From positions 75,970,473 to 76,034,472 of the forward strand of contig NC_092349.1 of NCBI RefSeq assembly GCF_963676685.1: a stretch of 64,000 bases of DNA. Direction: 5' to 3'. This document shows positions 1-64,000 of the stretch, one piece after another. Within the stretch, counting starts at the first letter, position 1. The number at the start of each line of letters is the position of its first letter. The DNA is from Mytilus edulis. Taxonomy: Eukaryota. The notes below the pieces were generated by a model that did no database searches, was not told the DNA's origin, and saw only the letters and a list, made by a program, of their open reading frames with translations. Made by a program: the position numbers and the translations under genes.

Positions 1-157
1 GCAATAGCACAGTATTGAGCAATAGAAAGAACTTTTCATGTGCACATTATTGGGCAATAGCAAGAACTTTTCATGTGCACATTATTGGGCAATAGCAAGA
101 AATCTTCATTTGCACAGTATTCACAATAGCAAGAAATTTTCAATTGAACATTAACAT
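1..157. repeat. Tandem repeat of ~35-bp unit (gcaatagcaagaacttttcatgtgcacattattgg), about 4 copies.
   Basis: Direct reading shows units at 1-53, 54-88, 89-123 and 124-157 with high identity. Confidence 0.8.
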
Positions 158-530
158 AAATCTTTTAACCAATTTGGATGAGATTAGTTTAAAGTCTTTA
201 AATTTTTGGGGGTTCTAACCTTGTATTACTATTTTGGATATTGGGTCCCATTTTTTAATTGGTCTACATTGATGTCCAAAGGGTCCAAAATCTTATTTTG
301 GATATCAGATAATAATACTAGGTAAATTAAATGTCCCGTTTTAAATTTTTATGATCTTTTACCACATTTATTTTTTGTCAGAAACCTATATTATTAAAAT
401 TGATTACAATCTAAATTCAGACATTATCAACCTTGAATATTTAGTTCAAATTTACCCCAACTGTTCAGGGTTGGACCTTTGCCGTTGGATCAGGCTGCCC
501 TCAGCAAACTATTTTATATTGAGTAAAAGA
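1..530 (+). repeat. Interspersed element copy (tandem 35-mer head plus body with the motif caactgttcagggttggacct). A second copy lies at 15483-15760.
   Basis: Shared blocks ttcagaaacctata...aattcag...caactgttcagggttggacct(t/a)tgc appear at both loci. Confidence 0.6.
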
Positions 531-799
531 TGACTTATATCTAAAAACTATTTCTTTAATTTCTGTTAAAATAGTATAACTCCATATAAAATAAAGTTTT
601 GAGGGTAACAGTTGTTGGTTATTGGGTCAATATTCAGTTCTTGGGAGTTCCCTAGAAATTGTGGTACCCTCCTATATAGTTGTGGACTTTTACATCCTTT
701 GGTCTCTGGTGGGGTGTTTTATCATTGGGTGTTTTATATTTGTTGTTTTGGGGCATTTTTTGTTTGCTATGTGCATATGTGGTATGGATCTTGCTTATT

Positions 800-898
800 G
801 TGGAAGGCTGTAAGGTGGTGGCCTATAGATGATAACTTTCACTTCATTTGTTCTCTGTTGGGGTGTTGTCTTATTGGCTATCATACCACATCTTCATA
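800..898 (-). repeat. Family A SINE/MITE-like repeat, truncated, reverse orientation (ends ...tcataccacatcttc).
   Basis: Reverse complement of the conserved family A head gaagatgtggtatga(t/g)tgccaatgagacaac. More than 10 copies occur in this window. Confidence 0.6.
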
Positions 899-907
899 TC
901 TTTATAG

Positions 908-1153
908 AACTTGAATCCAGATTCAGAAGGTTCCAGTAAGGAAGAAAGTAGTGATTATGATGATGATGATAAGGAGTGGGGTGATGATGATGATGAGGAG
1001 GAGGAGGAGGAGGAGGAGGAGGAGGCTGATGAGGAAAAGGAAGAGGAAATAGAAGAACTTTGTGATATGGAAGTAGCAGAAACTGATAGTGATGAAGAAG
1101 ACAAGAATGATGTTAGTAAAAATAATAGTACTGGGGAGTCATTTATATTCAGG
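908..1153 (+). CDS. Internal coding exon: poly-Asp/Glu acidic segment (SDYDDDDKEWGDDDDEEEEEEEEEE...).
   Basis: Open frame starts right after the acceptor tttatag (AG at 906-907). It ends at donor AGG|GTAATC (GT 1154-1155) in phase 0. A GAG/GAT trinucleotide run gives the coding microsatellite. Confidence 0.45.
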
Positions 1154-1289
1154 GTAATCACATTTTGCGGATTTTGTGAGAAATTAAACCATAATTTTTT
1201 AATGTTCAACGGATTGTAAATTATATTATTATTTGTCATGACAGAGAAATGCTATGTACATGACTTTTTGTTTACATACTTTCTTGTAG

Positions 1290-1399
1290 GAACCACTAGT
1301 AGGGGTTAAAAAACCTCATAGGTATACACCTGGAACTGTGGCTCTGAGGGAAATCAGACGTTATAAGAAAGATACAGATAGAGATACGGAGGACAGGAG
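1290..1399 (+). CDS. Exon encoding a histone H3 alphaN-helix-like segment ([23 protein letters not shown]), then non-histone sequence. The exon ends in phase 2.
   Basis: Acceptor ttcttgtag (AG 1288-1289) and donor AG|GTACAT (GT 1400-1401). The translation matches the H3 region [22 protein letters not shown] almost residue for residue. No histone-fold continuation follows. Confidence 0.45.
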
Positions 1400-2477
1400 G
1401 TACATGTATAAAACTACTAATTTTACTTCTTTTTATATCACTTCCTTTCCACACCAGTGTTGTTTTTGGTGCTATTAATAGAAGAGAATGTGGTGAATAT
1501 CCAAAACACGAAATCAGTACATGAACAGCATAAAACACAAAAAGCCTAATGGAAAAGGAACAGCACTTTCATTGCTGATCTTTTTGTCAAAGTCACTTTG
1601 AGGTCAAGCTTTGAATTCAACATGGGACACAAAATCTCAGTTAACTGCAAGTTTAAGACTGGCTCTATTTACTGGTTTCAGCAGAATTACTAAGATTTTT
1701 TTCAACCTGCTAGTGTGGTACTGTTAATTCAAATTCAGAAATTATTGCGTTGTCTTTATTATTTTGAAAAATGCGACAGGGTTATAATCGCAATAATTTA
1801 AACTCACATTTATTCATTTTTTAAAGCAATTGCTTTAATGCTGTGGCTTATGGCCATCTTTGTGACCCAGATCAAAAACTCCGCCTATAGTAAGCTAATT
1901 AAGGACATTAAGCAGATTCCTCGTGTAATTATTAAACACTGATTTATGTTTTCTAATGCAACACTTAGCTTGATACTGTTGAAAAGCATTAGTGGATTTG
2001 AAAAGTTTCAACATATGCTCTTGTATATGTATATTTGTTTTTGAGAGGACAAACGTTTTTCTATCATAGAAGATAAAAGTCTGCGCCAAAAAAGTGCATT
2101 TTTATACCTGCGTGAGATATTACAACAAAATATTGAATAATTTCAGATGTAGGTTTCAATATCAAAAATTGACTGAATTATCTCTTACACGGTTTGATGT
2201 TGTTCAGTTTGTGTTTCTCACTGGTAGAGGTCAAGTTACTCTTGTCAGAGACATACAATACAATTCTCTGCTCTTGTTCATTCATAAAATCATTATTCAT
2301 TCATAAATTTATCGTTAATAAATCACTACGCATGTTACAGTAATGCATAACGATGTTGAATGTCAATATAAAGCGAATGATTACCTGTACAATCTAAAAA
2401 AAGACAAACTGAACTGATCAACCTTGTTATTTTGTTTGCGCAAATAATTTTGTGGAAAGAGGCTAACCGGAATAATA

Positions 2478-2600
2478 ACAGTGTCCACTTAAGGGCATCC
2501 GATACAGTTTCAAGGGAGATAACTCTTGGCGCGACGTTAAGTGTTTGAATTCCCGCAAAACGTCAATTTTTGCGGGACGTAATGCGTGTAAATTTCCGTA
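2478..2600. repeat. Terminal block of a putative composite element. It is inverted relative to 6590-6640, sharing cttaagggcatccgatacag.
   Basis: The 20-bp core is seen in both orientations about 4.1 kb apart. The flanking GC-rich blocks (gcgcgacgttaag / gcgctaacgttgagg) are related. Confidence 0.3.
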
Positions 2601-3136
2601 ATAAGAAACGTAATGTGGAATTTCGATGCTCCAATTTCTGTTTCTCCCGCATGCTAACTTCTACGCCATTAATATAAGTGCATTTGATTCTAACAGGATA
2701 ACAGTCTAATAACATCATAAGAAATAAAACAAATTACTGTTTCTTTAAGATGTTCAACAAAATATCGTATAGTGAGATATTTTATTACAGCACAGGAAAC
2801 CAATGATATTTCAAAACTAATACCGAAAATGTAGGTACACACTGCTAATATAAACAATGAAACAACTTTTATAAAAGAACAAAGTTCTTATTTCTTCCAC
2901 GTTGCACGTATTTTATTTAACAAAAGGCAATAGCCAACAATATGTTTATACATCCGTAAAAATTTTGAGGGGACGTTTTATGGTATACAAATGCCCGCGT
3001 CCGTCTGTCCGTCGTAAACATGGTACAGCATATTATCCAAATTACATTAAACTAAACATGGTTCTTTTTTCAGTGAAGATGGTCAAACGATCTGTTTAAT
3101 TTTTGGTGAACTTTTTGAGTTACAGGACCTTGTAAC

Positions 3137-3486
3137 TAAAACAGAACAGGCTATTATTTGAACTTGGAATTATTTTTAATTATGGAATTTGCTTGATTTC
3201 TTGTTATTGATTTTTTTTATAAATTCCATGTTTATTCTGTACTGAAATGCTCTGTGCTGCGCACAACACTTTCTATTACAAAGAAAATACTGTATTTTCA
3301 ATAGAATGTACTGTGCCGCGCACAACACTATCTAACCAAAATACATTGTATGGAAAGTTTTATTAACCGCTCAAAAGATTATAATACCACATTAACATGG
3401 AATTTATTAAAAATTTTAAACACAAGAAATTATGCAAATTCCATAATTAAAAATAATTCCAAGTTCAAATAATAGCCTGTTACAGG
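3137..3486. mobile_element. Foldback/MITE-like element with ~60-bp terminal inverted repeats (aacaggctattatttgaacttggaattatttttaattatggaatttgc) and an internal direct repeat.
   Basis: 3137-3200 is the reverse complement of 3425-3486. The interior repeats gtactg..tgcgcacaacact(t/a)tcta twice. Confidence 0.7.
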
Positions 3487-3645
3487 TTTTTTTCACAGTT
3501 CGTGCTGTATCTCAAATACGATTTATGACTATAGCTTCAAAATTTACACACTTCTTAGTTATATTAATCTGAAGATCTGTATATACTTTTTGAGGATGAT
3601 TCAAAATTTGATTTTAGAGTTATTGAGTTTATGACAAAAAGAGGG

Positions 3646-4512
3646 TGTTTTCACATGTCGCATCGTATCTCAGAAACTATTATTGCGAACCCTATGATAG
3701 TTTTCCATAGATTCACCTGCAAGTTACCTGTCGATTTAAACTTTTGTAAGTTCTATTGTCCCATCTAACAAATACAACAGGTATTGTTCTCTGTTTAGTT
3801 TATTTGATGGGACCTTTAAATTTTTTCTAGGAGAAATATATCACTCATTGATTAATTTACCTGACCAAAAAATTATCTTCTTTTTTATTGAAATACTTCT
3901 ATAAACTCACATAAACTGTATGCAATATTGTATTTATTCAATATATCATTAATATATTTTCAATCTGTTCAATATAAAATCTGGTTTAATAATAAAAAGT
4001 TTATTTCAGACACATTTTTTAGTATTTTCCAATGAATTTGCATGTTTTTGTTGTTGTTCATTTATAGACTTATGTTTATGAAGACCTAGTTAATTTAGAA
4101 ATAATAATATTCAAATTTTTATTTATCAAACACACAAAAATATTGAATATTTGATCAGAAATCAACTTTTAATTTTTGAATCAGTATTAATATTGAACAC
4201 ATTAAAAACGAGTTATTGGTATTGAATAAATACAACACCACATGCAGTTTTCTGAGTCCTTACTTAGTATTGGTATAAGTATTTTTTCATCACTGACAGT
4301 TCAATTTTTTGTTCAGGTAAATTAATCAATGAGTGATAGATTTCTCTTGGAAGAAATTTAAAGGTCCCAGTGAATAAACTACACAGAGAACAATACCTGT
4401 TGTATTTGTTAGATGGGACAATAGAACTGCCAAAAGTTTTAAATCGACAGGTAACTTGCAGGTGAATCTATGGAAAACTATCATAGGGTTCGCAATAATA
4501 ATTATTGCATAA
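3646..4512. mobile_element. Large foldback element: ~210-bp inverted repeats (3646-3860 and 4300-4512) separated by an AT-rich spacer of about 440 bp.
   Basis: The string cacatgtcgcatcgtatctcagaaactattattgcgaaccctatgatagttttccatagattcacctgcaagttacctgtcgatttaaa... reappears reverse-complemented at 4300-4512. Confidence 0.8.
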
Positions 4513-5255
4513 AACTTCACATACTTTTTAGTTAAATTATTCTTATATCTGTATATTTTTATGTGATGATTCTTTAATTCATTTTTGAGTTCTTGAATTT
4601 TTATTGAGCTTCAATTTGGGGATCATATAAAACATGTTGTGATATACAAACTTCCTATTGAGCAAGAATAATGAATGAGTCAAGATATACTTAGCATGAC
4701 TTCCTGTACAACCCCCGTGTTATTTTAAAAACATGAGTTTTGTTTTTTTTATAAGACGACGGGCGTATCATGCGCTCGTAGCGCAGCTGTTTATTTTGTT
4801 CTTTATATTTTTTATAAATATATTAGAGAAATGACGGAATGACAGCAAATACAATGCAATTTCCTATATAATCATTATTTCTGAATGGCCTAACTCTTTT
4901 AAAGAATAGTTGATATGCACTGATTTTCGAACGTGTCCATACGATATCAGTTTTATAGAAAGTTAGCAAGAATTGTACACTTGAAAAATGTAATTAACCA
5001 GAAGGACCGGAAGGACAGACAGAGGAATGGACGTGCGATATTTTATGTACGCGCTATATGGTGAAAAAAATATATAGTTATTGACCAATAAAATTACGCA
5101 ATGAGAGAAGGATTTTAATCGCAACTAATCCAATCGTTTTTGCCAAATCAAAAAATTTAAAGTTATAGTTTCATTGTTTGGACAAAAGCATTCTTTAGCA
5201 AATTGAAGATTCTCCTTTATAAGATTTTGCTTTTGTTTTCTGACCACATAAAACA

Positions 5256-5455
5256 GAAGATGTGGTATAATTGCCAATGAGACAACTCTCAACAAGAGAC
5301 AAACATGACATAGAAATTAATAACTATAGGTCACCGTACGGTCTTCAACAATGAGCAAAGCCCATATCGCATAGTCAGCTATAAAAGGTCACGAAATGAC
5401 AATGTAAAACAATTCAAACGAGAAAAGTAACGGCCTAATTTATGTGCTGCAATTT
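5256..5455 (+). repeat. Family A SINE/MITE-like repeat, near full length.
   Basis: Contains the family A consensus gaagatgtggtataattgccaatgagacaactc...tataggtcaccgtacggtcttcaacaatgagcaaagccc...tagtcagctataaaagg..cgaaatgacaatgtaaaacaattcaaacgagaaaa.taacggcctaatttatgt. Confidence 0.8.
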
Positions 5456-5489
5456 ATGTACAAAAAAAGAAGTTCCATTTGCAGGATAA

Positions 5490-5640
5490 TGATGAGTTCA
5501 CACGTAATTCGAATTCGATTCGCATTAACTAATTCGAATTAGTTTAATTCGCATTCGAAATGTTTTACGTCCTAACGTAAATTCTAATTCGAATTGCAAT
5601 GCGCGTTAAATTTGATTTACTGTCCAAACGACGTTAACTT
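5490..5640. repeat. Cluster of short palindromic AATTCGAAT-type motifs (low-complexity palindrome cluster).
   Basis: Read directly: taattcgaattcgattcgcattaactaattcgaattagtttaattcgcattcgaaatg...attctaattcgaattgcaatgcgcg. Confidence 0.6.
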
Positions 5641-7507
5641 TTAATTAGTATCCACCAACAAAACCAGATTTCTCAGTGATTAAAACGTGAATAAAAGGAT
5701 TTTAAGGAATATTTGTAATGAAACAGCAGCCCACCAAACAAAACAAAAAAAAATCTAGAGGTCAACATACGGTATGAAATAATATACGAGTGTGTACAGT
5801 AAATGTACCTGTATGTCAAGTTCTAAATTGCGGAGTCTTTAATTTTAAAAGCCGTAAAATTAATTATCAACAGTCTGTAATAACTTTTTTAGATGTTTCT
5901 CACTTAAACCACAAACAGAGAGAGGTATTTGTTATTCAAATGATTTTATTTCCGGAAACAATATTACCAATTTATAGATAGTACTTTATAAGCAATATTT
6001 ATACATCTGAAAATGTCGCCGGTAATTTGCAGAGATAACGTCGAAATTGTCTGCCAACGACGTCGTGCACTTTAGCGCTAACGTTGAGGTTACAAAGGGG
6101 GGACGCAATTTTTAGGATAAATCGCGTTTATCATGGAATCAAGCACGGTGACCTATATTTTTTATTTGAGATTTGGAGAAAGCATGACAAAATGCAGTTT
6201 ATGCAGAAAAATGATAAAAATGACATTTTCAGAAACAGTTTCTTTCCCTTTTTTTAGGTTTAAAAAAATACCACTTTGAGCATCTGGTCCGCAATGTCAA
6301 GCAAGGCTTGAATAATTGTATAGTTATTCGTGTAGTGATTTATTTTTTTCCTTTTTGTCACTTATCACAGCTTCAGATTGAACCCGATCTTAATAATTTA
6401 CGATGAAAAATATCTGCTCCAAAAAATTGATAACGTTGCCTATTTTTTTACAAAATTGCACAAATCCCCAATTTTCAGCCTCAATTTTCTCGAAAAGAAG
6501 CACGGTGACCTATGTTTTATTTTGTGTTTTATTTTATAACTCGCCAAGGCCTACAACATATTACAAATTATAAAAATGACATTTTATCGAGAAACTGTAT
6601 CGGATGCCCTTAAGTCCATTGTTCTCAAGAGGAGTTAATGTAGCAAACTAAGTGAGTGAAATATTACGACCTAATTATTCAGATTAGAAAAAACCCTGTG
6701 TTATAACACATAATAATAAGTTTGTTTTCTGTAAGATTTATCGATCACCTTAATAATGAAATGGACCCGTCCATACGTGAAGTACAAGTAAAGAGGAAGA
6801 GATATTCACAAAAAATAATTTAGAATTATCTGGTCTCATAAATTAGGACACCAAAAAAGTTTGACGGATTTGGATATTAAATCTTATAATTCATGACAAA
6901 TGATGAAGCCGATATTATATCCTCGTATTTCCAGTGGACGAGTCTACTCCGTGTTTGAAATTGATCTTGTAAAGTCGTAGTCAGCCGTTGGGTGTCAGAA
7001 TAATCTTGGACAAGTAAAGTCGATGCTTTTGCAATTTTAGTTCGAGCTTGGAGATAATTATTTGCAACGTTCTTGAAAGTTGATAATATTAAAGCTCTAC
7101 TGTGATAGTCGAGTTTGTCATTTATTTATCTTGTTATAGATAGGATTTCAAGCTCCTGAAATACACCTTCATGTCTTTCCTAAATTCAAGGATTTGTTTA
7201 GTAAGATGCTTGCTAAATTGCATGACGATTGCACATATCAGCTTTATAGCTGAGCAATGATATTTGGGACTTAGATATAAGAAATAATGACAAAGTAGCA
7301 TTATAAAACAAAATGTTAGTAGGCCTAAATATATATATTAACTTGTTACATGTTTATGTCTTGTAAGTAAGATTTTTTGTGCCTTATATCTGACTGAGAC
7401 TACTATACAAGTATAGTAGTCTCAGCTTCTATGAAAAAATCCTAGTCTAAATACTTATGACGTCGTGCAAGGTTATTTTTTTCTGGAATGAATTGAGCTG
7501 AAATCGA

Positions 7508-7700
7508 AAGATGTGGTATGAGTGCCAATTATGAGACAACTCTCCATCCAAGTAACAATTTATAAAGTAACCATTATAAGTCAAGGCACGACTTTCAACA
7601 TGGAGCTATGGTTCACACCGAACAGCAAGCTATAAAGGACCCCAATATTACTAGTGTAAAACCTTTCAAACGAGAAAACCAACAGTCTAATCTATATTAA
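7508..7700 (+). repeat. Family A SINE/MITE-like repeat (diverged copy).
   Basis: gatgtggtatgagtgccaattatgagacaactctccatccaagt... is similar to the copies at 5256 and 57497. Confidence 0.75.
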
Positions 7701-8416
7701 AGCGAAAAATGAGAAACACTTCAACTGAATCATGGATATATTTAAATGAACAAAGATAAGTTAAAAATAATGACAATTATAATGCATTTTAAAGAAAAAG
7801 GAAGCTTGGAAATTATTTCCCAGTTGTATACACTCTTTACAAACTGCAGGGGATTGTATACTATTATGATTTCTTCATTGAGTTATTATCTTTCCTGTTT
7901 CTGCTCATATGTTTGTATCCACTGGTAAACATGCCACCTCCTTGGGAAATGTAAAACAATTTTAAAATGACTTTCTGTTGGATAAGTCTTTTATTGATAT
8001 ATAAAGTTAAAATATTCTTACTTCTAACTAGACAAGACACCTTTTAGGTGTATGCATGTGGATGAAAAAATGAAGTCTAAAAAATATTAACTTGGCAGCA
8101 ATTGCTTTAACATCCTTTAAGGCTTTGATTATATGATTGAAACAGGATTTTAAAAAATATCGCAAAAATTAAAATCGCATTTCAGTCTCAAATGACAAAA
8201 TCGCAATAATAAATGCACGCAATAATTTCTGAATTTACAGTATTGTTTTTATTACAGGCTTTTGATTTGGGACAGGCACATTAACTTGTTAGATGGCAAA
8301 CCCTCCCAGTAATCTGGGAAAGTCATTGAAAGTGGTGCGACAGCACAACACAAAATAAATATACAAAACAATGAACAAAAAAAAATATAAACAGCAAAAA
8401 ACAACACTGAGTATAT

Positions 8417-11020
8417 TTGTAGGACTCTAAAGTGCGATGGGGACGCTTAAATGCGATGGTCACGCTACAGTGCGATAGCCTACGCTAAAGTACGACGGTT
8501 TGATACGCTAAAGTGCGTTTTTCTGCAAATACATCGACGTTATAAACTTTCGACAGCATTATGACGAGAATGTTTGTCCAGATAAAGGATTTTTATTACA
8601 CGAGAAAAGAAAGAAGAGAAAAGAAAAACAAATGATCCCAATCTGGTTTTTTTGGTCGTTGCTGGAATAGGTTAACTTAATTTGTGAAACTGTAGAAATA
8701 ACTTTAATCAAAACATTTACTTATTAATTGAATTATTCAATACAAAAAAAATACTATACGGTTTGTTATTTCTGTTAAATAATAAATACTAGCATATGTC
8801 AATTAGACATCAACCTAACAAACCGATGTGTAGTATCATAATACTATATGATTGCCAATACGACAACTATCTATCTTCGACCTAATGGCATTGAAATATG
8901 CAACTTTAATTATGACCTTTAACACGGAGCATTGTCTTATAACATATTATTAGCTCACCTGTCCCGAAGGGACAAGTGAGCTTATGCCATCACTTGGCGT
9001 CCGTCGTCGTCCGTCGTCTGTCGTCGTCTGTCGTCTGTCGTCGTAAACTATTTCAAGAATCTTCTCCTCTGAAACTACTGGGCCAAATACTTTCAAACTT
9101 TAACTGAATGTTCCTTAGGGTATCTAATTTGTAAATTGTATTCGAAGTTTTGATCTATCAACAAACATGGTCGCCATTGCTAAAAATAGAACATAGGGGT
9201 CAAATGCAGTTTTTGGCTTATAACTCAAAAACCAAAGCATTTAGAGCAAATCTGACATAGGGTAATATTGTTTATCAGGTCAAGATCTATCTGCCCTGAA
9301 ATTTTCAGATGAATCAAACAACCCGTTGTTGGGTTGCTGCCCCTGAATTGATAATTTTAAGGAAATTTTGCTGTTTTTGTTTATTATCTTGAATATAATT
9401 ATAGATAGAAATAAACTGTAAACAGCAATAATGTTCAACAAAGTAAGATCTTCAATTAAGTCAATTTGACCAAAATTGTCAATTGACCCCTTAAGGAGTT
9501 ATTGCCCTATAAAGGCTTTTCACAATTTGTTCATCATGTTGACTTACTTTAAAAAATCTTCTCCTTTGAAACTGCTGTATCAATTTCAGCCAAACTTAGG
9601 CTAAATGAGTTTCAGAGTATCTAGTATAAATTTTATATTTTATTTCCTTATATGTCAAGAAACATAGATCCTATGGCTAAAATAGAACATAGGAGAAAAT
9701 GATTATTTTTTTTGGCTTTTGAAGAAAATAGGACGATCCAAAAAACATTTAAATAAATTGAAAAGCCAAAATAATCATTGATGAGAGATTTAACCAAAAG
9801 AATTAAGGTGAGCGATTCAGGCTCTTGAGAGCCTCTTGTTATATTAAAAAAGCGACTTCCACTACATTCCAGATGTACTAACATTATACTTCAGTGTAAC
9901 CATTACACCTTTTGAACAACTATCGTACTTTAAATAAACATAAGAAGATGTAGAATAAACTATCCATTCAATCCCAAATGCCGTTTATGTATGCGGCTAA
10001 TAATCATACGGCCGTCAACGTAAAGCATTGGTCCATGCCGCTACAAGCTATATAGGGTTATACAATGCCCAGTGTAAAACAATTCAAAAGATAAAGACTA
10101 CGGTTGACACATAATCAAAACAATAAACGAAAATGTAATAGGAACTCAGCAACAAACGAAAACCATTGCCTGAACCACATTCCCGTTACACCATCGGACT
10201 TTAGCGTGTCATACCATCGCACTTAAGGTAGCACTCCTCAGTTAGAAAATAAAATTAAAAATGAGCCCCAAAATGTTTTATCATTTCCTATTCCTGGATT
10301 TCTAATACATTAACCTTACTGTTTGTGTTGTACATGTGCATATGTATGTAATCAGTATCTTCCATAGATTTGATTTTCAAAAGTTAAAAGGGTGAAAGCT
10401 TAATTCCTTTTATGTGTATCCATGGCAACATTCTGCATTTATTTACCATAAAATATTGCAAAAAGGGGGGTGAACATGTCACATATCCCCCCAAAATTTG
10501 GATCAAACTAGAATTTCAATGCCTTTGAGTGATACCTTTTTAGAAACTGTTTTCATAAATCTTCCTAATGATCAAATAATAAATGGGTGTCTGGCGGCTC
10601 TGGCCCCTCATTTTTTCGTAAAATCCAATCACAAAGTTCGTGCGATAAAAATTTGGAAAATAACATTACAATAATTGCCAGACCAATGTATGGTATGGAC
10701 ATGCAAATACGGACTGTCATACAGAAAACAGCCTATATTACATACATTACATAACCTTGTTGTTCATATAAACCCAATACAAAGGCTATTTTAATACTCA
10801 GCTATCTAAAAATGAATTTTATTGCACACTAGCTCTCATATTTTAAAAATCCACAGGGACCAAAATGCGAAACTACACACCTAACTTTGGAGTGCTACCT
10901 AAGCATGATTTCTGATTGCACTTAAAAAACTAATAACCATCGCACTTTAGCATCTGACACCATCACACTTTAGCGTAGACCATTGTACTTTAGCGTGACC
11001 ATCGCACTTTAGAGTCCTAC
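8417..11020. mobile_element. TIR-bounded element about 2.6 kb long. Its ~100-bp terminal inverted repeats are made of 20-bp tandem subrepeats (ctaaagtgcgatgg...). A third, internal TIR copy sits at 10150-10232.
   Basis: Left end gtaggactctaaagtgcgatggggacgcttaaatgcgatggtcacgctacagtgcgat... (8417-8517). Right end 10940-11020 is its reverse complement and begins identically (gtaggactctaaagtgcgatgg). The interior carries family D and A-like repeats and no ORF. Confidence 0.7.
8950..9900 (+). repeat. Family D composite repeat (modules tcttctcct(c/t)tgaaac..., gtcaagatctatctgccctga, ttgggttgctgcccctgaattg, ctaaaatagaacatagg.. aatgcagttttt) with a (CCGTCGT)n microsatellite head.
   Basis: The same module order recurs at 60100-61195 and inside the 61200-64000 tandem units. 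The GTC-type simple repeat lies at 9000-9050. Confidence 0.7.
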
Positions 11021-11087
11021 ATATTTAAACCTTACAGATTAACCACAATTTCCACATGATTTTCAACTCCTGTATAATATTTTTCAG

Positions 11088-11178
11088 CAAGCTGGATGAC
11101 TTTGCAGGTGAATTTCCAAGTCTTATCCCGCCAGAAGTTACAATTGACGAGGAAAAGTTAAAACAGTGGGAGGCTGAG
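11088..11178 (+). CDS. Short coding exon (S)KLDDFAGEFPSLIPPEVTIDEEKLKQWEAE. It enters in phase 2 and leaves in phase 0.
   Basis: Acceptor tatttttcag (AG 11086-11087) and donor GAG|GTAAGA (GT 11179-11180). The entry phase matches exon 1290-1399 and the exit phase matches exon 12313. Confidence 0.55.
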
Positions 11179-11640
11179 GTAAGATACATTTATTCTTAAA
11201 CTCTATTCAGTAGCTTTATCAAAAGTTTTAACAAGAGTTTTTCTTTGCATTTTGAAAGCTTTCGTATGAGAAGAATTATAAAATTTAGATCATATGGTGA
11301 CCTGTATATTCATTGGGGCATGATAAAAACTTTTTTTTTCTTTTTTTCCAATTCCAGAAATATGGATATTCTTTCACAAAATAGTTGTAATTGTTTAATT
11401 GTTTGTGTGTTAGTTGAAAAATTACCGGTTGTTCATGGAAACATAATGCAGGATTTAATTCTTTATATAACAGTGACCATTATTTGTAACATGCAAATTA
11501 ATACATGTCAACCCCAAGTTTGACAGGGGTATAACAATACCTTACCTGGACTAACCCTGGTCTTCAGTAAAGTTTATTCTAAGATAGGGGTTTCCATTTC
11601 GTTGTGTGAGATGTATGATTATGCAGCTATGTATAAAAAA

Positions 11641-11812
11641 GAAGATGTGGTATGATTGCCAATGAGACAACTGCCCTCAAGAGACAAAATGACACAGAAA
11701 TTAACAACTGTAGGTCACTTTATGGCCTTCAACATTGAGCATTAAGCCCGTACCACATAGTCAGCTATAAAAGGCCTCGAAATGACAAATGTAAAACAAT
11801 TTAAACGTGTCT
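11641..11812 (+). repeat. Family A SINE/MITE-like repeat copy lying in the intron.
   Basis: gaagatgtggtatgattgccaatgagacaactgccctcaagagacaaaatgacacagaaattaacaactgtaggtcac.... Confidence 0.8.
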
Positions 11813-12312
11813 ATTTTTATTGAATTACATGTGTTGAAAGGTTGCAACACTATCTGCAAAAAACCTTTTTTTGCTTGTTACAGGCAAATATATTGTCATT
11901 ATAATCTCCAATTTCAAATCACAGCTGGAATTTCAAGCCCAACCGTAAGGCTTCATCCATGTCTGAAGACATTTGGTTTCAAAGAAAATTACTTCGAGTA
12001 CAATTGAATGGATCTCTATAATTAATGTGTTGTAAAACAGCACAGAAAAAAGCCTTAAATAACATAGACATTTAAAGAATAAAACCTTCATAAATTGAGT
12101 CTCAAAACAGCTATGTCCATTTTAATTGATTAAGTGATTTAAAATGGGGTCTGGTGTGACTTTTCAAATAGATGGGTTTTTTATTTTATTTTTTTATGTT
12201 TCTCCTTTTTTTTAATCTATGACATTGAATTAAAAACATTTGGAAAGTTGTTTATATTTACAAACCAGTCATAAATATTTATTGAAATAAATATCATTTT
12301 ACTTTTTTTCAG

Positions 12313-14208
12313 TTATATAGCAGTCACTGTGATTTACCTCCCTTGCCACCAGATGACAGTGATTTAGACAGCAATCTTTCTGTCAAAGAAACTGATGGTA
12401 AATATTACACTGCAGTCGCTGTAGACAGTAATGTGAATACAATTAACAAGTATTATGCTCCAGATTTTGACCCTTCATTTAAACTGAATGAGAAGTCTAA
12501 AACAGTACCATCTCAGTTAGTGGATATTCAACCTGATCCATTAAATGCATCTACATCTATGATGTATGAAGCAGAAAAGATAACAAGTACTCAACCTACA
12601 CTTCTGGACTACAATCCACATACAGCAGGTAGCCTAACTGGACCAAATCACTTACCACAACCTCTTAGCTATAGCCATGCTTTCTCTGGATATCAACCAA
12701 CATGGCCACATTATAGGCCAACATCACCATCTTACGAGCCTACAAGTCCTGCTATCCCAGAGTTTCAACCAACATGGCGAAGTTATAGTCCAAATAACTT
12801 ACCACAATCTTTAAGCTCTAGCCATGCTATCCCACAGTATCAACAGACATCACCAAGTTACAGTCCAACATTGCCAACCTACCAGCCAACAAGTCCCGCC
12901 TATTTTATAAAATCATCTCATTTTCTTAAGAATCTTGATGGGAATATGTCTCTCTATGATCCTATAACTAGAGCTATGAAGGAAACAGAGTTAAAATGTA
13001 ATGTTAGAGGATGGGGAGGAGGAAGAAGTGTTAGAGGAATAGGCAGAGGAAGAGGTGTTAGAGGAAGGACAGAAGAAGGTAGAGATGTAAGAGGAGGAGA
13101 AAGCTGGAGAGGCCAGGAATACACTGGTCAATGGCCAAGAGGTAATAGTCAGAGTGGCTGGAATCAGAAAGATGATATAAGAGGGATGGAAAGAAAAAAA
13201 GAGCAAAGAAGTCATAGAAGATTTGATGAACATTTAGATAAGAGGGAGTCTGATAAATCTAAATCTAGGAGTATATCACCTCCAAATAGTAGACGTAGAA
13301 GATCAGGAAAACAATTGCCTCCTTTCAGAAGAGCTAGCAGATCAAGCTCTTACAGGAGACCCAGTAGATCTAGAAGTAGATCTTACAGGAGGCCCAGTAG
13401 ATCTAGAAGTAGATCTTACAGAAGACCCAGTAGATCTAGAAGTAGATCTTACAGGAGACAAAGTAGATCTAGAAGTAGATCTTACAGGAGACCCAGTAGA
13501 TCAAGAAGTAGATCACATTACACCAGAAGAATGAGGAGATCAAGAAGTAGATTGCCAACTTATAAAAGATATAGTAGATCTAGGAGTAGATCAAGACATA
13601 ACAGAAGACATAAGCGAAGTTCTTCTAGATCATTAAGTAGGGAACGAGATAGAGATAAAGGAGAGGGTGGCAACATCAGTGCCAGTAGCCATGATAGGCA
13701 ACTTGAAAGGTCTAGAAGTAAACGATCAAGTCATGTGATATCCAGAAGAAGAAGATTTTCAGGGTCAAAAAGTAGGAGACGATCATCAAGCACAACCTCT
13801 TCAAGGTCAGGAAGGAGAAGTTCAAGATTAATGAGCAGAAGTTTATCAAGGTTAGACAGAAGTTCATCAAAGAAAAAATCGAGAAGGTCAGGAAACTTAA
13901 GTAAAGTGAAACAAGTGACTAGCAGAAGTACCTCAAGATCAATATCCAGAACAAGACAATCCAGACAATCAAGATGGTCTGAACTTTCACCTGCAAGATC
14001 CAATGAAATATGGAGTTCAAGATTGGAGATGTTGGCAAAATCTGATTATGATGGCTTTATGAAAGCAAAGAGAGATTTAGTTTCTTATGAAAGTACAAGT
14101 CCATCACCTTTTAAAGATAACATATCAAAACGTAGAACAGATGATGAGAGAAAACAGCAGGGACATCCCTACCTATCTTCTTATCAAGACATAACTGAAG
14201 GTAACTAG
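12313..14208 (+). CDS. Large exon of about 630 codons. It holds degenerate RNA polymerase II CTD-like heptads (YQPTWPH, YRPTSPS, YEPTSPA, YSPTLPT, YQPTSPA), an RGG-like block, and a long Arg/Ser (RS) domain with the tandem unit SRSRSRSYRRPSR. The product is an SR-related protein.
   Basis: The ORF in the six-frame track is 621 aa (12343-14208). It is open back to the acceptor ctttttttcag (AG 12311-12312). The stop is TAG at 14206-14208, overlapped by a possible donor AAG|GTAACT at 14201. The heptads and RS dipeptide runs were read directly. Confidence 0.75.
   Translation, partial: LYSSHCDLPPLPPDDSDLDSNLSVKETDGKYYTAVAVDSNVNTINKYYAPDFDPSFKLNEKSKTVPSQLVDIQPDPLNASTSMMYEAEKITSTQPTLLDYNPHTAGSLTGPNHLPQPLSYSHAFSGYQPTWPHYRPTSPSYEPTSPAIPEFQPTWRSYSPNNLPQSLSSSHAIPQYQQTSPSYSPTLPTYQPTSPAYFIKSSHFLKNLDGNMSLYDPITRAMKETELKCNVRGWGGGRSVRGIGRGRGVRGRTEEGRDVRGGESWRGQEYTGQWPRGNSQSGWNQKDDIRGMERKKEQRSHRRFDEHLDKRESDKSKSRSISPPNSRRRRSGKQLPPFRRASRSSSYRRPSRSRSRSYRRPSRSRSRSYRRPSRSRSRSYRRQSRSRSRSYRRPSRSRSRSHYTRRMRRSRSRLPTYKRYSRSRSRSRHNRRHKRSSSRSLSRERDRDKGEGGNISASSHDRQLERSRSKRSSHVISRRRRFSGSKSRRRSSSTTSSRSGRRSSRLMSRSLSRLDRSSSKKKSRRSGNLSKVKQVTSRSTSRSISRTRQSRQSRWSELSPARSNEIWSSRLEMLAKSDYDGFMKAKRDLVSYESTSPSPFKDNISKRRTDDERKQQGHPYLSSYQDITEGN
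13330..13545 (+). repeat. Coding minisatellite: 39-bp unit (agtagatctagaagtagatcttacaggagaccc), about 5 copies, encoding repeated SYRRPSRSRSRSY.
   Basis: Near-identical 39-mers lie in tandem inside the RS domain of the 12313-14208 exon. Confidence 0.8.
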
Positions 14209-14214
14209 TAAATA

Positions 14215-14460
14215 CAATTGAGAATGGAAATCCGGAATGTGTCAAAGAAACATCAAACCAGATCCAAGAGCAGAAAAAATCAGAAGGCCACCAATGGGTC
14301 TTCAATTCAGGGGGAAAAGCCTGCACCTAAAAATATGTATTAGTTGAATTTAGTTCAGTGATAATGAACGTCATACTAAACTCTAAAATATGAGGCGGGT
14401 TAAACATTCTTTTTAAGATCTTAACCCTCCTCCTGTACCTCTAGCCAATGTAGAAAAAAC
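14215..14460 (+). repeat. Family E interspersed repeat (aggccaccaatgggtcttcaat.cag...tagttcagtgataatg.acgtcatactaaactc). A second copy lies at 58320-58560.
   Basis: Shared blocks of 20 to 30 nt appear in the same order at both loci. Confidence 0.65.
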
Positions 14461-14809
14461 AAACACACAGCTATATGCACAGTAAAATTCAGTTTAAAAG
14501 ATGTCAGAATAGCTTCAATAGGTAACAAAAGAAACTAAACAAACTGACAATATTAATGATATATAAAATAACAAAGGACTACATTGTACTAGCAATTACT
14601 GACATGCCAGCTCCAGACCTTAATTAAACTGATTGAAAGATTATGTCTTCATCGTATGCATATCAAGCACAATCCCTCCCATTAGGGGTTTAATATCATA
14701 CCATCATAAAATATATGACAAAAACATAATCATGCCAACAACTGGTTTTAGAATACATGTGTTTATTCCATATTGACAAAACTTTCGTAGGTTTTTATAC
14801 ACCGGTTTA

Positions 14810-15440
14810 CAGGACGTTTTTTATACTGTTGTCCGTCTGTACGTCGTCAACATGTTGGACATTAACTCAAAAATGCTTTAATCAACTTGCGTAAAACTTT
14901 GGTGAAATGTATTTATCTATTGACGTGAGCTCCCTTTCGTTTTTTATAAATTTTAGATTTTACATTTTCAAGTTATGGGGTTTTATTCATTAAAAAAAGG
15001 GAGATTTTCCAGTTGTCAGACATTAACTCAAGAATGCTTTCACCAACTTGCCAGAAATTGTGGTGAATTGTTTATATTATCTATTGCATTGAGCTCCCTT
15101 TTGATTTTTATAGCTTTAAGATTGTACCTTTCCGAGTTACAGGGTTTTATTTATGAAAACAGAAGGGATTTTCCAGTTTTAGACAAAAACTCAAAACGGC
15201 TTTCAGCAGTTCTTTTGAAACTTTGGTGATTTGTTTATATCTATTGAACAACGCTCCCTTAAGAATTTTATACGTTTTACATTTATGAGTAATGGGGTTT
15301 TTATTCATTAAAAAGGGGGGGATTTTCCAGTTTTTGGACAATCAAAAATGCTGTCAGCCAGCCATTCTAATGAAACATTGGTGAATTGTTTATATCTATT
15401 GATTTAAGCTCCCTTTGGATTTTCATAAATTTCTAATATG
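14810..15440. repeat. Satellite-like tandem array: ~147-bp unit, about 4.3 copies (gggattttccagtt..agaca..aactcaa.aa.gcttt...ttggtga.ttgtttatat.tattg...gagctccctt).
   Basis: The periodicity is visible at 14996, 15166, 15315 (gggattttccagtt) and 14895, 15050, 15250, 15395 (gagctccctt). Confidence 0.7.
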
Positions 15441-16524
15441 ACATCGAGAAGTAATTGAACCTTATTTGTTTATAGTCTGACAACAAATTTACTTAGTATT
15501 GCGCAACAGCACAGTGTATTGCACAACAGCAAAAAATCTTTAATTGAATATAAATTCAATTCATATAACCAATTTCAAGTTCTTTGACTACATTTATTCA
15601 GAAACCTATAATATGTCAAATATTTAATTATAATCCAAATTCAGCCCCGTATCATGCTTGAGTATTGTGTCCATTTTTGCCGCAACTGTTCAGGGTTGGA
15701 CCTATGCAAGCATATTCAGCTGTGCTCATTGAAGCAGTTCATTCCATATTAGTGGGACTTTGAAAAAATAAGCATATTCACCTCGGGAAAAAGTATATTC
15801 ACCTCGCAAAACGTCACTTCAGTAAATGTTTTATTAGATGGGGATAGGGAAAACACTGGTAAAATAATTTTTCAGCAATAGTAAGATTATTTTGATGAAT
15901 TGCCATAAAATCTATTAATTTTATTAATTTGGTAGTCAAATATTTGCTCTTTGAGGTCTGTGTGATAGGAAAAAGAGGTAAACCCTAATCTCTAAAGCAC
16001 TAAATTATTTTGTCAAATCCTATAGATGAACTAATTGTACAATTAACTTTATTTTTAAGACACACCAAGGCACCTTTTGGAAAAGAGTAAAGTAAGTTTT
16101 TTGAATTTCATCTATGTATTTCCATTCTTAATTTTATGAGCACATTTAGCACACCAGATGATGAGTTCTTTATATACTGGATATTGAATATCCTTTTTAC
16201 TGGTATTTTAATTTCCATGAAAAGTAATTGTACTATATACATGTAATAATATTATCTGGAAACTTTAGTGCAGAAAGGTCACTTGTTGTGATGTTGTAAT
16301 ATAGTTTTATTTTGCATAATAGAACATACCCCCACAAAAATATAGATTCTTATATTTTGATTCTTGAGTTACAGTAAAAATCTAAATGCTTTTATATATT
16401 ATATAATCTGTCATTCTGGTCTAGAAATTTAAGACATAGTTTGGATGCAATGTAAAAACTTTCATTGCATCATGATTTTCTAAATTTAGATTTGGAGGCA
16501 TGAAGAAGTAGGAGAAATGCACAG

Positions 16525-16900
16525 TTGTCCTCCACCAATGGAGAAACATATCATTATAAAAGTAAGTAACAAAACGTCATGACAATAATCCTCCACCAAT
16601 GGAAAAACATATCATTATAAAAGTAAGTAACAAAACGTCATGACAATGACCAACAAATAAGTAACTTGTTAACAAGTTCAAACAATATAGCTAGCACAAA
16701 CCATGACCATTGTCAATAAAGTAAGTAACCTATCAATCTGTCCACACACTATAGCTAGCACAAACCATGACCATTGTCAATAAAGTAAGTAACCAATCAA
16801 ACTGTCCACACTTTATAGCTAGCACAATAAGGGATGCTTAAACTCTGACCATGGTCACAAAGGTAAGTAACAAGTCAACCTGTACATACACTATATAACT
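16525..16900. repeat. Two adjacent short tandem arrays (~61-62-bp units), each unit containing the motif aagtaagtaac.
   Basis: 16530-16590 is nearly identical to 16591-16650. The 16690-16870 array repeats agctagcacaa.ccatgaccattgtcaataaagtaagtaacc.atcaa.ctgtccacac. three times. Confidence 0.7.
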
Positions 16901-16907
16901 ATAGCAC

Positions 16908-17190
16908 TATGTTAAGGTGGTACCTAACACTTTAACTAAAATTAATTTGGCTCGTTTAATTTTCTTAAAATTTTGACAAAGTGTTTACTTTGACCCTTTG
17001 ACAAAAATATAAAAATTTCAAAAAATTTGAACCAACCAATTAATCAGAAAAATTACACTGGTAAAATAGCAGTTTGACAAACACTTATTTTGATCATTGA
17101 GAAGCTTAATATTCCCTCATGAACACAATGTCATTAAAACGTTCTGCTGATTTTACAGAGTTATCTCCCTGTAGTGTTAGGTACCACCTT
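16908..17190. mobile_element. MITE of about 283 bp with perfect 21-bp TIRs (gttaaggtggtacctaacact / agtgttaggtaccaccttaac).
   Basis: The TIRs are read directly at both ends. The interior is AT-rich with no ORF. Confidence 0.75.
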
Positions 17191-17965
17191 AAACCATCAC
17201 CATTGTCATGTAAGCAACAAACCTAATGACACACGTAAGCCAAAGACGCACAGTCTTCAGCAATAGACAGCTGTCTTTGAAATTCTCACAGTTGCTTTTG
17301 GGTTTTTTCTACCCAATAAACATATTCTATACACATTGACATGTTAATTTAATGCATTGTGTATCAATGCCTAATGGTAAAGCCTTTGCCTTTGGTCAAA
17401 TTTAGATATTGATGACTAAATCTCACAATAATGTATGTTTAAAAAAATCAAAATTATGAATACTCGTATACCTGTCGATTTTTTTTACAAATAAACATCT
17501 GTTTCATGTCATTTTTATGTTCCATGTAGATTTATAATACTTTTTAATTTTTCAATTCAAGAAGCCAAAAAGTTGCCTTTCATATCTTCTTCATGGCTGA
17601 TTAAATCTTTCTTGATAGATTTTTTTTTACAAGGCTGATAGTGCCTTCAAAATACAGAAAATAATTTGACAACTAGTTTTTTATTTGGTTTTTATTTTGA
17701 ACAAATTAAATCATTGGAATTTATGCATAAATTAACAACAAATTATTTCATGATGAGAAAAAAAAGAAGGAAAATAAGTGCCACCAAGTGTATATCCAAG
17801 AAAGGTTTGAATTCTGACTCTTTTAATAATACAAATAGTTCCGCTTGAATACTTTTCATTATTTTAAGGGAATGATTTTTTTTTAGCCAAATTCTTGCTG
17901 ACATCTGATCTTAGTACAATGTATTGAGAATTCTATTTTTCACTAACAATCTCCTTTTGTTTCAG

Positions 17966-18164
17966 CTTCAATCTTTAGGAATTGACAGTAATACTATAAA
18001 ATTCCACACAGTTACTATGGAGTCTGATAAATATATATGTGTCAGAGAAAACAACCAGCTGATCATATTTAACATAGATAATCCCAAACATCCATACAGA
18101 ACACCAGTACAGGCGGACTCCTGTATCGTCAATCCCAGAAAACAACATATTGTAGCAGTAAGAT
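17966..18164 (+). CDS. CLTC: Clathrin heavy chain exon (LQSLGIDSNTIKFHTVTMESDKYICVRENNQLIIFNIDNPKHPYRTPVQADSCIVNPRKQHIVAVR, ends phase 1).
   Basis: This matches the conserved clathrin heavy chain N-terminus [31 protein letters not shown]...[21 protein letters not shown]. Acceptor ttttgtttcag (AG 17964-17965) and donor AGAT|GTGAGT (GT 18165-18166). Confidence 0.85.
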
Positions 18165-18165
18165 G

Positions 18166-18512
18166 TGAGTTTTATTGCCCCATCTACAACAGTAGAGGGG
18201 CATTATGTTTTCTGGTCTGTGGGTCCATTCATTTATTAGTCCATCCTTCCATTCCTATATCGTACCGTCTGTCCCGCTTCAGGTTAAAGTATTTGGTCAA
18301 GGTATTTTTTTTAAGTTGAAGTCCAATCAGTCCAATCAACTTGAAACTTAGTACACATGTTCCCTATGATATGCTCTTTCTAATTTTAATATCAAATTAG
18401 AGTTTTAATCCCAATTTCACATTCCACTGAACAAAGTGTGAGTGGTGCATCTGTGTACTATGGACACATTCTTGTTAGATACAATAGATTACAATTTAAT
18501 GCCATGGTAAAA
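18166..18512 (+). mobile_element. Family C MITE copy: head ..gccccatctacaacagtagaggggcat, a (CCGT/CCAT)n-like core, then caggttaaagt.tttggtcaaggta...gtccaatcaacttgaaacttagtacacatgt...gtgtactatggacacattcttgtt. It is inserted directly after the clathrin exon donor.
   Basis: Other copies lie at 18757-18885 (partial), 20684-20862 (3' half), 33470-33592 (internally deleted) and 50118-50582 (with an internal duplication). Confidence 0.8.
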
Positions 18513-18756
18513 AAAGAAAAAAACAACCAAAGGCAAACAACACAGTACACAAATTACAACATAGTCCATCAGTTTTGCTGTTTCCTTTAAAGATTGAAAA
18601 AATACCAAGATGAATGTCAATTCCATGGTATATTTTCTCTTTAAGATCTTTAGACTATAAAGCTTTAAAATGTCCACACAATCATTCCCTTGTCAGAAGA
18701 TATCAGTTTAATTATCCCATGTACTCTACCGCTCTTCGTTACTATTCTAGTATATT

Positions 18757-18885
18757 TATTATGCCCCAATTATGGGCATTATGTTTTCTGGTCTGTGGGT
18801 CCATTTCTCCGTTCGTTCGTTCGTCCATCTGTCCATCCCTCCGTTCATCCCGCTTCAGGTTAAAGTTTTTGGTCAAGGTAGTTTT
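18757..18885 (+). repeat. Family C MITE, partial copy (tgccccaattatgggcat...(tccgttcgttcg)n...caggttaaagtttttggtcaaggtagttttt).
   Basis: Same head, simple-repeat core and following block as at 18166 and 50118. Confidence 0.7.
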
Positions 18886-20207
18886 TAATGAAGTTAAAGA
18901 ACACCTAAATGTCAAATAAACTTAATGCAATTTTTTCCCCTCCAATTGCAAGTTATTTCAAGCATAACTGTCAAGTTTTGTCTCAGTCAGAACTATAGTT
19001 TCAGAGAAAATCACTATAATGTAAGGCCATATCCTACGGCAATTTCAGTCCAATTTCTTCGAAAAATCCTAATTTCAGTGTATCATTATAAAATGCAGTG
19101 TTGACTAATATCTGATCATAAACTCATGATATATGCATTCAAACAATTAAATAGAATACAAAAGACAACTTTAAGATGATAAACAATTTTATTGCACCTT
19201 TTAGAGTTCATTTGAAGGTCTGTTTTGGTCTGTTTTGGTCCATTTTTCCTCCTTCCTTCCTTTTTCATCAAAACTTGATATCTTTTGTCTAAAAAATAAA
19301 ACAAATGGGATTATTTTCCCACAAAAATGAAATAAATGTAATGTTAAATCAATAATTAAAGTGTTTTAGCTGAAAGAACTGTCTCTATAAATGTTAACAG
19401 TCTACACGGAAGTTTCTATAAGCCCTTATGTGTAACTTGAGTTTTTGGTCTGTTCCCCTAGTGTGAGAAATAACGGTTCCCTTTCAGTCAAGCATTTATT
19501 GCTACTGGTATCAAAGTCTTTTTATTTACTCATAACAGTATATTTCTAATAGATTTACACAAAAAGTCCACTTTCTTGTATTTTACGTTAGAAAATGGGG
19601 AGAAAGAGTAATAAAAAAATACCTCAAAATGTTTTTAAAAAGGGTTATGTCCCTTGGAATGCTGGTACAAAAAATAATTAGTAAGAATTATAAAGTTTAA
19701 GTATGTGAGACTGGATTCTGATGTGTATAAATCCAGGACAAATAAGTGTTTAGATGAGTTATTGTCTGTGCAAAATGTAGACGGCACAATGGCAAATTGT
19801 TAACTTTTGCGGCCAAAACAAAACAAAAACATGATGATAGTTGATACATACTTTAATGCTGAAGTGTCATCTGCAGACCAATTCACATATAAGATTTTTC
19901 AACAGAATGCTCTTCAGAACATGGTTAACACTGAAATAAAAAATTCACATGTTGTATAAACAAAACAAAAACTGTAACTGTAAGGGTAATTTAAAATTTA
20001 ACACAGTAATCTAAATACAGCTTCGTCTGTCCACCCATTTGACTAAGAAAACACCTGTAAACCCCCATTTCAATGCAATTTTACCTCAAACGTACTTTCT
20101 GTGTCTAAATCCATTCCGAATAGTCCATGTTTACAATGTATGAACTGGTTTATTAATAACTTTTAAAAATGAAAGTACAATAGGGTCACGAGTGCACACT
20201 TAGTTTC

Positions 20208-20683
20208 CCTAAATAGGTGTAATACCACCATTGATTTTTCCCTATTAGTCTTTGTTAAATTGGCACTTTTAAAAAAATCGTATAGTATTTACCTTTATTT
20301 CAACCAAAGAAATACTTTGCATGTGTAAAGTTCAATCCTTTCCAGTGATACAGTGAAAATTTCACACTACATTTCATTGCATATAAGAAAGTAACCACCG
20401 CCGAGGGTAGACAACCCAATTTTTACACTGTTATTTACTGGTTACCTGCTTTGGTAACTATGTAACCTTAACGTTCCAAAATATTTTATAAGACCATCAA
20501 ATAAAAAAAGAATGATGCTTTCAGACACCCAACATACATATTTAAGACTCAGAAAAATTTAAGTGCATTGAAATGCAGGGTTAATTTTCTACAACTGTCA
20601 AATTCAAGGGAATATTTTTTTAGGCCTACTTTCGTATGCAACCGGATGTGACGTACCATGATTTGGTGGTATTACACCTAAAG
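20208..20683. mobile_element. Family F MITE (~476 bp) with perfect 15-bp TIRs (aggtgtaataccacc / ggtggtattacacct). A second copy lies at 57012-57472.
   Basis: The two copies align end to end, with a shared internal block ctacaactgtcaaattcaagggaatattttttt.g.cctactttcgtat.caaccggatgtgacgtaccatgatttggtggtattacacct. Confidence 0.8.
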
Positions 20684-20862
20684 TCCAATCAACTTGAAAC
20701 TTAGTACACATGTACCTTGTGATATGATCTTTCTAATTTTAATGCCAAATTAGAGATTTTCCCCTTTTTTTACGGTCCATTGAACATAGAATATGATATT
20801 GCAGATGGGGCATCTGTGTACTATGGACACGTTCTTGTTTTAGTATGATCTGAGATAGACTA
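20684..20862 (+). repeat. Family C MITE 3' half, directly adjoining the family F MITE (nested or adjacent insertion).
   Basis: aaagtccaatcaacttgaaacttagtacacatgtaccttgtgatatgatctttctaattttaatgccaaattagag...ggcatctgtgtactatggacacgttcttgtttt. Confidence 0.7.
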
Positions 20863-20978
20863 TCATAGATCCAATTTGCAATGGGTACATGTATCTTATA
20901 TTAATAAGTTTTTTGTCGAATTTATGCCAATTCTCATCAGATTTATATATATCATGTTTATATGAATTTTACATACAG

Positions 20979-21128
20979 GTGGCAAAACTATACAACTATA
21001 TGATTTACATAACAAGTTGAAGATAAAGGGATACCAGATGGAGGAAGATGTCAAGTTTTGGACCTGGATTTCTGATGATGCTGTTGCTATGGTGACAGAT
21101 AAATCAGTTTATTTGTATAATCATTCAG
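20979..21128 (+). CDS. CLTC: Clathrin heavy chain exon (CGKTIQLYDLHNKLKIKGYQMEEDVKFWTWISDDAVAMVTDKSVYLYNHS, phase 1 in and phase 1 out).
   Basis: Matches [51 protein letters not shown]. Acceptor acatacag (AG 20977-20978) and donor CAG|GTAGAC (GT 21129-21130). Confidence 0.85.
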
Positions 21129-21169
21129 GTAGACTGCTATGAAATTTTGCTAAATATTACATTAATTAT

Positions 21170-21480
21170 ACCCGCACTTCAAAAAAGTGGGGTATGCTGT
21201 ATTATCTCTGTCTGTCCATTCATTTGTCCATCTGTCAGTCCGTCCTTTCAATGAATATTTTTCGCACGCATCTTTCTCAGGAGCCACATTACAAGGATTT
21301 CTGAAATTGAGTTTCCCGGTTTATATAAGTCAACTTTTCCATGTGATGTGTTTTCAGATTCCTCACTCAACAACTTCCTGTTTACCAAATATTTGGGCGG
21401 GGGTATCATCAGTGAGCAGTAGCTTGCAGTTTCATTTGTTTAACAAGCACAGAGAGACATTATTCGATATGTAATTGAGA
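21170..21480. repeat. Intronic repeat related to family C (ctgtccattcatttgtccatctgtcagtccgtcc simple core).
   Basis: The core motif resembles the family C simple-repeat centre. The ORF at 21187-21474 here is not supported as coding. Confidence 0.4.
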
Positions 21481-21639
21481 GGGAGAGGATGGGGTCTCAT
21501 CCTGAAATCTTGAGAGAAAAAAATGACAGATCTCAAAAATTTTCATGTGATTAGTGTGTCTGTTCCTGCATCATGATCTAATTATTGCAAACCAAATGTA
21601 ACTTTTCCACAAAACCATCTCCTATTGGTCAATCTATTT

Positions 21640-21960
21640 AACTTGTGTAAGCTCTATTGTCCCATTGAATAAATACAATAGCTATTGTGGGGGGTGGGGT
21701 AGGAGGGGTCCTGATCCTGAAATCCCAGGCTTAAAAACATGAAATCCTGAGGTCCCGAATTTAAATAAATTTAAATCCTGACATCCAAAAATTCGAAATT
21801 AGAATTTCTGGATCCAGAAAGAGTCTATCCCGAAATCCCAAGCTTAAAAACACCTGATCCTGAAGTCCTGATAAAAGTCCTATCCCCCCTCTATTGTTTT
21901 CTGTGTAGTTTATTCAATGGGAACTTTAAATTTCTTCTAAGAAAAATCCATCACTCATTG
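21640..21960. mobile_element. Foldback element with inverted ends (ctctattgtcccattgaataaatacaatagc ... ctattgttttctgtgtagtttattcaatgggaac). Its interior repeats gatcctgaaatccc(a/g)ggcttaaaaaca.ctgatcctga(a/g)gtcc. Related in sequence to 32150-32400 and 3646-4512.
   Basis: The ends are visibly inverted. The internal motif recurs at 21700-21860 and again, reverse-complemented, at 32160-32400. Confidence 0.6.
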
Positions 21961-22646
21961 ATCTTCTGAAAGATGAAAATACATGTTTTTACTAACAAAA
22001 CTGCCTGCATGTAATTCAAGGATTTAATTCAATATCAATAATATATTATTAATCTGTTCAATGTAAACAATGATTCAAACATTTAAAATTTTCAACATAT
22101 TTCATATTAATTTGAATCAGATAATTTAGTTCCTCACTACAGACATAACATATATAGAAAATTATGCACCCCTGTAAGTTTTTAGGTAAAGATTGCATGA
22201 AATGCAATCAAAACCTTACGGGACTGATATGATATCTAAATCTTCCAAGACTTATTATACATTTTTTGATACACAATTGATCATAACATTCTATAATCCT
22301 ATCCATGAACATTTCCAGATATTTATTGATGTAATATATGCTCAGATATTCAAGGCACAAAATGATGTTATACTTGTCAAGAAAATTACATAACTTTTGT
22401 AAGGTGCAGAATGAGAATTCTAATATCTATTCTAAAAATATAAATGATCTCATTGCAAAAGTCATCTTTAAAACTCATTGGAGTTATCTTCCTTTGTCTA
22501 GAATTTCTGTTAAATCAACTTACAACCAATGCAATATTTTCTTCCCACTGTCATTAAATTGAAGCAATCTTTACCCTTAGTGCTTACAAGCACTTTGATT
22601 CACTTCAAAATTAAAAAAAAATCACATTCTTTCACTGTTTTTACAG

Positions 22647-22759
22647 ATGGACCACAGAAACTTTATGACCATAATAGAACGTTGAACAACTGTCAGGTGG
22701 TTGGATACAAGATGGACCCTGATGGACACTGGTCAGCCTTAACATGGATATTGAAACAG
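22647..22759 (+). CDS. CLTC: Clathrin heavy chain exon (DGPQKLYDHNRTLNNCQVVGYKMDPDGHWSALTWILKQ).
   Basis: Matches [39 protein letters not shown]. Acceptor tttttacag (AG 22645-22646) and donor CAG|GTCGTA (GT 22760-22761). Phases 1 in and 0 out are consistent with the neighbouring exons. Confidence 0.85.
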
Positions 22760-23442
22760 GTCGTAAAATAGAAAAAGATATAACAAAAAATGGAGGGATG
22801 GTGGAAATAAATCTTTCAATTCATTATGCTACAGGGGGATTTCATTTTACATACTCATTAGGAAAATGAATGAACAATTGCATGATGTATCATTTCATCT
22901 TCATGAACAAAAATGTGAGATGTAATAGCGATTTCTTTAAGAAGCTCACTGCACACTGATATATGTATCAAATAAATGAGAATGCAGGTCGTTATCAAAT
23001 TGAAATACTCATCCAGTTGCATTATTCACTTTTAAAAAAAAACTCACAATTATTTTGCAATCATACCAAATCTTCTTATTTTCATTTTGTCAGATCTCAT
23101 GAAATCAAAATGTTTGTAAGGCAGTCATGACATATTCCTACAAAATAAGATTGCTTTACATTCTTTGGATTCATACAGTTTCGTAGGTACCAATTTTCAT
23201 GGATTAAGGAAAACATACATGTTTAATTTCTTGATTTTGCCAAGGTCTTCATAAAAGCCTGTGGAAAATTTGTTATTTGTTAAGCATTAATTTCGTGGTT
23301 CACCTGTACCCACAAAATCCACAAAAACTAGAATCCAACGAATAATAATGACAGTATGTTTCATGTAGTTGAAATTTGCAAAAAAATGTTATTGAAACGT
23401 AAGGTCAAATTTAATGTATAAATATTAACCTTATTATTACAG

Positions 23443-23604
23443 GAGGATAGAGTGATTGGTTTCACACAACTGTACTCCTTACAGAGCTGCATCAAGAGAC
23501 TGTTTGACAGTCACACAGCAACCTTTACTAAGCTGACAGTAGATAATAATCCAGCTCCCTCTATGCTATTGTTATATGCCGTACGAGAGGACTATGGGGG
23601 CAAG
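23443..23604 (+). CDS. CLTC: Clathrin heavy chain exon (EDRVIGFTQLYSLQSCIKRLFDSHTATFTKLTVDNNPAPSMLLLYAVREDYGGK).
   Basis: Corresponds to [54 protein letters not shown]. Acceptor ttattattacag and donor AAG|GTAGAT. Length 162 nt, phase 0/0. Confidence 0.85.
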
Positions 23605-24458
23605 GTAGATAAATGAATATTTTGATTAAATGATGCTTATTTGTTTATGCCCTTGTAGTAGCGGAGAGGCATTAAGTTTTACCATTGTATGCCTGTACGT
23701 CCAGAAATTGATTTCTGTTCTTATGTTTGCCGCAACCAAATGTAATGAAACTTAAACACAATTATAGTTATAACTACAAAACACAGATCAAGTTTGAATT
23801 TTACTGGTGTCACTTTTACCTCTCTGGAGTTATGCCCCTTTAAAAATGGAAAATAGGTATCTGTTCTCTCACAAAACCAAATGTTATGAAAATGATACAC
23901 AATGCTTATTACATCAAAACTCAGATTAAGTAAATATTTGGATAGTGTCACTTTTACCGTTCTTGAGTGATATTGCTTTACAATTTTAAATGCCAACAGG
24001 GACACACTGTCTTCATTTAATTTAAATTTGTAAACCTTATTGAATAATGTAGATATATGATGATAAACAAAGAGTTGACAATTTGTTACACTTTCAGGTA
24101 GCAATAAATTTCAGAGTCTAAAGATTAATAAGTATGCTCATATGATTTGTGAAAGGAAACACAATCAGAAACACAGCTATAATATAAAAGATTTAAATAT
24201 TTAATTTTAATATCAGTATAGGCTTTTATAATACATGCAGTCAAACTACTTGAAAATGTTATAAAAATGGCATATTAAAAAAAATCAGGGTCAAGTTGTT
24301 CTTGCTTCTAAGGAAAGCTAAGTACAACTTATAAGCCATAGCTATTGTTAAGATACTGTTACTCAACAAACCAATTTTATATATATACTTAAAAAAGAAA
24401 TAAGATATATTTTTTCATATTAATTTGTACTGATTTTCTTTTTCTAAATTAATTCCAG

Positions 24459-24566
24459 CTTCACATACAAGAAGTAGGTCAACCCTGTCATGGTAACCAG
24501 CCTTTTACAACCAGAATTGTTGATATCGATTTCACAGACAAAGATGACTTTCCTATTGCAATAGAG
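24459..24566 (+). CDS. CLTC: Clathrin heavy chain exon (LHIQEVGQPCHGNQPFTTRIVDIDFTDKDDFPIAIE).
   Basis: Corresponds to [38 protein letters not shown]. Acceptor aattccag and donor GAG|GTAAAA. Length 108 nt. Confidence 0.85.
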
Positions 24567-24890
24567 GTAAAACTACCTGATATATTTAATGAAACATGTC
24601 CTGTTTTCCATTGAAAGAGAAACCAATAATCCAAAAAGGAGTGCTGCTAAAAATGTATGGCAATTAAACTGACCATTTAATATATGTAGAATGATTTCTT
24701 TTAGATCATCTGGTCAACAATTAAATGATTAGAAAAATGTTTAGAATGTCAACATACTTTTACATGCAATCTTTTTGGACCCAAATTATCATATATCTCC
24801 GTTTAGCCTCTTGTTTTATTTTATATTATATAGGTTATAACTATTTTATTATGTTCGCAAATATTTACATAATTATAATGGTTATTGTAG

Positions 24891-25058
24891 GTTAACATAA
24901 AGCATAGGGTGGCTTTCCTGATAACAAAAACAGGTTATGTACATCTGTACATGATAGAAACAGGGAGACTTATCTATACAATGAGGATAAGTGATTCTAC
25001 AGTGTTTGTTACAGCTCCTAACGAGAAAGGATTTCTGGCTGTCAATCAGGTTGGATGG
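24891..25058 (+). CDS. CLTC: Clathrin heavy chain exon (VNIKHRVAFLITKTGYVHLYMIETGRLIYTMRISDSTVFVTAPNEKGFLAVNQVGW).
   Basis: Corresponds to [58 protein letters not shown]. Acceptor gttattgtag and donor TGG|GTGAGT. Length 168 nt. Confidence 0.9.
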
Positions 25059-26836
25059 GTGAGTCATATAAGGCATATTAAATATTATACTTACTTAATG
25101 TACATACCTGTCAACCTGTGACAATGAAAAAGCAGGTCATGACCTGCATTGAAGAATGAAATCTCAGGTCATAACGCATACAAACTTTTTCGAGCTGAAT
25201 TTCAGTATTTAGGAGACATTTTTCTTATCATTCAAAGTTTCCAAAACATATTCACTTGGTTAAGTAATCTAAAATTTTATTAACCATTATTTCATTGGAC
25301 TTTTAAAAGCTTTTGATAAATTTGTGTAACACTGCCTCTATTTTTTTTCTTATTGATCTTCATACAATGTACTATATCTGATTGTCATTACGTGCATGAT
25401 ATCAACTTCAACCTCAAATATCATTTACTAATTTTATATTTTACAATTGGAACTATGTGAAGTCCTTTAAGGGCTTTTCAGCTCTTCAACATGTTATTTA
25501 ACTCCTGATTAATGAAATTAGAGTATAGTAAAATAAAGTTAAACAGTTAAAGGAAGTATAAATGAAAAAAATTTTCAACTACTAGTATTTATTTTATAAT
25601 TGTATAAAGGTATGAAACAATGAAAAGTAATATCTCAATATGTATTTGAATGCTATTTGTACGAGATTTAATCTTTTTTACCCCCAAAAACGTAAATATA
25701 AGGAACAATTTTGAATGGTGACAAAAAAGGGAAAGTAACTCAAGTTGTACACAAATTATTTATGACCTAAAGCTAAGGTATAAATTGGTGTTAATTAACA
25801 GTGTGTTTGACACCAAAGCTGTCAAGTGAAGCCATCCACTTCATGGGTCACTAAATTTGACAGTTGTAACACAGCTAGCTGAACTTCCTGTTCATGAAAG
25901 AATTACAAATTTGCCGGTATTTCAAAGGAAAATCACTTATGAAATCAATCTCAAGGCTAAGAAATCCAGGTCAAAACGGGTCATTTTCCGAATTCCCGGG
26001 TTAATCAATGACCCGGCGGGTGTCCCGGGTGATCCCTCAGAATTGTGAAAATCTCGGGTCTCACACGCAAAATAAGGGTCAGTTGACAGGTATGAATGTA
26101 ATTCAAAAACTATTTACTGCTGGTGTTCTTTTGTATGACCGTGCCGCTAAGGGAATGAGGCATTATGAGTTACCTTTGACCAATCATTTGTCTTTCTGTC
26201 TACCCCATATTCGTTTCCGCACTCTCACTTCAGTTTTTTTCATTTAAATTTGATAAATTCATACACAATGCTAAAAACCAATACTCACACAAACAGCTCA
26301 AATATGGAATGAGAATCACATTTCTAGAGTTATGCTCCTTTATAACTTTGAAGGTTGCAAATGTTTTCATTTCCACACACTACAATGGTGCTACTAGGCC
26401 TTGCCTACCAATATCTTGTATATATCATATTCTTTTTACTATTTAATCCAATTTCAATTGGTGGGGGGGACTTAAATATAATTGAAATTAAAAATATAAT
26501 AGTAACATTCCATTTTCTCAAACAATCAAAATTTATAAGTACATCTTTACAGGATTGTTTATTTGGGTTTATGACTCTTATACCTTTTGTACATTACTAG
26601 AAAATCCTGGGGAATGATTTTTGTCCACATCTATGCTGTTGGCAAATTTTTGTACTCAAATTAGAGGCAAACTGAGAACGAGTATATCTGAAGTGCAATG
26701 GTATTTCCCCATATGATAGTATGCAAGACATTTTTAGCTCACCTGGCCTGTAGTGTCTGGTTGAAAAAGAGGTATTTTCACCCTTAAAGTAGTTTTTTGA
26801 TTTTCTGAGTTTTTTTTTTATGTTTGTTACTTTAAG

Positions 26837-26941
26837 GTAATGTCAGTTGACATCAAAGAGGACAAGCTAAAATCATACCTACCAGAAAAGGTAACCAGTT
26901 CTCTGGGACCAGCTAAAGAACAGTTCCTGAGGCAATATCAG
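26837..26941 (+). CDS. CLTC: Clathrin heavy chain exon (VMSVDIKEDKLKSYLPEKVTSSLGPAKEQFLRQYQ). This is the last clathrin exon I can find in the window.
   Basis: Corresponds to VLSVCVEEENIIPY...LAGAEELFARKFN. Acceptor tactttaag (AG 26835-26836) and donor CAG|GTAATG (GT 26942-26943). Confidence 0.75.
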
Positions 26942-27354
26942 GTAATGATGTGACAACTTACAGTTATATTAAATAAGAATCATATTTACCACCAAAGTCT
27001 ATTATTGATGAGAGACATGCTAAAGAACAACTATAAACATCACATAAACCAGATAGAGGTCAATTCTGCTGTCCTTATGACAATGTTTAACTTAACTTTC
27101 ATTGTTATACTACCTCCTTGGTGGTCGAGTGGTAGCAGGTTCTCCTCAAATGCAAGAGTTTATAGAACTGATTCCATTTCTAAAAGGGAAAATCCATTGT
27201 TTTCCTTTTTATCTTTGTAAACTATTTTAAGATTAATTTAATACATTAAATGCTTTTTTAATACTTTATTACTAACTTGAGTATTAGATTTTTCATATTG
27301 GCTATAGAATTTTTACAAATTTTACAATATCTTGTAAATTTATTATGAAATGTT

Positions 27355-27700
27355 TCCTTCAATATACTAGTCCAAAGACCATTTTTAACATGTACACATA
27401 GCATAAAATTTGCTATCTGGTCGTTAGACCAAAACTGAAGAAGTGACTTTTTATTGTTGTAAAAAAAAACATCAATACAAACTTAATAAATACCAAATGT
27501 TTAATCCACAAATGTTTTGAATAAAGATTGTGGTCTTTCAACCAAAAAGAATGTTGTCAAACGATATTGTATTATTATGGTCTAAAGACCAAATATTCAT
27601 GTATTTTCTTATTCATATAGAAAAAACAACCAAACAATTAAACCAATCTATAGGTTGTTTGATACTCATAAACTGGTCTTTAAACCAAAAAAAAAGAAAA
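27355..27700. repeat. Cluster of five short palindromic motifs of the form TGGTC(N3-5)GACCAAAA.
   Basis: ccaaagaccattttt (27374), ctggtcgttagaccaaaact (27418), gtggtctttcaaccaaaaag (27524), tggtctaaagaccaaatat (27579), ctggtctttaaaccaaaaaaa (27674). The same motif class recurs at 53320-53900. Confidence 0.55.
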
Positions 27701-28334
27701 GAAGAAGAAAATGATTCGGTAGAATTTTTAGTATTTACTATTAAAAACAAAAGATCAATATCAACGAATAAAGGCCAGATAATAAAAAACACAAAACACA
27801 TCTAGGATTCACTGTCAATGTCATTCTAAGCGCTTTGGGTCTCTCACATGTTATCAATAAGTTACTACTAAGATATTTTGGAGAATAACACAATTTTTAT
27901 TAATGAAATATTTAAAATGTGTTCGAAACTTGTAATTACAACTGACAACTGTCTGAATAATATATAAGTTGGTTTGAAATAGAAGGATAGATATGTGATG
28001 TAACAATTCTTTCCCAAAGACTTAGGAATATTTTGAGGTAAAATATCAACACTAAATGCAAATATTCATCTATCAAAAGATAAATGAACAATGATTCTAA
28101 AAGAAAATATATCGCTAAGTATAATCTATGTTTTTGGTAATAACTTTTAGTTTTAAAAAAATAAATATATCTTTAACATTCTTCTTCCTTTTCTTTGCTT
28201 GGCATGTTTTCTCTGAAATAGAAGAAACGATATATTTACCTAAATTTGCTTAATGCATATTCATCTTTTTTTCTTCAGCTTTAAAGGAAGATATCAATAT
28301 GAGGTTGAAAATGGCGATACCTTCGTGACTATTC

Positions 28335-28820
28335 ACGGAAATATTCGATGATTTTTCATTTCCTATAGTTAATTATCCGTTTTTAGATGGTGACGTTCCC
28401 TTGTCACCATCTTACGGTGTTTATATATCTCAACTTGTACGATTCGCTCGTGTATGTAACAATGTTTTAGATTTTAACGAGAGAAATTTATGTATTACTG
28501 AAAAATTATTACACCAGGGTTTTCGATATCACAAACTAGTCAAAACATTTACTAAATTTTATCATCGGTATAAAGACATCATTCGTAAATATAGCTCAAC
28601 ATGCAGACTTCTAATACGTTCAGGTATTTCACATCCAATTTTTTATGGAAATATTCTTTATAAAGCACAAAGGTGTCAGTATTCACCTCAGAAACTTACA
28701 AAACCTTTGAATAGACTTATTAAGAAGGGATATAATTACGATACTGTTGTCAAGTCATTAAAGATTGCATATTTTGGCGTTAATATTGAGTCATTGATAA
28801 GGTCTTTGCATCGGAACTAA
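28335..28820 (+). pseudogene. Methionine-free open frame of about 160 codons (…FARVCNNVLDFNERNLCITEKLLHQGFRYHKLVKTFTKFYHRYKDIIRKYSSTCRLLIRSGISHPIFYGNILYKAQRCQYSPQKLTKPLNRLIKKGYNYDTVVKSLKIAYFGVNIESLIRSLHRN). Likely a C-terminal fragment of a degraded transposable-element ORF.
   Basis: The track shows an ORF at 28401-28820 with an alternative start. The frame is open from the stop at about 28332 and contains no ATG. Family B repeats follow immediately. Confidence 0.3.
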
Positions 28821-29139
28821 ACACATTTATTCTAAAAACAGTTGTTGGCATGACACGGGTTATGTTCTTCTCATATATGTTATGATGGTATGATACTAAA
28901 TCACTAACGGGAAGGATTGTGCCTGATGTTCATATGATGATTTCATAATCTTTCAGTCAGTTTAATTGTAGTCTGGAGCTGGCATGTCAGTTAACTGCTA
29001 GTAGTCTGTTGTTATTTATGTATTATTGTCATTTTGTTTATTTTCTTTGGTTACATCTTCTGACATCAGACTCTGACTTCTCTTGAACTGAATTTTAATG
29101 TGCGTATTGTTATGCGTTTACTTTTCTACATTGGTTAGA

Positions 29140-29400
29140 GGTATAGCGGGAGGGTTGAGATCTCACAAACATGTTTAACCCCACCGCATTTTTGCGCCTG
29201 TCCCAAGTCAGGAGCCTCTGGCCTTTGTTAGTCTTGTATATTTTTAATTTTATTTTCTTGTGTACAATTTGGAAATTAGTATGGCGTTCATTATCACTGG
29301 ACTAGTATATATTTGTTTAGGGGCCAGCTGAAGGACGCCTCCGGGTGCGGGAATTTCTCGCTACATTGAAGACCTGTTGGTGACCCTCTGCTGTTGTTTT
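29140..29400 (+). repeat. Family B interspersed repeat (gggaggtt.(a/g)gatc.c.c.aacatgtttaac....c.cat...gtcccaagtcaggagcct). A second copy lies at 59745-59960.
   Basis: Shared blocks are read at both loci in the same order. Confidence 0.7.
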
Positions 29401-30101
29401 TTATTTGGTCGGGTTGTTGTCTCTTTGACACATTTCCCATTTCCATTCTCAATTTTATTGTCAATTATCGCGATCGTAAACGATACTTTTTGGGCATACT
29501 TACCCTCCAATATACTTAAAATTTCTCAAATGATAGAACAAAATACAAATTACATAATACCTTCTGATTCTTTTCTATTTCCTTTTGATGTCTTTTTTTT
29601 GTTGTTTTGGCTGTACTTGCACCTGAAATGTACGAGTTCATATACATTGTAGTTTGTTTGAACAAATCACGTTTCTACATTTTGAAAATAACATCGAATG
29701 CAGATTTTTAAATAATTGATCTTTGACTTAACATATAACAGAAGACGATAGCGAAAAAAAAAGGTCACATTTAGTAGCGTGATCGACTTTTAAACATTGC
29801 AATGATTTCCACAGAAACAAGTATTAAAATGTGTAGTGGGTCGGTCTAAAGTTGGAGCGATATGACTGTTTTTTTATACTTTGCTCCATGTTGAAGGTTC
29901 ACTGTCACTTTCAAATGAAAAACGTAGAGCGCTGTTCCTTTGGTTTTTATTTCGTGACGTATAGTATTTTTGTGTCCTATATTGATAAACTATGTCTTAT
30001 CTTTTAGTTAAATGAACTCTGGAAAGCATAATATACGGACAAACTTTTCACATCGACTTAAAGCATTATTTATATTGTGATGCTCTATTTGTTTTACTTT
30101 T

Positions 30102-30851
30102 TTATTCCAATACAATGAAACTAGAGATTAAATTGATTAATATATAAAATGAGAAATGTGAAAACTTATATAGATAAGAACTAGACCGACTTACAAAACA
30201 TTCCTCTCGCTCATTTTCCAATAATCTCCTTAGTTCTGCTGGAATGTCTTGATCAACGGATGGTCTTTGTCTTTTCAATTGCTGTTTGGGTAACAAAGGG
30301 AGAATCCATTTTGCCTTTGATAGAACTTTTGTCCTTCTGTATGGCAGACTGTCTCTAATTTTTTCTAGATGTCCAAGAAATCCTCCCCACCACTTTTGCT
30401 CTGTATGTTCTATTTGATCAGTGAATAGACATTGCCACTGTGGTATTCTAGATTTGATCTTATTTATATCTATCTTCTCGAATTGAGGATTGATAACTTT
30501 TGGTATTCCCTTTGGTAAATTAGGTTTCCCGGAAATTAGTTGAATAATGCCATGTTCAGTTTTCCATTCGCTGTCTTGGAAAGCTTTGTACTGCATTTTC
30601 ACATTATGTGTTGCTAAATCCCGGATAAACTTATAATGCAAAGGTTTAGTATGCTTACGAATGTCGTTAAGGCTTGATGTTATCCATGAACGAATGTCAT
30701 AAATAGCCTCTATATCCTTAACGTTCGGAAGCATCTCCTTCAGACGAGGCATTGTTTCAGCATCATTCCTACGAAGAGTTTCAGCTATTCGGCTAAAAGC
30801 AGCATCCACATCTTCGTGTGTATGTCCTACTGGTAAAAATGATAAATGCAC
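30102..30851 (-). CDS. Terminal exon of a transposase-like gene: VHLSFLPVGHTHEDVDAAFSRIAETLRRND... about 249 codons to the stop. It carries the probable third catalytic acidic motif (HTHEDVD).
   Basis: The track shows an ORF at 30102-30851. On the minus strand an acceptor ttttcttttcag immediately precedes it. Phase 0 joins it to exon 32844-32960. Confidence 0.65.
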   Translation of the reverse strand: MHLSFLPVGHTHEDVDAAFSRIAETLRRNDAETMPRLKEMLPNVKDIEAIYDIRSWITSSLNDIRKHTKPLHYKFIRDLATHNVKMQYKAFQDSEWKTEHGIIQLISGKPNLPKGIPKVINPQFEKIDINKIKSRIPQWQCLFTDQIEHTEQKWWGGFLGHLEKIRDSLPYRRTKVLSKAKWILPLLPKQQLKRQRPSVDQDIPAELRRLLENEREECFVSRSSSYLYKFSHFSFYILINLISSFIVLE

Positions 30852-32149
30852 CTGAAAAGAAAATTTGCTATTTGTAACAGTAAAATAATTGGTGATTTAA
30901 ATACGCTAACCTGTAATGCTAGAAAGAACTAACATTATAAGTGTGTAAAATGCCAAATTGCTTGTATTTTAAGAGTTTACAATACCCATCGTATTGAAAG
31001 GCAGTAAACTTCAAAATGTATATGAATAAAGAGCACGTGATACGCCCGTAGTATTTTCAAAGAATTAAGTTCCAGTACTCCTAAATGTCATGTTATAAAT
31101 CTATATAAAAAAAAAAAAATTCAAGGGATGTTATATTGATAGATATAAACCAGCCTTCAAAAGTTTCATGAAATCTTTTTGAGTTGTTGTCCGAAAACTG
31201 ACTAATCCCCATCCCTTTATGACTAAAACCCCACAACTAGGAACGGTAATTGCCATAATATATAAAATCGATAGCATACTTCAATAAACTTCACCAAAGT
31301 ATCATGAAAAATGTTCAAAGCATTTGACAGTTATTATCCGAAAACACTGGAAAATACCCCTTTTAAATGGATAAAATTCCTATAACTTAATTGAACACGT
31401 AAAATCTAAAATTCATAAAAAAAGAAAGAGACTCACGTAGACAGATCTATATAAATAATGTTTGATGCAGATTGTTATTATCCGACATGTTGACAACGGA
31501 CGGACGGACTAACGTTCAGCGGTATACTATAATACGTTTTCTAAACAGATGTACATGTACTTATACAAACTGTGAGTCAACTAGCCTATTTTCAAGATGT
31601 GTGTGTTAGCTCTCTGGTTAGAAAAAAGTTCCACCTAATTCATTAAGATATAACTTCTATTCAATATAAGTTTCACTGGGAAAACATTTCTAACTAAAAT
31701 CGTAGAAGTATTTTACTTCCATGCTAAAACCTTATATTACAGGCATCATAACTTACATGATCAACCAAAAGTCACACAAAAAATCCCCAAAAGGGGGTCT
31801 TGTAAATGAATGTTTTACAGACAGACGTACCATTAGCATGTATAAACTATAATCAATGATACATACATGTGTGCAATTTCAGAGGTAATTATATGGATAG
31901 GCAATAATTAATGTGTCAATTGATCATATATTTTCATAGTCTGGTAAGATACAATGTATATGTATATACTGTGCACTGTTCTTTTTATCTACTTGATGTG
32001 AATGACCCCATGTGGTTAGCATCTTTATCTGTGGAATTATTGTTGACACAAGATAATTAATCCTTATTAAGATGTCACAGATTATATGTTAGAGAAGAAA
32101 TATATACAAACCATTAATATAGTATAACAAGAGGCTACGTTTTTCAAGT

Positions 32150-32400
32150 CCAGTCCTACATTTATAGTCCCTCCTCGTGAAAAAGAAGGGGGAAGACGGT
32201 TCTGATCCCAAAATCCCGGGCTTAAAAACATGAAATCCCGAGGTCCCGAATTTAAAAAAAAAAATCCCGACATCCCAAACTTCGGAAAGAGAATTCCCGG
32301 GTCCCCAAAGCGTAAATCCCGAAATCCCGAAATCCCGAGCTTATAAACACCCCGAAAAATGTCCTGCCGCCCCTCAAGACCATACAATTTCGAATAAAGC
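32150..32400 (-). repeat. Repeat related to the interior of the 21640-21960 foldback (gatcccaaaatcccgggcttaaaaacatgaaatcccgaggtcccgaatttaaa).
   Basis: Near-identical 50-nt blocks match 21700-21780 in reverse orientation. The ORF at 32082-32438 is rejected as coding. Confidence 0.6.
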
Positions 32401-32843
32401 AAATCATTGTATTTATTTCTCGAGTAATAATAACACATAAGAATTCAGTGCTGATGAATTTTAATGTACTATATTTTCAAGGATTTGAGGGATCACAGGA
32501 CCTTATAATTATCCAATACCCACCCCCTCCCCCGGTTGGATCTGCCTATACATTATGTTTAACACTTCCCACAGTTTTAACCCTTAAACCAAACCGTTTT
32601 AAATCTTGAAATAACCACACCGTTTAAATCTAGCAATAGCTAATACTTATTTCTTGAAGTGAAGAGGAAGTCCTCAACAAATTTGCCGAGCGGAGGTAAG
32701 AGGAATATATATATTTTTTTTGCGTAAAACTATTTTCACCTTTAAGGGTGCACACGCTCATATATATACCCACACAACCACCGGGTAACTGTTCCTTTCA
32801 ATAAAGTAACAAGAATCGCAATGATTTGTAAATTGCAACTTAC

Positions 32844-32960
32844 CTCATTGAAAATGCGTTGGTGAACAAGGAGTTCACAAAAACCCAATACATATCGATT
32901 TTTATTTTCCCGCCAACAATTATCTGCTTGCAAGTACAAAATAGGCGGTAACTTGTTACC
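32844..32960 (-). CDS. Transposase-like exon GNKLPPILYLQADNCWRENKNRYVLGFCELLVHQRIFNE. It contains the probable second catalytic Asp (ADNC).
   Basis: Minus-strand acceptor ttcttgtag and donor GAG|GTAAGT (acttac at 32838-32843 on the plus strand). Length 117 nt, phase 0/0, compatible with both neighbouring exons. Confidence 0.55.
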
Positions 32961-33469
32961 CTACAAGAACAATAATCATAAAATTACTTCAGTATAGTAT
33001 CTTACCACAGTTTTACCTTATAGACACATCGTTTTATAATAAACTTCTTATAATCACTCGTAATAATCCGTAAATGGCTCCCGAACAATTCATTAAAACT
33101 GTCAAAACTGTCGCAAAATGACCAAATCGTAAGGGTTTGTGAATGTGTGTGATCCTTAAGGGCTCGTTAGATAAGTTCGTGGATGTGAAACGGTGCAGGA
33201 TAACTGGGATTGTCCATAGATCAACTCAAACCATCTACAAAGTCAACTCGGATCAGCCTATTCAGACAAAGAGATGTTCTACTTTTTAAATTATTAAACG
33301 AGTGTCTACGAAGAAGACAATTCAGACCGTCAATGAAAATGCAGCGAGATTATTAATGATAATCATCTATAATAAAAAAGAATTCAATTTATGGAAAAAT
33401 TACGGATTTACATAAAACTTTTTGGGGGCACATTAACTCGATTTCAAAGGCAACAAGTTAAAATGGCAA

Positions 33470-33592
33470 TTGTTATGCCCCACCTACAATAGTAGAGGGG
33501 CATAGTGTTTTCTGGTCTGTGCATCCGTAAGCCCGTCCGTCCGTCCGTCCGTTCGTTCGTTCGTGTACTTTGGACACATTCTTGTTATGTTA
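33470..33592 (+). mobile_element. Family C MITE, internally deleted derivative: head gccccacctacaatagtagaggggcat, (CCGT)n core and tail gtgtactttggacacattcttgtt only.
   Basis: Both termini of the family are present, about 120 bp apart. The interior seen in the 18166 and 50118 copies is absent. Confidence 0.7.
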
Positions 33593-34197
33593 AATATATA
33601 ACAATTAACCATTCAAAAAGCATAAAACTCTGTCATTCAAATTATATGGCTAATCAGACGAACTTATTTGTTTTGGGTGTATAGATTAATTATTTTTAAC
33701 AAATTAAAAAGATATGTAGAAATGTGGATAACAGTAAAACTCGAAACCAATTCAATACTTAATTGATATGGTGTGCCGCTTGGATTCTGTTATCTCATTC
33801 TTTACATAATACTTTCGATTCAAAAAATGTATTACTTTTCATATAATGCCTAGGATAAATGCAACTTTTTATTGGTATGATTTTGTGTGATGTGTTCATA
33901 GGAGTTCAAATCTGAGAATCAGCTATTCCTTATGTCATGTTTACCTACAGCGAGACTTTTTGATGTGAAAAAATACAGGGCGTGTCATATAACAAGTAAT
34001 TGGAACTCTTTTGACCTTATTTCCGATTGTTTTCAAAGATATTCATATATTTTCAAGCTGGAAATGTGACCAATTCAAGCGGCACGCTCTATCACTTTGT
34101 ATATAGTATAGGGAGTGCTCATCACCACCCTCACCCCACCCGAGGTCACACATGTATTGCCTGATCATACGTTTAAATTGTGAAGTGTTTTACTTAC

Positions 34198-34359
34198 CAT
34201 AAGTTTTGAAATCTGGTGAAGAATTAGCATAAGGATATTCATGGTCAGGTTAGAGTCGTGCGCATATTGGTTCCAGTCGAGAAAGGTGAAAAATTTATTT
34301 TGTCCATGAGCTAAAACTCCGGTGACATGTGTCGTTAGTTGATCAACTTTATTCACAGC
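34198..34359 (-). CDS. Transposase-like exon AVNKVDQLTTHVTGVLAHGQNKFFTFLDWNQYAHDSNLTMNILMLILHQISKLM.
   Basis: Minus-strand acceptor ttttagtgcag and donor ATG|GTAAGT (acttac at 34192-34197 on the plus strand). Length 162 nt, phase 0/0. Confidence 0.5.
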
Positions 34360-34985
34360 CTGCACTAAAACGTGTCAATAAGACAACTACATATATATGT
34401 AAGGACCAAAGTAAAAGATATATACAGATATAGATTCGTTTTAAATTAATTTTTTTTACTATACTAAAGAAATATAATAAAAAATGATTTACAAGGCATA
34501 CTAAAAAGAGGAAGTCTGTAAAAAACTGACAAAATCAAACGCTGTGTACGGAACAAGTTAATTCGAAACACAATTGCCATATTCCTACATTTTTGTAGCT
34601 TGGTACATAAATTCTAATTTAAAAAAATGGAGGTACAATGTCGCGTATGACTGTATGGATCTGTCATTTAATTTACAGTTGTGGCGTGGTCGTAAATTCG
34701 CGAATAATTCCTCTCAAACTGCCGTCTAAAAACTTGCAATGAGATAAAAGCTTAGTATGATAAATTAATTGTACATAAAAAATCGCTCTAAATGGATAGA
34801 TTGATTTATTGTTGGTTGCTTAACCTCTGGTGCTCTTTAAAAGAAAACGTTTGCATGGTAAAAGATACAAAATAATGTCTGAATAATTCCAAAGTTCCAC
34901 ATCAAACTCTATAATCGGAAGAAAACTATGATGTTCGTACATTTCCGAAGAGGGAATTTTCTGTTATACAAAATACCTAACTTAC

Positions 34986-35026
34986 CTTTGCCATTCGACC
35001 AACAAAATGAGGAAGATTCGTTTTTG
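34986..35026 (-). CDS. Micro-exon (41 nt) KTNLPHFVGRMAK of the transposase-like gene.
   Basis: Minus-strand acceptor tgttttcattgtag and donor AAG|GTAAGT. Its phases (1 in, 0 out) bridge the flanking exons exactly. Confidence 0.4.
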
Positions 35027-35476
35027 CTACAATGAAAACAAAATTTAAAGTTCATGTTATAAATAGGTAAAATTATGAAAAAAATAGGCAATCTGATAAA
35101 CTGTTTAAATTGTCATTTCAGTCATCCAAATTTGATTTAATAGAATAACATCACAGTTAAATTCCCATTTGGAATACAAAAAAAAAGCGGAAAAAAATAA
35201 TTCCTTATCGAATTCGTTTCATTAGTTTGAACAAAATAGAAAAGATTTTAACTTCAATGTTTTTTCTGTTCATTCCAGATCTTATTGGTTATGCCTTTAA
35301 AGTTATCAGATGCTCAAAGGCAATGAGAAATTGGCAAACTGAGTCAATAGTATATCGACTTATACAAAACTGACGCAATTTTAACTGACTTTTACAAAAA
35401 TGACCGACCATTAATCTTACGGTCGACTCATTTTTCTCTAAAAAGTCCAAATATTTAGCCGTAGATCATAACTTAC

Positions 35477-35568
35477 ACTGATCCATTCCATCTATAATTA
35501 AGCTTAAATATTGTGATGGGGATGTCTTTGCAGCGTTTTTCTTTGTGTAATAGTACTTTCTTTCTAAC
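35477..35568 (-). CDS. Transposase-like exon ...LERKYYYTKKNAAKTSPSQYLSLIIDGMDQ(S). It contains the probable first catalytic Asp (IIDGMDQSK).
   Basis: Minus-strand acceptor ctatttttgcag and donor CAGT|GTAAGT (acttac at 35471-35476 on the plus strand). It enters in phase 2, so at least one more 5' exon exists that I could not place. Confidence 0.45.
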
Positions 35569-36601
35569 CTGCAAAAATAGAAATTAAACATGTTAAAATA
35601 TTAGTTTGCTGTTCAGCTTGCTTCTAGTAGCAAGCAAAGTCCACAAATACAACCCGATAAATTGATTGTCAGATTTTAATTTTATTCATATTGTTAAATA
35701 TCAGCTGCTAGATACGATATGGAGCTTTTTGAATTCGTTTGCTGCGCTCACTCGACAAAAAACTTCTTATCGTGACCTGCAGCTTACCATTAATATACAG
35801 ACATTGTCAATGTAACACACAAACATAAACAACAGGACACGGTCGATAAATATTATTGGCTGTAGCTATAGTAAATTTATATTCTTCTATGTGTAGTATA
35901 TATTATAACTTGACTTTGATGTCATATTTATTAATTGCATATTTTATACATACATCTGTCTGCTATTGTGTTCTCTTCGTTCAGCTCGCAATTTTTCTCT
36001 CATCACTGGATCATGCGTGGTCTCTATCTGTCTTTCCAAACTTGTACATACTGTGCATTTCGAAAAGGAATTGGTCTGAAAGTGTAAATACAATTACAAT
36101 ACACATAGCATATACTGGCAAATGTTTGCGCTACATACCAATGACTAATTTGTAACTATTTTAGTTGCACTTTCACATCTACATATACGTAAGAAGTCTG
36201 AATTTATAAGTTAAATCCACAGTTAACGTTTTGCGAATAATCAAGTCAGTGGCGGATCCAGAAATTTCATAAGTGGGGGTCGACTGACTGCCTAAGAGGG
36301 GGCCAGCTCTGGTCATGCTTCAATGATTCCCTATATAATCAACCAAATTTTCCAAGAAAAGGGGGCCGCCTAAATCCGCCTCTGCATATACAATTATAGT
36401 GAAATTGGTTAATATTAAACTGTCCAAAATATGTCCTGGTTTACAGCATCACCTTTGTTTCATAATGTACCCCATATAATGGAATAACAATTATTGGTAC
36501 CATTTTTTTCACGCAAAGGAACATACACGTTTCAGACCTTATTTTTTTTAATATAAGTTTTAACTTGATTAAAGATTTGTGCCTAACTTGTTTGTTTTAA
36601 T

Positions 36602-37194
36602 TTATACCTTTTTGACTTTAAGATTGGGTAAATATTTTTTCCACATTCCGTAGAAGGCTGATGGCATTAAAAATTCTTCTGATCTTTCCTTCATATCTTC
36701 TTTATATCTTATATAAATCATGCACTGTCGTGTCCGATAAGGTAGTAAGAGTGTATTACAGTCGGGCATCCTGTCAACGTAATATGTAGCGTATTCTTCC
36801 AGCCAGTTTATAGCTTGGAGTGATTTTATGCTGGCACAGTAGTGTCTCTCCGATACAGAAAAACGTGCTCCTCCTATGAACTTTTTTCTATTAGAGTAAT
36901 AGAAATTTTTGTGAATTCCAAGCATTCTCATCAATGCCTTTGGACAAACGACATGTCCGTTCTGTATACGGAAGTATGGTGTATACTCCATATTAGTTTC
37001 AGAGAACTTTTTTAATAACCACTGGTTGCGACCATTTATTGTCTTTGACCAGAATTCCAATCGCATGTTTTTAACCTCCACAAGAGAGAATTTCTTCGTA
37101 CAAACTTTACTACAACAGCGCCTACATGACTTTAAATCCTTCTGAATACTTGCTACTTTTGTATGACGAGCAAGGAGACGACTTCTCTCTGGAT
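36602..37194 (-). CDS. Terminal exon of a second minus-strand gene: (H)PERSRLLARHTKVASIQKDLKSCRRCCSKVCTKKFSLVEVKNMRLEFWSKTINGRNQWLLKKFSETNMEYTPYFRIQNGHVVCPKALMRMLGIHKNFYY...KVKKV, running to the stop. It has a Cys-cluster (CRRCCSKVC) domain.
   Basis: The track shows an ORF at 36602-37081. The frame is open upstream to the minus-strand acceptor catttttgtag (ctacaa at 37195-37200 on the plus strand). The phase-1 entry matches the donor of exon 38509-39439. Confidence 0.55.
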
Positions 37195-37954
37195 CTACAA
37201 AAATGTGATATGATAGTTTTGTTAATAAACTAAAACACTAATTTTATGTATTTATTTGTTTTTATCTATTTTAAGCTCTCTTTGTTATTTTTCCCGCTTT
37301 ACTTAAAGCTATTTTTCCCGCTTTACTTAAAGCTATTTTTCCCGCTTTACTTAAAGCTATTTGATCATCAAACGTAATCAATCAATCTTATGTATTTGAA
37401 CATGCAATTAACCGTAAGTGTTTCAACCACATGTGATTTAATCAACTGACTAAAGAAAAGATTAACGAACAATATGTAACATATGAATACTGATAAAGAA
37501 CAATTGACCTTCACAAAATATCTCATGAACCTTTAAGACCATCAATTAACGTTAGCCATAATGAGCACTCATTGAAACATTATTCTCAAATCATGACAGA
37601 TTTTAATAGGATAGTACAAATCATTGCTCTTCTTTTAAAACACGAAAACAATACGCAATAAATTAAATGCGTCCGATGCATTTTTCTAGATTAACCTCCA
37701 CCAAGAACTCACAAAGCTTCGATGCATAAAAACGATACAGTTGAATAGCTATTTAATAAAAAAAAATCACTTAAAAATAATAGCCAAAATCCTTCAAATC
37801 CTTCAAACGCCAACTTTGCCTAAGGTAGTTGAAACGTTTCTAATTATGCTAGTAAACACCAAATTTTATTAAGGAAATTCACAACCATTTAATGTACTGA
37901 AATAAGTGTATTATCGTTTGTCGAGCAAAGGCAAGTCATATTTCTCTTTAGAAT

Positions 37955-38400
37955 GAAATTCAAAACAGTGTGGCTGTGGCTATTGATTGACACATTAAAT
38001 TCATCCATTGGCTGGGACAATTTAGGTGAACGTTTGTTTGTAACAACCACTGCTCACTATGTACTTTTTAAAGACACTTAAACTATTGGGTCACCAAAGG
38101 TTCTTCACCAAATGTTCTCAACACCTTAATAAAGTAATTCGAAAAATTAATCAGAAATAACACGATGTTTTGATTTATACCAATTATATAAATCAAAACA
38201 TAAAGGTTATTCCTGATTAATTTTTCGAATTATTTTATAAGTAAAGGCGTTAAGAAACCGTTGGTGACCCCACAGTTTAAATGTCTATCGTAGGTACGTC
38301 GTGAACAGTGGACGTTACAGACAAACGTTCACGTAAATTGTCCCAGTCAATGGATGAATTTAATGTGTCAATCAATGGCCACAGCCACACTGTTTTGAAT
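37955..38400. mobile_element. Near-perfect palindrome/foldback element of about 450 bp (cagtgtggctgtggc...gccacagccacactg) with a palindromic AT-rich centre. It sits in the intron of the 36602-39439 gene.
   Basis: 37960-38060 is the exact reverse complement of 38290-38395. The centre 38115-38240 is itself palindromic (taataaagtaattcgaaaaattaatcag...ctgattaatttttcgaattattttat). Confidence 0.85.
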
Positions 38401-38508
38401 GTCATTCTATATTACTTTCTAACTTATGGATAGAGAGTTGTCTCATTGGCACTCATACCACATCTTTCTATCTCTATTATGATAACAAACAAAAAAAAAA
38501 ACACTTAC

Positions 38509-39439
38509 GTGATTGCGATTCAAGCAAAGGTTTTGTTTCTTCTTGGGGAAATGTAGCTCTAACATCATGATACATTTCTGTCATACCAATTGATGCATCT
38601 GAATACACTGAAACATTTTCATTTATACTGCTTTCTGAGCGAGAACTAGCAAGATATGAAGTTCCTTCAAAACCAGAAGATAGTGACAGTATTTCGGTTG
38701 ATGCTAGATGAAGTGTTTCCGTATCATCTTCGTTGAATTCATAAGGCGACGAAGGGCAAATATTACATCTCAGTTTTGTGCTAATTTCTGAACCCATATA
38801 ACAAGAACTTTCATGTTCACTGCTGGAAATTCCGAACGTTGGTTCTAACTCGATTAAAGTTCTATTTACGGAATAATCAAACAGTCCAAAGTCATAATTA
38901 TCATCTGATATGTCTGCCACCCCACTAATCACTGGTATTTTTCTTGGTGTACTGGTCATTAAAGCTTTGTTTGGCGATTTTAATGTTGTGTCATAATTTA
39001 CTGCATACTCTTCAAATGACTCTAATGTTTTTGTTTCTAGAATCAACGACAGGCTGGATTCAGCAGTGTTGCTTAAGTCTCCAAAACAATATGAATCAGA
39101 CTGTCCAAGATTATGTAAATCAGAATCTCCAAGATTATACGAATCCCCTAAATTATGTAGCTCCGACAATGAATCTCCTAAATTTACCCCGTGTTTTTCG
39201 GTATAATTTAAACACACTACTGAGTTTTCCGCTGATTCTAAAAAATGAGAACCGACAAGATTAATTGAATTTACAAATGTATATTCATCAGTAGCGCTCG
39301 ATGCATCAGCGAAAACAGTCACATCGTTCAATCGATTATTATGAGCATAAACTAAAAGTGACAATGGATATTTGTAGCCGTATTTTATTCGCTGAACTCC
39401 GGCAGTTTGTGTTGTGTTTCTGTTTTCATGTATACCCAC
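38509..39439 (-). CDS. Exon encoding a Ser/Asp/Asn-rich low-complexity protein segment (…NLGDSYNLGDSDLHNLGQSDSY…SSEHESSCYMGSEISTKLRCNICPSSPYEF…PLLESQS). The 5' boundary is undefined.
   Basis: The track shows an ORF at 38477-39439 on the minus strand (alternative GTG start, no clear ATG). A canonical minus-strand donor TCAC|GTAAGT (acttac at 38502-38507 on the plus strand) gives a phase-1 end that joins exon 36602-37194 in frame. Confidence 0.5.
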
Positions 39440-41271
39440 GATCTCTTATACTCGTATATATATTCATACGGTTAAAATCAGAAAGCTGATGAAGCCTTGT
39501 AACGTATGAATATTGAATAGACTAAGTGATAAAATTAATATATATATACTGCATACATATAGTGTAAACGTTTTGAAACTGTATTGCATGACTGTTTTAC
39601 TATTGATAGTTTTGAATTCTTTACGTTTTACTTTACGTAAATGAGTGTAGGGCAAAAAAAAAAGGGGGGGGGGGTCCTCTGCGCTACAATGTATCAATCA
39701 AAATTTATCTTCTTCAAAATTCAATAATGAATATAAGCTATGAGGGAAATCAGATGGATTTAAATTAATTTTTGTTGTCAACGGCCTCACACAAAAAAAA
39801 TCAATCAAATTTGGGATCAGCATATATTTTTTAGGAAAACAAATCATAATCCCCTCCCCTTTGAAGTTTAATGGTCGTTCTCTAATTTTGGTGCTATTTT
39901 CACATTTCCTGACCGGTGTGAGAAAAAAAAATTCTCCTCACTATTGAAAAATCTGTTCTCGGCAAATGATTGGTTGAAAAGTTAATTGTGACGTTTTCTT
40001 CTTAATTTAACATACACAATTCAATTGAATGTCTTATTTAAGTCTCATCCCTCAACAAGTACATGTAAATAAATACATTGTAACTTGAACTAACACTAAA
40101 TAAATTGAGAGCCATTATCAGAGACTATAACATGCTTAGATATAATACACTAAACAATATGAAATAAAATACTATTTACACATGTACATACGGAGAGTGA
40201 AATCACTTTATATAATAATATCCATTATTCAGATGACGATAGGTCATAAGTTGGAAATAAGTACCGACTGTATACCATAGCAAAAAAGAAATTAAAAAAC
40301 AAACAACTACCAACTAATTTAAAACACTACATGGAAAATACGGAAATGGGGGTTAGCAATACGAGCGCATTAAAAAAAATCTTATCGCATGTGCTGGAAT
40401 ATAGAAAAAAAAGTAACTGTAGGTCTGAATAAATTACCTATTTTTTTTTTTTTTTATTTATTTAGAGTTGTCGTCTTGCTTTATTTATACAATATTATAT
40501 AGGCTTATTAAACAGTTGTTACAGTATAGCTAAAACAAATAGCAAAGAAACAATCACCACTGCTTAAGACGTAATCCCACTGAATGTGTGGATCGTAGCT
40601 TTTAAGTTATGCAATGTCCAGATAAAATGTTACAGAATCTGCGCCCCGTGGTGAAAATTGCCGTAAAAGTAATGTATGTATACTAAGTATTCCGATCTAT
40701 AACGAAAAATCTCACCCGCGATCACATCCTCAAAGCAAGAAAACACTTACATGTAATGCGATTAGCTCTCCAATTATAACATTTAGGAGGATTAATACGT
40801 TACTATTAACAGGATTATATTAAAGTCTGTTTTGTGAAAATTCGTAACTTGATAAACTTGTCTAAGTGGTTTTTTATTAGATGTCCGCTCCTGACCCCAT
40901 ACTTTTGAAATTTATCATTTGATATCAGTCCTGTGACTGAAAACAAGCTCAGCGTCACAGGCCGTAGGAAATTGTATATGGAACGTCGAAAATAGGATAG
41001 GAAGGTACAAACATGTACAGTTCCCATGAAATTTTTTTTGTATATATAAAAAAACAAAGGAAACATTTTAGTCTTGCTACCCACGTGTAACTAGCAAATC
41101 GATGTTTATCCTCAAGAATACCAGATTAACCTTTATTTGATTTATTAGGTTAATAAGGTCCACTAATTTTCCCTTATCTACTAAATATTAAAGCATACCC
41201 AAAGAAAAGTGATATATACTGTATGATCTGTCTGCATTGAATATGTTAAATTCATTAAAAAGGAGTGAAAG

Positions 41272-41470
41272 ATATAATCACAACAATAAATCATAATAAA
41301 AGAAGATGCGGTATAATTACAAAAAAGGCATTTCTCCGCAAGAGACCAAATTACACAGACATTAACCACTATATGTCACCATACGGCCTTCAACAAGACA
41401 AATGTTAATAAGTTCAAACGAGAACACTAACGGCGTAATTTATGTACAAAATAAGGATCGAACAAAATAA
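41272..41470 (+). repeat. Diverged family A SINE/MITE-like copy.
   Basis: gaagatgcggtataattac...tatgtcaccatacggccttcaacaag...caaacgagaacactaacggcgtaatttatgtac. Confidence 0.55.
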
Positions 41471-42067
41471 TATGTAAAACAGCAACAAACGACAACGTTA
41501 CCACTGAATTACAGGTTCACGAATAGGGACAGGCAATTTTAGAATGTGACCGAACCAAGTATATATAAGCGAACGCCTTACACCCCTCTTTTTTCTGTAG
41601 AGTATACATTCGGTTTTTTAAAAAAAACCGCCAATAACTACCCAAATGTATCTTGAAGTCTTTGATCATGAATATTTAAAACATTTTAATTATAATAATA
41701 TATGTGAACCTCTATATCTTTGAATTAATCATTTTTTTTTTTATTTTTTTAAAGATATGAATATTTCAAATTGACTTACCTCTGAAACTGGGTTGCAGTT
41801 CTCTCTTATATTCGTCTTGACACCATTCAAAGTTTGAACAGATAACAACACGCTTAAACACAAAGCCGATAAAAAAATACAGCAGTCCATTATGTTCTAA
41901 TTGGAAAGTAAGAAACACATGGTTTAAAAATATACATGTAAAAAATGCGCACGTGTCTAGCAGGCGTGGCTTCGCAATGCGATTAAATATAACCAGTGGT
42001 GTGACATTGTAGCAGTCCACTATTTTTTTTCTTCTAAATCGAGATCAAACGGTCATATTACGCAATA

Positions 42068-42190
42068 ATGTCGGGTTCAGAGAGATGGAAAATCATGATT
42101 GAAAACGGAAGACTTTGTGTAGAGGAAAATGGTAGATATTTTGAGGACATCGACAATGTTGGAACAACAAGAGAATTTGGAATTATCAAG
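42068..42190 (+). CDS. First coding exon (ATG at 42068): MSGSERWKIMIENGRLCVEENGRYFEDIDNVGTTREFGIIK.
   Basis: An ATG followed by an open frame ending at donor AAG|GTGACT (GT 42191-42192). Phase 0 joins the next exon. Confidence 0.6.
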
Positions 42191-42926
42191 GTGACTATAT
42201 AAACATTTTAGTAATTTACAATTTTATTTGGTCAATTGTGGATAAGAAAAGCCATCGGAAAAAAAACTACAAGCTCAACAAACTTGTATTGAATGCAAAT
42301 AAAAATATTCAAATCAAAATAATACATAAAAGTAAAGAGATACTTTTAAGTATAGAGTAGATAACTTTCTATTAAAAGTTGCATTTAACTTATATTAAGG
42401 ACGTCACTAACACAATTAGTGTACTACATGTATACTATTGTTTCTTAACACATTGTTTTGGAGTTGTAAACATAGGAAACTCTAAAAATATAAACTGAAA
42501 TAGTAAAACTGTTTTCTTCTTCTGTATTGAACATTGTTGAATTACATCTTCAAATGTTAGGGCAAGTACATTTAGATTTTGAATTCCTTGACATCATGTC
42601 AGTGTTTTAAACAAAATCATTGATTGATCTTGTACATCTCTCTACATAAATATCTCAACTCTCGTTTTCAGAATGAAGTTTACTTTTATTAATGTTAATC
42701 CATCAATAAGCTGCATATTCTTTATTACATTTACTCTTGTGAAGTAACAACTGTTCATTTTATTGTGGAACGGTCATACAATTCACATTTGTTTTTATTT
42801 TAGACTTAACACATTATCAATCAATACATGTATATTAGTTTTCGTCAATACAGAAATACGACTGTTGGCTTCATGTTCAATGTCTGTCAACGTTCACAAA
42901 AACATGATGTTTTCTTATAATTTAAG

Positions 42927-43047
42927 GTTACATATGAATCTGGAAAAGCAAAAATGTATAGTTTGAAAAACTTATGCGAAGGTCTTGGTTTTGGGCCAGC
43001 TGTCAAGACTCGTTCAGGTTTTATGAAAATATGGAACTCCTTGAAAG
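42927..43047 (+). CDS. Exon VTYESGKAKMYSLKNLCEGLGFGPAVKTRSGFMKIWNSLK(G).
   Basis: Acceptor ttataatttaag (AG 42925-42926) and donor AAAG|GTGAGA (GT 43048-43049). Only one frame is open and the phases are consistent. Confidence 0.6.
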
Positions 43048-44180
43048 GTGAGAAATGTATTTAAAATGTGTGTGTTGTTCTTGTATCATGAGTACATAGT
43101 ATGTGTATGAGTATTTGCTTCTCTTGCATTCGTCACAACTCGGCCGATTCCGTACCTCCATCTAAAGATAGAAGGAGAGTAGCGGTAACTCCGAGGATTG
43201 CCAACTGCTACTCTTGATTTTGACATTTTGTCCGATATTCGGAATCCTCTAGTTTTATCCATGTAGTACCAATAAAAAAAAAAATACACTACCAACCCTT
43301 ATTTTTTTATTCATATTTTTATTACATATAGTTAAACTAGTCATTCATGAAAATCTTATACAATTCTTGTTATTTTTTCATAGTGTTTGAAAGAAAAAAA
43401 GGTACCAATTTTAAATGTGTGAGCATTCTAAGAGAGAATCATTTCCCGCAAAATTTTCAATTGATTATATCTTAAAAACAAAGTCGCGGACCTATTATTT
43501 TTTCCTGCTTTTTAGCCTAGGTTCAGTTATTAATATACTATCAATTTATACCAGTTGATCAAAAAGCTAGTTATTGTCAAAAAGAGAAGCGAACATCCTT
43601 AATCAAACTAAGGCCTTAGTTGCTGTCGTATATATTTTAAACATTGAATTTTTGGCGATGTCAAGAGGCTGATATTGTTTTTAAAAAAATGACTACCATG
43701 AACAAACATTGATAATACCGTATTTCCATGACTAGTAATCCTCGCTCCAAACTCCACTGGACCTCCTACGGCACCCGCTGGTACTTGTAGTTAAATATTT
43801 GATTGTATTCAACAAATTAATTTATGAACTGCATGTACGTGACGCTTATATACCAAATGGTCAATATTAATCATCCGTGTTATTTGCTCTATGGGATGTT
43901 TGTAAAATTTCAACGGAGGCAATGTCTTGGCATGATAATATCAATGAGCTTTTATTCGTATATTTGTCAAGTCTTTGTATGTGTTTTATTTCGTGATAGG
44001 AGGGGGAAAAGAAAAAAAGGTAAAAGGGGGTGGGTTATTGGCTGTCTTTGCCTACAACAATGTACTAGTGGGGTGCGTGTGAGTGCTTTTCTGTGTTTAT
44101 TTGTCCAATTGGACTTGTCGTTTTTTTTACTGAAGAATATAACTGTAGCAAACAAGTTTTAACTATATAATTTTTTACAG

Positions 44181-44264
44181 CAAACGTAGACAATTATCAG
44201 CTACAGACATCTTCAACAGATAACATTGATCAGCCGGAGAACCAAGTTAATATGAATATTTCAG
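44181..44264 (+). CDS. Exon ANVDNYQLQTSSTDNIDQPENQVNMNIS (phase 1 in and phase 1 out).
   Basis: Acceptor ttttttacag and donor TCAG|GTAGAT. Only the phase-1 frame is open, matching the phase of the previous exon. Confidence 0.6.
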
Positions 44265-44692
44265 GTAGATGTGATTCTTTTAATACATATTTGATATTTA
44301 CACACGCTTTCGTGAAATCAAGTTACTAAAGTAATCCATAAATATGATAAAATTCGGATTGAAAAACTCTTACCATAACCAATAATATTAATTCATATTT
44401 TTGCAATAACCCTATAATATTAATTCATATTTTATAAATAAAAGAAGTTATAGTATACTAGTATGCGTATGTGAGATGACAAGTAACGATTCTAGAGGTT
44501 CTATTATCGCCGTATTACATTTACGAATATTTTTTTTTAAATTGCATCTTCGCTTTTCTGCACAAACCCCCATAATACATGTACAATGTTCAAAAGGGGG
44601 GGGGGGGGCTGTATCCGTACAATCTTCAACAATAATGGACAGGCCGGCTATACGGACAAAAGTGCAATCATTAAAAAGACGAGGTACATTTG

Positions 44693-45243
44693 TACGATAA
44701 GGCCCGTTTTTTGGCCCCTCCCCCTATTTTCTTATTTTTCAAAAACTGTTTTGGAAAGCTTGTTATCACGTTGACGTTTGTTTGGATGAACTTCAAAACC
44801 ATTAATTTTAGAAAATGGTTGAGATTACTGGGTTAAAAAGGTATCAAAAACGCCAAATGATTCTTTGGCATTGTTTCTATAAAAAATCTAACACGCGCCG
44901 GAGAAAATAATGGCGATTTAGACAGCAAAAACTGTTATGACATGACATTGGAATTAAAAAAAATCCTGTGCCACGTTGGCGCAGGCACCTAAAAACTAAA
45001 AATTCGTTGTACGGAAGACCTGCAATTTTAAGTGAATGATAATTACAATATTTGAATTATAAAAGGAAGTTTACTCACTCACCTTACCCAGTTGCTAGTA
45101 TTAGTGGTTTTGAAGTTCATCCAAACAAACATTCAAACCTCAGGGAATATTCTAACATAAGACGTAGCTTTCTAAAACAGAATTTGAAAAATGAGAAAAT
45201 AGGGGGGCCAAAAACAGGCCTTATCGTACCAGAATTTCCAGTT
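44693..45243. mobile_element. Foldback element: ~120-bp inverted repeats (44693-44800 and 45105-45243) around a ~300-bp spacer. It lies in an intron of the 42068 gene.
   Basis: gtacgataaggcccgttttttggcccctccccctattttcttatttttcaaaaactgttttggaaagc...gtttggatgaacttc reappears reverse-complemented at 45105-45243. Confidence 0.75.
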
Positions 45244-45584
45244 TTCCTGCCACACCGACTTCTTGCAACAGAGATTGTTTTTGTTTCTGTTATAATTAAG
45301 AGTTTGTTTTTTTTACTATTCACTGAATCATAATATGAGTCATGTGGTCAATTTTATTCGTTGAACTTAGTTCTAAAGCATAAAACATGACGCGGACGTT
45401 ATGATTTTGTTCGAGTATCCGGACAAAAATGATACAAGAAATTTGGTATCTGTTGAAGATTTTTTTTTTTACAAAACATACATTAAAATTAACATTATAA
45501 TAATTGTGTTTGCAAAGTTCCATTCTTTTGTTGTGACAAATACGAAACATCTAATTCAAGATAATGCTTTTTTTCTGTGAATAG

Positions 45585-45716
45585 ATGTACCAGGAGGGGA
45601 GGATTTAACCAGCACTGACGACAATGTAAACACATTGGATAATGTGCAAAGAAAATCCTCGACGCAAAAATCACCAGTCCAAAAGAAATTATTGTCACCA
45701 ATGGACAGTTCTGAAG
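45585..45716 (+). CDS. Exon DVPGGEDLTSTDDNVNTLDNVQRKSSTQKSPVQKKLLSPMDSSE (phase 1/1).
   Basis: Acceptor ttttttctgtgaatag and donor GAAG|GTATTT. The other two frames carry stops. Confidence 0.65.
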
Positions 45717-45980
45717 GTATTTTTTTAATCCTCCTTCTTGCAAACAATTGATCTGCTGCTTCGTAATACTAGTCATGTGAATTCGGCAAACAAAAATCAA
45801 TAGTAAATAAGATATGTATGCAAGTAATATAAAATCTATTGCACTTAATATATATGCTTTTACAATAAAACTGGAAGAGACCAAGAACAAGTTAAAAATG
45901 TTAATGAAAATTATTTACTATTTGAATAAAAACCATAATTACGATGCGAAAATTTTATGTATATTTTTCTTTTGCAACAG

Positions 45981-46112
45981 ATGCATCGACAGTTGAAGAT
46001 ATTCTAGGACGTAGCGTGGGTTCTTGCACTGAAGCGCACATAAATACAGAAGACGCTTCCGATAGCACACCAGTTACAGTGGAGCAGTCAATTTTGGACG
46101 ATTATTTAATAG
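45981..46112 (+). CDS. Exon DASTVEDILGRSVGSCTEAHINTEDASDSTPVTVEQSILDDYLI (phase 1/1).
   Basis: Acceptor ttttcttttgcaacag and donor ATAG|GTATGA. Only the phase-1 frame is open. Confidence 0.65.
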
Positions 46113-46194
46113 GTATGATATACCATCTTCATTCTCTTAATAGGCGCTACTCATGGTATGAAGTATAGAAACTTTTAATATTAACTTTTATACT

Positions 46195-46302
46195 GACTAT
46201 ATGTTGAAGGCCGTATGGTGACCTATTATATTTGTTAATTTGTGTCATTCGGTCTCTTGTGGAGGGTTGTCTCATTGGTTATCATACCACATCTTCTTTT
46301 TT
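46195..46302 (-). repeat. Family A SINE/MITE-like copy (reverse orientation) in an intron.
   Basis: ...gttgaaggccgtatggtgacctat...gttgtctcattggttatcataccacatcttc. Confidence 0.7.
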
Positions 46303-46741
46303 TATACTTGTCTGTTATTTTGACATCGCCAAACATGTTTTATCTCTAGTTGCTGTTTTTGTTTAATGACCATTTAAGAAAAATAATGTGCAAGTCTTAG
46401 TTTTGAACAAACTTGGGGATCGAACACACGATTACAAGGATCACTTCCAGAGGCAAGTTCTCCGAGGATGTTATTTTTTTTTATTGCATATACGGGTACT
46501 GGAAACTATAACCATATCAACTTCAGAAATATTACTTTTACATCAAATGTTCAAACACTTGCTCATTAAGTGAACAACATATTTTTTTTTATATATTTTG
46601 AACTCGAAAAATTACAGCGCCCCCTTACGGTCATTGTCCTCCTGAAGTGATCAAAGTGATCGTAATATAACGACTGGATTATTCGGGTTATTTGAATTGT
46701 TGATTTTCCATTCTAAAGTGATAGCATTTGTTTTCTTTTAG

Positions 46742-47510
46742 GAGACGCATTAAAGGTACATATTCAGAACTTAGTTATACCTGCCGATGATCGCTGTTTT
46801 CGAAATCTGGACACGAAACATGCTCACTGTCTAAAACAATTTTATGAAAATCAGCAAATGTGTCATACAATTCTCATTGGCAACATTGTCGGCGATGTTA
46901 CTACTGATAAAGGTAATTTGTCAAAGTTTCTTCAAGAACCTGGCAAAGTAGCAGTTGAAACTTTAGGTGGTAATCATACAAGACATGCGCTACAATGTTT
47001 ATTCGCAAGCCAAACGAAGCCTATTAGCATGGTAACATGTCGGTTATACAACAAATTACCAGACGAGTTGGCGCTACAATTAGGGTATGAACACAATGCA
47101 TCTAATACATTAGGAAAACCGACAAGTTTTGTTGATTTAGTAAAGATGTTTCGAAAAGAAGCAACAAAAATAGTAGGAGATACAGATATTAGCTGCATGC
47201 AAAGTAGTGAAGTAAAGCAATGGAAAGATATTATATGTACTATTCTAGGGATGGACAGAAAGGCGGAAGAATTTCATAACAAGTACAAGATTGTTTTAAA
47301 AATTGCAAAATCAAAGGATTCCGTATGGAGAAAATTTTTAGAATTCTGTTCCGCTTTCGAAATGAATGAAATTAGAAATACTCCAAGAGGATCCTTAAAG
47401 ATTACACAGTTGAGAGATTTTTCAATGCTTTCTAGTGATAACCAAATACATATTTTGGAAGAAACTTTACAGACAAAAGACTGGAGAGTATTTAAGAGAG
47501 AAGTAGAAAG
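46742..47510 (+). CDS. Large exon (768 nt, about 256 codons) carrying a ParB/sulfiredoxin-like motif (…CHTILIGNIVGDVTTDKGNLSKFLQEPGKVAVETLGGNHTRHALQCLF…). It ends either at the stop TAA 47512-47514 or at the overlapping donor AAAG|GTAAAT.
   Basis: The track shows an ORF at 46858-47514 (218 aa). The frame is open back to acceptor gttttcttttag (AG 46740-46741) in phase 1, matching the previous exon. A long ORF in AT-rich sequence is unlikely by chance. The GGxHxRxA pattern resembles the sulfiredoxin FGGCHRYAA motif and the ParB GERRxRA motif. Confidence 0.65.
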
Positions 47511-48404
47511 GTAAATAAATGCAAATCATGTCGTGTGTACTGGAAAAAAAATTCACTGCACTACATGATTTTCTTAAAACTTGATTTTATATTTGTAACT
47601 TGGTTTGTAAAATATGCTTCATAAAAAAGGCATTCAGCATACATTTACGTTATATCGGGAATATTATTAAAAAAAAAAGAACCGTGGTTTTCGTAATTTA
47701 ATTCACAGTTTAAGGAATAATTGGAGCATTTCATTAACCTTGAGGAATCTCATTTGTAATATTATGATATTAAAAATGAGTTATGAAAAAAGGAATGTAC
47801 ACACCAATTTTTAAAAATTTATCACCTATAAAATTGTTCACGAAAACAAAACACAAAAAAAAACCTAATAAACACCAAGACAAGAATAAAAAAAATGTAC
47901 AGGCAATGTTAATGAGAGACAGCAACCAAACGACACAAATAAACTAAAATTATCTAGAGACAACACATAGCCTTAAAAATATAGGCGGTCTCCATGCACT
48001 TTATCAAGCTCTTAATTTTCCATTATATACATCTTGTGAATAAGTTATACAAAGACTACCAAAGATCTTTCGTTTAATCTAAATCCCCCCCAAAAATGTA
48101 TTTATGAAATGTCAATCGCAAAGTCATCTCGTCAACCTTCTTGATAGGTCGGGTATTTGGTGGTTGATGTAGACTGCAGCCTTGTAATTTTGTAAACTTA
48201 TGTTTTTTTTTTTTGTTTTTAATGTATAATTGGGCTAAAGTGCAATTTCAAAGATCTAATCGATATTTATGGTAATAAGCCCACCTTTCATTTAAAAAAA
48301 AACCGGTATATTGAAATATTACAGAAAAGAGCTGACACTGTACGTACATGTATATCAGTAATGAAGTTACCGACTTAGATAATATCACTGGATTTATTTT
48401 GTAG

Positions 48405-48482
48405 TGTAAGTTCAGATCGAAAGAAAACGATTGGGAAAACGAAAGCAGATCCGTCAGATGTTGACAGAAAGATCAATGAAAA
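48405..48482 (+). CDS. Candidate small exon (…SVSSDRKKTIGKTKADPSDVDRKINEK), phase 2 in and phase 2 out.
   Basis: Acceptor ttattttgtag and donor AAAA|GTATGT. The phases are compatible with a splice from 47510 and into 48957. Weak evidence on its own. Confidence 0.3.
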
Positions 48483-48956
48483 GTATGTTAGCATTTTAAA
48501 CGAACATACAGAATAAGTTTCATGCATCCATTTATGACAATATTTTGTTCAGTTTTATCATTTCACGGGATTTCCAAATATCATTGATTTATATGATTGC
48601 GTACTTTAATGTTTGAACATCATTTGGTGCATTTCCGAACGTGCATCTAAATTATAAATTCCTACTGGCGGCACAAAACTGCCATTTTGATTTATTTTAG
48701 TTTACGATATTATTTCAAAACTGTCCTTTTGTTAATAACTGTTAAGAGATATTTTTTTAAATTTTAAGGTTTTAATTTGTTGATGAAACTTTTCAATATT
48801 ATATACCTGCAGACTCTCAATATTCTGTTGAAAGCTGGTTTAACTGTAGTAATAAGAGAATAGTTCACTCCTCCTCCATTACAAGTATTTAAAATGTGCC
48901 TTTGCTTATTTGAATTAACCCATTAAATTATTGAGCATTTCATTATATTTATCTAG

Positions 48957-49260
48957 TGAGTGTAAAATAAAACAACTGACTGCCGAAAGAGAAAAATTGG
49001 CAACTACTTCATCAACATTAAAATCAAAGTTGACAGAAGAACAAAAGAAAACAGAGGACTTCGAGACATTGTTGAATCAAGAAAGGAAAAAATGCAGTGC
49101 ACTTGAAACTAAATTACAGCAACTGAGGAGATCAGAGAATGAACTCAAAGTTGTCTTGGATAAGCAGATTGATAAAAATGAAAAATCTAGTAATCTGCTA
49201 CAAGTTGAAAAAACAAAATACCAAACCCTGGAAGAAATGTACAATAAATTGTTAAGTTGA
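48957..49260 (+). CDS. Coiled-coil exon (…ECKIKQLTAEREKLATTSSTLKSKLTEEQKKTEDFETLLNQERKKCSALETKLQQLRRSENELKVVLDKQIDKNEKSSNLLQVEKTKYQTLEEMYNKLLS). The 3' end is ambiguous: stop TGA at 49258-49260 versus the weak donor AA|GTTGAG.
   Basis: The track shows an ORF at 48931-49260 (109 aa). Acceptor tttatctag (AG 48955-48956). It has heptad-like charged/hydrophobic periodicity. Confidence 0.5.
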
Positions 49261-49609
49261 GTACTCTGTTTTTTAGGGCTGTAATAGCCCTTTTGACAAA
49301 ACGCTTATTATTTTGTTGATGATATATGGAATAATATTCTGCAACAGACTTACGATAGTTATCAGATCACATTAATGATGCATAAAGAGTTGTTCAATTG
49401 ACCATGCAGTCTGATGATCTTGATCTTGCATTACATAATTAATCAAACATATTTACCAGCTTAGAATAAATACCAGAGACAACAAAGAAAAATAATTTAT
49501 ACAAGAAACATCTTACATGTTATGTACTTGTATTTAAACATAATAAGAAAATATTCCTTATTCAAATGTTCTCAATACGCAAACTCTGAAAACAATGATG
49601 TTTTTACAG

Positions 49610-49711
49610 GAAGAAGCAAAAGCTTGTTTAGAAAAGAAAGTTCAGGAATTTGAAGAATCTAGTAGATGTCAACATATTGAAAAACACAAAAGCCAAGTAG
49701 ACAACTCTGTT
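49610..49711 (+). CDS. Exon EEAKACLEKKVQEFEESSRCQHIEKHKSQVDNSV. Alternatively a first coding exon starting at ATGATG 49595.
   Basis: Acceptor gtttttacag (AG 49608-49609) and donor GTT|GTAAGT (49712-49717). Phase 0/0 joins the downstream Tudor exons. Confidence 0.5.
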
Positions 49712-50117
49712 GTAAGTTTTATAACCTACGTATATATTTACCTTACAATTAAAAAAAAATGTCCTTTAATTTTTGTTAATTGTTTGTTCAACAAATGATA
49801 TTCACTTTGTTGGTCTGAGTGAACGTAATTAACTTAAAATCGGGAAGATGTGTTGAGTTTCGTACGTAATTCTTCTTTAGAAGTAAGTTACAAAATAATG
49901 TTGACCCCTGTGTTCATAATTTCTCATTTTTTAAATTTGGTCTGATTCTGTTATTCATATGCATTTGCTTTGCAAATGAATGATTTTCATTGGATAATTT
50001 TACAGTTTTTCCTTTTTATTATATTTTATTATAAATTTTAGTTCCAACGTGTGTATCGTCACGTTTGTTTCATCAACTATTATCTATATCAGTCTATATC
50101 AAGTTTACGTTAAGTTT

Positions 50118-50582
50118 TTATGCACCACCTACGATAGTAGAAGGGCATTACATGTATGTTTTCTGGTCTGTGCATCCTTCCGGCTGTACGTTCGTTCGTT
50201 CGTCCGTCCGTCCGTCCGTCCGTTCGTCCCACTTCAGGTTAAAGTTTTTGGTCAAGGTAGTTTTTGATGAAGCTGAAGTCCAATCAACTTTAAACTTAGT
50301 ACACCTGTTCCTTGTGATATGATCTTTCTTATTTTTAAACCAAATTAGACTTTTGACCCCATTTTCATGGTCCACTGAACATACAAATTAAAAGTGTGAG
50401 TTTCAGGTTAAAGTTTTTGGTCAAGGTAGTTTTTGATGAAGTTAAAGTCCAATCAACTTGAAACTTTTCAGGCCAAACTAGATCTTTTACCCAATTTCAC
50501 GGTCCATTCAACATGGAAAATGGTAATGCGAGTGGGCATCCGTGTACTTTGGATACATTCTTGTTCAATATAGATTTGTATA
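50118..50582 (+). mobile_element. Family C MITE, full copy with an internal duplication of the block caggttaaagtttttggtcaaggtagtttttgatgaag.t.aagtccaatcaactt.aaactt.
   Basis: Head gcaccacctacgatagtagaagggcat, a (CGTTCGTTCGTCCGTCCGTCCG) core, the duplicated block at 50228-50300 and 50404-50470, and tail gcatccgtgtactttggatacattcttgttc. The ORFs at 50049-50375 here are rejected. Confidence 0.8.
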
Positions 50583-50707
50583 TTAAGTTTGTTTGCTGTT
50601 GATGACTACATATTACTGTAACTGTCTGTGACTTGCCATTGTCTTTAGAAAACTTTTCATAATATCTCTTAAAAAGATATACACAACATATTTGTATATA
50701 TTTACAG

Positions 50708-50803
50708 GTATCTGGTAGAGATTTGGCTCCAAAACAAAAACTAAAAAATGACTGCAGTCACAGTGACAACTTAAACAAGAAGAAAAGAAGGATGAGTTCA
50801 AAG
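50708..50803 (+). CDS. Exon VSGRDLAPKQKLKNDCSHSDNLNKKKRRMSSK with a basic, NLS-like KKKRR stretch.
   Basis: Acceptor tatttacag (AG 50706-50707) and donor AAG|GTAAAT (GT 50804-50805). Length 96 nt, phase 0/0. Confidence 0.5.
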
Positions 50804-51221
50804 GTAAATAAAAGAATAAAAAATGTGTACAAACAACTATAACAAAATCTCTGATTACAGAATAATTCTGGACAGTATTGGCGTAAATAGACAGTGGGCA
50901 AATTTGAACATTCTGGACATTTCTGCCTCTCTAATATTTTTTTCTATCCAGAGCAATTTTGAAAAAAACTGATAAATCTGGCAATGTAATTTCATAGAAG
51001 ATTTGCTAAAAGGTTTACAGATAACGACAATACATGTTGTACGATATTTTTAACCTACTTTTAGGACGAGTTTAACTGCTGGACAGGTGGAGACTAGTCG
51101 GCCATGTCTTTAAACCTTGTCAATCTTTCGGGTCTAGACACAAAGAAATACACGGTGTGGTATAAACTCTATCATATGTTTTGTGCAGTTGTAAGATGCT
51201 TATTTTTCATTTATGTTGTAG

Positions 51222-51309
51222 GAGTTTGAAGTTGGTACGTCTGTTGAAGCATTTTGGTATCCAGACAAGTGTTGGTATACTGCAAAAATACTAATGAAGA
51301 CAGGAAAAG
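51222..51309 (+). CDS. Tudor-like domain exon, first part: EFEVGTSVEAFWYPDKCWYTAKILMKTGK(G).
   Basis: Acceptor ttatgttgtag (AG 51220-51221) and donor AAAG|GTAAGT (GT 51310-51311). The pattern GxxVxAxWxxDxxWYxAxI is typical of Tudor, SMN and 53BP1-type barrels. Confidence 0.65.
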
Positions 51310-52347
51310 GTAAGTACTGTTTTATGAAAACAAAATTTGGAGGGCAAATGTTATCAGATATAATATCAGACTGTACAAAGATAATTCTGTCGTATAAAGA
51401 AATAAAAGTGGAAATGTTTTGTACTCAATCAACACATGTACATATAAGTTGAAAAATAATCATATTAGTAAAAGTTTTCAATTCATGGTAGCTATCCTGA
51501 TGAAACAATTCAACAAAAAAGACGACGTTTATTTTTACAGAGGAGCACTTGTACTAAACTATCGTTTCGGTATATATTTATTTAATAAACTTTTTTAGTT
51601 TATGAACTTTGTTTTAAATCCATTTGCAAAGAGAACGCCAAGTATTAAATTTACGGTAATACAGAATTTTTTCAAAAGTACTACTTTTAGGCGTTGCATC
51701 GTCCTGAACATGCTTGTACTATTTCCCATTGGACGTCATTTTTTAGGCTTGTCACACTTTTTTTACGTTTTATAATGTTTTCTTTAAAATGAGCTAACTG
51801 CGAATGAGTTTTTTTTTTATAAAAAGGACTTCATAATGGTCGAGAAGATAATAATCCAAAGACTCAATATGCTGATTTTTTTATGAAAGAAACAGTAGTT
51901 GCACCAGTAAACCGGTTAATCAGTTGATCAGTTAGGGTCAAACATTCAGTCAAACATTAAGTCACATTAAGTCTAGGTCAAAGTTAAGGTTAGGTCAAGC
52001 ATATTTGACTTCACAAATCTAATACTTAATTTAACAAGGACCAGAGCAGAAGATATTGGCATGTAGTCATGTATTCTAAAACCAGGATTTATGACACTTA
52101 ATCTATCTGAAAAAGTACCGATAAAAGCATTACATGCTATATAATATATAATCACACATACTCCTGTATTTATCAGTAATTTATATGGCCAGGGGTACTA
52201 TTTTGAACCGACAAAAATACATCTTATTAATCGAAGTCAGTTACTCTTTACTAGTATCATTATAGTTTCAACATTCAAGTAAAATAGTCCACAATTTATT
52301 ATTCATTAAGACTCAGATCTTTTTAAAAAAAAATGATTTTTTTACAG

Positions 52348-52433
52348 GCTATGAAGTAAAGTATGATGTTGATAAATTTGTCAAAGATCTCCCCTTAAAG
52401 TATGTGAGAGCGGAAAAAAATTCTACAGAATAG
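52348..52433 (+). CDS. Tudor-like domain exon, second part, terminal: (G)YEVKYDVDKFVKDLPLKYVRAEKNSTE then a stop.
   Basis: Acceptor tttttttacag (AG 52346-52347). Phase 1 joins the previous exon. Stop TAG at 52431-52433. An AATAAA lies about 600 bp downstream, near 53042. Confidence 0.65.
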
Positions 52434-53147
52434 ATCGATTAGCTGAAACAAAGAAGAATGACCATCATTGGAGGAAAACTATGATGCACTTGCTAGCCAA
52501 AGTGGAGAAATATTTGACGAACATGTGTTTTTTGAATTATTATTGTTGTCCCTATAGAAATAATATAGATATTGTAAATAATGCGTAGTTGTTAATTATT
52601 GTCATAGAAAGTATCATATAGCTTTACTCTGCGTAAGGAATTTACAGCAGTCATTGTGACAAAGATGGGGATTTCTTTATCATTTACACCAGAAATTTGC
52701 GAAAAACAAAAAGAAAGCAATGGAAAATACCAATAATAATAATTATAATCAGTCACGTTTTGATTCATTGTGCTTATTAATTGCATTTGAAGTTGGATGG
52801 CGATGTTTAATTGATAAATGATATGAAAATATCATTGACTTTAAGTGTTCTACCATCTTAGATGAAGCGAATTAGTATCTACAACGCATATTTCAATATT
52901 AAAGACAGATACATACGACCGGTTCACAAAATCGTTAGAAAAATAAATCTAATTTCAAATAAAGAGTTCCAAAGTAATATGCAATTTCAATGTAATCAAT
53001 AGATCTGAAAAAAGAAACATTTATATGAAATTCATCTTTAAATAAATACTTCGACTGGTATGGTACACGTTTTTGTTTACCAGAAATATGCATCATTTCA
53101 GGGCCTTTTATTGTTGAAGATTCGGTATGGATTTTGCTCTTTTTTGA

Positions 53148-53238
53148 AGGCCATACGTCACAGTAAACCTATAGCTTTTTTATGTCATTTGGTCCCTTGC
53201 GGAGAGTTTTCTCATTCGCAATCATACCACATCTTCTT
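53148..53238 (-). repeat. Family A SINE/MITE-like fragment (reverse orientation).
   Basis: ...gtcatttggtcccttgcggagagttttctcattcgcaatcataccacatcttc. Confidence 0.65.
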
Positions 53239-53329
53239 ATTGAATATTTGAAAAAGAAAATGTTACCGGTTGATTATGATATACATGTACTGTATGTACC
53301 TTTCTAATCTATGAATAAGTGTGATTAGA

Positions 53330-53545
53330 GTAACGTTTTCACGTTGTTCTTGGTCTAAGAACCAAAAAGCAAATTTACGCATTATATTTTACATTCAATT
53401 TTGTTCTTGGTCTAAGAACCAAAAAGCGATATACGCATTATATTTTACATTCAATTTTGTTCTTGGTCTAAGAACCAAAAAGCGATATACGCATTATATT
53501 TTACATTCAATTTTGTTCTTGGTCTAAGAACCAGAAAAAATAAGA
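53330..53545. repeat. Tandem array: 61-bp unit, about 3.4 copies (gttcttggtctaagaaccaaaaagcgatatacgcattatattttacattcaattttgttc), each unit containing a GGTCTAAGAACC hairpin.
   Basis: Near-identical units begin at 53347, 53408, 53469 and 53530. Related GGTC..GACC motifs occur at 53585, 53707 and 53866. Confidence 0.85.
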
Positions 53546-56500
53546 TTGATAATAATTTATTTGATATCATTCGTTTAGTTGGTCCATAGACCAAAATCTG
53601 GTGGACAACAGCTCTATCATCTGCGTGAATGTAACATTTTTTTTGTTTAAATTAGTTAAATATAAACAACTTAGCGCTGACGCCTAATGTCCAAAGTGTT
53701 TCTGTTTTTGGTCTCGAGACCAGACTTTTTCAAGCATAAACAGTTTTATGCAAGTAAATACAAATAACAGTTTGTTGTGTTGTTTTCAAATGATGGGTTC
53801 ATGCAGGGATTCAGCCATACCTTTTATATATTTAATGTGAGAACTTACCCGTTTTTTTATATTCTGGTCCAATGACCAAAATATGTATACACCGATCTAA
53901 AAATGATTCCAATTCTGTTAGACAAAACTGTTATAATTTATCAAAAAACAATTTGGGGAAATTTCAATGTCACTGCTAGTGATATATCAATGGTATGGGT
54001 GTTAGAATTTTCAAAATTATTCAAACTTTGCAATGAAGTCAGTTAAATATGTCGATCTGCATTGGTATTTTAACTAGTACATGAATGTATAATGGTTGAC
54101 ATGTTTCAAAGAGGAAAAGAATGCATTTTCCCTTTTAGAAATGGATTCAGTTATAGGTATTTACTGCTCCTCCACTACACATGCAGTGTTATTGTGTGAG
54201 AGCAAAGTCAGTTAGAGTGAAATGTATCCTGCAGACTGTAAAAGCATGTAAATATCTTGTTTAGAGTGTGGGCCAATAACACAGCAGGGTTAGAATTTAT
54301 ATCTCATTATCATGTTCCTGTCCTAAATATGCATTTAATTTTCTACTGGATGTCAACCAGCCATCCATTCATCCTATGTTGCACACAGATCCTTACTTTT
54401 CCTTTCTTAAATTTGATATATATAGTTTAAAAAGCCATAATCTCAAATCTTATAAAACCCTTGTTTCTATTTTAAAGTTTTTAAAAGAAGAACGGTACTT
54501 ATGTTAAATGTTAGAAAAAATTAATAATTCCTGTCCAAATTTTTAATGGCTTTATATCTTATAAACAAGGATGACAGATCTGTAACTTTTGTTATACATG
54601 TAAGTTCTGTTATTTATATTAATTATTTTACTATCACTATATTACAGTCTCTTAAAAAGCATGTTATTATGAAAGAGAGTAGCAAAACCTCCTTACTTGA
54701 GTTAATATATCTATATGTCTGCTATCTATATTTCACTTTAACACCCTGAGTTGAGACTACTATGTTGAATTAGTTTCAGAAGGACCCAGGACAAATCACC
54801 CCACTTTTTCACAAACTAGTCTGACTTTTACGTCCCAAAATGGTTTATCAACTCACCCCACTTGTAAAAAGGTTTAAATCCTGTTAACTTTTCTCCTGCA
54901 GTGGCATCGACCAAATGGTGTAAATAGTTATCAAAGGTACAGGATTATAATTTAATACGACAGACACATGTTTTGTCTACATAATTAGACTCATCAGTGA
55001 CGCTCAGATCAAAATAGTTATAAAGCCAAACAAGTACAAAGTTGAAGAGCATTGAGGACCCAAAATTCCAAAAAGTTGTGCCAAATATGACTAAGGTAAT
55101 CTTTTCCTAGGATAAGAAAATCCTTAGTTTTTCGAAAATTTTAAAGTTTTGTCAACAGCAAATTAATTAAAATGACCATATAATGACCATATAATTGATA
55201 CAGCTCCCAACATTTGCTTTATTGAAAATACAAAAAAGCGAGACATATCTCTGTGATAACAGTTTATAATTATTTATTGTTAATTTGTTTTTTTTTAATC
55301 CTGAAACTATATATAAAGTGACTTCTCAGTGATAATGTATCCACATATCAAATACATAATTGATCAGATGATTATGGCCCTTTTTCGTTGTAGGAAACTA
55401 AAAGAGAAATAACAGAAAATAAAGAAAACAAAGGTATTTATAATATAACAATTAATATAGAGGTACATGAATTATAAGCAATATATAACTTAAAGAAACA
55501 TGTTATGATGGATGTAGACTTGCATGTGTATCAATAATGCAAAAGGGTCTTAACAATAAAGTTCTTTGTGCTAATGACCATATATTGAATTCCATTGAAA
55601 AAACAAATAATTTTGTATCTTTGATTTCATACAACAATTGGTTTTGTCAACACATTGTCAAAGACGTTACAAATTCAAAACAGATTGAGAATGCGTCAGA
55701 AAAACTTTAAGCTCCTTCCATTTTCTACTTTATTTCCATTAAAAAGCCTACAGTCAATGTGATTAAAAGATTAATTGATCCAAAAAGTAAGGTGCTCCCA
55801 TGCAGTGACCAATCATAAGAAAATGAGCGAGTGTGGAGATTTAATTTTAGTTAAGATTTATTCAGAAATTATTGCAATGTTTTTAGTATTATCAAATTTT
55901 CACAGGATAGGTTTTCTCAAAAATTATATAGCTCTTGAATTTTGATAGTGGGGAATTAACAATTTTTCAGTGATCCTAAAAATTTTCCCATCAATGCTCA
56001 TAAAAGAACATTTTTTATAGATAATTTTATTTTTGAGTATATTTAATCCATGTGTTTATCTTATATTTTTTCCATTATTTACAGACCCATCAGACTTGGG
56101 AGGAATATGGCAAGGACTTGTTAGGGTGAAGAAGAGATTGTCATTGATGGATGCATTGCCTCCCTTATATGAGGTTAGCTAAGTTAAATTACCTCCCCTG
56201 CATGAAGTTTTTTGATAAATAAAGATTTACAAGTACAAGATTTATACTTGGTGTTATCCCGTGTCTAGTGTATATTTTTGCATGAAATGCTTAGAACCTG
56301 TATGAAACTTATTTGAGAACAAATTGCAAGAACTTCAGGATACTTTGGGGATAAATGAATGGCTTCGGGGATTAGTCAATGTGAAGAGTCAAAAATTAGT
56401 TTAATGGTTCAATAAATTCAAAATAAACTATTGCCATTCATTGTAAATAAATTTCTATCAAAAATAAGGCGCAAAGAACTTTTTATATAATTTATATTAA

Positions 56501-57011
56501 CAAAAACAACGTACACACATGTGTGTCGCCATCAAAATTGACAACATTGAAAATAAAACTAAATAATTTTAACCAATCAGAAGACAGTAATTACACCAAA
56601 ATTATTTATTTAATAATAAATCATTTCAACATTCAAGACTACAATTAGTATCAAAGCCAGTCACTCTCTCTTGACTACATTTTATAATATACCCATTCAT
56701 TTTTGGAAAGGTCAGGAAATTGAGATGTAAGTTGATTTTACAGGGAGAATTTTACAAATTGACACCATATCTTCGGTTTTCTATATTTACACATTGATAT
56801 TGTACATTTTTAGCAGCATGCATGTGTCTTATGGCTGATATTTATTATGGGTTATTTTAATACACAGAAAAAATAAGGTAATCTGTTAAAAGTGCTATTT
56901 CTGGTCTCATCTTTGTTTGATTCCTGCTTTATAGGGTTTACACTTGATTAAAGTTGAAGTTTGATAATAATGTGACATCGCTGACAATTTTACAACTTGA
57001 TACCAGGTGTA

Positions 57012-57472
57012 ATACCACCATTGATTTTCCCTTATTAGTCTTTGTTAAATTTGCACTTTTCAAAAAAATGTGCAGAATTTATCTTTGTTTCAAATAAAGA
57101 AATACTTGGCATGAGTAAAGTTTTATCCTGTCCAGTACTATAGAAAAAAATTCACATAACATTTCATTGCATATAAGAAAATAACCATCATTGGAAGTTA
57201 ACCAATCAAATTCCTCCCCTTAATGTATCTGTGTACAAGGTTTAGTCACCATGTAACCTCAAGATTACAAAATTTTCTATATAAATCCCAAATAAAAATA
57301 ATTGTGTTTTGAAATACCCAAGACATATGTTTATGATACAGAAATGTTTTTACTGCAATAAAATGTAGGAGTAATTACCTACAACTGTCAAATTCAAGGG
57401 AATATTTTTTTAGACCTACTTTCGTATACAACCGGATGTGACGTACCATGATTTGGTGGTATTACACCTACC
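57012..57472. mobile_element. Family F MITE, second copy (15-bp TIRs aggtgtaataccacc / ggtggtattacacct).
   Basis: Aligns along its full length with 20208-20683. Confidence 0.8.
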
Positions 57473-57496
57473 AGATCTTTGTAACATAATAGATAT

Positions 57497-57605
57497 AAGT
57501 AGATGTGGTATGGGTGCCAATGAGACAACACTCCATCCAAGTCACAATTTGTAAAAGTAAACCATTATAGGTCAAGGTATGGTCTTCAACAGAAACATGT
57601 TTGGT
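57497..57605 (+). repeat. Family A SINE/MITE-like 5' fragment directly abutting the family F MITE.
   Basis: gtagatgtggtatgggtgccaatgagacaacactccatccaagtcacaatttgtaaaagtaaaccattataggtcaaggtatggtcttcaaca. Confidence 0.7.
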
Positions 57606-58319
57606 TTCACATATAATAAACATAAATGTATTTAATTTTACAAGAAGAATTTTACAACTTAGAGACCAGACCTATGTATTAACATGTTCAGTTTCACATC
57701 TTATATACATGGTATTTGATTTTACAGGGACAATTTTACAACTTGACACCCGATCTATGTGACATGTTGGGTTTATCATACAATAGAATACATGACATTC
57801 TAAAGTTACAAGGACTTTATTCCTTAGGTAAGAATAACACATTTTATTATCCTGAAAATGGAATATTGTGAATCAAATTCATGACATAAAATTCCTTTGA
57901 TATCCTTGGATAAAACAAAGAAAACTAGAACAGACAGCTTAAATAATTCCTCATCTCACAACTAAGAGCATTCATAGCTTACACACCATTACAAGTTAAA
58001 TTACCCCTAGCACTGGTTTGATCATGATTTGCTGCATGTCAAGTACATACAGAGCATATATCTGTTCATGATAGATTCTTTTTTAATTATTTTCGTGTCT
58101 TATATTCATACCTACTATCTACTTCAGGTTTCTTGTGTTTTATATTTGTAAAATTTTCTATTTGAAAATAGTCCACTGTAGGTTTGGACAAACATTCAGT
58201 TCAGCCTATCCTGTTATGTGAGTCCTCTGCACATTTTCATATAGAATTAAAGCAAACAATATTAGCTCTTAAAAGTATATATATTAAAACCCAGTTAAGG
58301 TGTTGACCCAGCTGTCCAA

Positions 58320-58560
58320 TGAATAAAATTGAGAATGGAAATGGAAATGGAGAATGAGTCAAAGAGACAACAACCCGACCATAGAGCAGACAACAGCCAA
58401 AGGCCACCAATGGGTCTTCAATGCAGCGATAAACTCCTGCACCCGGAGGAGTCCTTCAGCTGGCCCCTAAACAAATATGTTACTAGTTCAGTGATAATGG
58501 ACGTCATACTAAACTCCGAATTATACACAAGAAACTAAAATTAAAAATTAAAATCATACA
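58320..58560 (+). repeat. Family E interspersed repeat, second copy.
   Basis: ...caaaggccaccaatgggtcttcaatgcagcg...tagttcagtgataatggacgtcatactaaactc. Confidence 0.65.
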
Positions 58561-58735
58561 AGACTAACAAAGGCCAGAGGCTCACATATTGTAGACTTGT
58601 CATATATGAATAGGTTTTATTACTGACATTTCAGCATTTGGATCATACTATCATAATAACATATGCTATATCTCTGTGTCAACAGTTTAGTCTTTGCTTT
58701 TAAGATTTGAATTTAGTTTTTATATCTTTTTGCAG

Positions 58736-59058
58736 GTATCAGTGTGCAGTTACTAGCAGAAAGAGTCCTTGCATCAATCTTAATCTTTATATTCTTAATA
58801 AATGAATATGCAATTATAGACAAGACTATGATCCCAGATGTCATGATTACCCATGATGCATCTGATCATGCTGTCGACTTCAGAATCCTGTACAAAGGAA
58901 AATCTCAAAATGTGAAACTTGTAAAGAAAGAACTTGTTATTGTTTATAAGTGGTTGTTACAAATGAAAAAGGAACACTCAAATCTCATCAGGGATTTAGA
59001 ACTAGGGAACAGTGTGGAAGATTTCTTACGTAATTTGTATTTTGCATGTAAAATTTAA
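58736..59058 (+). CDS. Candidate terminal exon (..SVQLLAERVLASILIFIFLINEYAIIDKTMIPDVMITHDASDHAVDFRILYKGKSQNVKLVKKELVIVYKWLLQMKKEHSNLIRDLELGNSVEDFLRNLYFACKI then a stop) of an unidentified plus-strand gene.
   Basis: The track shows an ORF at 58744-59058. A good acceptor tatatctttttgcag immediately precedes it. Candidate upstream exons at 55397-55437 and 56091-56170 are not phase-compatible, so the linkage is unresolved. Confidence 0.25.
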
Positions 59059-59744
59059 ATGTAATACTTGCAGTAAAAAATTAAATGACCAGAGGAGTTT
59101 AAAAGACATGTGCAATTATGATTGATTGATTGATGTTTGTTTAACACCACCTTAGCACAAAAAGGCTTCACTGCTGCTATTTGCAGTTATGATGAAAACA
59201 AAAAGAGTACCGGTACTAATAGTTAAAAAAGAATACATTGCTGCATCCTTAAGATAATAAAATTCATAAATTTTTTGTCTGAATATTTTATTAATTATTA
59301 CCTTCTGTAGTATTGTAATAATAACCGTAACATTTTTGAGTGATTTATATTTAATTCTGTGATATGTACAGTACATATGTGATTCTATATTATTTATACA
59401 TTAATACATTTAAATTTGATCTTTTAATAAAATACACAATTATGTGATATGTGATACATTATACATTAATCTTTTAATAAAATACACAAGCAATTGAACA
59501 TTTATCAGTTTCTGATTATGACATTAATGTACTTGCTTAATCTATGATTTTTGAAAATTTGTCCATATTATACAGCTGTTGGCTTTTAAATATTTTTGGC
59601 ATTGAGCGTTCCCAATAAAGGATGCAGATAACAGGAAAGTTTATAAAGGCCACGTCCACTCTGTGTATTATTTACATTTGTATCCATCTGATGAGTAAAG
59701 CCTTTTTCAACAGATTTTTATAGTTCGTTCTTATGTTGTAATGG

Positions 59745-59960
59745 TTACACTGTCCCAGGTTAGGGGAGGTTTGGGATCCCGCTTACATGTTTAACATCGC
59801 CACATTCTGTATGTATGTGCATGTCCCAAGTCAGGAGCCTGTAAATCAGTGGTTGTTGTTTGTTGATATGTTACATATTTGTTTTTCGTTCATTTTTTGT
59901 ACATGAAATAGGCCGTTAGTTTTCTCGTTTGAATTGTTATACATTTGTCATTTTAGATCC
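59745..59960 (+). repeat. Family B interspersed repeat, second copy.
   Basis: ccaggttaggggaggtttgggatcccgcttacatgtttaacatcgccacat...gtcccaagtcaggagcctgtaaat. Confidence 0.7.
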
Positions 59961-59984
59961 TTTTATAGATGACTATGCGGTATG

Positions 59985-60098
59985 GGCTTTGCTCATTGTT
60001 GAAGGCCATATCATGATCCAATGGTTGTTAATTTCTGTGTCATTTGGTCACACTTGTGGAGAGTTGTCACATTCACATTATACCACATCTTCTTTTTA
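59985..60098 (-). repeat. Family A SINE/MITE-like copy (reverse orientation).
   Basis: ...ttgttgaaggccatatcatgatcc...gttgtcacattcacattataccacatcttc. Confidence 0.7.
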
Positions 60099-60099
60099 G

Positions 60100-61195
60100 C
60101 TCACCTGGCCCAAAGGTTGTCCGGCATTGTTAACTTTTACAAAAATCCTGTCTGAAACTACTAGGCCATATTTAACCAAACTTGGCCACAGTCATCATTG
60201 GGGTATCTAGTTTTTAAAAAAATGTGTCCGATAACCCAGCCAATTAACCAAGACGGCCGCCATGGCTAAAAAAAGAGCATAAGGGTAAAATGTAGATTAT
60301 GGCTTATATCTCTGAAACCAAATCACTTAAATCAAATTTGTTAGGTGCAAAATTGTTAATCAGGTCAAGATATATCTGCCCTAACATTACCAGACAAATT
60401 GGACAATCCTTTGTTGGGTGCTGCCCCTGAATTGGTAATTGTAAGGACATTTTGCAGTTTTTGTTATTACAATAACAATTTATTTGGAATATTATTATAG
60501 ATAAAGATAAACTGTAAGCAGCTATAATGTTTGGCAAAGTAAGATCTACAAATAATTCAACATGACCAAAATGGTCACAATCATTTGGTATCTTGTTTAC
60601 AAAATGTGTCCGATGACCCCACCTGCCAACCAATATGGGCGACATGGCTGAAAATAGAATAATGTGGTAAAATGCAGTTTATGGATGATATCTGAAACTA
60701 GAGTAGTCATAGCAAACTTTACAGTTGGTCAAGATCTATCTGTCCTGACATATTTAGACGAATCAGATAAGCTGGTGTTGAGTTGGTGCCATTAATTTTA
60801 AGGAAATTTTGCAGTTTAGGGTTATTATCTTGAATATTATTATAGATGGAGATAAACAGTAAATAGCAATAATCTTAAACAAATTAAGATCTACAAATAA
60901 GCCAAACTACCAAAATGGTCAATTGACCCCATAAGGAGTTATTGCCCTTTAAAGTCAAAATTAACAATTTTTTGAAATTTTTGTAATCTTTTATAAAAGT
61001 CTTCTCCTGAAACAACTGAGACATGTTTAACCAAACTTTACAACAATAAGCATTAGGGTATCTGTCCAATTACCTACCAACATGGCAGACATGGCTAAAA
61101 TAGAATATAGGAGAAACATGCAGTTTTTTGTCATATATCTGAAAATAAAACAAAAGTATAACGGTTGCATTACTTCATGCATCAATTGTAAAAAA
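60100..61195 (+). repeat. Family D composite repeat: about three tandem sub-units of the module set (gtcaagat.tatctg.cctgacat, ttgggtgctgcccctgaattg, gtccgatgacc, catggctaaaatagaa, tatctgaaa).
   Basis: Module order matches 8950-9900. Sub-units start near 60100, 60560 and 60910. The ORF at 60304-60645 is rejected. Confidence 0.7.
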
Positions 61196-61199
61196 AAAA

Positions 61200-64000
61200 A
61201 TATCAGGTTGGCGACACAGGTTCCTTGGAGCCTCTAGTTTATATCTACACAGTTTTCAGTATTAACATTAAACAACTATAACTGTTGTCAATAATCCGAG
61301 AAAGATAGGAAATATAGCTAGATGAAGAGGGTGAACACACATAAAACATAAAACTTATGGGTTTTGACATGATGTAAAATTGTCCAAAAAATTGTTTGGA
61401 CAGCTTAAACATTGAATAATACATTTCACTTGCCTGGATTTTATTCCCCCTTCCTTTAATAAATCCTTGATCTGGTCCAAATTACTTTACCTTACATTTT
61501 AAAACATTTGAAACAGGTGTCCAAACACACGGACAAAAAGTTACTAATGTGGCCGTCTACAGAGATCCATTATATGTTAACTCTGAGGTTTTTAGTTTCT
61601 TACTTTGTTCATGCATGGTGAGCTGTGTTTGACTTTGACGTACTTTACGTTTTATGTACATACCACTTTGTTGTTGGAAATTATTTATAACTGAGTTTAA
61701 GCAGTACTTCAATGATGGCTACGTAAGACAGAGACCGGTACAGAAACTCTCAAAATACGTAAACGATAAATTATTGTTTTATTCAATATGAATTTTGTAT
61801 TTTGTCAAATCATCCCCAAAATTAGATTGAATACAAAAACGTGTAACAAAAATACCAAACTCCAATGCAAAGTTAAGTTGAGTTTGTGAGTCACCAGTTT
61901 ATTTTACAAATTTATCAAAAAAAAAAATCAACTGTCGAGAGTGGATAAATACCGTATCACACGAGATTTGGTGGTGCAATATGTTTCTGTAATGATTTTA
62001 GAAGATATGCAAGCAATATTAATCCTTCTTTTCAACCTTCTTTTCAATTGACCCCATAAGGAGTTATTACCCTTTAAAGGCAAATTTAACAATTTTTTGG
62101 AAATTTTTGTAAACTTTTATAAAAGTCTTCTCCTGAAACAACTGAGACAAGTTTGACCAAATTTGACCACAATAAGCATAAGGGTATTTAGTTTAAAAAT
62201 GTGTCCGATGACCCTGTCTGCCTACCAACATGGCAGAAATGGCTAAAATGTAATTTAGGAGAAACATGCAGTTTTTGTCTTATATATCTGAAACTAAAGC
62301 AAAAGTATAACGGTTGCATTATTTCATGCATCAATTGTAAAAAAAATATATCATGTGGGCGACATATATAGCTAGGTTCAATGGAGCCTCTAGATTATAT
62401 CAACACAATTTTCAGTTTCACATTAAACAACTATAACTGTTGTCAATAATCCGAGAAAGATTTAGGAAATACAGCTAGATGAAGATGGTGAACACACAGA
62501 AAACAATAAACTGATGGGTTTGTCATGATGTAAAATTGTCCAAAAATTTGTTAATCCTGGACAGCTTTAACATTGAATAATACATTTCACTTGCCTTGAT
62601 TTTATTCCCCCTCCTTTTATAAATCCTTGATCTGGTCCAAATTACCATACCTTACATTTTAAAACATTTGAAACAGGTGTCCAAACACACGGACAAAAAG
62701 TTTCTAATGTGGCCGTCTACAGAGATCCATTATATGTTAACTCTGAGGTTTTTAGTTTCTTACTTTGTTCATGCATGGTGAGCCGTGTTTGACTTTGACG
62801 TACTTTACGTTTTATGTACATACCACTTTGTTGTTGGAAATTATTTATAACTGAGTTTAAGCAGTACTTCAATGATGGCTACGTAAGACAGAGACCGGTA
62901 CAGAAACTCTCAAAATACGTAAACGATAAATTATTGTTTTATTCAATATGAATTTTGTATTTTGTCAAATCATCCCCAAAATTAGATTGAATACAAAAAC
63001 GTGTAACAAAAATACCAAACTCCAATGCAAAGTTAAGTTGAGTTTGTGAGTCACCAGTTTATTTTACAAATTTATCAAAAAAAAAAATCAACTGTCGAGA
63101 GTGGATAAATACCGTATCACACGAGATTTGGTGGTGCAATATGTTTCTGTAATGATTTTAGAAGATATGCAAGCAATATTAATCATTCTTTTCAACCTTC
63201 TTTTCAATTGACCCCATAAGGAGTTATTACCCTTTAAAGGCAAATTTAACAATTTTTTGGAAATTTTTGTAAACTTTTATAAAAGTCTTCTCCTGAAACA
63301 ACTGAGACAAGTTTGACCAAATTTGACAACAATAAGCATAAGGGTATTTAGTTTAAAAATGTGTCCGATGACCCTGTCTGCCTACCAACATGGCAGAAAT
63401 GGCTAAAATGTAATTTAGGAGAAACATGCAGTTTTTGTCTTATATATCTGAAACTAAAGCAAAAGTATAACGGTTGCATTATTTCATGCATCAATTGTAT
63501 AAAAAAATATCAGGTTGGCGACACATGTTCCTTGGAGCCTCTAGTTTATATCTACACAATTTTCAGTTTTAACATTAAACAACTATAACTGTTGTCAATA
63601 ATCCGAGAAAGATAGGAAATATAGCTAGATGAAGAGGGTGAACACACAGAAAACAATAAACTGATGGGTTTGTCATGATGTAAAATTGTCCAAAAATTTG
63701 TTAATCCTGGACAGCTTTAACATTGAATAATACATTTCACTTGCCTTGATTTTATTCCCCCTCCTTTTATAAATCCTTGATCTGGTCCAAATTACTATAC
63801 CTTACATTTTAAAACATTTGAAACATTAGGTATCCAAAAATACGGACAAAAAGTTTCTAATGTGGCCGTCTACAGAGATCCATTATATGTTAACTCTGAG
63901 GTTTTTAGTTTCTTACTTTGTACATGCATGGTGAGCCGTGTTTGACTTTGACGTACTTTACGTTTTATGTACATAGTCCACTTTGTTGTTGGGAATTATT
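61200..64000. repeat. Higher-order tandem array: ~1150-bp unit, about 2.4 copies, running off the window end. Each unit embeds a family D module plus ~800 bp of unique sequence.
   Basis: Landmarks repeat with period ~1150: tatcaggttggcgacaca.gttccttggagcctctagtttatatctacaca at 61203, 62351 (diverged) and 63499; ggacaaaaagtt.ctaatgtggccgtctacagagatccattatatg at 61540, 62688 and 63842. The ORF at 63361-63588 is rejected. Confidence 0.85.

Follow-up and report, generated by a model that had tools for sequence, protein, structure and literature searches.

The question raised by this locus is whether a short exon spelling out the alphaN region of histone H3, lying between an acidic exon and a large low-complexity exon in a 64,000-nt stretch of Mytilus DNA (the window), truly belongs to a gene, and what kind of gene that could be. 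Taken as a whole, a real coding H3 exon within a Mytilus patchwork gene, with the origin and mechanism proposed below, is probably the best explanation.

A phmmer search with the large exon (exon 4) against 1.84 billion representatives returned one strong match, XP_076109027.1 (E = 1.6e-244), an uncharacterized M. galloprovincialis protein (LOC143077023) in which all four exons are found in order and are followed by a propeller. CAG2240014.1 of M. edulis falls in the same 50%-identity cluster, outside which the search found no relatives of exon 4, so the gene may be young and weakly constrained. The exon chain of the window thus corresponds to two public gene models from other Mytilus assemblies, both of them computational predictions. 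Exact exon mapping gave 18 coding exons, all GT-AG, for the M. galloprovincialis locus and 24 for the M. edulis locus, where the one departure from GT-AG is a GC donor within the Q-rich 5' sequence; all 17 in-window exon equivalents retain their splice sites. The window copy is intact, its 17 exons joining to 3954 nt (1317 codons) with a single terminal stop. Thirteen further exons beyond exon 4 carry the gene to position 59058, and since the protein continues into a clathrin terminal-domain propeller, the gene occupies about 58 kb of the window (Table 1).

Table 1. Features of the gene in the window (positions counted from the first letter of the 64,000-nt stretch).
Feature	Position	Strand	Description
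Acidic exon (exon 1)	908-1111	+	68 codons, 60% D/E, phase 0/0
H3-like exon (exon 2)	1290-1399	+	110 nt, phase 0 in, phase 2 out
H3-derived part of exon 2	1302-1379	+	H3 residues 34-59; 23-residue core at 1302-1370
Intron	1400-11087	+	9.7 kb; orthologous intron ~1.7 kb (M. galloprovincialis, M. edulis)
91-nt exon (exon 3)	11088-11178	+	SKLDDFAGEFPSLIPPEVTIDEEKLKQWEAE; brings phase back to 0
Large low-complexity exon (exon 4)	12313-14200	+	629 codons plus 1 base, donor CTGAAG/gtaact
CTD-like heptads	12712-12753 and 12838-12900	+	five units (2 + 3), Y-x-P-T-S/L-P-x
RGG stretch	about 13000-13113	+	within exon 4
RS region	13264-13968	+	235 aa, 64% R+S
Tandem array	13348-13514	+	33-nt x5, within RS region
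Linker exon	16060-16091	+	32 nt, DTPRHLLEKSK
Linker exon	16490-16561	+	72 nt, IWRHEEVGEMHSCPPPMEKHIIIK
Clathrin terminal-domain beta-propeller	17966-25058	+	six exons, complete
Propeller exons	17966-18164, 20979-21128, 22647-22759, 23443-23604, 24459-24566, 24891-25058	+	
C-terminal exons	26837-59058	+	five exons, orphan region ~200 aa
C-terminal exon coordinates	26837-26941, 55394-55433, 56085-56173, 57728-57827, 58736-59058	+	stop included
Intron	26942-55393	+	contains 27-kb window-specific insertion

Exon order, splice sites and domain series are all shared between the window copy and the two models, with protein identity ranging from 72% (exon 4) to 100% (last exon), whereas strong divergence in the central block (dS 0.14-0.21), shorter repeat arrays, the enlarged intron after exon 2 and the 27-kb intronic insertion set the window copy apart. 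Apart from the 5' end, the window carries the Mytilus orthologue of LOC143077023 / CAG2240014.1, or else a divergent allele. The gene is a lineage-restricted patchwork of an acidic exon, an H3 fragment, a CTD-like/RGG/RS exon, two linkers, a clathrin propeller and an orphan C-terminus, pieces whose likenesses are to histone H3, the RNA polymerase II tail, the RS domains of splicing factors and the clathrin terminal domain. The database records of the two model proteins, the M. edulis one being auto-named 'CLTC', carry no mention of the H3-like, CTD-like or RS parts.

The core of the H3-like exon is identical to H3 residues 34-56 at 21 of 23 positions, and tblastn gave one significant H3 match in the whole window, with 22 of 26 residues identical (E = 1e-10; residues 34-59 in mature-protein numbering, 35-60 with the initiator Met). 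Solved H3 chains match the exon 2 peptide at residues 33-59 with E about 8e-7. The fragment covers the alphaN helix, keeps K36, K37, Y41, T45, R49, R52, R53 and K56, and carries the substitutions R42T and Q55K. A first-pass annotation of this DNA had described the exon as the H3 alphaN region with no histone fold following, and both parts of that description are borne out: full-length H3 matched residues 34-59 only, no histone fold being found by tblastn anywhere in the 64,000 nt, and Pfam scans of the conceptual protein and both model proteins gave no histone domain (PF00125). Membership of the H3 family is rejected, the tail/alphaN homology being present and the fold (alpha1-L1-alpha2-L2-alpha3) absent. 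Lacking that fold, the protein could not enter a nucleosome, and it would display a histone tail without being a histone. With so high an identity, it is clear that exon 2 derives from a genuine H3 gene, a fragment of which was captured, and its place in the Mytilus models marks it as a true in-frame coding exon.

Further H3 sequence lies just upstream, off the window, where exons of the M. edulis model carry three more H3-tail copies (H3 2-29, 11-35 and 20-35; modules A, B and C, E = 1e-6 to 1e-7). The acidic exon had been placed first and the H3-like part after it, an order that the M. edulis model amends, since its H3-tail exons precede the acidic exon, which thereby interrupts an almost complete H3 N-terminus. 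H3 3-35, the acidic exon and H3 34-58 may accordingly be read as one interrupted H3 N-terminus in this single M. edulis model. Modules B and C differ in their LATKAARKS core by four synonymous and no non-synonymous changes (pS 0.63), indicating that the peptide was preserved while the DNA diverged. The M. galloprovincialis locus lacks the exon with modules B and C; there, RefSeq has the protein begin with an exon of 10 codons and gives the H3-like exons upstream of it to a neighbouring PARP/VIT/VWA/ubiquitin gene.

Coding constraint was assessed by comparing the window copy with the M. galloprovincialis and M. edulis models. Exon 4 is open in the three lineages (641, 701 and 688 codons) despite a dS of 0.21, each of its roughly 14 indels is in frame, and dN/dS comes to 0.55 in exon 4, 0.24 in the propeller and 0.36 in the C-terminus, the ORF being conserved under purifying selection. 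The acidic exon shows 16 non-synonymous differences against one synonymous, and the 78 H3-like nucleotides are identical in the three lineages; as their neighbourhood is only about 3% diverged, some 2.6 differences would be expected there, too few to give power for selection on the peptide itself.

The strongest competitor, which we take seriously while favouring it well short of even terms, is that the H3 similarity is a passenger: an exonised fragment of an H3 (retro)copy in a fast-evolving disordered region, devoid of its own function and persisting only because its removal would break the reading frame. The low-complexity surroundings, with their omega of 0.55, many indels and rapidly changing acidic exon, agree with this, as do the lack of power over the 78 nt, the confinement of the gene to one cluster and the dispensability of modules B and C in M. 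galloprovincialis. A neutral relic should, however, decay evenly, and yet the H3 core survives between unrecognisable flanks of the same exon, and the gene has retained several distinct copies of the H3 tail, two of them differing mainly at synonymous sites.

Exon 4 bears out the earlier description of a CTD-heptad/RS exon, with its five CTD-like heptads, RGG stretch and long RS region. The RS region holds 74 RS/SR dipeptides (83% R+S in its densest 60 aa) and has the make-up of an RS domain as defined for classical SR proteins (at least 50 aa, RS/SR-rich), but Pfam scans found no RRM in the window protein or either model protein, so that a classical SR protein (SRSF), in which the RRM is N-terminal, is rejected. 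The SR-related SRRM1/2 and SCAFs likewise have a long RS region; here there is no RRM, PWI or CID domain, and the RS array consists of a 33-nt tandem repeat of recent origin. The proposal that an H3 fragment had been exonised into an SR-protein gene holds for the capture of H3 and fails for the SR gene, as the protein lacks an RRM and continues into a clathrin propeller. The CTD-like stretch scores 18.6 and 13.9 bits with PF05001, below the 20.3 cut-off, and its phmmer matches are weak (E = 1e-9 to 1e-3); with 2 + 3 heptad-like units and no Rpb1 domains alongside them, the Rpb1 CTD, in which a long tandem YSPTSPS array follows the catalytic domains, was also rejected. The exon had been run to 14208, whereas the models end it at the donor at 14200 and leave the TAG at 14206-14208 in the intron, the reading frame going on through the exons that follow.

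That TAG bears on a second alternative, that the models over-merge two transcription units or that both isoforms exist: the disordered-region gene would read into the intron and end at the TAG, and a separate clathrin-propeller gene would start near the second linker exon, at the ATG of MEKHIIIK. The stop stands two codons past the exon 4 donor in three of three lineages, the ATG is in frame at the position corresponding to the clathrin heavy chain (CHC) start, with which the 3' end of the exon aligns, and the two annotation pipelines disagree on how upstream neighbour genes are split. Both pipelines nevertheless link exon 4 to the propeller via the same two small exons, which keep strong splice sites and, as seen in the second, are stop-free in the annotated frame only. 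Their sole length change, from 38 nt in M. galloprovincialis to 32 nt in the window, is a 6-nt in-frame deletion with the donor re-formed. We consider separate units unlikely and retain the continuous patchwork gene.

The phase-compatible chain of H3-like, acidic, 91-nt and CTD-like/RS exons, which the first-pass annotation had described, is used exactly so in the two Mytilus models. Canonical AG/GT sites border exons 1-4, and joining these exons gives an in-frame CDS. The acidic exon, earlier drawn as 908-1153, equals M. galloprovincialis locus 11037-11240 and M. edulis locus 15229-15432; the models end it at the equivalent of 1111 (AATGAT/gttagt), but the donor at 1153 is conserved too, and phase 0 results from either. 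The frame depends on exons 2 and 3 jointly, so the H3 exon could not be skipped alone. Exons 1 and 4 are open far beyond chance (0 of 500 dinucleotide shuffles each). That the H3-like segment is what is left of an untranscribed pseudogene, with a chance phase match and exons 1-3 non-coding, is very improbable, for although exons 2 and 3, taken by themselves, lack the length to stand out from shuffled-sequence ORFs, their canonical boundaries are identical in two other assemblies, the 135 codons of exons 1-3 contain no stop in the single frame leading on to an ORF whose constraint is demonstrable, and the rest of H3 is missing, unlike in a simple decaying pseudogene.

The propeller shares about 44% identity with human CHC (residues 6-368) and matches solved CHC structures over residues 11-334 (E = 7e-85), with Clathrin_propel above the Pfam cut-off; exon 22647-22759 carries a 6-nt in-frame deletion. 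W-box site residues are kept, as are clathrin-box site residues in the window allele. Like the clathrin heavy chain (CLTC), the gene has a complete seven-blade terminal-domain propeller, which in CHC is N-terminal; it differs in having no CHCR legs (PF00637 gave no Pfam match in either model protein, only Clathrin_propel being found), no trimerisation region and an additional 790-aa disordered N-terminal extension, and without legs and trimerisation region the protein could not form triskelia. The C-terminal region of about 200 aa has no Pfam match, and its AF2 model (pLDDT 47) is too low in confidence for use. The in-frame ATG in the last linker exon would permit a propeller-only product.

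As to origin, we infer that exon shuffling would have captured H3 fragments and the 5' part of CLTC, joined via mostly phase-0 exons, with rapid growth of the low-complexity parts by repeat expansion afterwards. The mechanism is put forward tentatively, as rather less probable than not. The RS region would direct the protein to the nucleus or speckles, the H3-tail/alphaN-like peptides would serve as non-nucleosomal surrogates of the histone tail (substrates, decoys or docking sites), possibly for K36 writers or for chaperones and importins that bind alphaN, and the propeller would bind short linear motifs in partner proteins. A more speculative extension, which we hold to be rather improbable, is a cellular 'poly-H3-tail' protein, a soluble multivalent decoy/substrate platform titrating or concentrating histone-tail enzymes. 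Its H3 copies would span K4, K9/S10, K27/S28, K36 and the alphaN helix with no histone fold, and would sit on a nuclear scaffold of RS/CTD-like sequence bearing a peptide-binding propeller of the clathrin type; the protein may even be continuous with the PARP4-like-ubiquitin gene that lies upstream, something half suggested by the M. edulis model. Candidate activities would be those K36 methyltransferases that have the Pol II CTD as a second binding partner, and serine ADP-ribosylation of the PARP type where 'KS' motifs are retained.

Examples of histone mimics include influenza NS1 ARSK, SARS-CoV-2 ORF8 ARKS, the G9a/SETDB1 automethylation motifs, EZHIP, PAF15 and LIG1. Known mimics are motifs of about 4-10 aa of convergent origin. 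In one account, histone mimicry is the imitation of histone regions by short linear motifs (PMC11738798). The mussel protein is likewise a non-histone protein bearing H3-tail-like sequence, mimicry here meaning sequence resemblance alone; its segments differ in their length of 23-40 aa, in their clear homology to H3, in occurring as several copies and in taking in the structured alphaN helix. With histone H3 itself (canonical / H3.3) it shares tail/alphaN homology, in the window and in the upstream M. edulis exons, but here the acidic exon divides the H3 sequence, and the protein around it measures about 1,400 to over 2,000 aa. A host gene appears to have captured long homologous stretches of H3 tail and alphaN and kept them in frame, in several copies in M. 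edulis, within a non-histone protein that combines them with a clathrin propeller, an RS domain and heptads like those of the Pol II CTD. If expressed, it would offer a natural experiment on histone tail action off the nucleosome and, in a genome known for gene presence/absence variation, a clear example of exon shuffling building a new gene out of housekeeping genes; if not functional, it would still be a well-documented exonised histone fragment.

The intron after exon 2, formerly described as a 10-kb intron filled with transposons, measures 9.7 kb, of which about 8.9 kb consists of window-specific insertions (1823-8129 and 8417-11021) with no recognised transposase ORF, carrying short interspersed and inverted repeats that recur in the rest of the window.

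A real multi-exon gene, conserved within Mytilus, underlies the chimeric-looking exons of the window, and the protein it encodes brings together a fragment homologous to H3, CTD-like heptads, low-complexity regions of the RGG and RS kinds, and a clathrin terminal domain, with neither a histone fold nor clathrin legs. The full HMMER scan with the large CTD-like/RS exon as query retrieved one strong relative (E = 1.6e-244, 79% identity), P0130, the RefSeq entry XP_076109027.1, titled 'uncharacterized protein LOC143077023 [Mytilus galloprovincialis]'; its cluster also includes the M. edulis model CAG2240014.1, auto-named 'CLTC'. The gene is thus not new to public annotation, where it figures both as an uncharacterised protein and under the misleading 'CLTC' label, and no description of it or of its H3-like content was found in the literature. 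Word-indexed protein searches (H3-like to large exon, 91-nt to large exon, and acidic exon alone) had returned H3 proteins, two CTD-heptad matches or nothing, overlooking two near-identical public Mytilus proteins, and their negatives are unreliable as evidence of absence. Since the full HMMER scan found XP_076109027.1, those earlier negatives reflect a tool limitation and not biology, and the reading of the gene as an unannotated orphan, drawn from them, is ruled out by this match.

XP_076109027.1 carries homologues of the acidic, H3-like, 91-nt and large exons with their order kept and the 23 H3-like residues identical, and the protein extends further. Mapped exactly on its own locus (L002), it comprises 18 coding exons with GT-AG introns. 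The four exons proposed by the first-pass annotation correspond to exons 2-5 of this model; conceptual translation returned their peptides as first given, and their joining is in frame with canonical AG/GT boundaries throughout, while two of the boundaries shift. The acidic exon, formerly ended at 1153, has its model donor at the equivalent of 1111 (AATGAT/gttagt); the donor at 1153 is likewise conserved and in frame and may be an alternative splice site. The large exon, formerly ended at 14208, closes at the donor CTGAAG/gtaact at 14200, so that the TAG at 14206-14208 is intronic. All remaining model exons map to the window with intact splice sites, and splicing the 17 in-window exons together yields 3954 nt (1317 codons), with one stop, at the end.

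Exons of the gene in the window and H3-tail-like modules of the M. edulis model
Feature	Window position	Length (nt)	Remark
Acidic exon, as first drawn	908-1153		translation rich in acidic residues
Acidic exon, model	908-1111		N-terminal part
H3-like exon	1290-1399	110	N-terminal part; 36-residue translation
Third exon	11088-11178	91	N-terminal part
Large exon	12313-14200		N-terminal part
Linker exon	16060-16091	32
Linker exon	16490-16561
Propeller exon	17966-18164
Propeller exon	20979-21128
Propeller exon	22647-22759	113
Propeller exon	23443-23604
Propeller exon	24459-24566
Propeller exon	24891-25058
C-terminal exon	26837-26941
C-terminal exon	55394-55433
C-terminal exon	56085-56173
C-terminal exon	57728-57827
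C-terminal exon	58736-59058
Module A	off window		M. edulis RKKQSARKSTGGKCPRIQ...; H3 residues 2-29
Module B	off window		M. edulis SGGKGSGKLLATKAARKSDPSTGDV; H3 residues 11-35
Module C	off window		M. edulis TKRTRRKGF..HLATKAARKSAPETGGV; H3 residues 3-35

Direct splicing of the large exon to the first propeller exon is excluded by phase, the two small linker exons connecting them, and a premature stop suspected at the 16490 acceptor is gone once the true first linker exon is in place. The second linker exon is stop-free in the annotated frame only; a 61-nt tandem duplication at 16528-16647 (copies 98% identical) repeats its 3' end and donor and therefore provides a second potential donor.

The window is AT-rich eukaryotic DNA (~32% GC), in which tblastn with full-length H3 gave one significant match, at 1302-1379 (22/26 identical, E = 1e-10), corresponding to residues 34-59 of mature H3. 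The histone fold had no counterpart anywhere in the window in this search, in agreement with the first-pass observation that no histone fold follows. The H3-derived segment keeps K36/K37, Y41, T45, R49, R52/R53 and K56. The open lengths of the acidic and large exons were unmatched by dinucleotide shuffles (0/500 each); by the same shuffles the H3-like and 91-nt exons are too short for significance on their own.

No ORF in the window is longer than the open frame of 632 codons from 12313, which encodes five Y-x-P-T-S/L-P-x heptads arranged as two blocks, an RGG stretch, and a 235-aa region of 64% R+S built in part from a 33-nt x5 tandem array. A Pfam scan of the protein part encoded by the four proposed exons detected no domain, an exact look-up of the large-exon ORF in records gave no entry, and a JGI metagenome scan with its N-terminal part gave no relative. 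The large exon is open in three lineages, namely the window copy, M. galloprovincialis and M. edulis (641, 701 and 688 codons), with an identical donor context. Against M. galloprovincialis it shows dS = 0.21, dN = 0.11 and omega = 0.55, with ~14 indels, all multiples of three; omega is 0.24 for the propeller and 0.36 for the C-terminal part. Exons 16060-16091 and 22647-22759 each differ by 6 nt from M. galloprovincialis (38 and 119 nt there, respectively), the donor of the former having been re-formed. Taken together, the open frames, indels and omega values are those of a gene that is translated and moderately constrained by purifying selection, and not those of a pseudogene. The acidic exon (908-1111) is of the same length in M. 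galloprovincialis, with 16 non-synonymous changes and 1 synonymous change, differences that probably reflect (GAG)n/(GAT)n repeat turnover and not point substitution.

Divergence along the locus is uneven. The central block 11725-27165, from the large exon through the propeller exons with introns included, has ~82-86% identity to M. galloprovincialis and M. edulis (dS 0.14-0.21), and the flanks 289-1823, 8129-8417, 11021-11729 and 54899-59489 have 93-98% identity (dS 0.03-0.06), the protein of the last exon being 100% identical to that of M. edulis. A deep haplotype, introgression or paralogue conversion are possible sources of the diverged block.

Residues 866-1184 of the M. galloprovincialis protein match residues 11-334 of the clathrin heavy-chain terminal domain in solved structures (E = 7e-85), and Pfam recognised Clathrin_propel; a Pfam search for the clathrin leg repeats found none. 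The last ~200 residues belong to no recognisable family: Pfam on the C-terminal 218 aa gave no match, a JGI metagenome scan with the last exon gave no relative, and its single-sequence AlphaFold model (pLDDT 47) was too poor for a fold search. In propeller exon 20979-21128 the window allele keeps T87, Q89, K96 and K98, the clathrin-box binding-site residues of clathrin heavy chain, where M. galloprovincialis has L89/N96/E98; the W-box site residues are kept in both.

Further H3 matches lie upstream, off the window. Mapped exactly on its own locus (L003), the M. edulis model has 24 exons, and its N-terminal part holds three of them (modules A, B and C) along with degenerate 'PRKSAP' and 'TAGKSTG' motifs; a 'KS' dipeptide is kept in module A and in both motifs. 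Module C closes the exon joined by splicing to the acidic exon, and therefore the protein order is H3 3-35, 68 acidic residues and H3 34-58, an arrangement resembling an H3 N-terminus broken up by a phase-0/0 cassette exon. Within the LATKAARKS core common to B and C, 4 differences are synonymous and none is non-synonymous (pS 0.63): either the peptide has been maintained since the copies arose by an old duplication in situ, or B and C came from different H3 genes. The exon with modules B and C is missing at the M. galloprovincialis locus, where RefSeq starts LOC143077023 with a 30-nt exon (MTGDTHQTGC) just before the window start. The neighbouring gene upstream (L002 1-8379, L003 1-1891) is of the PARP/VIT/VWA kind, PARP4-like, and has a ubiquitin-like domain at its C-terminus; RefSeq puts the exons of module A, 'PRKSAP' and 'TAGKSTG' at its 3' end, and the M. 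edulis model assigns them instead to the H3-like gene.

The architecture is surprising and its comparative support sound, with a taxonomic range that seems narrow. The gene probably originated by exon shuffling out of housekeeping genes followed by repeat-driven expansion. In H3, the retained stretch is the one that K36 methyltransferases, alphaN-binding chaperones and importins contact; tentatively, the H3-like peptides might stand in for histone tails away from the nucleosome, on a nuclear scaffold. That the H3 piece is a passenger without function is a possibility to be taken seriously: of the 110 nt of the H3-like exon, 3 set the window apart from the other two lineages, and 0 of these fall within the 78 H3-derived nt, in a neighbourhood just ~3% diverged among the three, and because of the zero differences a selection test on these 78 nt is without power. 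It is doubtful that the public models over-merge two transcription units, or that both isoforms occur; the split points of the upstream region differ between the two annotation pipelines, and the 5' structure is possibly one very large gene. The H3-like and 91-nt exons keep the frame solely in combination, so translation from the acidic to the large exon must include the H3-like peptide. An untranscribed relic is unlikely.

The Mytilus protein is not an H3, because the fold is absent, nor a clathrin heavy chain, because there are no legs; the SR-protein gene of the first-pass annotation does not hold either, as without an RRM this is not a classical SR protein. Histone mimics are alike in principle, but the Mytilus segments are long, homologous and multiple, with alphaN included.

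The intron between the H3-like and 91-nt exons is ~1.7 kb in both reference species, and 1823-8129 and 8417-11021 have no counterpart in the reference loci. Both carry short dispersed and inverted repeats that also occur elsewhere in the window, and no transposase-like ORF was present among the intron ORFs of at least 60 aa; the earlier description of a transposon-filled intron therefore broadly holds as far as non-autonomous elements are concerned. A 27-kb insertion (27165-54149), missing from both reference loci, occupies the intron between 26837-26941 and 55394-55433 and holds a DUF7869 ORF (30102-30851, minus strand) and a 218-aa ORF (46858-47514) that is probably transposon cargo, since M. 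edulis CAG2212293 and M. coruscus CAC5396504 fall in its cluster. This clustering, together with an ENA contig 99.4% identical to the window, placed the window in the genus Mytilus. One dispersed short repeat (791-906; copies at 5248-5445, 11632-11807 and 46245-46306) ends 1 nt before the acidic-exon acceptor, and another (14211-14769; copy at 28813-29459 on the other strand) begins 11 nt past the large-exon donor.

Follow-up and report, generated by a model that had tools for sequence, protein, structure and literature searches.

The segment examined here carries inverted ends built from iterated units of some 20 nt and, in its interior, a similar stretch that had been taken for a third copy of the terminal inverted repeat (TIR). 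It raises the question of whether a single transposon, two nested ones or a local duplication lies at this place and, if a transposon, to which superfamily its ends belong. We read it as a single, old copy of a DNA transposon of the cut-and-paste, non-autonomous kind that carries the end signature of the Ginger2/TDD group, and we give this reading a probability of about 0.6. The window referred to below is the whole stretch of Mytilus edulis DNA that was analysed (64 kb).

Inverted Arrays of 20-bp Units Delimit the Element

The best boundaries of the element are positions 8418 and 11021 (2,604 bp), at either edge one nucleotide downstream of the limits proposed earlier (8417-11020). Its 23-nt tip, TGTAGGACTCTAAAGTGCGATGG, forms a perfect inverted pair (8418-8440 and 10999-11021), and the terminal 21-mer, TAGGACTCTAAAGTGCGATGG, has exactly two matches in the 64-kb window: 8420-8440 on the plus strand and 10999-11019 on the minus strand (chance expectation, 0.01). 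A 14-nt core, CTAAAGTGCGATGG, is matched 15 times in the window when up to three mismatches are allowed (2.7 expected), and 11 of the 15 matches lie inside the arrays. With the tip pair and the 11 array cores far above chance, the inverted ends with iterated ~20-nt units described in the sequence-only reading are borne out. Isolated core matches also occur at 26688, 29181 and 48235 in the window, where we attribute them to chance.

The left end (8418-8521, plus strand) consists of the tip and a head-to-tail array of five units in 104 bp, with cores at 8427, 8446, 8465, 8485 and 8508 (core spacing 19-23 bp). The outer right end (10903-11021, minus strand) comprises the 3′ remainder of a unit split by a nested MITE (from 10903), a degenerate unit at approximately 10913-10927, four good units (cores at 10937, 10960, 10980 and 10999) and the 23-nt tip, ending in CCTACA. 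Two inner cores on the minus strand, at 10191 and 10214, have one mismatch each; once the MITE is taken out, the right array counts seven units in ~155 bp. The units of the arrays follow each other head-to-tail, running inward from the tip, with an approximate consensus of nnACGCTAAAGTGCGATGG and TRF periods of 19-20 bp. The two arms share 78-81% identity across 77-93 bp (E ~1e-14).

Termini and Target-Site Duplication Resemble Those of Ginger2/TDD

Directly outside the perfect inverted tip lies TATT (8414-8417), and an identical TATT follows the other end (11022-11025), flanks and tips together reading TATT-TGTAG...CTACA-TATT. The proposed check of the flanks for a target-site duplication has, hence, yielded a perfect 4-bp one; the left flank itself had been misquoted with an extra gta, the DNA reading agtatatttg-taggac with a single gta. 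At the same boundaries, a 5-bp duplication fails.

Ginger2 elements are defined by TGTNR termini, 4-bp duplications, a preference for AT-rich RTATAY targets and TIRs of 45-297 bp; they are present in metazoans, including a sea snail (Bao, Kapitonov and Jurka 2010, PMC2836005). A Ginger2/TDD transposase combines an H2C2 zinc finger with a DDE domain of the integrase type (rve) and would be encoded by a partner with the same termini. TDD-4 and TDD-5 of Dictyostelium have a 5-bp duplication instead of 4 bp. Ginger2-derived MITEs (Ginger2_NA, in Bombyx and Rhodnius) have WRTH or TATA duplications and a TIR starting TGTTACGG (PMC3845634). In molluscs, Ginger is a minor class (98 elements), with Tc1/mariner making up 41% of the total (PMC10294476), a point against the assignment.

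The element under study is like Ginger2/TDD, for which non-autonomous derivatives are known, in its TG..CA termini, since TGTAG at 8418 and CTACA at 11021 correspond to TGTNR...YNACA. It is also like the group in its perfect 4-bp duplication (other readings of the boundary exist, see below) and in TIR length, the aligned arms (77-93 bp) and the arrays (104 and ~155 bp) falling within ~45-300 bp. The reconstructed target, A-TATT-T, is an AT-rich hexamer that agrees with RTATAY at five of the six positions, the fifth being different, and TATT fits the WRTH of the known duplications, which, for a single site, is weak support. At a random AT-rich inverted repeat, we would expect TGTNR plus a 4-bp flanking direct repeat with a chance of ~6e-5, a rough figure based on the base composition of the window. 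The element differs from Ginger2/TDD in that its TIRs have no sequence similarity to Ginger2 TIRs, and in the unequal numbers of units at its ends (5 vs 7).

We infer the superfamily from one copy, because no second copy or autonomous partner was found. In the window, no partner shares the tips, as the two sites of the tip 21-mer both belong to this element; the ends of a DUF7869 ORF region at 30-39 kb, considered as a partner, are unrelated. The tip, as a 19-21-mer, and a two-unit pattern, both searched in metagenome, bacterial and archaeal genome and viral contigs (a set that does not include the source genome), matched only the locus L001, which we ascribe to chance given its GC-rich contig and the lack of adjacent units. 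A text search of the literature returned no mention of the unit and tip sequences. In a Ginger2-type family, the tips (TGTAGGACTC...) would be constant from copy to copy, and the AT-rich 4-bp repeats at the flanks would vary.

Integrase-Encoding Loci with the Same End Signature

For comparison, nine integrase-encoding loci were taken from a search with the integrase core of Littorina Ginger2; five of the nine are flanked by TIRs. Four Ginger2-like loci (L006, L007, L010 and L011) have TGTNR termini and a perfect 4-bp duplication (TATA, GTTT, CTAC and AATA), and in their TIRs of 105-200 bp a 12-16-nt motif recurs six to nine times per end; in L007, three of these copies stand head-to-tail with 19-bp spacing. 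The TIRs of these loci, like those of the element, consist of a repeated motif; it starts within ~6-10 nt of the tip. Their units, however, occur in mixed orientation, whereas those of the element are strictly head-to-tail at 19-24-bp spacing, and their arms are 85-97% alike, as against 78-81%. Two other loci were not retained as support: the inverted pair around the integrase of L005 starts without TGT and was left uninterpreted, and in L002 a foldback with 21-bp arrays lies beside the integrase ORF, without TGT termini or a clear duplication. The unit motif was absent from loci L001-L003.

Alternative Readings of the Boundary

In formal terms, more than one boundary is possible. From the same sequence one can derive a 6-bp duplication (ATATTT) around G..C termini, a TA duplication next to a TIR that starts GGACTC, or an 8-bp duplication, in degenerate form, beside TA..TA termini, and the bases accommodate the 4-bp and the 6-bp reading equally well. 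Of these two, we prefer the 4-bp reading because it alone matches a described superfamily, with a signature confirmed on four real elements. An uninserted allele would read GAGTATATTTAAACC under the 4-bp reading and GAGTATATTTGTACATATTTAAACC under the TA reading, while GAGTATATTTAAACCTTACAG is predicted by the 4-bp and 6-bp readings alike.

The best-placed alternative, although an unlikely one, assigns the element to another or an undescribed group of non-autonomous transposons, with ATATTT duplicated (8413-8418 and 11021-11026) and GTAGG...CCTAC as termini, for which an atypical MULE/Foldback-like element or a hAT element with a 6-bp duplication would be candidates. Its direct repeat is perfect, and the tandem 10-, 20- and 31-bp repeats in the ends of Drosophila Foldback count in its favour. 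To our knowledge, however, no described superfamily combines G..C termini with a 6-bp duplication, and, given a target A-TATT-T and an element T...A, the 4-bp reading yields the 6-mer automatically. Duplications of 4-10 bp are made by MuDR/IS256 relatives (PMC10045372), and exceptional ones of 5 or 6 bp by hAT elements (PMC7165386). The IS3EU/GingerRoot group comes near, with transposases related to integrase, short duplications, TIRs of 100-150 bp and termini of TA..TA or, sometimes, TG..CA (PMC10045372, PMC6839031), but those duplications are of 6 bp, and in the element the 6-bp flanks mismatch for either type of terminus (TATTTG/CATATT for TA..TA ends, TATATT/TATTTA for TG..CA ends), so that this group was rejected. 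It is, likewise, rather doubtful that the element belongs to an undescribed lineage of DNA transposons, characterised by strictly head-to-tail 20-bp putative sites in unequal numbers (5 and 7, an asymmetry like that of Tn7 or Mu) and either a 6-bp duplication with G..C termini or a divergent position within Ginger.

We consider it quite improbable that the element is a non-autonomous transposon of the hAT type (Ds-like), delimited by TAGG...CCTA (8420-11019) and flanked by a decayed 8-bp duplication, TATATTTG and CATATTTA. TA..TA-type tips, subterminal transposase-binding repeats and many non-autonomous derivatives are likenesses to Ac/Ds, but the 8-bp duplication of hAT is matched here at only six of eight positions, a poor fit. 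Two mutations would have had to hit precisely the outermost positions of the duplication, coincidentally making TG..CA, while 46 nt of both 23-nt tips stayed unmutated. The tip TAGGA agrees at four of five positions with the hAT tip consensus, YARNG. Subterminal motifs of hAT elements are short (5-8 nt) and irregularly placed, those of Ac/Ds being hexamers scattered in both orientations, and are not head-to-tail units of 20 bp. TA..TA termini and subterminal repeats are given as typical of hAT elements (PMC3260210, PMC4763223), and hAT elements are common in molluscs (PMC10294476).

Very unlikely is an element of the Tc1/mariner/pogo type, in which TA (8420-8421 and 11018-11019) would be the duplication and the TIR would start from GGACTC, with multiple binding sites in the style of IR-DR elements. 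TA does flank GGACTC...GAGTCC, and IR-DR elements carry repeated binding sites. Yet TA is palindromic and the TIR, in its palindromic extension, already includes it, so that the fit is automatic, and the G/C and T/A complementarity outside TA would go unexplained, as would the flanking TATT repeat (joint chance at most 1e-4, by a rough estimate). Moreover, CAG is the usual start of Tc1/mariner TIRs, and an IR-DR end has its two sites far apart instead of five to seven units in tandem. The class is, for its part, the commonest among the DNA transposons of molluscs (PMC10294476).

The sequence-only reading had likened the ends to those of CACTA, hAT and Mutator-like elements. This likeness does not hold, as there are no CACTA termini, no 3- or 9-bp duplication and 8-bp flanks that agree at six of eight positions; Ginger2/TDD fits instead. 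CACTA/En-Spm (CACTA termini; 2-4-bp, typically 3-bp duplication) was rejected with tips of TGTAGG/TAGGAC and no CACTA at either end. Foldback of Drosophila, a member of the MuDR superfamily, has inverted ends of tandem short repeats, a 9-bp duplication and arms of hundreds to thousands of bp; in the element, by contrast, no 9-bp duplication fits and the arrays measure only 100-160 bp. More generally, no direct repeat of 8-11 bp, as in Mutator/Foldback (~9 bp), is present at any plausible boundary (e.g., AGTATATTT vs ATATTTAAA). Academ/AcademX (Y...R termini, 3-bp duplication; PMC7165386) would place the termini at T8418 and A11021, where the flanks are ATT vs TAT, and Sola1 (4-bp AWWT duplication, MITE TIR GGACCG...; PMC3845634) would start the element at GGACTC, between TGTA and TACA, which are no direct repeat. 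KolobokP composite elements were rejected, too, since their terminal repeats are direct instead of inverted and their target is TTAA.

A Nested MITE Splits the Right Array

Two units in the orientation of the right end lie ~700 bp inside it. They had been described as an inverted internal copy at 10150-10232, to be explained by an internal solo TIR or by two non-autonomous elements, abutting or nested, with a common left end. The two units are indeed there (10187-10226, minus strand; cores 10191-10204 and 10214-10227), but the stretch extends over 10187-10227, and the terminal TAGAGTCCTACA is absent: it reads CACTTAAGGTAGCACTCC where the terminus has CACTTTAGAGTCCTACA, the 9-nt tip being missing. 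Because it has no tip, the internal copy is not a solo end.

The stretch adjoins a 673-bp insert (10227-10899) with 19-nt TIRs of its own, GGTAGCACTCCnnAGTTAG, which match at 17 of 19 positions, and a TAA duplication (10224-10226 and 10900-10902). The TIR pattern has only two sites in the window, in inverted orientation, which are the ends of the insert (0.09 expected). A 3-bp TWA duplication with short TIRs is the hallmark of PIF/Harbinger, and this single copy is a PIF/Harbinger-like MITE in both respects. When the MITE was excised in silico, the unit CCATCGCACTTAAGCAT was rebuilt and the regular spacing of 23-24 bp came back, with the inner units at positions 119 and 142, counted from the tip, and thereby in register with the other units. 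The internal "third copy" represents the inner portion of the right array, set apart by the nested MITE; two elements or a solo TIR, at odds with the missing tip, the adjoining insert and the restored array, are thus hard to credit. Copies without the 673-bp MITE would show an unbroken right array, ...CCATCGCACTTAAGCATG....

Least probable of all is a local inverted duplication, or one of an inverted minisatellite array: no second copy occurs in the 64-kb window or in the metagenome, bacterial-genome and viral contigs, but the inverted similarity is restricted to the ends, stops sharply at identical 23-nt tips bordered by a perfect short direct repeat, and comes with a signature equal to that of four integrase-encoding elements.

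The Interior Holds Other Repeats and No Coding Capacity

Next to the left array, 325 bp of unique interior (8522-8846) have no significant self-BLAST match in the window and no ORF of note; they are probably the non-coding core of the element itself. The rest was correctly described as largely other repeats, since self-comparison retrieves fragments of an X and a D family. A diverged X-family fragment (8847-8933) shares 67% identity with the X copy at 11651-11743 (E 3.5e-8), and another one (10000-10168, minus strand) 70% identity with the reverse complement of 59847-60017 (E 4e-18); a further X-family piece lies at 9892-9923. Between them is a nested D-family repeat (8950-9845, plus strand), 74% identical to 60116-61038 and with more copies at 62041-62301 and 63201-63461. 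It has a 5′ (T)TAGCTCACCTG, a CGTC microsatellite, an internal duplication of ~500 bp and a 3′ hairpin, GGCTCTTGAGAGCC, followed by TCTTGT.

No ORF in the element exceeds 78 aa, Rfam has no match inside it, and no remnant of an integrase was detected in the window when 120 Ginger2-like proteins served as tblastn queries. We class the element as non-autonomous on account of the ORF lengths and the empty tblastn search, as the first description had already done.

A Possible History of the Insertion

The transposase of Ginger2/TDD resembles retroviral integrase. We propose that a transposase encoded elsewhere in the genome would bind the repeated units on both ends, pair these ends and cut to expose the conserved CA-3′ ends, which would then be joined to the target DNA with a 4-bp stagger, gap repair giving rise to the TATT duplication. 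The role of the units in this scheme accords with the earlier suggestion that the subterminal arrays are transposase-binding sites, which is plausible. The copy that arrived may have measured ~0.6 kb and would have grown to 2.6 kb by nested insertions, namely, the diverged X-family repeats, the 0.9-kb D-family repeat and the 673-bp MITE with its TAA duplication, the last of which would have split the right array, giving the impression of a "third TIR".

A comparable layout exists in Tn7 and phage Mu, whose ends contain several transposase sites of ~20-22 bp in unequal numbers and are processed by a DDE enzyme with the fold of retroviral integrase. Both are prokaryotic, make a 5-bp duplication and use accessory proteins; the resemblance is mechanistic only and does not imply homology.

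Host-Gene Setting and Implications

The element may lie in a 10-kb intron, as first proposed. A plausible exon starts at 11098, 76 nt downstream of the element. A histone-H3-like peptide is encoded among the nearest candidate exons upstream (908-1380), which may be part of another gene. Two protein searches with the neighbouring SR/CTD-like gene retrieved Pol II CTD repeats but no relative, the first of them having probably been overwhelmed by RS repeats. The right end of the element lies only 76 nt upstream of the probable splice acceptor, so that the insertion could have consequences for host-gene splicing.

Non-autonomous Ginger2-type elements are already known, and there is nothing here that would surprise a transposon specialist. 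The element can serve as a curated case of a non-autonomous Ginger2-like family, from a superfamily that is seldom annotated and easily mistaken for hAT or left unclassified, and it holds a lesson for annotation, namely, that what looks like a "third TIR" can be produced by a nested MITE. Provided that the 20-bp units are binding sites, their head-to-tail layout, five against seven, would make a clean substrate for studying end recognition and discrimination by an integrase-like eukaryotic transposase. Should the element represent an undescribed lineage after all, finding its partner would bring to light a new transposase, or a new way in which ends are recognised, in animals.

Inverted ends built of repeated units

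The element is a real non-autonomous DNA transposon. The inverted, repeat-built ends claimed by the sequence-only reading are seen in the sequence of 8300–11150, with tip and arrays both above chance. The window holds exactly two copies of the 21-mer TAGGACTCTAAAGTGCGATGG, inverted relative to each other (8420–8440 and 10999–11019; 0.01 expected by chance), and its outward extension yields a perfect inverted tip of 23 nt, TGTAGGACTCTAAAGTGCGATGG, at 8418–8440 and 10999–11021. The best boundaries are 8418–11021, rather than the 8417–11020 first proposed, and the left flank had been misquoted: a single gta stands there.

With up to three mismatches allowed, the 14-nt core of the repeated unit, CTAAAGTGCGATGG, has 15 matches in the window, against 2.7 expected. 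Eleven of these lie inside the arrays: five in the left array (8427–8521, plus strand), four in the outer part of the right array (10937–11012, minus strand) and two in its internal part (10191–10227, minus strand). The period is 19–20 bp (TRF). The left end comprises five units in 104 bp and the right end seven in ~155 bp, and the two arms are 78–81% alike over 77–93 bp (E ~1e-14).

A MITE nested in the right array

The two internal units had been taken for a third TIR copy (10150–10232), that is, an internal solo TIR or the end of a second, abutting element. They pass directly into AGGTAGCACTCCTCAGTTAG (10226–10245), the inverted partner of CTAACTTTGGAGTGCTACCT (10881–10900); the pattern GGTAGCACTCCnnAGTTAG occurs in the window at those two sites only (0.09 expected). 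If the TIR is taken from GG, the insert measures 673 bp (10227–10899) and is flanked on each side by TAA (10224–10226 and 10900–10902), a duplication of the TWA type known from PIF/Harbinger MITEs. Deletion of the insert and one TAA gives CCATCGCACT-TAA-GCATG, a whole unit (cf. CCATCGCACTTTAGCATC at 10937), and puts the right units at regular intervals of 19–24 bp, at positions 10, 29, 49, 72, ~95 (degenerate), 119 and 142 counted from the tip. The internal stretch, with only two units, is without the terminal TAGAGTCCTACA, which rules it out both as a solo TIR and as the terminus of a second element: the “third TIR” is the right array split by the nested MITE, an artefact of that insertion, and removal of the MITE restores the array.

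The interior and its repeat families

The interior consists mostly of other repeats, as had been stated from the sequence. It holds a copy of the D repeat family (8950–9845), for which window self-comparison found other copies at 60.1–61.2, 62.0–62.3 and 63.2–63.5 kb, and three diverged pieces of the interspersed X family (8847–8933, 9892–9923 and 10000–10168; ~67–70% identity for the two longer ones). Only 8522–8846 is without a counterpart in the window. The element contains no ORF of more than 78 aa and no Rfam match.

The D family, found at 8950–9845, from 26735, and at 60097–61250, 62041–62301 and 63201–63461, starts with (T)AGCTCACCTG; it is reminiscent of the Helitron/Helentron-type non-autonomous elements (“pearl”-like) of bivalves. 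The nested copy has a CGTC microsatellite, an internal duplication of ~500 bp and the end hairpin GGCTCTTGAGAGCC followed by TCTTGT, while the 60-kb copy has a different end, ...GAGCCTCTAGTT. X has at least eight other copies in the window (67–83% identity), among them 5251–5445, 7508–7689, 11636–11807, 29148–29217, 41298–41535, 46202–46301, 53093–53241 and 59700–60097. It abuts a D copy twice, at 60097 and 9845, which suggests that D inserts beside X, or that D and X form a composite.

Target site duplication and class

The junctions read ...ACTGAGTATATT/TGTAGGACTC...GAGTCCTACA/TATTTAAACC..., which allows four readings. Two of them explain the bases to the same extent: TG..CA termini with a 4-bp duplication, TATT, and G..C termini with a 6-bp duplication, ATATTT; when an element T...A enters a target A-TATT-T, the result necessarily looks like a repeated ATATTT. 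What weighs against the 6-bp duplication with G..C termini is that we know of no group that matches this combination. IS3EU/GingerRoot elements make 6-bp duplications with TA..TA or TG..CA termini (PMC10045372; PMC6839031), neither of which gives a 6-bp repeat at this element. A degenerate 8-bp duplication (six of eight positions) with TA..TA termini is possible, but requires two mutations exactly at the outermost positions, against none in the 46 nt of both tips. The fourth possibility, a TA duplication next to a GGACTC TIR, follows automatically from the palindromic nature of TA and accounts for neither the outer complementarity nor the direct repeat TATT.

The 4-bp duplication with TG..CA termini fits Ginger2/TDD in every point of the published definition, which names TGTNR termini, 4-bp duplications, a preference for the AT-rich hexamer RTATAY and TIRs of 45–297 bp (PMC2836005). 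The target ATATTT matches RTATAY at five of six positions. Ginger2/TDD elements are present in metazoans, including a sea snail (PMC2836005), and in Bombyx and Rhodnius, MITEs derived from Ginger2 carry WRTH or TATA duplications and the TIR TGTTACGG... (PMC3845634). Judged by the signature of this one copy, the best class is Ginger2/TDD-like, with a probability of about 0.6. In molluscs Ginger elements form a minor class (PMC10294476), and mollusc class abundances, used as priors, speak against the assignment; a rough calculation makes the observed signature orders of magnitude less likely under Tc1/mariner, hAT or MULE. The window holds no integrase remnant, and the element’s ends, scanned against metagenome, bacterial-genome and viral contigs, gave one chance match only.

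Comparison with loci encoding Ginger2-like integrase

A protein-collection search with the integrase core of Littorina Ginger2-1_LS (PMC2836005, Additional file 1) returned 525 matches, and nine loci encoding Ginger2-like integrase were fetched for end comparison. Five of the nine have inverted repeats around the integrase gene; in one of these (L005) the repeat does not start with TGT and was left uninterpreted. The other four are flanked by 4-bp direct repeats: L006 (6898–9305; TATA/TGTTGTGCCCC, right TATA), L007 (4909–8703; GTTT/TGTTACGCGCG, right GTTT), L010 (4921–8250; CTAC/TGTTACG, right CTAC) and L011 (4508–8473; AATA/TGTTGGGC, right AATA). Their TIRs, 105–200 bp long, are all composed of a repeated 12–16-nt motif, namely GCCCCATCTTCCGACC in L006 (6–8 copies per end), ATCGATCGCGCA in L007 (8–9 per end, three of them head-to-tail at 19-bp spacing) and GCTCCATTTTYAA in L011 (~8 copies). 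This TIR layout is common to the window element, whose units, however, are strictly head-to-tail and whose arms are more diverged.

A motif scan of L001–L003 did not find the window’s unit. L002 and L003, two unrelated ENA contigs with Ginger2-like integrase ORFs, carry foldbacks (5576–7940 and 1–267) with arms of long arrays of 21-bp tandem units and termini that are not TGT; in L002, ~20 and ~15 copies of TTATCAAAGTGAAATA.. immediately precede the integrase ORF. Peptidase_C48 (Ulp1-like protease) ORFs adjoin Ginger2-like integrase ORFs in L002 (11487–15750) and L011 (6748–8157).

Gene context and other features of the window

A probable exon on the plus strand (11098–11184; ag/CAAGCTGG...GCTGAG/gta) is in the frame of the long SR/CTD-like ORF 12286–14208 (+). 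Since its splice acceptor is only 76 nt downstream of the element’s right end, the insertion may fall within an intron’s branch-point region; an intronic position is plausible but unproven. The ORF has Pol II CTD-like heptads (YSPTSPS-like) and five SYRRPSRSRSRS repeats, and except for CTD repeat matches it has no relatives in a 5.8-billion-protein collection. The nearest upstream coding-like segments, an acidic (D/E-rich) one at 908–1130 (+) and a histone-H3-like peptide at 1290–1380 (+), may belong to another gene; they could stem from a gene for an H3 variant or a CENP-A-like protein, whole or fragmentary. No further part of the histone fold was seen.

Elsewhere, a 249-aa ORF (30102–30851, minus strand) matches Pfam DUF7869 (E 3.7e-27; motif LPVGHTHEDVD) and is probably what remains of the transposase of another DNA transposon; the region around it has nothing in common with the element. 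Further ORFs accompany it at 36602–37081 (-) and 38477–39439 (-). An exon at 17924–18319 (+) encodes a clathrin heavy-chain propeller repeat (PF01394, E 3.3e-6) that looks divergent from canonical clathrin. A large near-perfect palindrome (37949–38102/38256–38409) has 154-nt arms, 88% complementary, and a 153-nt loop that holds a second inverted pair of 33 nt.

Proposed mechanism and history of the copy

The transposase proposed to act on the element is of Ginger2 type, an integrase-like DDE enzyme that has an H2C2 finger and is encoded elsewhere. It would bind the units of the arrays, pair the two element ends, uncover their conserved CA-3′ termini and join these to AT-rich DNA with a 4-bp stagger. 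The ends of Tn7 and Mu carry several ~20-bp sites each, in unequal numbers; the element’s ends recall these arrays, a likeness that would concern their working only. The tips and the duplication are perfect while the arms are only ~80% alike, which suggests that the arrays of the two ends were never identical to each other. The original element was probably MITE-sized, ~0.6 kb, and three kinds of nested insertion indicate that this copy is old and inactive.

Follow-up and report, generated by a model that had tools for sequence, protein, structure and literature searches.

CTD-like heptads beside an RS domain in a predicted mosaic gene of Mytilus

Do short repeats that resemble RNA polymerase II's C-terminal domain (CTD), encoded by a large Mytilus exon that also carries an RS domain, imitate the polymerase tail, or do they call for another explanation? 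The window analysed here, a 64,000-nt stretch of DNA from the bivalve Mytilus on whose + strand all of the features below lie, was described in a first-pass annotation as encoding an SR-type protein with CTD-like heptads. No result obtained here shows the heptads acting as a polymerase-tail mimic. The preferred reading, in which our confidence is about evenly balanced, is that they form a CTD-like module of low complexity, with aromatic residues and proline-directed phospho-sites, in a disordered region of nuclear type, and that this module is no faithful mimic of the CTD.

Content and register of the heptad block

The five heptads that had been quoted are all present where they had been placed, namely H1 (YQPTWPH, 12691-12711), H2 (YRPTSPS, 12712-12732), H3 (YEPTSPA, 12733-12753), H5 (YSPTLPT, 12859-12879), and H6 (YQPTSPA, 12880-12900). 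A sixth had been missed, H4 (YQQTSPS, 12838-12858), as had two degenerate units, FQPTWRS and YSPNNLP (12763-12804), which on direct reading of the sequence are out of register by +3. A single 7-residue register is common to all six heptads and is held over 84 residues, with the heptads arranged as two triplets at a spacing of 28 residues. The six-heptad array was built by a tandem duplication of 147 nt, visible in self-alignments of DNA and protein, with ~72-75% nucleotide identity between the units. Unit 1 (12643-12789) spans 49 aa, or 7x7, and consists of PNHLPQPLSYSHAFSG, heptads H1-H3, and IPEFQPTWRSYS, while unit 2 (12790-12900) is truncated to 37 aa and consists of PNNLPQSLSSSHAIPQ and heptads H4-H6.

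The periodicity and motif count of the region exceed chance, and the suspicion that it might be a generic low-complexity tract with no regular spacing does not hold. The pattern Y.PT.P was observed five times in a 100-aa region, where 0 of 200,000 composition-preserving shuffles contained at least three, and the lag-7 identity (22/78) lay above all of 100,000 shuffles, which reached a maximum of 20. Resemblance to the CTD is likewise upheld at the level of the motif, as a phmmer search of the PDB gave an ungapped alignment of ~80 residues with RPB1 CTDs (E 4e-22, under heavy compositional bias). The proposed Pfam check went the other way; the window block scored 14.5 bits against the CTD repeat (PF05001) cut-off of 20.3, while the M. 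galloprovincialis orthologue was borderline at 20.9, and no PF05001 match was returned by Pfam for the whole of exon 5 or the full projected protein. As a possible source of the array, the RPB1 linker with the first CTD repeats was considered and set aside; the human segment 'GYSPAWSP...YEPRSP' looks like 'GYQPTWPH...YEPTSP' of the window, but in an alignment worth only 2.2 bits.

Across the six heptads, Y1, T4, and P6 are invariant (6/6 each), followed by P3 (5/6) and S5 (4/6), with S2 present once (1/6). The Ser2 position is occupied by Q, R, or E in the other five, and two heptads have W or L instead of Ser5. The Ser5 codons belong to both the TCN and AGY sets, a mixture that fits with selection for Ser. 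Between the paralogous units of the window, 1 of 12 comparisons at Y1/P3/T4/P6 was changed and 6 of 9 at positions 2/5/7, a comparison biased by the way in which heptads are recognised; the retention of Y1/P3/T4/P6 is a hint of motif-specific constraint beyond what a generic 'sticker' model would need. The di-heptad Y1 spacing is present inside both triplets. Of 12 [ST]P sites counted over the first 799 aa of the protein, 6 lie in the heptad block of 70 aa.

Exon 5 and the predicted gene that carries it

The heptads belong to exon 5 (12313-14200), a large exon of 629 codons with a phase-0 acceptor and a phase-1 donor, recognised by its reading frame and by canonical splice sites at 12312/12313 and 14200/14201. 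An open frame extends over 640 codons (12286-14205) in DNA of 32-37% GC, and retention of intron 5 would lead to a stop at 14206-14208. Downstream of the heptads, the block that had been called RGG-like (13003-13143) does exist as an RG-rich block with 8 RG, part of it a 27-nt tandem repeat, but it holds a single RGG. The RS domain (13264-13977) had been put at ~250 residues and measures 238 aa, with 64% R+S and 75 RS/SR dipeptides; part of it is a 33-nt x5.1 tandem repeat (SRSRSRSYRRP; 13348-13514). In size and RS content it lies above what defines the RS domain of classical SR proteins (at least 50 aa, >40% RS content), its position in the predicted full-length protein being internal and not C-terminal. 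Of the one or two N-terminal RRMs that classical SR proteins (SRSF family) carry, none was found by Pfam in exon 5 or the whole projected protein.

Upstream of the heptads, the 13-mer NKYYAPDFDPSFK (12445-12483) is identical at 11 of 13 positions to human YJU2 residues 8-20 (PDB 6zym_u), and it is unchanged in the M. galloprovincialis and M. edulis sequences. YJU2/CCDC94 and YJU2B/CCDC130 carry NKYYPPDF[DN]P at the N-terminus together with a zinc-binding domain, whereas the mussel 13-mer is internal; no cysteines occur downstream of it, so the zinc-binding CxxC...CxxC module is absent, as had been remarked. The match amounts to ~30 bits (E 0.62 against the PDB; tblastn E 0.023 within the window), and hmmscan assigned the 50-aa segment that contains it to no Pfam family, the Yju2 family included. 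The identity that had been noticed therefore stands as a lead, but homology to YJU2 is not statistically secure.

Exon 5 is part of an 18-exon Mytilus gene (RefSeq LOC143077023, named "uncharacterized"). Exon coordinates in the window were obtained by projection of the exactly reconstructed M. galloprovincialis model, for which the AG/GT sites are conserved, and the projection gives an intact ORF of 1317 codons in 17 exons, colinear with the RefSeq model and with all splice sites GT-AG. Ahead of exon 5 lie an acidic, D/E-rich exon 2 (NLNPDSEGSS...DSDEEDKND; 908-1111; tblastn of P0011/P0047 and projected model), exon 3 (1290-1399), which encodes a histone H3 fragment, and exon 4 (SKLDDFAGEFPSLIPPEVTIDEEKLKQWEAE; 11088-11178; tblastn and projection). 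Exon 6 (16060-16091; projection) has 32 nt where that of M. galloprovincialis has 38 nt, an in-frame difference, and it is followed by exon 7 (IWRHEEVGEMHSCPPPMEKHIIIK; 16490-16561; tblastn and projection), the 3' end and donor of which occur twice owing to a 61-bp x2 repeat (16528-16647). Exons 8-14 (17966-26941 overall; individually 17966-18164, 20979-21128, 22647-22759, 23443-23604, 24459-24566, 24891-25058, and 26837-26941) encode a paralogue of the clathrin heavy-chain N-terminal beta-propeller, recognised by phmmer and Pfam. Exons 15-18 (55394-59058; 55394-55433, 56085-56173, 57728-57827, and 58736-59055 plus the stop codon), placed by tblastn and projection, encode a C-terminal region without an assigned fold, with 100% identity to the M. 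edulis sequence P0047 in the last exon.

Two independent annotations, XP_076109027.1 (NCBI) and M. edulis CAG2240014.1, splice exon 5 to the clathrin-propeller exons, and together with the missing RRM this departs from the description of an SR-type protein. A one-exon-gene reading was rejected, as exon 5 spliced straight onto exon 8, where the propeller starts, is out of phase; by way of exons 6 and 7 the phase is kept, and both of these exons retain splice sites and frame in both lineages, the 6-nt length difference included. Based on these gene models and on the conservation of frame and splice sites in two lineages, exon 5 and the propeller most likely form one gene. The protein would then read, in predicted order, acidic region, histone H3 fragment, Yju2-like motif, heptads, RG block, RS domain, propeller, and C-terminal region, and it would be an unusual mussel mosaic in which a clathrin propeller and an RS domain share one predicted gene with CTD-like repeats and a piece of histone H3.

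The propeller half aligns with residues 11-341 of the clathrin terminal domain in the PDB (phmmer E 5.5e-87), scores 44.8 bits with Pfam Clathrin_propel (cut-off 21.3), and is matched by full-length human CLTC in tblastn within residues 13-324 only. No trace of clathrin beyond the N-terminal domain (linker, CHCR leg repeats, trimerisation region) was found by tblastn, phmmer against the PDB (to ~341), or Pfam, and therefore triskelia cannot form. Compared with clathrin heavy chain it is a diverged paralogue, by estimate ~45% identical to human CLTC (exon HSPs 36-56%), and unlike clathrin heavy chain it is predicted to be joined to a disordered region of nuclear type. By an alignment read by eye, T87, Q89, K96, and K98, which we take to be clathrin-box residues, are kept, with F91 changed to Y. 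Clathrin-box or W-box motifs that might serve as ligands of the protein's own propeller were sought in the N-terminal half and none were found.

The fragment in exon 3 comprises 28 aa equivalent to histone H3 residues 32-59 (phmmer against PDB histone H3, E 3e-8) and includes the K36 context and the alpha-N helix; in tblastn with H3, 22 of 26 residues are identical (E 1e-10), or 22 of 25 when counted over H3 35-59. With 15.1 bits against the Pfam Histone cut-off of 26.4 and the histone fold (alpha1-alpha3) absent, the match is to a fragment only. The M. edulis model carries further pieces upstream that resemble H3 3-43, among them LATKAARKSAPETGGV, identical by eye at 15 of 16 positions. Known histone mimics are motifs of 4-6 residues that resemble the H3 tail and arose by convergence (PMC6028506, PMC11703355). 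Both they and exon 3 place H3-like sequence in a non-histone protein, but the mussel copy is near-verbatim H3 32-59, and the similarity of the mussel pieces (22/25 and 15/16), unlike that of convergent mimics, implies descent from an H3 gene fragment.

Conservation, selection and the competing readings

Scanned exhaustively with HMMER, 1.84 billion representatives yielded one related cluster, the named members of which are both Mytilus (79-90% identical), and on the sequences recovered the mosaic protein is lineage-restricted, with all known relatives in Mytilus. Conservation of the heptads in orthologues is partial, and the refuting condition named in the first-pass annotation is half borne out. 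Four good heptads are kept in M. galloprovincialis and M. edulis, but two of the six are degenerate (H1 has become CQPIWPH, and H6 FEPTSFA or FELTSPV), and the number of repeat units differs, with two in the window and two plus a 25-aa partial third in both orthologues. The flanks of the block contain indels of 14 and 25 aa between lineages. Changes between species affect 6 of 30 core positions and 3 of 12 variable positions, and for the block dN/dS comes to 0.66, which a test against neutrality does not separate from 1 (p 0.47; 88 codons, with low power for weak constraint). Against M. galloprovincialis, exon 5 has a dN/dS of 0.55 (p 1e-4 against neutrality), with its frame open in both species across many indels (net 60 codons), and the propeller a dN/dS of 0.21 (p 5.5e-7). 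Exon 5 as a whole and the propeller are thus under purifying selection, while the heptad block is weakly constrained. Nucleotide identity between lineages is 78-83% for exon 5 and 84-98% for several neighbouring introns.

The preferred reading of a CTD-like module would account for the array as follows. A Y-x-P-T-S-P-x tandem repeat has grown in place through 21-nt and later 147-nt duplications, within what appears to be a long disordered N-terminal half of the Mytilus mosaic protein. The block would supply this half with its main cluster of proline-directed Ser/Thr-Pro sites and with regularly spaced tyrosines, and alongside the RG and RS blocks the heptads would probably offer multivalent contacts tunable by putative phosphorylation. 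Such contacts may place the protein in nuclear assemblies of RS or CTD type, such as speckles and transcription or splicing condensates, and single heptads would be interchangeable and weakly constrained. RS domains send proteins to speckles once phosphorylated by SRPK/CLK, and the phosphorylated CTD partitions with SR-rich condensates.

Two readings of the heptads compete with this module. It is rather unlikely, if a serious contender, that slippage and unequal crossing-over produced a neutral, drifting P/S/T/Y tract with a chance likeness to YSPTSPS. The block's dN/dS is indistinguishable from 1, unit number and flanks vary between lineages, exon 5 is no more alike between lineages than several neighbouring introns, and CTD-like arrays are scattered among unrelated predicted proteins; the 88-codon test is nevertheless weak against slight constraint, Y-x-P-T-S-P is intact in four of the six heptads across lineages, the register persists over the full 84 residues, and the exon around it is under purifying selection with its frame kept open despite many indels. 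Genuine mimicry, the proposal with which this locus came to notice, appears improbable. It would have CTD kinases phosphorylating the heptads and CTD readers or phosphatases binding them, with the RS domain adding splicing-factor contacts, so that the protein either competes with Pol II or is recruited by its heptads to the transcription machinery. Three consecutive heptads per cluster do supply the di-heptad spacing needed by many CTD readers, Y1, P3, T4, and P6 are nearly always kept with S5-P6 in 4/6, the alignment to RPB1 CTDs runs ungapped over ~80 residues, and in M. galloprovincialis the block edges over the Pfam CTD cut-off (20.9 against 20.3). A histone H3 fragment with its K36 context in the same protein means that 'substrate-like' pieces recur, and short CTD-mimicking motifs are an established mechanism in the Trf4 and Sen1 NIMs, which bind the Nrd1 CID (PMC4186968, PMC7110113). 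Against mimicry, the loss of Ser2 in 5/6 heptads leaves almost no target for Ser2P-dependent readers or for Ser2 phosphorylation by CTD kinases, 3+3 heptads compare with 26-52 in real CTDs, the window block stays below the Pfam threshold, and in the sister species Y1, T4, or P6 is gone from two of the six, at a block dN/dS of 0.66 and with core positions not favoured. If the heptads were functional look-alikes of the CTD, they would constitute a natural experiment on its positions, with Ser2 dispensed with and Y1/P3/T4/S5/P6 kept, and would illustrate a way for host proteins to draw on the network of Pol II readers.

The remaining readings concern the gene as a whole. Exons 2-5 might form a separate RS-protein gene, or an isoform might stop just past the exon-5 donor, and if the junction with the propeller were a prediction error the description as an SR-type protein would stand. 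Both lineages do have an in-frame stop two codons beyond the donor (window, GGT AAC TAG; M. galloprovincialis, GGT AAC TAA), the 5' end of the M. edulis model is visibly over-merged with the neighbouring PARP/VIT/VWA/ubiquitin gene, and the sole Logan contig retrieved, SRR29152239, which matches the window at 99.3% identity, is genomic, unspliced DNA and not a transcript. A gene-model artefact is nonetheless judged very unlikely, as the parts are joined by two independent pipelines, exons 6 and 7 keep splice sites and frame with a 6-nt in-frame length difference, exon 5 is in phase with exon 8 by way of these two exons and out of phase without them, and no other first exon that could serve the propeller part was found. 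A still fainter prospect is that the histone H3, CTD-like, RG, RS, and Yju2-like pieces, as near-copies of the chief substrates and ligands of nuclear writer and reader enzymes, are tethered jointly to a peptide-binding propeller as a 'multi-mimic', a decoy or hub that would titrate or co-localise the enzymes of chromatin, transcription, and splicing, in which the H3 pieces would cover the K27 and K36 contexts and which would have been assembled in the Mytilus lineage by gene-fragment capture.

Likeness to known systems

The RPB1 CTD (PF05001) and the mussel block have Y1, P3, T4, S5, and P6 in tandem 7-residue units in common. The mussel array differs in being located off RPB1, with six good units in two triplets and Ser2 once, and in evolving fast where metazoan RPB1 CTDs are highly conserved; no RPB1 domains were found in the host protein by Pfam or by phmmer against the PDB. 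The NIMs of Trf4 and Sen1 exemplify the idea behind the first-pass proposal, a CTD-like peptide offered to a CTD reader by a protein other than the polymerase. Each is one short motif of acidic and aromatic character, not a heptad repeat, for which binding is demonstrated, whereas the mussel block offers resemblance of sequence at the level of the heptad. In the literature, no match to the mussel architecture of non-RPB1 CTD-like heptads joined with an RS domain was found.

SRRM1/2, SON, and PNISR are RS-domain ('SR-related') proteins without an RRM. As appears to hold for the mussel protein, a long RS domain is set in a large disordered region with low-complexity repeats alongside; they differ in that no sequence relationship exists and the mussel protein has a clathrin-type propeller, and no PWI, RRM, or other RNA-processing domain was detected in the latter.

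Heptads outside RPB1 had been called rare, and while they are uncommon they are also recurrent, as 32 of 40 heptad-only matches lack RPB1 catalytic domains. Mytilus itself has MATH-domain proteins named 'RPB1-like' that bear such heptads (P0001 of M. trossulus, P0004 of M. edulis, and P0005 of M. galloprovincialis, LOC143080694). The more modest value of the locus on current evidence is that CTD-like arrays have arisen off RPB1 time and again, with two cases within Mytilus, and that names assigned automatically, 'RPB1-like' or 'CLTC' for example, can mislead. At 70-77% identity over 44-107 nt, the heptad DNA of exon 5 and that of the MATH proteins are as alike as expected from a shared motif and codon usage, which is uninformative and gives no sign of common origin. 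The MATH-domain proteins resemble exon 5 in bearing YxPTSPx arrays outside the polymerase, including YQPTSPS and YRPTS variants; unlike exon 5 they lack an RS domain and carry ~25 near-perfect YSPTSPS units C-terminal of the MATH domain.

Register and composition of the heptad block

The six heptads that approach the CTD consensus YSPTSPS occur in AT-rich, intron-rich eukaryotic DNA (GC ~32%), within an open frame of 640 codons (12286-14205, + strand) that covers exon 5 (12313-14200) of a predicted gene. Both the acceptor (tttttcag/TTA, 12312/12313) and the donor (GAAG/gtaac, 14200/14201) of this exon are canonical. All five heptads quoted in the first-pass annotation were found in exon 5, along with a sixth, YQQTSPS, and with FQPTWRS and YSPNNLP, two degenerate units that lie out of register. 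Read in sevens from 12649, the sequence runs HLPQPLS YSHAFSG YQPTWPH YRPTSPS YEPTSPA IPEFQPT WRSYSPN NLPQSLS SSHAIPQ YQQTSPS YSPTLPT YQPTSPA, a reading that puts the triplets H1-H3 and H4-H6 at an offset of 28 residues and therefore in phase. Each triplet belongs to one copy of a tandem duplication of 147 nt (49 aa; copies at 12643-12789 and 12790-12900; ~72-75% nucleotide identity). The pattern is above chance on three measures: five matches to Y.PT.P, where at least three arose in none of 200,000 composition-preserving shuffles; a lag-7 identity of 22/78, reached in none of 100,000 shuffles; and an ungapped phmmer alignment of ~80 residues to RPB1 CTDs in the PDB (E 4e-22, with strong compositional bias).

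Among the six heptads, Y1, T4, and P6 are invariant (6/6 each), followed by P3 (5/6), S5 (4/6, otherwise W and L), S7 (2/6), and S2 (1/6, otherwise Q, R, E, Q, and Q). Ser5-P6-directed enzymes and Tyr1-dependent contacts need S5-P6 or Y1, respectively, while Ser2P readers and Ser2-directed phosphorylation use Ser2. Compared to the Pol II CTD, the block retains the features for the former but mostly lacks Ser2. Against the Pfam CTD-repeat model (cut-off 20.3 bits), it scored 14.5 bits and its M. galloprovincialis counterpart 20.9 bits.

Such heptads had been considered rare outside RPB1, but they are not unique: only 8 of the 40 proteins matched through heptads alone have RPB1 catalytic domains, while 33 of the 40 fit the CTD repeat, and the remaining matches carry MATH, VIT/VWA, ACE, Sina-RING, BAH, or RT-RNaseH domains, or none. 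The Mytilus MATH-domain proteins have ~25 heptad units, compared to six here, and the 70-77% DNA identity in short stretches between exon 5 and one MATH-domain gene says nothing about a common origin. CTD-like arrays were observed in many predicted non-RPB1 proteins, including the MATH-domain proteins of M. trossulus (P0001), M. edulis (P0004), and M. galloprovincialis (P0005, LOC143080694; L003 28864-29733), as well as P0002, P0003, P0007, P0009, P0022, and P0038; the carriers also include proteins from a sponge and, with a VWA domain, from a chytrid, among others. YQPTSPS is a recurring variant in this set, part of which may consist of gene-model fusions.

A predicted mosaic host protein

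Word-indexed protein searches with exon 5 returned heptad-level matches only; these searches missed Mytilus proteins of 79-90% identity that an exhaustive scan of representatives recovered, and their negatives do not equate to absence. The exhaustive HMMER scan of exon 5 (1.84 billion cluster representatives) identified a single true relative, XP_076109027.1 (P0011; 'uncharacterized protein LOC143077023', Mytilus galloprovincialis, 1391 aa; E 1.6e-244, 79% identity), and its other 38 matches involved heptads alone. The 90% cluster of this relative includes CAG2240014.1 (M. edulis, 2016 aa), auto-named 'CLTC'. The M. galloprovincialis model was rebuilt exactly at its locus (L001), with 18 coding exons and GT-AG borders at every intron. 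From just past exon 1 onwards, the window runs colinear with this locus, and the projected model comprises 17 exons (908-59058) with canonical splice sites throughout and an intact ORF of 1317 codons. The gene is already in RefSeq, uncharacterised, and a literature search found no paper on it or on such an architecture. A Logan contig (SRR29152239) 99.3% identical to the window is genomic DNA.

Exon 2 encodes an acidic stretch, and exon 3 (1290-1399, +) reproduces histone H3 residues 32-59 near verbatim (E 3e-8 vs PDB). In exon 5, the heptads are followed by an RG-rich block (13003-13143, +) with 8 RG and a single RGG, and by an RS domain (13264-13977, +) of 238 aa, with 64% R+S, 75 RS/SR dipeptides, and an internal 33-nt x5.1 tandem. 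Exons 8-14 (17966-26941, +) code for a diverged propeller, paralogous to the N-terminal one of clathrin heavy chain (E 5.5e-87 against clathrin residues 11-341; Pfam Clathrin_propel above threshold; exon-level matches 36-56% identical to human CLTC), and exons 15-18 have no recognisable domain. By our own reading of the alignment, the clathrin-box residues T87, Q89, K96, and K98 are retained and Y replaces F91; nothing in the product matched the clathrin leg region. Pfam detected no RRM in exon 5 or in the whole projected protein. Given this and the projected gene parts, the 'SR-type protein' of the first-pass annotation is predicted to form the N-terminal, disordered half of a mosaic protein. 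The heptads are a fresh variation on known themes (disordered regions with RS domains, and CTD-like arrays that turn up sporadically). What stands out more is the mosaic, which unites H3-derived pieces, heptads, RG, RS, and a clathrin terminal domain in one predicted protein.

The suggested resemblance to Yju2 is borne out in part. At 12445-12483, NKYYAPDFDPSFK agrees with human YJU2 residues 8-20 in 11/13 positions, without the zinc-binding module, but the ungapped match reaches only ~30 bits, with no Pfam family found, and E is 0.62 vs PDB, 0.023 within the 64-kb window, and 1.3e-4 one-to-one. Across a proteome, chance alone should produce a match of ~30 bits. The 13-mer is identical in 3/3 Mytilus sequences, as are most of its surroundings. 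Because the H3 fragment in the same gene is clearly homologous, the prior for a captured fragment is raised, and the 13-mer could be one.

Conservation and competing explanations

Heptad conservation among orthologues is mixed, with four units kept, two degenerate, and a differing unit number. M. galloprovincialis and M. edulis share CQPIWPH for YQPTWPH (H1), YRPTSPF for YRPTSPS (H2), YQPTSPS for YQQTSPS (H4), and YSPTSPS for YSPTLPT (H5); H3 is YEPTSPA in all, and YQPTSPA (H6) corresponds to FEPTSFA and FELTSPV, respectively. A further partial unit (25 aa) is present in both sister lineages, as is an insertion of 14 aa directly after the block. Changes between orthologues affect 6/30 core positions (1, 3, 4, 5, 6) and 3/12 variable positions (2, 7), and the motif is not preferentially conserved.

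The explanation we favor, with roughly an even chance of being correct, is a CTD-like low-complexity repeat (Y-x-P-T-S-P-x) that would have grown in place, in the N-terminal, disordered half of a mosaic protein recorded in Mytilus only. Of the 12 Ser/Thr-Pro sites among the first 799 residues, six fall in the 70-aa heptad block, and together with the RG and RS blocks the heptads would provide multivalent, phosphorylation-tunable contacts taking the protein to RS/CTD-type nuclear assemblies. A slippage-generated tract under neutral drift is possible but doubtful; it is consistent with the differing unit number between lineages, with nucleotide conservation of exon 5 no higher than in several neighbouring introns, and with dN/dS (window vs M. 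galloprovincialis) of 0.66 in the block (p vs neutrality 0.47), compared to 0.55 for exon 5 overall (p 1e-4) and 0.21 for the clathrin-type propeller (p 5.5e-7). Paralogous units inside the window give a contrary hint of motif conservation, differing at 1/12 of Y1/P3/T4/P6 and 6/9 of positions 2/5/7, a comparison biased by how heptads were recognised.

A genuine CTD mimic or decoy is unlikely: Y1 and S5-P6 argue for it, and the scarcity of Ser2 and the lack of preferential conservation argue against it. Quite improbable is a gene-model artefact, with the RS part and the propeller belonging to separate genes; the intact projected ORF speaks for a single gene. Both the window and M. galloprovincialis lineages have a stop in frame two codons beyond the exon-5 donor, which leaves room for a truncated RS-only isoform. 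The H3-derived pieces and heptads might invite a 'multi-mimic' reading, with the protein as a hub or decoy for writer and reader enzymes of the nucleus; this is very improbable.

Divergence, introns, and H3-like pieces

Divergence from M. galloprovincialis varies strongly along the gene: dS is 0.15-0.21 for exon 5 and the propeller, but 0.04 for exons 2-4 and 0.05 for the C-terminal exons, and K is 0.008 for intron 17 vs ~0.17 for introns 11 and 16. Because of this mosaic divergence and a last exon 100% identical to M. edulis, introgression or old haplotypes in the Mytilus species complex are suggested.

Intron 14 (26942-55393) spans 28.4 kb, vs 1.8 kb in M. galloprovincialis. The additional DNA contains transposon-like ORFs, namely two of DUF7869 (30105-30896 and 32745-32960, both -) and three long ones without a Pfam match (36605-37237, -; 38480-39445, -; 46717-47511, +), and, with no Pfam match above threshold, two ORFs of coiled-coil character (48919-49257 and 49547-49795, both +) and a 76-aa ORF (51222-51449). 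A 61-bp x2 repeat (16528-16647, 98% identity) copies the exon 7 3' end and donor; splicing from the second copy of the donor would cause a frameshift. The 64-bp x2.3 repeat that follows (16682-16827) matches many overlapping positions over ~1.5 kb of the M. galloprovincialis intron (L001 21391-22907), and a tandem array has probably expanded in that intron.

The M. edulis model (P0047, residues 394-652) has three more H3-tail-like pieces upstream, colinear with H3 (~3-30, 12-43, and 20-35), the third including LATKAARKSAPETGGV. In M. galloprovincialis, 'TAGKSTGGSAP' x3 (H3 6-17-like) and QSARKSTGGKCPRIQ occur in the final exons of the upstream PARP/VIT/VWA/ubiquitin gene (L001 3041-3148 and 8053-8307); a common H3-derived history, or a joint transcription unit, is possible for these neighbours.

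Follow-up and report, generated by a model that had tools for sequence, protein, structure and literature searches.

In the window, by which we mean the whole 64-kb stretch of Mytilus DNA analysed here, 17 exons on the + strand with AG/GT boundaries join into a single ORF of 3,954 nt (1,317 codons) with one terminal stop. From its 5′ side the ORF encodes an acidic stretch, a histone H3-like segment, an S/P- and RS-rich region of low complexity, a clathrin propeller and a domain resembling the MVP-interaction (MINT) domain of PARP4. The 5′ end of this chimeric gene lies outside the window, 908..1111 being the first exon inside. The exons that precede the propeller are:

908..1111, + strand: upstream coding exon, acidic (D/E-rich), in frame, with AG/GT boundaries, matching P0002/P0153
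1290..1399, + strand: exon resembling histone H3 (residues 31-58); profile match to PDB histone H3 chains, E=3e-7
11088..11178, + strand: small coding exon, SKLDDFAGEFPSLIPPEVTIDEEKLKQWEAE, part of the 17-exon ORF
12313..14200, + strand: large S/P-rich exon with RS repeats, donor GAAG/gtaac
16060..16091, + strand: mini-exon (D)TPRHLLEKSK, differing from M. galloprovincialis and M. edulis by an in-frame indel of 6 nt
16490..16561, + strand: exon preceding the propeller, IWRHEEVGEMHSCPPPMEKHIIIK, ending PPPMEKHIIIK/gtaagt

A Pfam search with exon 12313..14200 gave no match; left unspliced, this exon runs into a stop codon two codons past its donor. Exon 16490..16561 is conserved, including an ATG at 16538 that could serve as an alternative start, and is internal in the RefSeq-type model. 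The M. galloprovincialis orthologue of the 17-exon ORF is LOC143077023. The exon structure of the gene is intact in that species and in M. edulis, and M. coruscus has exons 3-12. In the RefSeq model of M. galloprovincialis (XP_076109027.1), as in the M. edulis and M. coruscus models, the last propeller exon is joined to distal exons.

Seven exons encode the propeller of the clathrin heavy-chain (CHC) terminal domain (TD):

17966..18164, + strand: exon 1/7 (CHC residues ~15-83), clathrin homology, AG/GT boundaries
20979..21128, + strand: exon 2/7, clathrin homology, with the clathrin-box site (T87, Q89, Y91, K96, K98)
22647..22759, + strand: exon 3/7, with the W-box (Q152, V154, I170); differs from the other species by an in-frame indel of 6 nt
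23443..23604, + strand: exon 4/7, clathrin homology, AG/GT boundaries
24459..24566, + strand: exon 5/7, clathrin homology, AG/GT boundaries
24891..25058, + strand: exon 6/7, clathrin homology; 1-nt deletion in the M. coruscus assembly
26837..26941, + strand: exon 7/7, last propeller strand (to ~CHC residue 338), then a non-clathrin spacer; donor CAG/gtaatg, phase 0

The preliminary description of this DNA had also recognized seven clathrin exons on the + strand, and our analysis bears this out. Their boundaries are AG/GT, their phases are compatible, and they encode 335 aa without a stop. The product matched PDB clathrin TD chains (e.g. 1bpo, 1c9i, 5m5r) over CHC residues 13-337 with E=6e-87, Pfam Clathrin_propel (PF01394) with E=5e-13 and the human CLTC fragment P0003 with E=2.5e-78. 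The same description had taken the exons for well-conserved CLTC, spanning residues 15-395 with the start of the linker and lacking a first exon, and these points need correction. Identity to human CLTC 1-325 is 43.7-46% overall and 36-56% per exon. Clathrin homology by profile ends near residue 338, and the linker, CHCR leg and trimerisation domain are absent from the ORF. At the 5′ side, the conserved exon 16490-16561 joins LQSLG in phase 0. The mussel propeller has introns and therefore arose by DNA-level duplication, not by retrocopying.

The terminal domain of clathrin bears four adaptor-binding sites: the clathrin box (Q89), the W-box, the arrestin box and the Royle box (PMC11543927). 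The W-box residues are conserved in every Mytilus copy, with F27, Q152 and I170 kept and the substitution I154V. The clathrin-box residues are kept in the window copy, but M. galloprovincialis and M. edulis carry Q89L, K96N and K98E, and M. coruscus T87I and K98E. Because these pocket residues vary between Mytilus species, ligand binding at the clathrin box is not clearly conserved, as judged from the sequences. The residues of the arrestin box (R188, Q192) and the Royle box (E11) are altered in the mussel propeller.

The clear terminal-domain similarity, together with an exon boundary where that of CLTC exons 1/2 is expected, would fit a true CLTC gene interrupted by a huge intron, with the other ~25 exons lying past the window's end. 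We give this reading a negligible probability. The propeller is only 44-46% identical to human CLTC, whereas canonical animal heavy chains are far closer, a rotifer CHC-like sequence reaching 71% in the same search; the fly and human heavy chains are ~80% identical. Searching the 64-kb window with CLTC by tblastn gave no match past residue ~324, and no similarity was found anywhere in it past residue ~338. The frame instead runs on into MINT-like exons and ends at 59058, and the orthologous loci share this short architecture. Canonical CLTC identity was thus rejected, the gene having only a diverged propeller followed by MINT-like exons and a stop. The preliminary description would have been refuted by clathrin exons past position 64000 spliced to 26941, an outcome that is precluded, since the reading frame closes before that point.

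Compared with CHC17/CLTC, the mussel gene shares the homologous seven-bladed propeller and the W-box pocket residues, but it has neither the linker, nor the ~1,300-aa CHCR leg repeats, nor the trimerisation domain, and its protein cannot form triskelia. Leg-less propellers followed by unrelated C-terminal regions are also found in TD-only proteins, namely Heterodera TD+MSP, a Glandiceps 'clathrin heavy chain 1-like' protein (TD, linker and SH3-like tail) and short forms in Pristionchus and krill. These are predicted, lineage-specific and uncharacterised proteins of 470-730 aa. Unlike the mussel protein they have no MINT-like tail; they are 31-39% identical to the mussel propeller and of independent origin.

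Downstream of the last propeller exon lie a large insertion and the four exons that complete the ORF:

27167..54151, strand not assigned: TIR DNA transposon of 26,985 bp inside the intron, with TIRs and a TSD; three other Mytilus assemblies have the site empty
55394..55433, + strand: distal exon, ETKREITENKENK, phase 0 in, phase 1 out
56085..56173, + strand: MINT-like exon 1, DPSDLGGIWQGLVRVKKRLSLMDALPPLYE, continuing the propeller frame
57728..57827, + strand: MINT-like exon 2, GQFYNLTPDLCDMLGLSYNRIHDILKLQGLYSLG, the stretch closest to human PARP4 residues 1584-1616
58736..59058, + strand: MINT-like exon 3 with TAA stop, ...DFLRNLYFACKI*, its amino acids 100% identical to M. edulis

The intron 26942-55393 measures 28.4 kb, against ~1.6-1.8 kb for the same intron in the M. 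galloprovincialis, M. edulis and M. coruscus assemblies. This difference amounts to one insertion bounded by TIRs, ACTGA(T/A)TCCATTTCTAAAAGGGAAAAT, and by the target-site duplication (T)TATAG; the empty site is present in M. galloprovincialis (L001), and L002 and L003 likewise have a short intron. Subterminal motifs read TTTTGGTCT..AGACCA. Exactly two copies of the 20-nt TIR core occur, in inverted orientation, at 27174 and 54144 (chance expectation 0.03), and the element carries a DUF7869 ORF (30102-30851, - strand) among others. The 27-kb block is a Class II (TIR) DNA transposon. The gene looked truncated because this transposon occupies the intron that separates the propeller exons from the distal ones. 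Transposon sequence past 26941 had been reported earlier, and we trace it to this element, which starts at about 27167. The enormous repeat-filled intron with nested genes proposed at the same time is real as an intron, though almost all of it is one ORF-bearing transposon, and the exons beyond it encode the MINT-like domain and a stop, with no clathrin leg. Distal exons, which had been thought missing, do exist and continue the frame to a TAA; they are not clathrin-like. Copies of a repeat family lie at 18168, 18774, 20682, 33476 and 50113, the first of them just past the GT donor of exon 17966..18164, where an inserted repeat had been noted correctly.

The four distal exons encode a C-terminal domain of ~170 aa. 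Searched against the PDB, it gave a sole match at E<=10, human PARP4 1581-1637 (E=0.0029). Conversely, tblastn with human PARP4 1581-1637 matched only exon 57728..57827 in the window and in three orthologous loci (E ~1e-5). The Smith-Waterman score against PARP4 was 88, whereas 20,000 shuffles averaged 25.7 and peaked at 56 (Gumbel P ~7e-9). The mussel domain and human PARP4 have in common the motif F[YW]xLTP[DE]L...H..LK..G..SLG, and 85 residues follow the aligned core up to the C-terminus in the mussel domain as against 87 in human PARP4. Family models responded less: hmmscan with the Pfam MINT model reported no match to the domain even at E<=10, a precomputed match to PF26156 (PARP4_MVP-ID) was faint, and a profile of four close orthologues reached E=0.044 against MINT, worse than the single sequence. 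The MINT fold is all-helical, with about 8 helices; an AlphaFold2 model of the C-terminal part consisted mostly of helices, but with a mean pLDDT of 38.6 it was unusable.

Human MINT, residues 1562-1724, is the normal C-terminus of PARP4 and binds MVP repeats 3-5 through S1614, K1618 and R1689 (PMC12280208). The equivalent of S1614 is kept in the mussel domain, that of K1618 is Ser, and the R1689 region is not alignable. In its extreme C-terminal position, its size (~170 aa against ~160 aa) and its flanking lengths, the mussel domain agrees with human MINT (PF26156; PDB 9bw6/9bw7/11jf). It differs in falling below the Pfam threshold, in the loss of K1618 and in being attached to a clathrin propeller and low-complexity sequence, not directly to PARP/VIT/VWA. 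These comparisons suggest that the C-terminal ~170 aa of the mussel protein are homologous to the MINT domain of PARP4, and would predict vault binding. MVP protein has been reported in Mytilus proteomes (PMC5302490, PMC10345040).

From the frames, the conservation and other groups' gene models, we infer that 26941 is spliced to 55394 and that this splicing survives the 27-kb insertion. A Logan search matched one contig, which was collinear genomic DNA. If the models that join the two halves were annotation artefacts, the locus would encode a propeller-only protein or be a decaying duplicate. Read through the donor at 26941, the frame has only three more codons before a stop (VMM*), so that intron retention would yield a propeller-only product; in this haplotype the 27-kb insertion might interfere with splicing; and one propeller exon is frameshifted in the M. 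coruscus assembly. Yet four genomes keep the phase 0-phase 0 junction, and the distal exons offer no ATG of their own until exon 57728. In three assemblies these exons follow on the same strand at a distance of only 1.6-1.8 kb, and the two halves are joined in the annotations of M. edulis, M. coruscus and M. galloprovincialis (RefSeq). Purifying selection is also alike in both halves, and we consider this explanation improbable.

The propeller showed dN/dS of 0.25-0.29 in comparisons of Mytilus orthologues, and the distal part 0.19 (M. galloprovincialis), 0 (M. edulis) and 0.25 (M. coruscus). In the five comparisons tested, dN was lower than dS (P about 1e-4 to 1e-8); for the distal part alone, significance was tested against M. 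coruscus only (P=9e-5). With dN/dS at 0.22-0.29 (P<1e-4), the chimeric gene, and by these sequence comparisons each of its halves, is under purifying selection. Indels between the Mytilus copies are multiples of 3, and the window, like M. galloprovincialis and M. edulis, has an uninterrupted ORF; the 1-nt deletion of M. coruscus in exon 24891..25058 reflects a mistake in the assembly or else decay of that copy. The preliminary proposal of a truncated paralogue or pseudogene therefore survives as a propeller-only paralogue and fails as a pseudogene, given the intact frame and the significant excess of dS over dN. The locus is an intact, selected chimeric gene in which known domains stand in a new arrangement, neither a pseudogene fragment nor canonical CLTC.

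Immediately upstream of the chimeric gene, and on the same strand, is a PARP4-like gene with BRCT, PARP, VIT and VWA domains (L001 and L003). No BRCT, PARP catalytic, VIT or VWA domain was found in the 1,317-codon ORF of the window, and no other MINT-like sequence in the 3′ 8-10 kb of the neighbour. Given this adjacency and the apparent lack of a MINT in the neighbour, the simplest reading takes the MINT exons for the 3′ end of an ancestral PARP4 that would have received foreign exons by shuffling.

The same arrangement could reflect a single giant PARP4 gene, in which splicing connects upstream BRCT-PARP-VIT-VWA-ubiquitin-like exons to the low-complexity region, then to the propeller and MINT, giving a mussel PARP4 with an internal clathrin propeller. 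MINT normally forms the C-terminus of PARP4, and the neighbour's searched 3′ region has none. Moreover, the M. edulis model P0153 begins in the middle of a ubiquitin-like domain, the first half of which is in the upstream PARP4-like model; the M. edulis annotation would therefore have split one gene, and P0153 bridges onward to the propeller and MINT. Against this, the RefSeq PARP4-like CDS has a stop codon (L001 8377-8379) and LOC143077023 begins separately at L001 10001, the M. edulis bridge alternates frames within a repeat and looks ab initio, the H3-tail-like exon begins with a Met (MPARSGGKGSGKLLATKAARKS...) that could be an independent start, and the junction lies outside the window. 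We regard one giant gene as unlikely. The explanation that we judge probable is a lineage-restricted, intact Mytilus chimera of a propeller-only clathrin paralogue with a PARP4-type MINT, given a truncated look by the transposon.

How such a protein might have arisen and acted can be sketched. A terminal domain of the clathrin heavy chain, duplicated and diverged, would have become one module of a chimeric gene, foreign exons having been shuffled into the 3′ end of PARP4 with the MINT exons kept as terminus. Through its MINT-like domain the protein would attach to the inside wall of vaults, and the propeller would offer a binding platform for short linear motifs, the W-box pocket being the site that stays conserved. 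The whole protein would in effect be a natural MINT-tagged adaptor. Fusion to MINT is enough to load proteins into the vault lumen (PMC12280208). In such engineered cargo, as in the mussel protein, a foreign module stands N-terminal to MINT, but these are laboratory constructs, whereas the mussel fusion would have evolved naturally and its packaging is putative. We tentatively propose, as a possibility with the odds against it, a vault 'cargo adaptor' in which the propeller, the H3-tail-like segment and the RS-rich region are tethered in or on vaults by a PARP4-type MINT and recruit clathrin-motif proteins, exon shuffling into the PARP4 3′ end having split the docking domain from the enzyme.

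The combination of a clathrin adaptor-binding propeller with a vault-loading MINT domain was not found in the literature searched, in which no paper treated both PARP4 and clathrin. For annotation, the name 'CLTC' given to this gene in public records of M. edulis and M. coruscus is misleading, and for genome scanning the locus illustrates that a 27-kb transposon insertion can give an intact gene a truncated look. The locus is also a clear case of exons shuffled next to PARP4 or into it. Should the protein be produced and bind MVP, it would be a natural counterpart of MINT-fusion vault loading and, if so, would provide a handle on vault function through the motif-bearing proteins captured by a vault-tethered propeller.

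Seven clathrin-like exons lie at exactly the positions that the preliminary description had assigned to an N-terminal fragment of the clathrin heavy chain (CLTC), flanked by AG and GT and with fitting phases. Spliced together, they encode 335 residues without a stop. Their identity as a clathrin terminal domain (TD), or propeller, was borne out by Pfam (Clathrin_propel, E = 5e-13), by solved TD structures (E = 6e-87 over heavy-chain residues 13-337) and by an exhaustive HMMER scan, in which a human CLTC fragment (P0003) matched the propeller with E = 2.5e-78. The similarity ends at about residue 338, where the propeller ends, and the final 23 residues of exon 26837-26941 are non-clathrin. No resemblance to the clathrin leg was found elsewhere in the 64 kb in a tblastn search with human CLTC, and the outcome was reproduced with P0003 and PDB chains.

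The exons cannot be called well conserved CLTC, as had been done. Their identity to human CLTC is just 36-56% per exon and 44-46% overall, and the search that gave the latter value also returned a rotifer sequence 71% identical to human CLTC. Between canonical clathrin heavy chains of different animals, identity is about 80%. We therefore rejected canonical CLTC, the sequence being too divergent and ending in a C-terminal stop. The window is AT-rich eukaryotic DNA (about 32% GC) and all its close protein and DNA matches are from Mytilus mussels; coding identity is about 96% with M. galloprovincialis as well as with M. edulis, and 93% with M. coruscus. A word-indexed protein search with the propeller had one M. 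coruscus protein (P0001) as its sole match; the 92%-identical orthologues were not among its matches.

P0001, a protein of 244 aa labelled 'CLTC', starts part-way through propeller exon 6 and then runs on for about 185 residues that are not clathrin. Distal exons had been reported as absent; yet the tail of P0001 maps by tblastn to four exons in the window, the last ending in TAA. The junction between exon 26837-26941 and the exon starting at 55394 is phase 0 on both sides. The best match in the exhaustive search was P0002 (XP_076109027.1, 'uncharacterized protein LOC143077023', M. galloprovincialis, 1,391 aa), in which residues 872-1207 form the propeller (92% identity) and the tail seen in P0001 and the window comes next. 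The P0002 sequence preceding the propeller also located a conserved exon, 16490-16561, in place of the first exon that had been thought missing. It sits 1.4 kb upstream of the first propeller exon, within the 3.5 kb searched earlier, and has diverged beyond recognition from MAQILPIRFQEHLQ. Altogether, 17 AG/GT-bounded exons of the window form one ORF of 3,954 nt with its sole stop at the end; the 5' end of the gene is outside the window.

Exons of the chimeric gene discussed here
12313-14200, plus strand: large RS-rich exon, donor GAAG|gtaac; the frame continues upstream of the mini-exon
16060-16091, plus strand: mini-exon of 32 nt, with an in-frame 6-nt indel relative to other species
16490-16561, plus strand: upstream exon, IWRHEEVGEMHSCPPPMEKHIIIK, donor gtaagt, phase 0, joining LQSLGIDS...
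17966-18164, plus strand: TD exon 1, AG/GT flanks and fitting phase, as for all seven
20979-21128, plus strand: TD exon 2
22647-22759, plus strand: TD exon 3
23443-23604, plus strand: TD exon 4
24459-24566, plus strand: TD exon 5
24891-25058, plus strand: TD exon 6
26837-26941, plus strand: TD exon 7
55394-55433, plus strand: first distal exon, found by tblastn with the P0001 tail, canonical splice sites, as for all four
56085-56173, plus strand: second distal exon
57728-57827, plus strand: third distal exon
58736-59058, plus strand: fourth distal exon, ending in TAA

The only Logan contig found to encode the last 76 residues (SRR29152239) is collinear with the genome (99.3% identical) and therefore uninformative on splicing.

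Several features of the upstream exons were observed in passing. At 16529-16650, a 61-bp unit made up of the 3' end and donor of exon 16490-16561 (CCTCCACCAATGGAGAAACATATCATTATAAAAGTAAGTAACAAAACG...) occurs twice in tandem in the window, against one copy in M. galloprovincialis and in M. edulis, so that a further ...PPPMEKHIIIK|gtaagt donor lies at about 16622. The RS-rich exon is a single exon of 1.9 kb that encodes S/P-rich repeats and then long RS/SRSRSYRRP repeats, with no Pfam match; its protein is only about 65% identical to that of M. galloprovincialis, which indicates a much higher rate of evolution than in the propeller and MINT-like parts. In the same ORF, exon 1290-1399 contains a histone H3-like stretch that matches H3 residues 31-58 (PDB E = 3e-7). 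An upstream exon of the M. edulis locus from another assembly (L003 14287-14547) starts with MPARSGGKGSGKLLATKAARKS... and repeats LATKAARKSAPETGGV. These look like mimics of the H3 N-terminal tail, separated by an acidic insert from the alphaN-like piece.

The propeller and the distal exons are separated by what had been read as either an enormous repeat-filled intron with nested genes or the edge of a truncated copy. In an alignment with the M. galloprovincialis locus (L001), window segments 26755-27165 and 54149-54805 meet at one point, near L001 30255. The sequence between them is bounded by terminal inverted repeats (TIRs), whose 20-nt core has exactly two inverted occurrences in the window against 0.03 expected by chance. 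A (T)TATAG stretch of the empty-site sequence is duplicated on either side, and subterminal motifs TTTTGGTCT...AGACCA are present at both ends. The same intron measures about 1.6-1.8 kb in assemblies of M. galloprovincialis, M. edulis and M. coruscus, which lack the transposon. Given this short intron and the TIR block, the giant intron stands as anatomy, but it is the product of a single transposon insertion.

Mobile and repeated elements
about 27167-54151: TIR DNA transposon of 26,985 bp, inverted repeats ACTGA(T/A)TCCATTTCTAAAAGGGAAAAT
18168-18476: copy of a short interspersed repeat family that translates in one frame as ...SVRPSVRP...FRLKFLVKV...
18774-18899: copy of the same family
20682-20839: copy of the same family
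33476-33521: copy of the same family
50113-50466: copy of the same family

The supposedly independent genes of both strands are contents of this transposon. Its minus strand carries a DUF7869 ORF (30102-30851, E = 3.7e-27) and further ORFs at 36602-37081 and 38477-39439; the multi-exon ORFs of its plus strand (about 46.7-52.4 kb) gave only sub-threshold Agenet/chromo-like and coiled-coil matches in Pfam, with a weak Agenet/Tudor-like piece among them. The transposon may also have nested elements inside. Elsewhere, the intron 1400-11087, between exons 1290-1399 and 11088-11178, spans 9.7 kb in the window versus about 1.7 kb in M. galloprovincialis; its blocks 1823-8129 and 8417-11027 are missing from the orthologous site and are therefore further insertions. 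The repeat copy described right after the donor of the first propeller exon is indeed present (18168-18476). The same site is occupied in M. galloprovincialis, which makes this an old insertion.

We considered the possibility that the locus is a pseudogene fragment. In M. galloprovincialis and in M. edulis, the 12 exons from MEKHIIIK to the stop keep identical splice sites and form intact ORFs of 528 aa; in M. coruscus every exon within the span of the locus that was covered is present. The M. coruscus assembly lacks one base of a T-run in the sixth propeller exon (L002 9912-10078), perhaps through an assembly error; this is why the 'CLTC' model of this species begins at an internal Met. Nei-Gojobori dN/dS was 0.25-0.29 for the propeller against the three species and 0.19 (M. 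galloprovincialis), 0 (M. edulis) and 0.25 (M. coruscus) for the distal part. Fisher tests of synonymous versus nonsynonymous changes gave P values of 9e-5 to 8e-9 in five comparisons, the distal part alone being tested against M. coruscus only. Exons are 89-99% identical and flanking introns 72-96%. Both halves are under purifying selection and the gene is not a decaying fragment; the intact ORFs and dN/dS led us to reject a pseudogene.

The dS values against M. galloprovincialis and M. edulis differ about 4-fold across the transposon (0.138 upstream, 17966-26941; 0.036 downstream, 55394-59058). The two halves are equally distant from M. coruscus (0.17). The pattern suggests that the haplotype is recombinant or introgressed, or that the allele is divergent.

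The C-terminal domain had no match in Pfam by hmmscan, even at E ≤ 10, and precomputed annotation of P0001 listed a faint match to PF26156 'PARP4_MVP-ID'. With phmmer against all PDB sequences, the single match at E ≤ 10 was to human PARP4 residues 1581-1637 (E = 0.0029; mussel EGQFYNLTPDLCDMLGLSYNRIHDILKLQGLYSLGISVQ, human EDGFWKLTPELGLILNLNTNGLHSFLKQKGIQSLGVKGR). These residues fall within MINT (1562-1724), which docks PARP4 to repeats 3-5 of the vault protein MVP on the inside of the vault (PMC12280208). A profile from four near-identical C-terminal sequences performed worse than the single sequence (E = 0.044). In the reverse direction, the human MINT segment found by tblastn only exon 57728-57827 and its orthologues, with E of about 1e-5 in each of four loci. 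The Smith-Waterman score was 88, compared with a mean of 25.7 (SD 4.4, maximum 56) in 20,000 shuffles (Gumbel P about 7e-9). The domain is at the C-terminus, with 85 residues following the aligned core in mussel and 87 in human; PARP4 S1614 is kept and K1618 is replaced by Ser. In the word-indexed protein search, the 56-aa human segment had no match and the mussel domain matched two M. coruscus proteins only. An AlphaFold2 model of P0001 was too poor for use (pLDDT 38.6). Judged by sequence comparison, the domain is probably homologous to MINT, though its match is below the Pfam threshold.

The intron before the MINT exon contains scattered, degenerate duplicates of that exon's start (QGQFYNLTPDLC..., acceptor included), two in the window (56741-56773 and 57471-57500) and six or more in M. 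coruscus (L002 22848-23879). This looks like a minisatellite-like expansion of the exon's 5' end that provides potential decoy acceptors. M. coruscus also has a second partial copy of the three MINT exons about 50 kb downstream (L005 6167-11941, protein P0152), the 10 kb preceding it being free of propeller exons.

In both M. galloprovincialis and M. edulis, the next gene upstream is on the same strand and encodes BRCT, PARP_reg, PARP, VIT, VWA and ubiquitin-like domains, a combination peculiar to PARP4 (PMC12280208). No second MINT-like sequence was found in the 8-10 kb examined of its 3' part, and a recent duplication of the neighbour's last exons was rejected as the source of MINT on this ground. 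In the simplest reading, the MINT exons would be the ancestral 3' end of PARP4, and foreign material (the H3-like piece, low-complexity exons and a partial duplicate of a clathrin gene) would now lie between the catalytic part and MINT. In the M. edulis annotation, the ubiquitin-like domain falls partly in each of two models and the gap is bridged, as a single giant transcript from the PARP4-like gene through to MINT would allow. However, this bridge has dubious frames within a repeat, and in RefSeq the PARP4-like CDS stops at L001 8377-8379 and LOC143077023 begins at L001 10001. One giant transcript is the less probable alternative, two genes the likelier reading.

The gene is a new domain architecture built from known kinds of domains. 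Public annotation already has it, as an 'uncharacterized protein' or under the misleading name 'CLTC', and none of the papers listed by a literature search contained both PARP4 and clathrin. Short TD-only proteins are predicted in other animals, namely Heterodera (TD plus MSP), Glandiceps (TD plus an SH3-like tail), Pristionchus and krill, so detachment of the propeller is not unique to the mussel, but none of these has a MINT-like tail.

This structural conclusion is solid; the functional one is speculative, though directly testable. Since the propeller is without leg or trimerisation region, it could not build clathrin lattices and would serve only as a platform binding peptide motifs. Among the four known ligand sites of the clathrin TD (PMC11543927), the W-box pocket (F27, Q152, I154V, I170) is kept in all Mytilus copies. 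The clathrin-box residues T87, Q89, K96 and K98 are canonical in the window and altered elsewhere (Q89L, K96N and K98E in M. galloprovincialis and M. edulis; T87I and K98E in M. coruscus); those of the arrestin and Royle boxes are changed. MVP is present in mussel proteomes (PMC5302490, PMC10345040), and the MINT-like tail, if it binds MVP, would tether the propeller platform to vaults. The mussel gene would then be a natural analogue of the MINT fusions engineered for vault loading (PMC12280208).

Follow-up and report, generated by a model that had tools for sequence, protein, structure and literature searches.

A 27-kb Sola-type DNA transposon, closest to Sola1, carries an intron-bearing transposase gene in Mytilus edulis

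The analysis of a 64,000-nucleotide stretch of the Mytilus edulis genome (contig NC_092349.1, positions 75,970,473 to 76,034,472; hereafter the window) showed that the split gene on its minus strand encodes the transposase of a mobile element and is not a domesticated host gene. We put the probability at about 0.88 that positions 27166-54152 are one copy of a Sola superfamily element, a cut-and-paste DNA transposon 27 kb long from a lineage closest to Sola1, which carries this transposase gene. The element is recently active, probably autonomous and, apart from its large size, ordinary of its kind, being a new member of the Sola superfamily. This settles a question raised by an earlier note on the same sequence, namely whether the gene is mobile or co-opted by the host, in favour of a Sola-type transposon, and the known working of such elements is unchanged by the finding.

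The similarity of the window to three M. galloprovincialis loci (L001, L002 and L004) breaks off at exactly 27166 and 54152, and the flanks beyond these points are unrelated. The left end is marked by L001 together with L002 and the right end by L004, and the same terminal nucleotide is found in the window and in all three loci, i.e., in at least four copies. The repeat search returned the terminal inverted repeats (TIRs) as 48 nt with 90% complementarity, and no other long-range inverted repeats with more than 80% complementarity were found in 27100-54250. A target-site duplication (TSD), ATAG, abuts both termini. It is limited to 4 bp, the fifth base being mismatched, and is read from a single 4-bp match, which would occur by chance roughly once per hundred or more trials, because one copy alone is visible at both ends; no second copy of the element flanks was found in the sequences retrieved for comparison. 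The flanking tetranucleotides are ATAG in the window and L001, ATGT in L002 and AAAT in L004. Compared with the Sola1 targets AWWT/AWDT, as given in the part of PMC3845634 that cites Bao et al. 2009, ATGT and AAAT fit and ATAG is off at the fourth base, a comparison that covers four sites only. The termini start with AAC, as against GAC (GGACC... or GAC...) in Sola1, and have only a loose RAC..TCC..AAAAGGG pattern in common with the Anadara Sola1.

Table 1. Features of the element in the window (positions are those of the window).
Feature	Position	Strand	Remark
Complete Sola1-like DNA transposon, 26,987 bp	27166..54152	- (transposase-gene strand)	shared similarity end points
Left terminal inverted repeat AACTGATTCCATTTCTAAAAGGGAAAATCCATTGTTTTCCTTTTT	27166..27210	+	pairs with 54108-54152
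Right terminal inverted repeat	54108..54152	-	L004 stops at the same nucleotide, after ...GGATTCAGTT
Target-site duplication ATAG, left copy	27162..27165	.	abuts left terminus
Target-site duplication ATAG, right copy	54153..54156	.	abuts right terminus
Candidate 5' exon MDCCIFLSALCLSVLLSVQTLNGVKTNIRENCNPVSE with GTAAGT donor	41780..41890	-	present in window
Exon, non-conserved N-terminal region (AENSVV...ESQS)	38509..39232	-	open frame reaches 39439; no Pfam match for the N-terminal region
Exon, CC-x3-C motif and helical N-terminal domains	36608..37194	-	acceptor tttttgtag, donor GTATAA; product aligns with N-terminal part of Sola1 protein
Exon, invariant C202-x2-C205 ... H231 motif	35954..36075	-	
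Exon ending IIDGMDQS, predicted first catalytic Asp (D262/D265)	35477..35568	-	
41-nt exon KTNLPHFVGRMAK	34986..35026	-	
Exon, beta2-beta3-alpha1 of RNase H core (THVTGVLAHG, HDSNLT)	34198..34359	-	
Exon with LYLQADNCWRENKN (...ADNCWRENKN...), predicted second catalytic Asp D347	32844..32960	-	
Exon with VGHTHEDVDAAFS (...LPVGHTHEDVD...), third acidic residue and C-terminal domain	30195..30851	-	
Final exon VQVQPKQQKKDIKRK*	29575..29622	-	
Main exon of second gene (KVHIQNLVIPADDRCFRNLD...ETLGGNHTRHAL...)	46741..47514	+	orientation opposite to transposase
Coiled-coil ORF/exon	48931..49260	+	joined to second gene in model P0138

The three loci all come from one M. galloprovincialis assembly, GCA_900618805.1, which we take to retain uncollapsed haplotypes, so the copy number is uncertain when drawn from L001, L002 and L004 alone; their flanks do differ. 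The cluster with at least 90% identity has members on at least two M. edulis and four M. galloprovincialis chromosome-scale contigs, and near-identical paralogues, some of them truncated, lie on several chromosomes in the two species. The introns of L002 and L001 diverge from the window copy by 0.65% and 4.65%, respectively, and the coding sequences of both contain zero stops. Low intron divergence together with intact frames suggests recent activity in Mytilus, and the element family is therefore a candidate source of structural variation in this genus. The window copy itself may no longer be active, given its 1.1-kb insertion (28346-29455), its altered 5' region and its C-terminal tail, which is shifted relative to the sister copies because the poly-A run in the final exon is longer by one A.

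The transposase gene consists of at least 9-10 exons, running from 41890 or 39232 to 29575, and every boundary is GT-AG. Five of these minus-strand exons (30102-35568) had been described before, and their canonical boundaries and consistent phases were found again; the count of at least five exons was correct, and the gene is larger than stated, with three further exons upstream between 39232 and 35954. The last of the five had been read to a stop at 30102: the exon itself stands and its 3' end does not, as a GTAAGT donor follows ...EECF at 30195, from where the exon is spliced to the short final one. The candidate 5' exon is the first exon in the gene models of the sister copies P0121, P0132 and P0133, and its use by the M. 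edulis window copy is uncertain. Translated together, the exons give a protein with 100% identity to XP_071181315.1 (P0001, 861 aa), deposited as 'uncharacterized protein [Mytilus edulis]', and thus the splice model is that of the public annotation and not a chance assembly. The intron positions are common to the oyster and amphioxus homologues, which are 38-42% identical to the mussel protein.

The search of the mussel protein against Pfam showed a match to DUF7869 (E 1.4e-74, 250 bits), which was the sole family reported at E-values up to 1. Tc1/mariner, hAT, piggyBac, PIF/Harbinger and the other transposase families that Pfam defines were rejected, with no Pfam transposase-domain match, in agreement with the earlier exclusion of Tc1, hAT, piggyBac and Harbinger. 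The homologues retrieved, 436 in number, come from bivalves, amphioxus, echinoderms, hemichordates, cnidarians and one sponge, and their patchy, multi-copy distribution is typical of a transposon. The AF2 model of the transposase (pLDDT 89.9) has the order beta1-beta2-beta3-alpha-beta4-alpha-beta5-alpha, with acidic residues where an RNase H-like fold expects them; this fold and the homology to Sola1 and Sola2 support the original reading of a DDE-type RNase-H-fold transposase with spliceosomal introns. The spacing of 39 residues reported between the second and the third motif was confirmed (D347 of ADNC to E386 of HTHEDVD), while the distance from D262/D265 of DGMDQ to D347 is 82-85, near the 78 or so given before. 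The third member of the catalytic triad is probably D389, the final residue of HTHEDVD, which makes the triad DDD rather than D-D-E386, because D265, D347 and D389 are the residues kept across the superfamily in the comparison with Sola1 and Sola2; E386 is clade-specific.

The element contains a second gene, whose main exon shows 98-99% identity in L001, L002 and L005 and 100% across the 216 nt covered by L004. The check for stops covered L001, where the exon has none, with 4 synonymous and 5 nonsynonymous codon changes; the alignments of L002 and L005 contain gaps. Only about seven homologues of this gene were found, and its similarity to TIGR03187, the DGQHR (ParB/DndB-like) domain, is sub-threshold (E 2.6e-4).

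The superfamily that the earlier note had left unnamed is, on the evidence of sequence comparison, Sola, and the nearest group is Sola1. The Sola1 reference was the curated bivalve consensus Sola1_A.kagoshimensis_23 (PMC10294476, supplementary file), which was labelled Sola1 by HMM-based curation in that work and not from Repbase directly. This curated mobile consensus itself contains introns and splices into a 656-aa ORF, which matches DUF7869 with 66 bits (cut-off 26). Against the mussel family profile, the ORF gave an hhalign probability of 99.7% (E 4.4e-26, 466 columns); the mussel family HMM scores the Sola1 protein at 151.7 bits, and BLASTP of the ORF against the mussel protein gave E 4.6e-13 at an identity of ~22%. 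A Sola2-like family, assembled around P0143, which is homologous to the published transposase of Sola2_DFa-2, was aligned with the mussel family at a profile-profile probability of 97.5% (E 6.6e-12), collinear across all motifs, and the Sola2-like HMM (A4) gave the mussel protein ~1 bit, i.e., the Sola2 profile does not score it. These comparisons place the mussel transposase as a relative of Sola2 and not a member of it, and Sola1 is clearly the closer of the two.

The subgroup label appears less secure than the superfamily label, because the identity is only ~22% and the comparison covered Sola1 and Sola2, not Sola3. It is possible, if unlikely, that within Sola the element falls into Sola3 or a fourth, unnamed lineage, with the same mechanism and another classification. 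The first and third motifs, DGMDQSK and GHTHEDxD, are distinctive in the mussel protein, but the second, DNCxxxNKN, is shared with Sola1 (DNCGGQNKN there); the intron positions are unlike those of the Anadara Sola1 and DUF7869 gives its protein 66 bits versus 250 for the mussel one, and yet the contrast between 151.7 bits for the mussel family HMM on Sola1 and ~1 bit for the Sola2 HMM on the mussel protein argues for Sola1, and the termini, loosely like those of the Anadara element, and the AT-rich 4-bp targets may point the same way. We regard as rather doubtful the wider proposal of a distinct 'giant' Sola branch (Sola3 or unnamed, and not Sola1 proper), in which the intron set would be older than the mollusc-cephalochordate split or would have spread between the two groups, and a lineage-specific ParB/DndB-like (DGQHR) and coiled-coil accessory gene would serve the element's own transposition or the evasion of silencing by the host.

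That the gene is a domesticated transposase, i.e., a stationary, intron-containing host gene selected for a cellular function outside any mobile element, is very improbable. Its intact TIRs and TSD, its at least four copies with identical termini and unrelated flanks, and its near-identical, partly truncated paralogues on several chromosomes in two species stand against the annotation as an ordinary protein-coding gene and against the many long introns, which resemble those of host genes and share positions with the oyster and amphioxus homologues. These introns are no argument for domestication, because the curated mobile Sola1 consensus also has introns. Between copies the exons are more conserved than the introns, as selection on a host gene would have it, but the dN/dS values of 0.34 (L001) and 0.20 (L002) come from only 23 and 7 differences. 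Of the two options considered at the outset, domestication was thus abandoned and the intron-bearing DNA transposon lineage retained; the several copies found and their TIRs, the features that had been proposed to separate the two options, both fall on the transposon side. It is hardly credible that the copies are segmental duplicates or uncollapsed haplotypes of a block of at least 25 kb, with a coincidental inverted repeat and a gene that is an old immobile relic, although collinearity of L001 and L002 with the window extends over 24.7 kb, second gene included, the source assembly presumably retains uncollapsed haplotypes and the divergence between copies is mosaic (88% to 99.8%), as gene conversion between duplicates gives. 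Duplication breakpoints are not expected on one nucleotide in four independent ends, nor at a site where an inverted repeat of 48 nt meets a direct duplication of 4 bp, and haplotigs would have common flanks, which these copies lack.

As a Sola transposon closest to Sola1, the element would have its gene transcribed from within, and splicing would join at least 9-10 exons, as the annotation and the splice signals indicate. The protein is predicted to combine N-terminal Cys-rich and helical, winged-helix-like DNA-binding modules, the CxxC...H motif and an RNase H-like core, whose acidic triad is most likely D265, D347 and D389. If it acts as other DDE/D transposases do, it would bind the TIRs of 45-48 bp and excise the element, whose re-insertion into AT-rich tetranucleotides would create the 4-bp duplication.

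No mention of DUF7869 was found in the literature searched. This Pfam family, which labels hundreds of 'uncharacterized' proteins of marine invertebrates, is now tied to Sola1-type transposases, and the link would help to exclude such genes from host gene counts and from presence/absence analyses of bivalve pan-genomes. The less ordinary features of the element are its size, its second gene, the introns common to oyster and amphioxus, and this link of DUF7869 to Sola.

Among known systems, Sola1, as described in PMC10294476 and in what PMC3845634 cites from Bao et al. 2009, shares with the mussel element a transposase homologous over nearly its full length and matched by DUF7869, the motifs CxxC...H, D, DNCxxxNKN and H-x5-D-x2-F, TIRs starting with RAC, a 4-bp AT-rich target duplication, spliceosomal introns in the transposase gene and a bivalve host. 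The mussel element differs in its length of 27 kb, ~5 times the mean of 5.4 kb for curated bivalve Sola1 (PMC10294476), in the identity of ~22%, in its intron positions, in its additional second multi-exon gene and in the TSD ATAG, which departs from AWWT/AWDT at one position. The Sola2 elements DFa-2 and PPa-1 of dictyostelids are likewise large (10-14 kb), with multi-exon genes and an additional captured gene (Bao & Jurka 2013, PMC3627910); they share remote but significant homology and 4-bp AT-rich TSDs with the mussel element, whereas their motifs (DFKEN, WxDxGPHFR, YHGKSxxDxHF) differ and their accessory gene is Fanzor (PMC3627910) and not the mussel second ORF. Tc1/mariner (Mos1, Sleeping Beauty), IS21 IstA and retroviral integrases are alike in fold only, with no sequence-level or Pfam match, and differ in their N-terminal domains and TSD (TA for Tc1/mariner). 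The domesticated genes SETMAR/Metnase, THAP9 and PGBD5 are also intron-containing, transposase-derived and annotated as host genes; unlike them, the mussel gene, for which no fixed syntenic locus was seen, is present in multiple copies with different flanks and keeps its TIRs and TSD.

The gene on the minus strand was correctly read in the earlier note as an intron-bearing transposase gene, as indicated by its identity with an annotated protein, its RNase H fold and its homology to Sola transposases. By its sequence, it is part of a Sola1-like DNA transposon with both ends intact, which appears to have been recently active in Mytilus. All five of the exons proposed previously were found, with compatible phases, polypyrimidine-AG acceptors and GTAAGT or GTATGT donors. 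Their assembled translation showed 100% identity to XP_071181315.1 ('uncharacterized protein [Mytilus edulis]'), and the splice model therefore agrees with the public annotation. The limits of 30102-35568 did not hold, as further exons lie upstream and a final exon follows. The stop at 30102, to which the last large exon had been extended, is a read-through stop, and the exon truly ends at the donor at 30195. The whole gene spans about 12.3 kb, of which about 2.6 kb is coding. The C-terminal tail of the window copy reads QQKKDIKRK*, while that of the sister copies reads QQKKTSKGNRKESE..., a divergence that stems from a poly-A run one A longer in the window copy. At its 5' end (around 39300-39440), too, the window copy is unlike the sister copies, which could account for the different first exon of the RefSeq model.

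Two M. galloprovincialis loci that carry members of the 90% identity cluster, L001 and L002, show collinearity with the window that starts at 27163/27166 and runs to their fetched ends (about 51.8 kb), far past the gene. In all three sequences, similarity stops at one and the same nucleotide, directly after ...AGAAATGGAATCAGTT, and the DNA beyond it is unrelated (CTAT.., ATAG.. and ATGT.. in the window, L001 and L002, respectively). The reverse complement of this left terminus is present at 54137-54152, and a third M. galloprovincialis locus, L004, retrieved with the second-gene protein, matches the window at 98.8% identity as far as 54152 and diverges beyond it (AAAT..). The ends form an inverted repeat of 45-48 nt with 4 mismatches, directly flanked on both sides by ATAG with the fifth base mismatched; this target site duplication (TSD) was observed in one copy only, that of the window. 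The shared termini, the inverted repeat and the ATAG duplication therefore define the element. The insertion junction without it would read ...GAGTTT-ATAG-GTATTTAC..., and no such empty site was found when the element flanks were searched against all fetched sequence. L005, a further locus with the second-gene region, was rejected as a full copy: it is an older truncated fragment, roughly 90% identical and without a terminus.

Features of the Sola1-like element and its genes (window positions)
Feature	Position	Strand	Remarks
Complete element	27166-54152		26,987 bp; shared termini, inverted repeat, ATAG duplication
Possible first exon	41890-41780	minus
Additional upstream transposase exon	39232-38509	minus
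Additional upstream transposase exon	37194-36608	minus
Additional upstream transposase exon	36075-35954	minus
Transposase exon	35568-35477	minus	reported earlier; acceptor/donor signals and phase
Transposase exon	35026-34986	minus	reported earlier; acceptor/donor signals and phase
Transposase exon	34359-34198	minus	reported earlier; acceptor/donor signals and phase
Transposase exon	32960-32844	minus	reported earlier; acceptor/donor signals and phase
Transposase exon	30851-30195	minus	reported earlier; donor after ...EECF
Final transposase exon	29622-29575	minus	48 nt; spliced to donor at 30195
1.1-kb insertion	28346-29455		window copy only, absent from L001 and L002; downstream of transposase stop codon
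Palindromic MITE-like insertion	37949-38409		461 bp; intron between exons 38509 and 37194; 154-nt arms, 88% complementary
MITE-like unit	44720-45206		about 487 bp; inside element; nested inverted repeats, 41 and 61 nt
Second gene, main exon	46741-47514	plus	motif ETLGGNHTRHAL
Second gene, coiled-coil exons	48931-49260, 49595-49798	plus

The cluster formed at 90% identity gathers 34 members, both full-length and truncated models, which are located on two contigs from M. edulis (93.9 and 71.3 Mb) and four from M. galloprovincialis (86.6-115.9 Mb). The exons of L002 differ from those of the window copy at 7 of 2349 nt (2 synonymous and 5 nonsynonymous differences, dN/dS 0.20), with an intron substitution divergence of 0.65%, and those of L001 at 23 of 2502 nt (9 synonymous and 14 nonsynonymous, dN/dS 0.34, dS 0.0195), with an intron divergence of 4.65%; the dN/dS values rest on small difference counts and identity between copies is mosaic. 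Neither copy contains stop codons. Taken as sequence comparisons, these data are consistent with a young family whose active lineages retain an intact transposase. Across 27000-54152, identity to L001, taken in steps of 500 bp, varies between 88% and 99.8%, and the block 47000-50000 is 98-99.8% identical, with neighbouring blocks at about 91-97%. Such a mosaic points to copies having undergone gene conversion or recombination with one another, or else to local constraint.

The transposase introns contain nested repeats, one of which is the 461-bp MITE; L001 lacks it, and L002 aligns with this region in reverse orientation as well (about 80%), which is what a palindrome should give. The 1.1-kb insertion encodes a 139-aa ORF (28401-28820, plus strand) with no significant Pfam match. 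Outside the element lies a 621-aa ORF (12343-14208, plus strand) with an extended repeat rich in Arg and Ser (SRSRSRSYRRP...); Pfam gave no match for it, and it probably represents an exon of a host gene. An ORF fragment at 17924-18319 (plus strand) is similar to the clathrin propeller repeat (PF01394, E 3e-6), and the host gene to which it may belong as an exon would resemble clathrin heavy chain.

The mussel protein has a single Pfam domain, DUF7869 (PF25273, E 1.4e-74); a literature search for this domain found no mention, and a PDB sequence search detected no solved structure. Among the word-indexed candidates, 436 homologues were found in bivalves, amphioxus, echinoderms, hemichordates, cnidarians, a nemertean and a sponge, many of them with several paralogues per genome. 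Residue conservation, scored on an alignment of 60 homologues, showed that C202, C205, H231, D262, D265, Q345, N348, K354, N355, G382, H383, T384, H385, D389 and F392 are invariant and D347, E386 and D387 almost so. The AlphaFold2 model based on the same alignment was confident (mean pLDDT 89.9) and follows the RNase H order beta1(256-263)-beta2-beta3-alpha-beta4(341-347)-alpha-beta5(373-379)-alpha(386-401). Foldseek matched it in the PDB to IS21 IstA (E 1e-4), Mos1, PFV integrase and Metnase, and the modelled structural relatives are thus DDE transposases and integrases; the RNase-H-fold similarity, whose absence would have spoken against the earlier reading, is present. In the catalytic region, D265, D347, H383, D389 and F392 are common to Sola1, Sola2 and the mussel clade, while E386 is confined to the latter. 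As D265, D347 and D389 are kept across Sola, the triad would be consistent with DDD; the Sola superfamily was reportedly described as encoding DDD transposases.

P0007, P0010, P0037, P0041, P0051 and P0093 are among the DUF7869 annotations with OTU, protein kinase, MYND or OGG1 fusions, which may be chimeric predictions spanning a transposon insertion and not genuine fusions. A 4.4-kb Logan contig (L003), which may be a transcript, carries an intronless 821-aa DUF7869 homologue with 41% identity. Downstream of it, 3100-4290 contains many copies of a motif about 20 nt long (AAATTTACCCCAAGGCTAAA), in both orientations, which may form an array of subterminal transposase-binding repeats. Terminal inverted repeats (TIRs) were sought on this contig, the 5' end of which is too short.

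The 4-bp duplication at the element ends pointed toward the Sola superfamily. The Sola2 references were the transposases of Sola2_DFa-2 and Sola2_PPa-1 (Additional file 3, Bao & Jurka 2013, PMC3627910), for which a Pfam search gave nothing useful. One Sola2 sequence did not match the mussel family profile significantly (E 0.2), and a 3-sequence profile matched it with a probability of 71% (E 3.6e-5). Both comparisons are superseded by a 58-sequence Sola2 alignment, which gave a probability of 97.5% (E 6.6e-12) over 310 collinear columns; 10 of its 58 members matched DUF7869 weakly, and no other Pfam family was recurrent. A search of 1.84 billion representatives with P0143, a Sola2_DFa-2 homologue (E 5e-26 against DFa-2), yielded 1163 relatives, the source of the 58 aligned sequences. 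The Sola1 reference was the consensus 'Sola1_A.kagoshimensis_23#DNA/Sola-1' from the supplementary library of Martelossi et al. 2023 (PMC10294476), whose four exons give a 656-aa ORF when spliced in frame. This ORF matched DUF7869 with 66 bits (cut-off 26, E 4.3e-18) and the mussel family profile with a probability of 99.7% (E 4.4e-26) over 466 columns, including the N-terminal Cys-rich and helical region. BLASTP aligned it with the mussel protein at E 4.6e-13 (22% identity, 277 residues). Moreover, the Sola2 HMM scored the Sola1 protein at 33 bits and the mussel protein at about 1 bit. Judged by the Sola1 profile and BLASTP matches and the weaker Sola2 scores, in a comparison that covered Sola1 and Sola2, the mussel protein is identified as a Sola-superfamily transposase closer to Sola1 than to Sola2. 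The subgroup is probably Sola1, and may otherwise be Sola3 or a new branch. An identity as KolobokP (PMC9587614) was dropped, as that element targets TTAA and has long direct repeats at its termini, neither of which was seen here.

The mussel introns lie after or within residues 195/196, 236, 267, 280, 334, 373 and 592 (592-aa numbering). Most of these positions recur, as tblastn approximations, in the homologues of Saccostrea cucullata (L006, gene from 10001, 42% identity), with introns at 196, 236, 267, 376 and 593, and Branchiostoma belcheri (L007, gene from 10001, 38% identity), at about 190, 236, 263, 279 and 374. In the Anadara Sola1 consensus there are introns too, although at positions unlike those of the mussel gene. 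Introns are normal for the Sola superfamily and old within the mussel clade, and they are therefore no sign of domestication.

The element carries a second gene on the strand opposite to the transposase. In L001, L002 and L005, identity over its exon region reaches 98-99%, whereas the neighbouring sequence of L005 is 87-91% identical to the window. About 7 relatives were detectable, and a Pfam search gave no match. One relative, P0136, matched TIGR03187, a DGQHR (ParB/DndB-like) domain, at a score below threshold (E 2.6e-4, 20.8 bits, cut-off 58.9), and its motif LGGNHTR is similar to DGQHR. The single-sequence AF2 model of the second gene (pLDDT 44) was too poor for use. The second gene is thus no conserved partner, since tblastx found no counterpart for it beside the oyster and amphioxus homologues.

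This type of transposon is already known; the 27-kb size, the additional gene and the intron positions shared across phyla are unusual, and the practical gain is that Pfam DUF7869 is tied to Sola transposases. Sola1 elements are characterised by 4-bp TSDs with an AWWT/AWDT preference and by TIRs starting with GGACC/GACC (PMC3845634), and Sola2 elements have AT-rich 4-bp TSDs too (PMC3627910). Unlike the Sola1 TIRs, the termini of the mussel element begin with AAC. They have a loose RAC..TCC..AAAAGGG pattern in common with the Anadara Sola1 ends.
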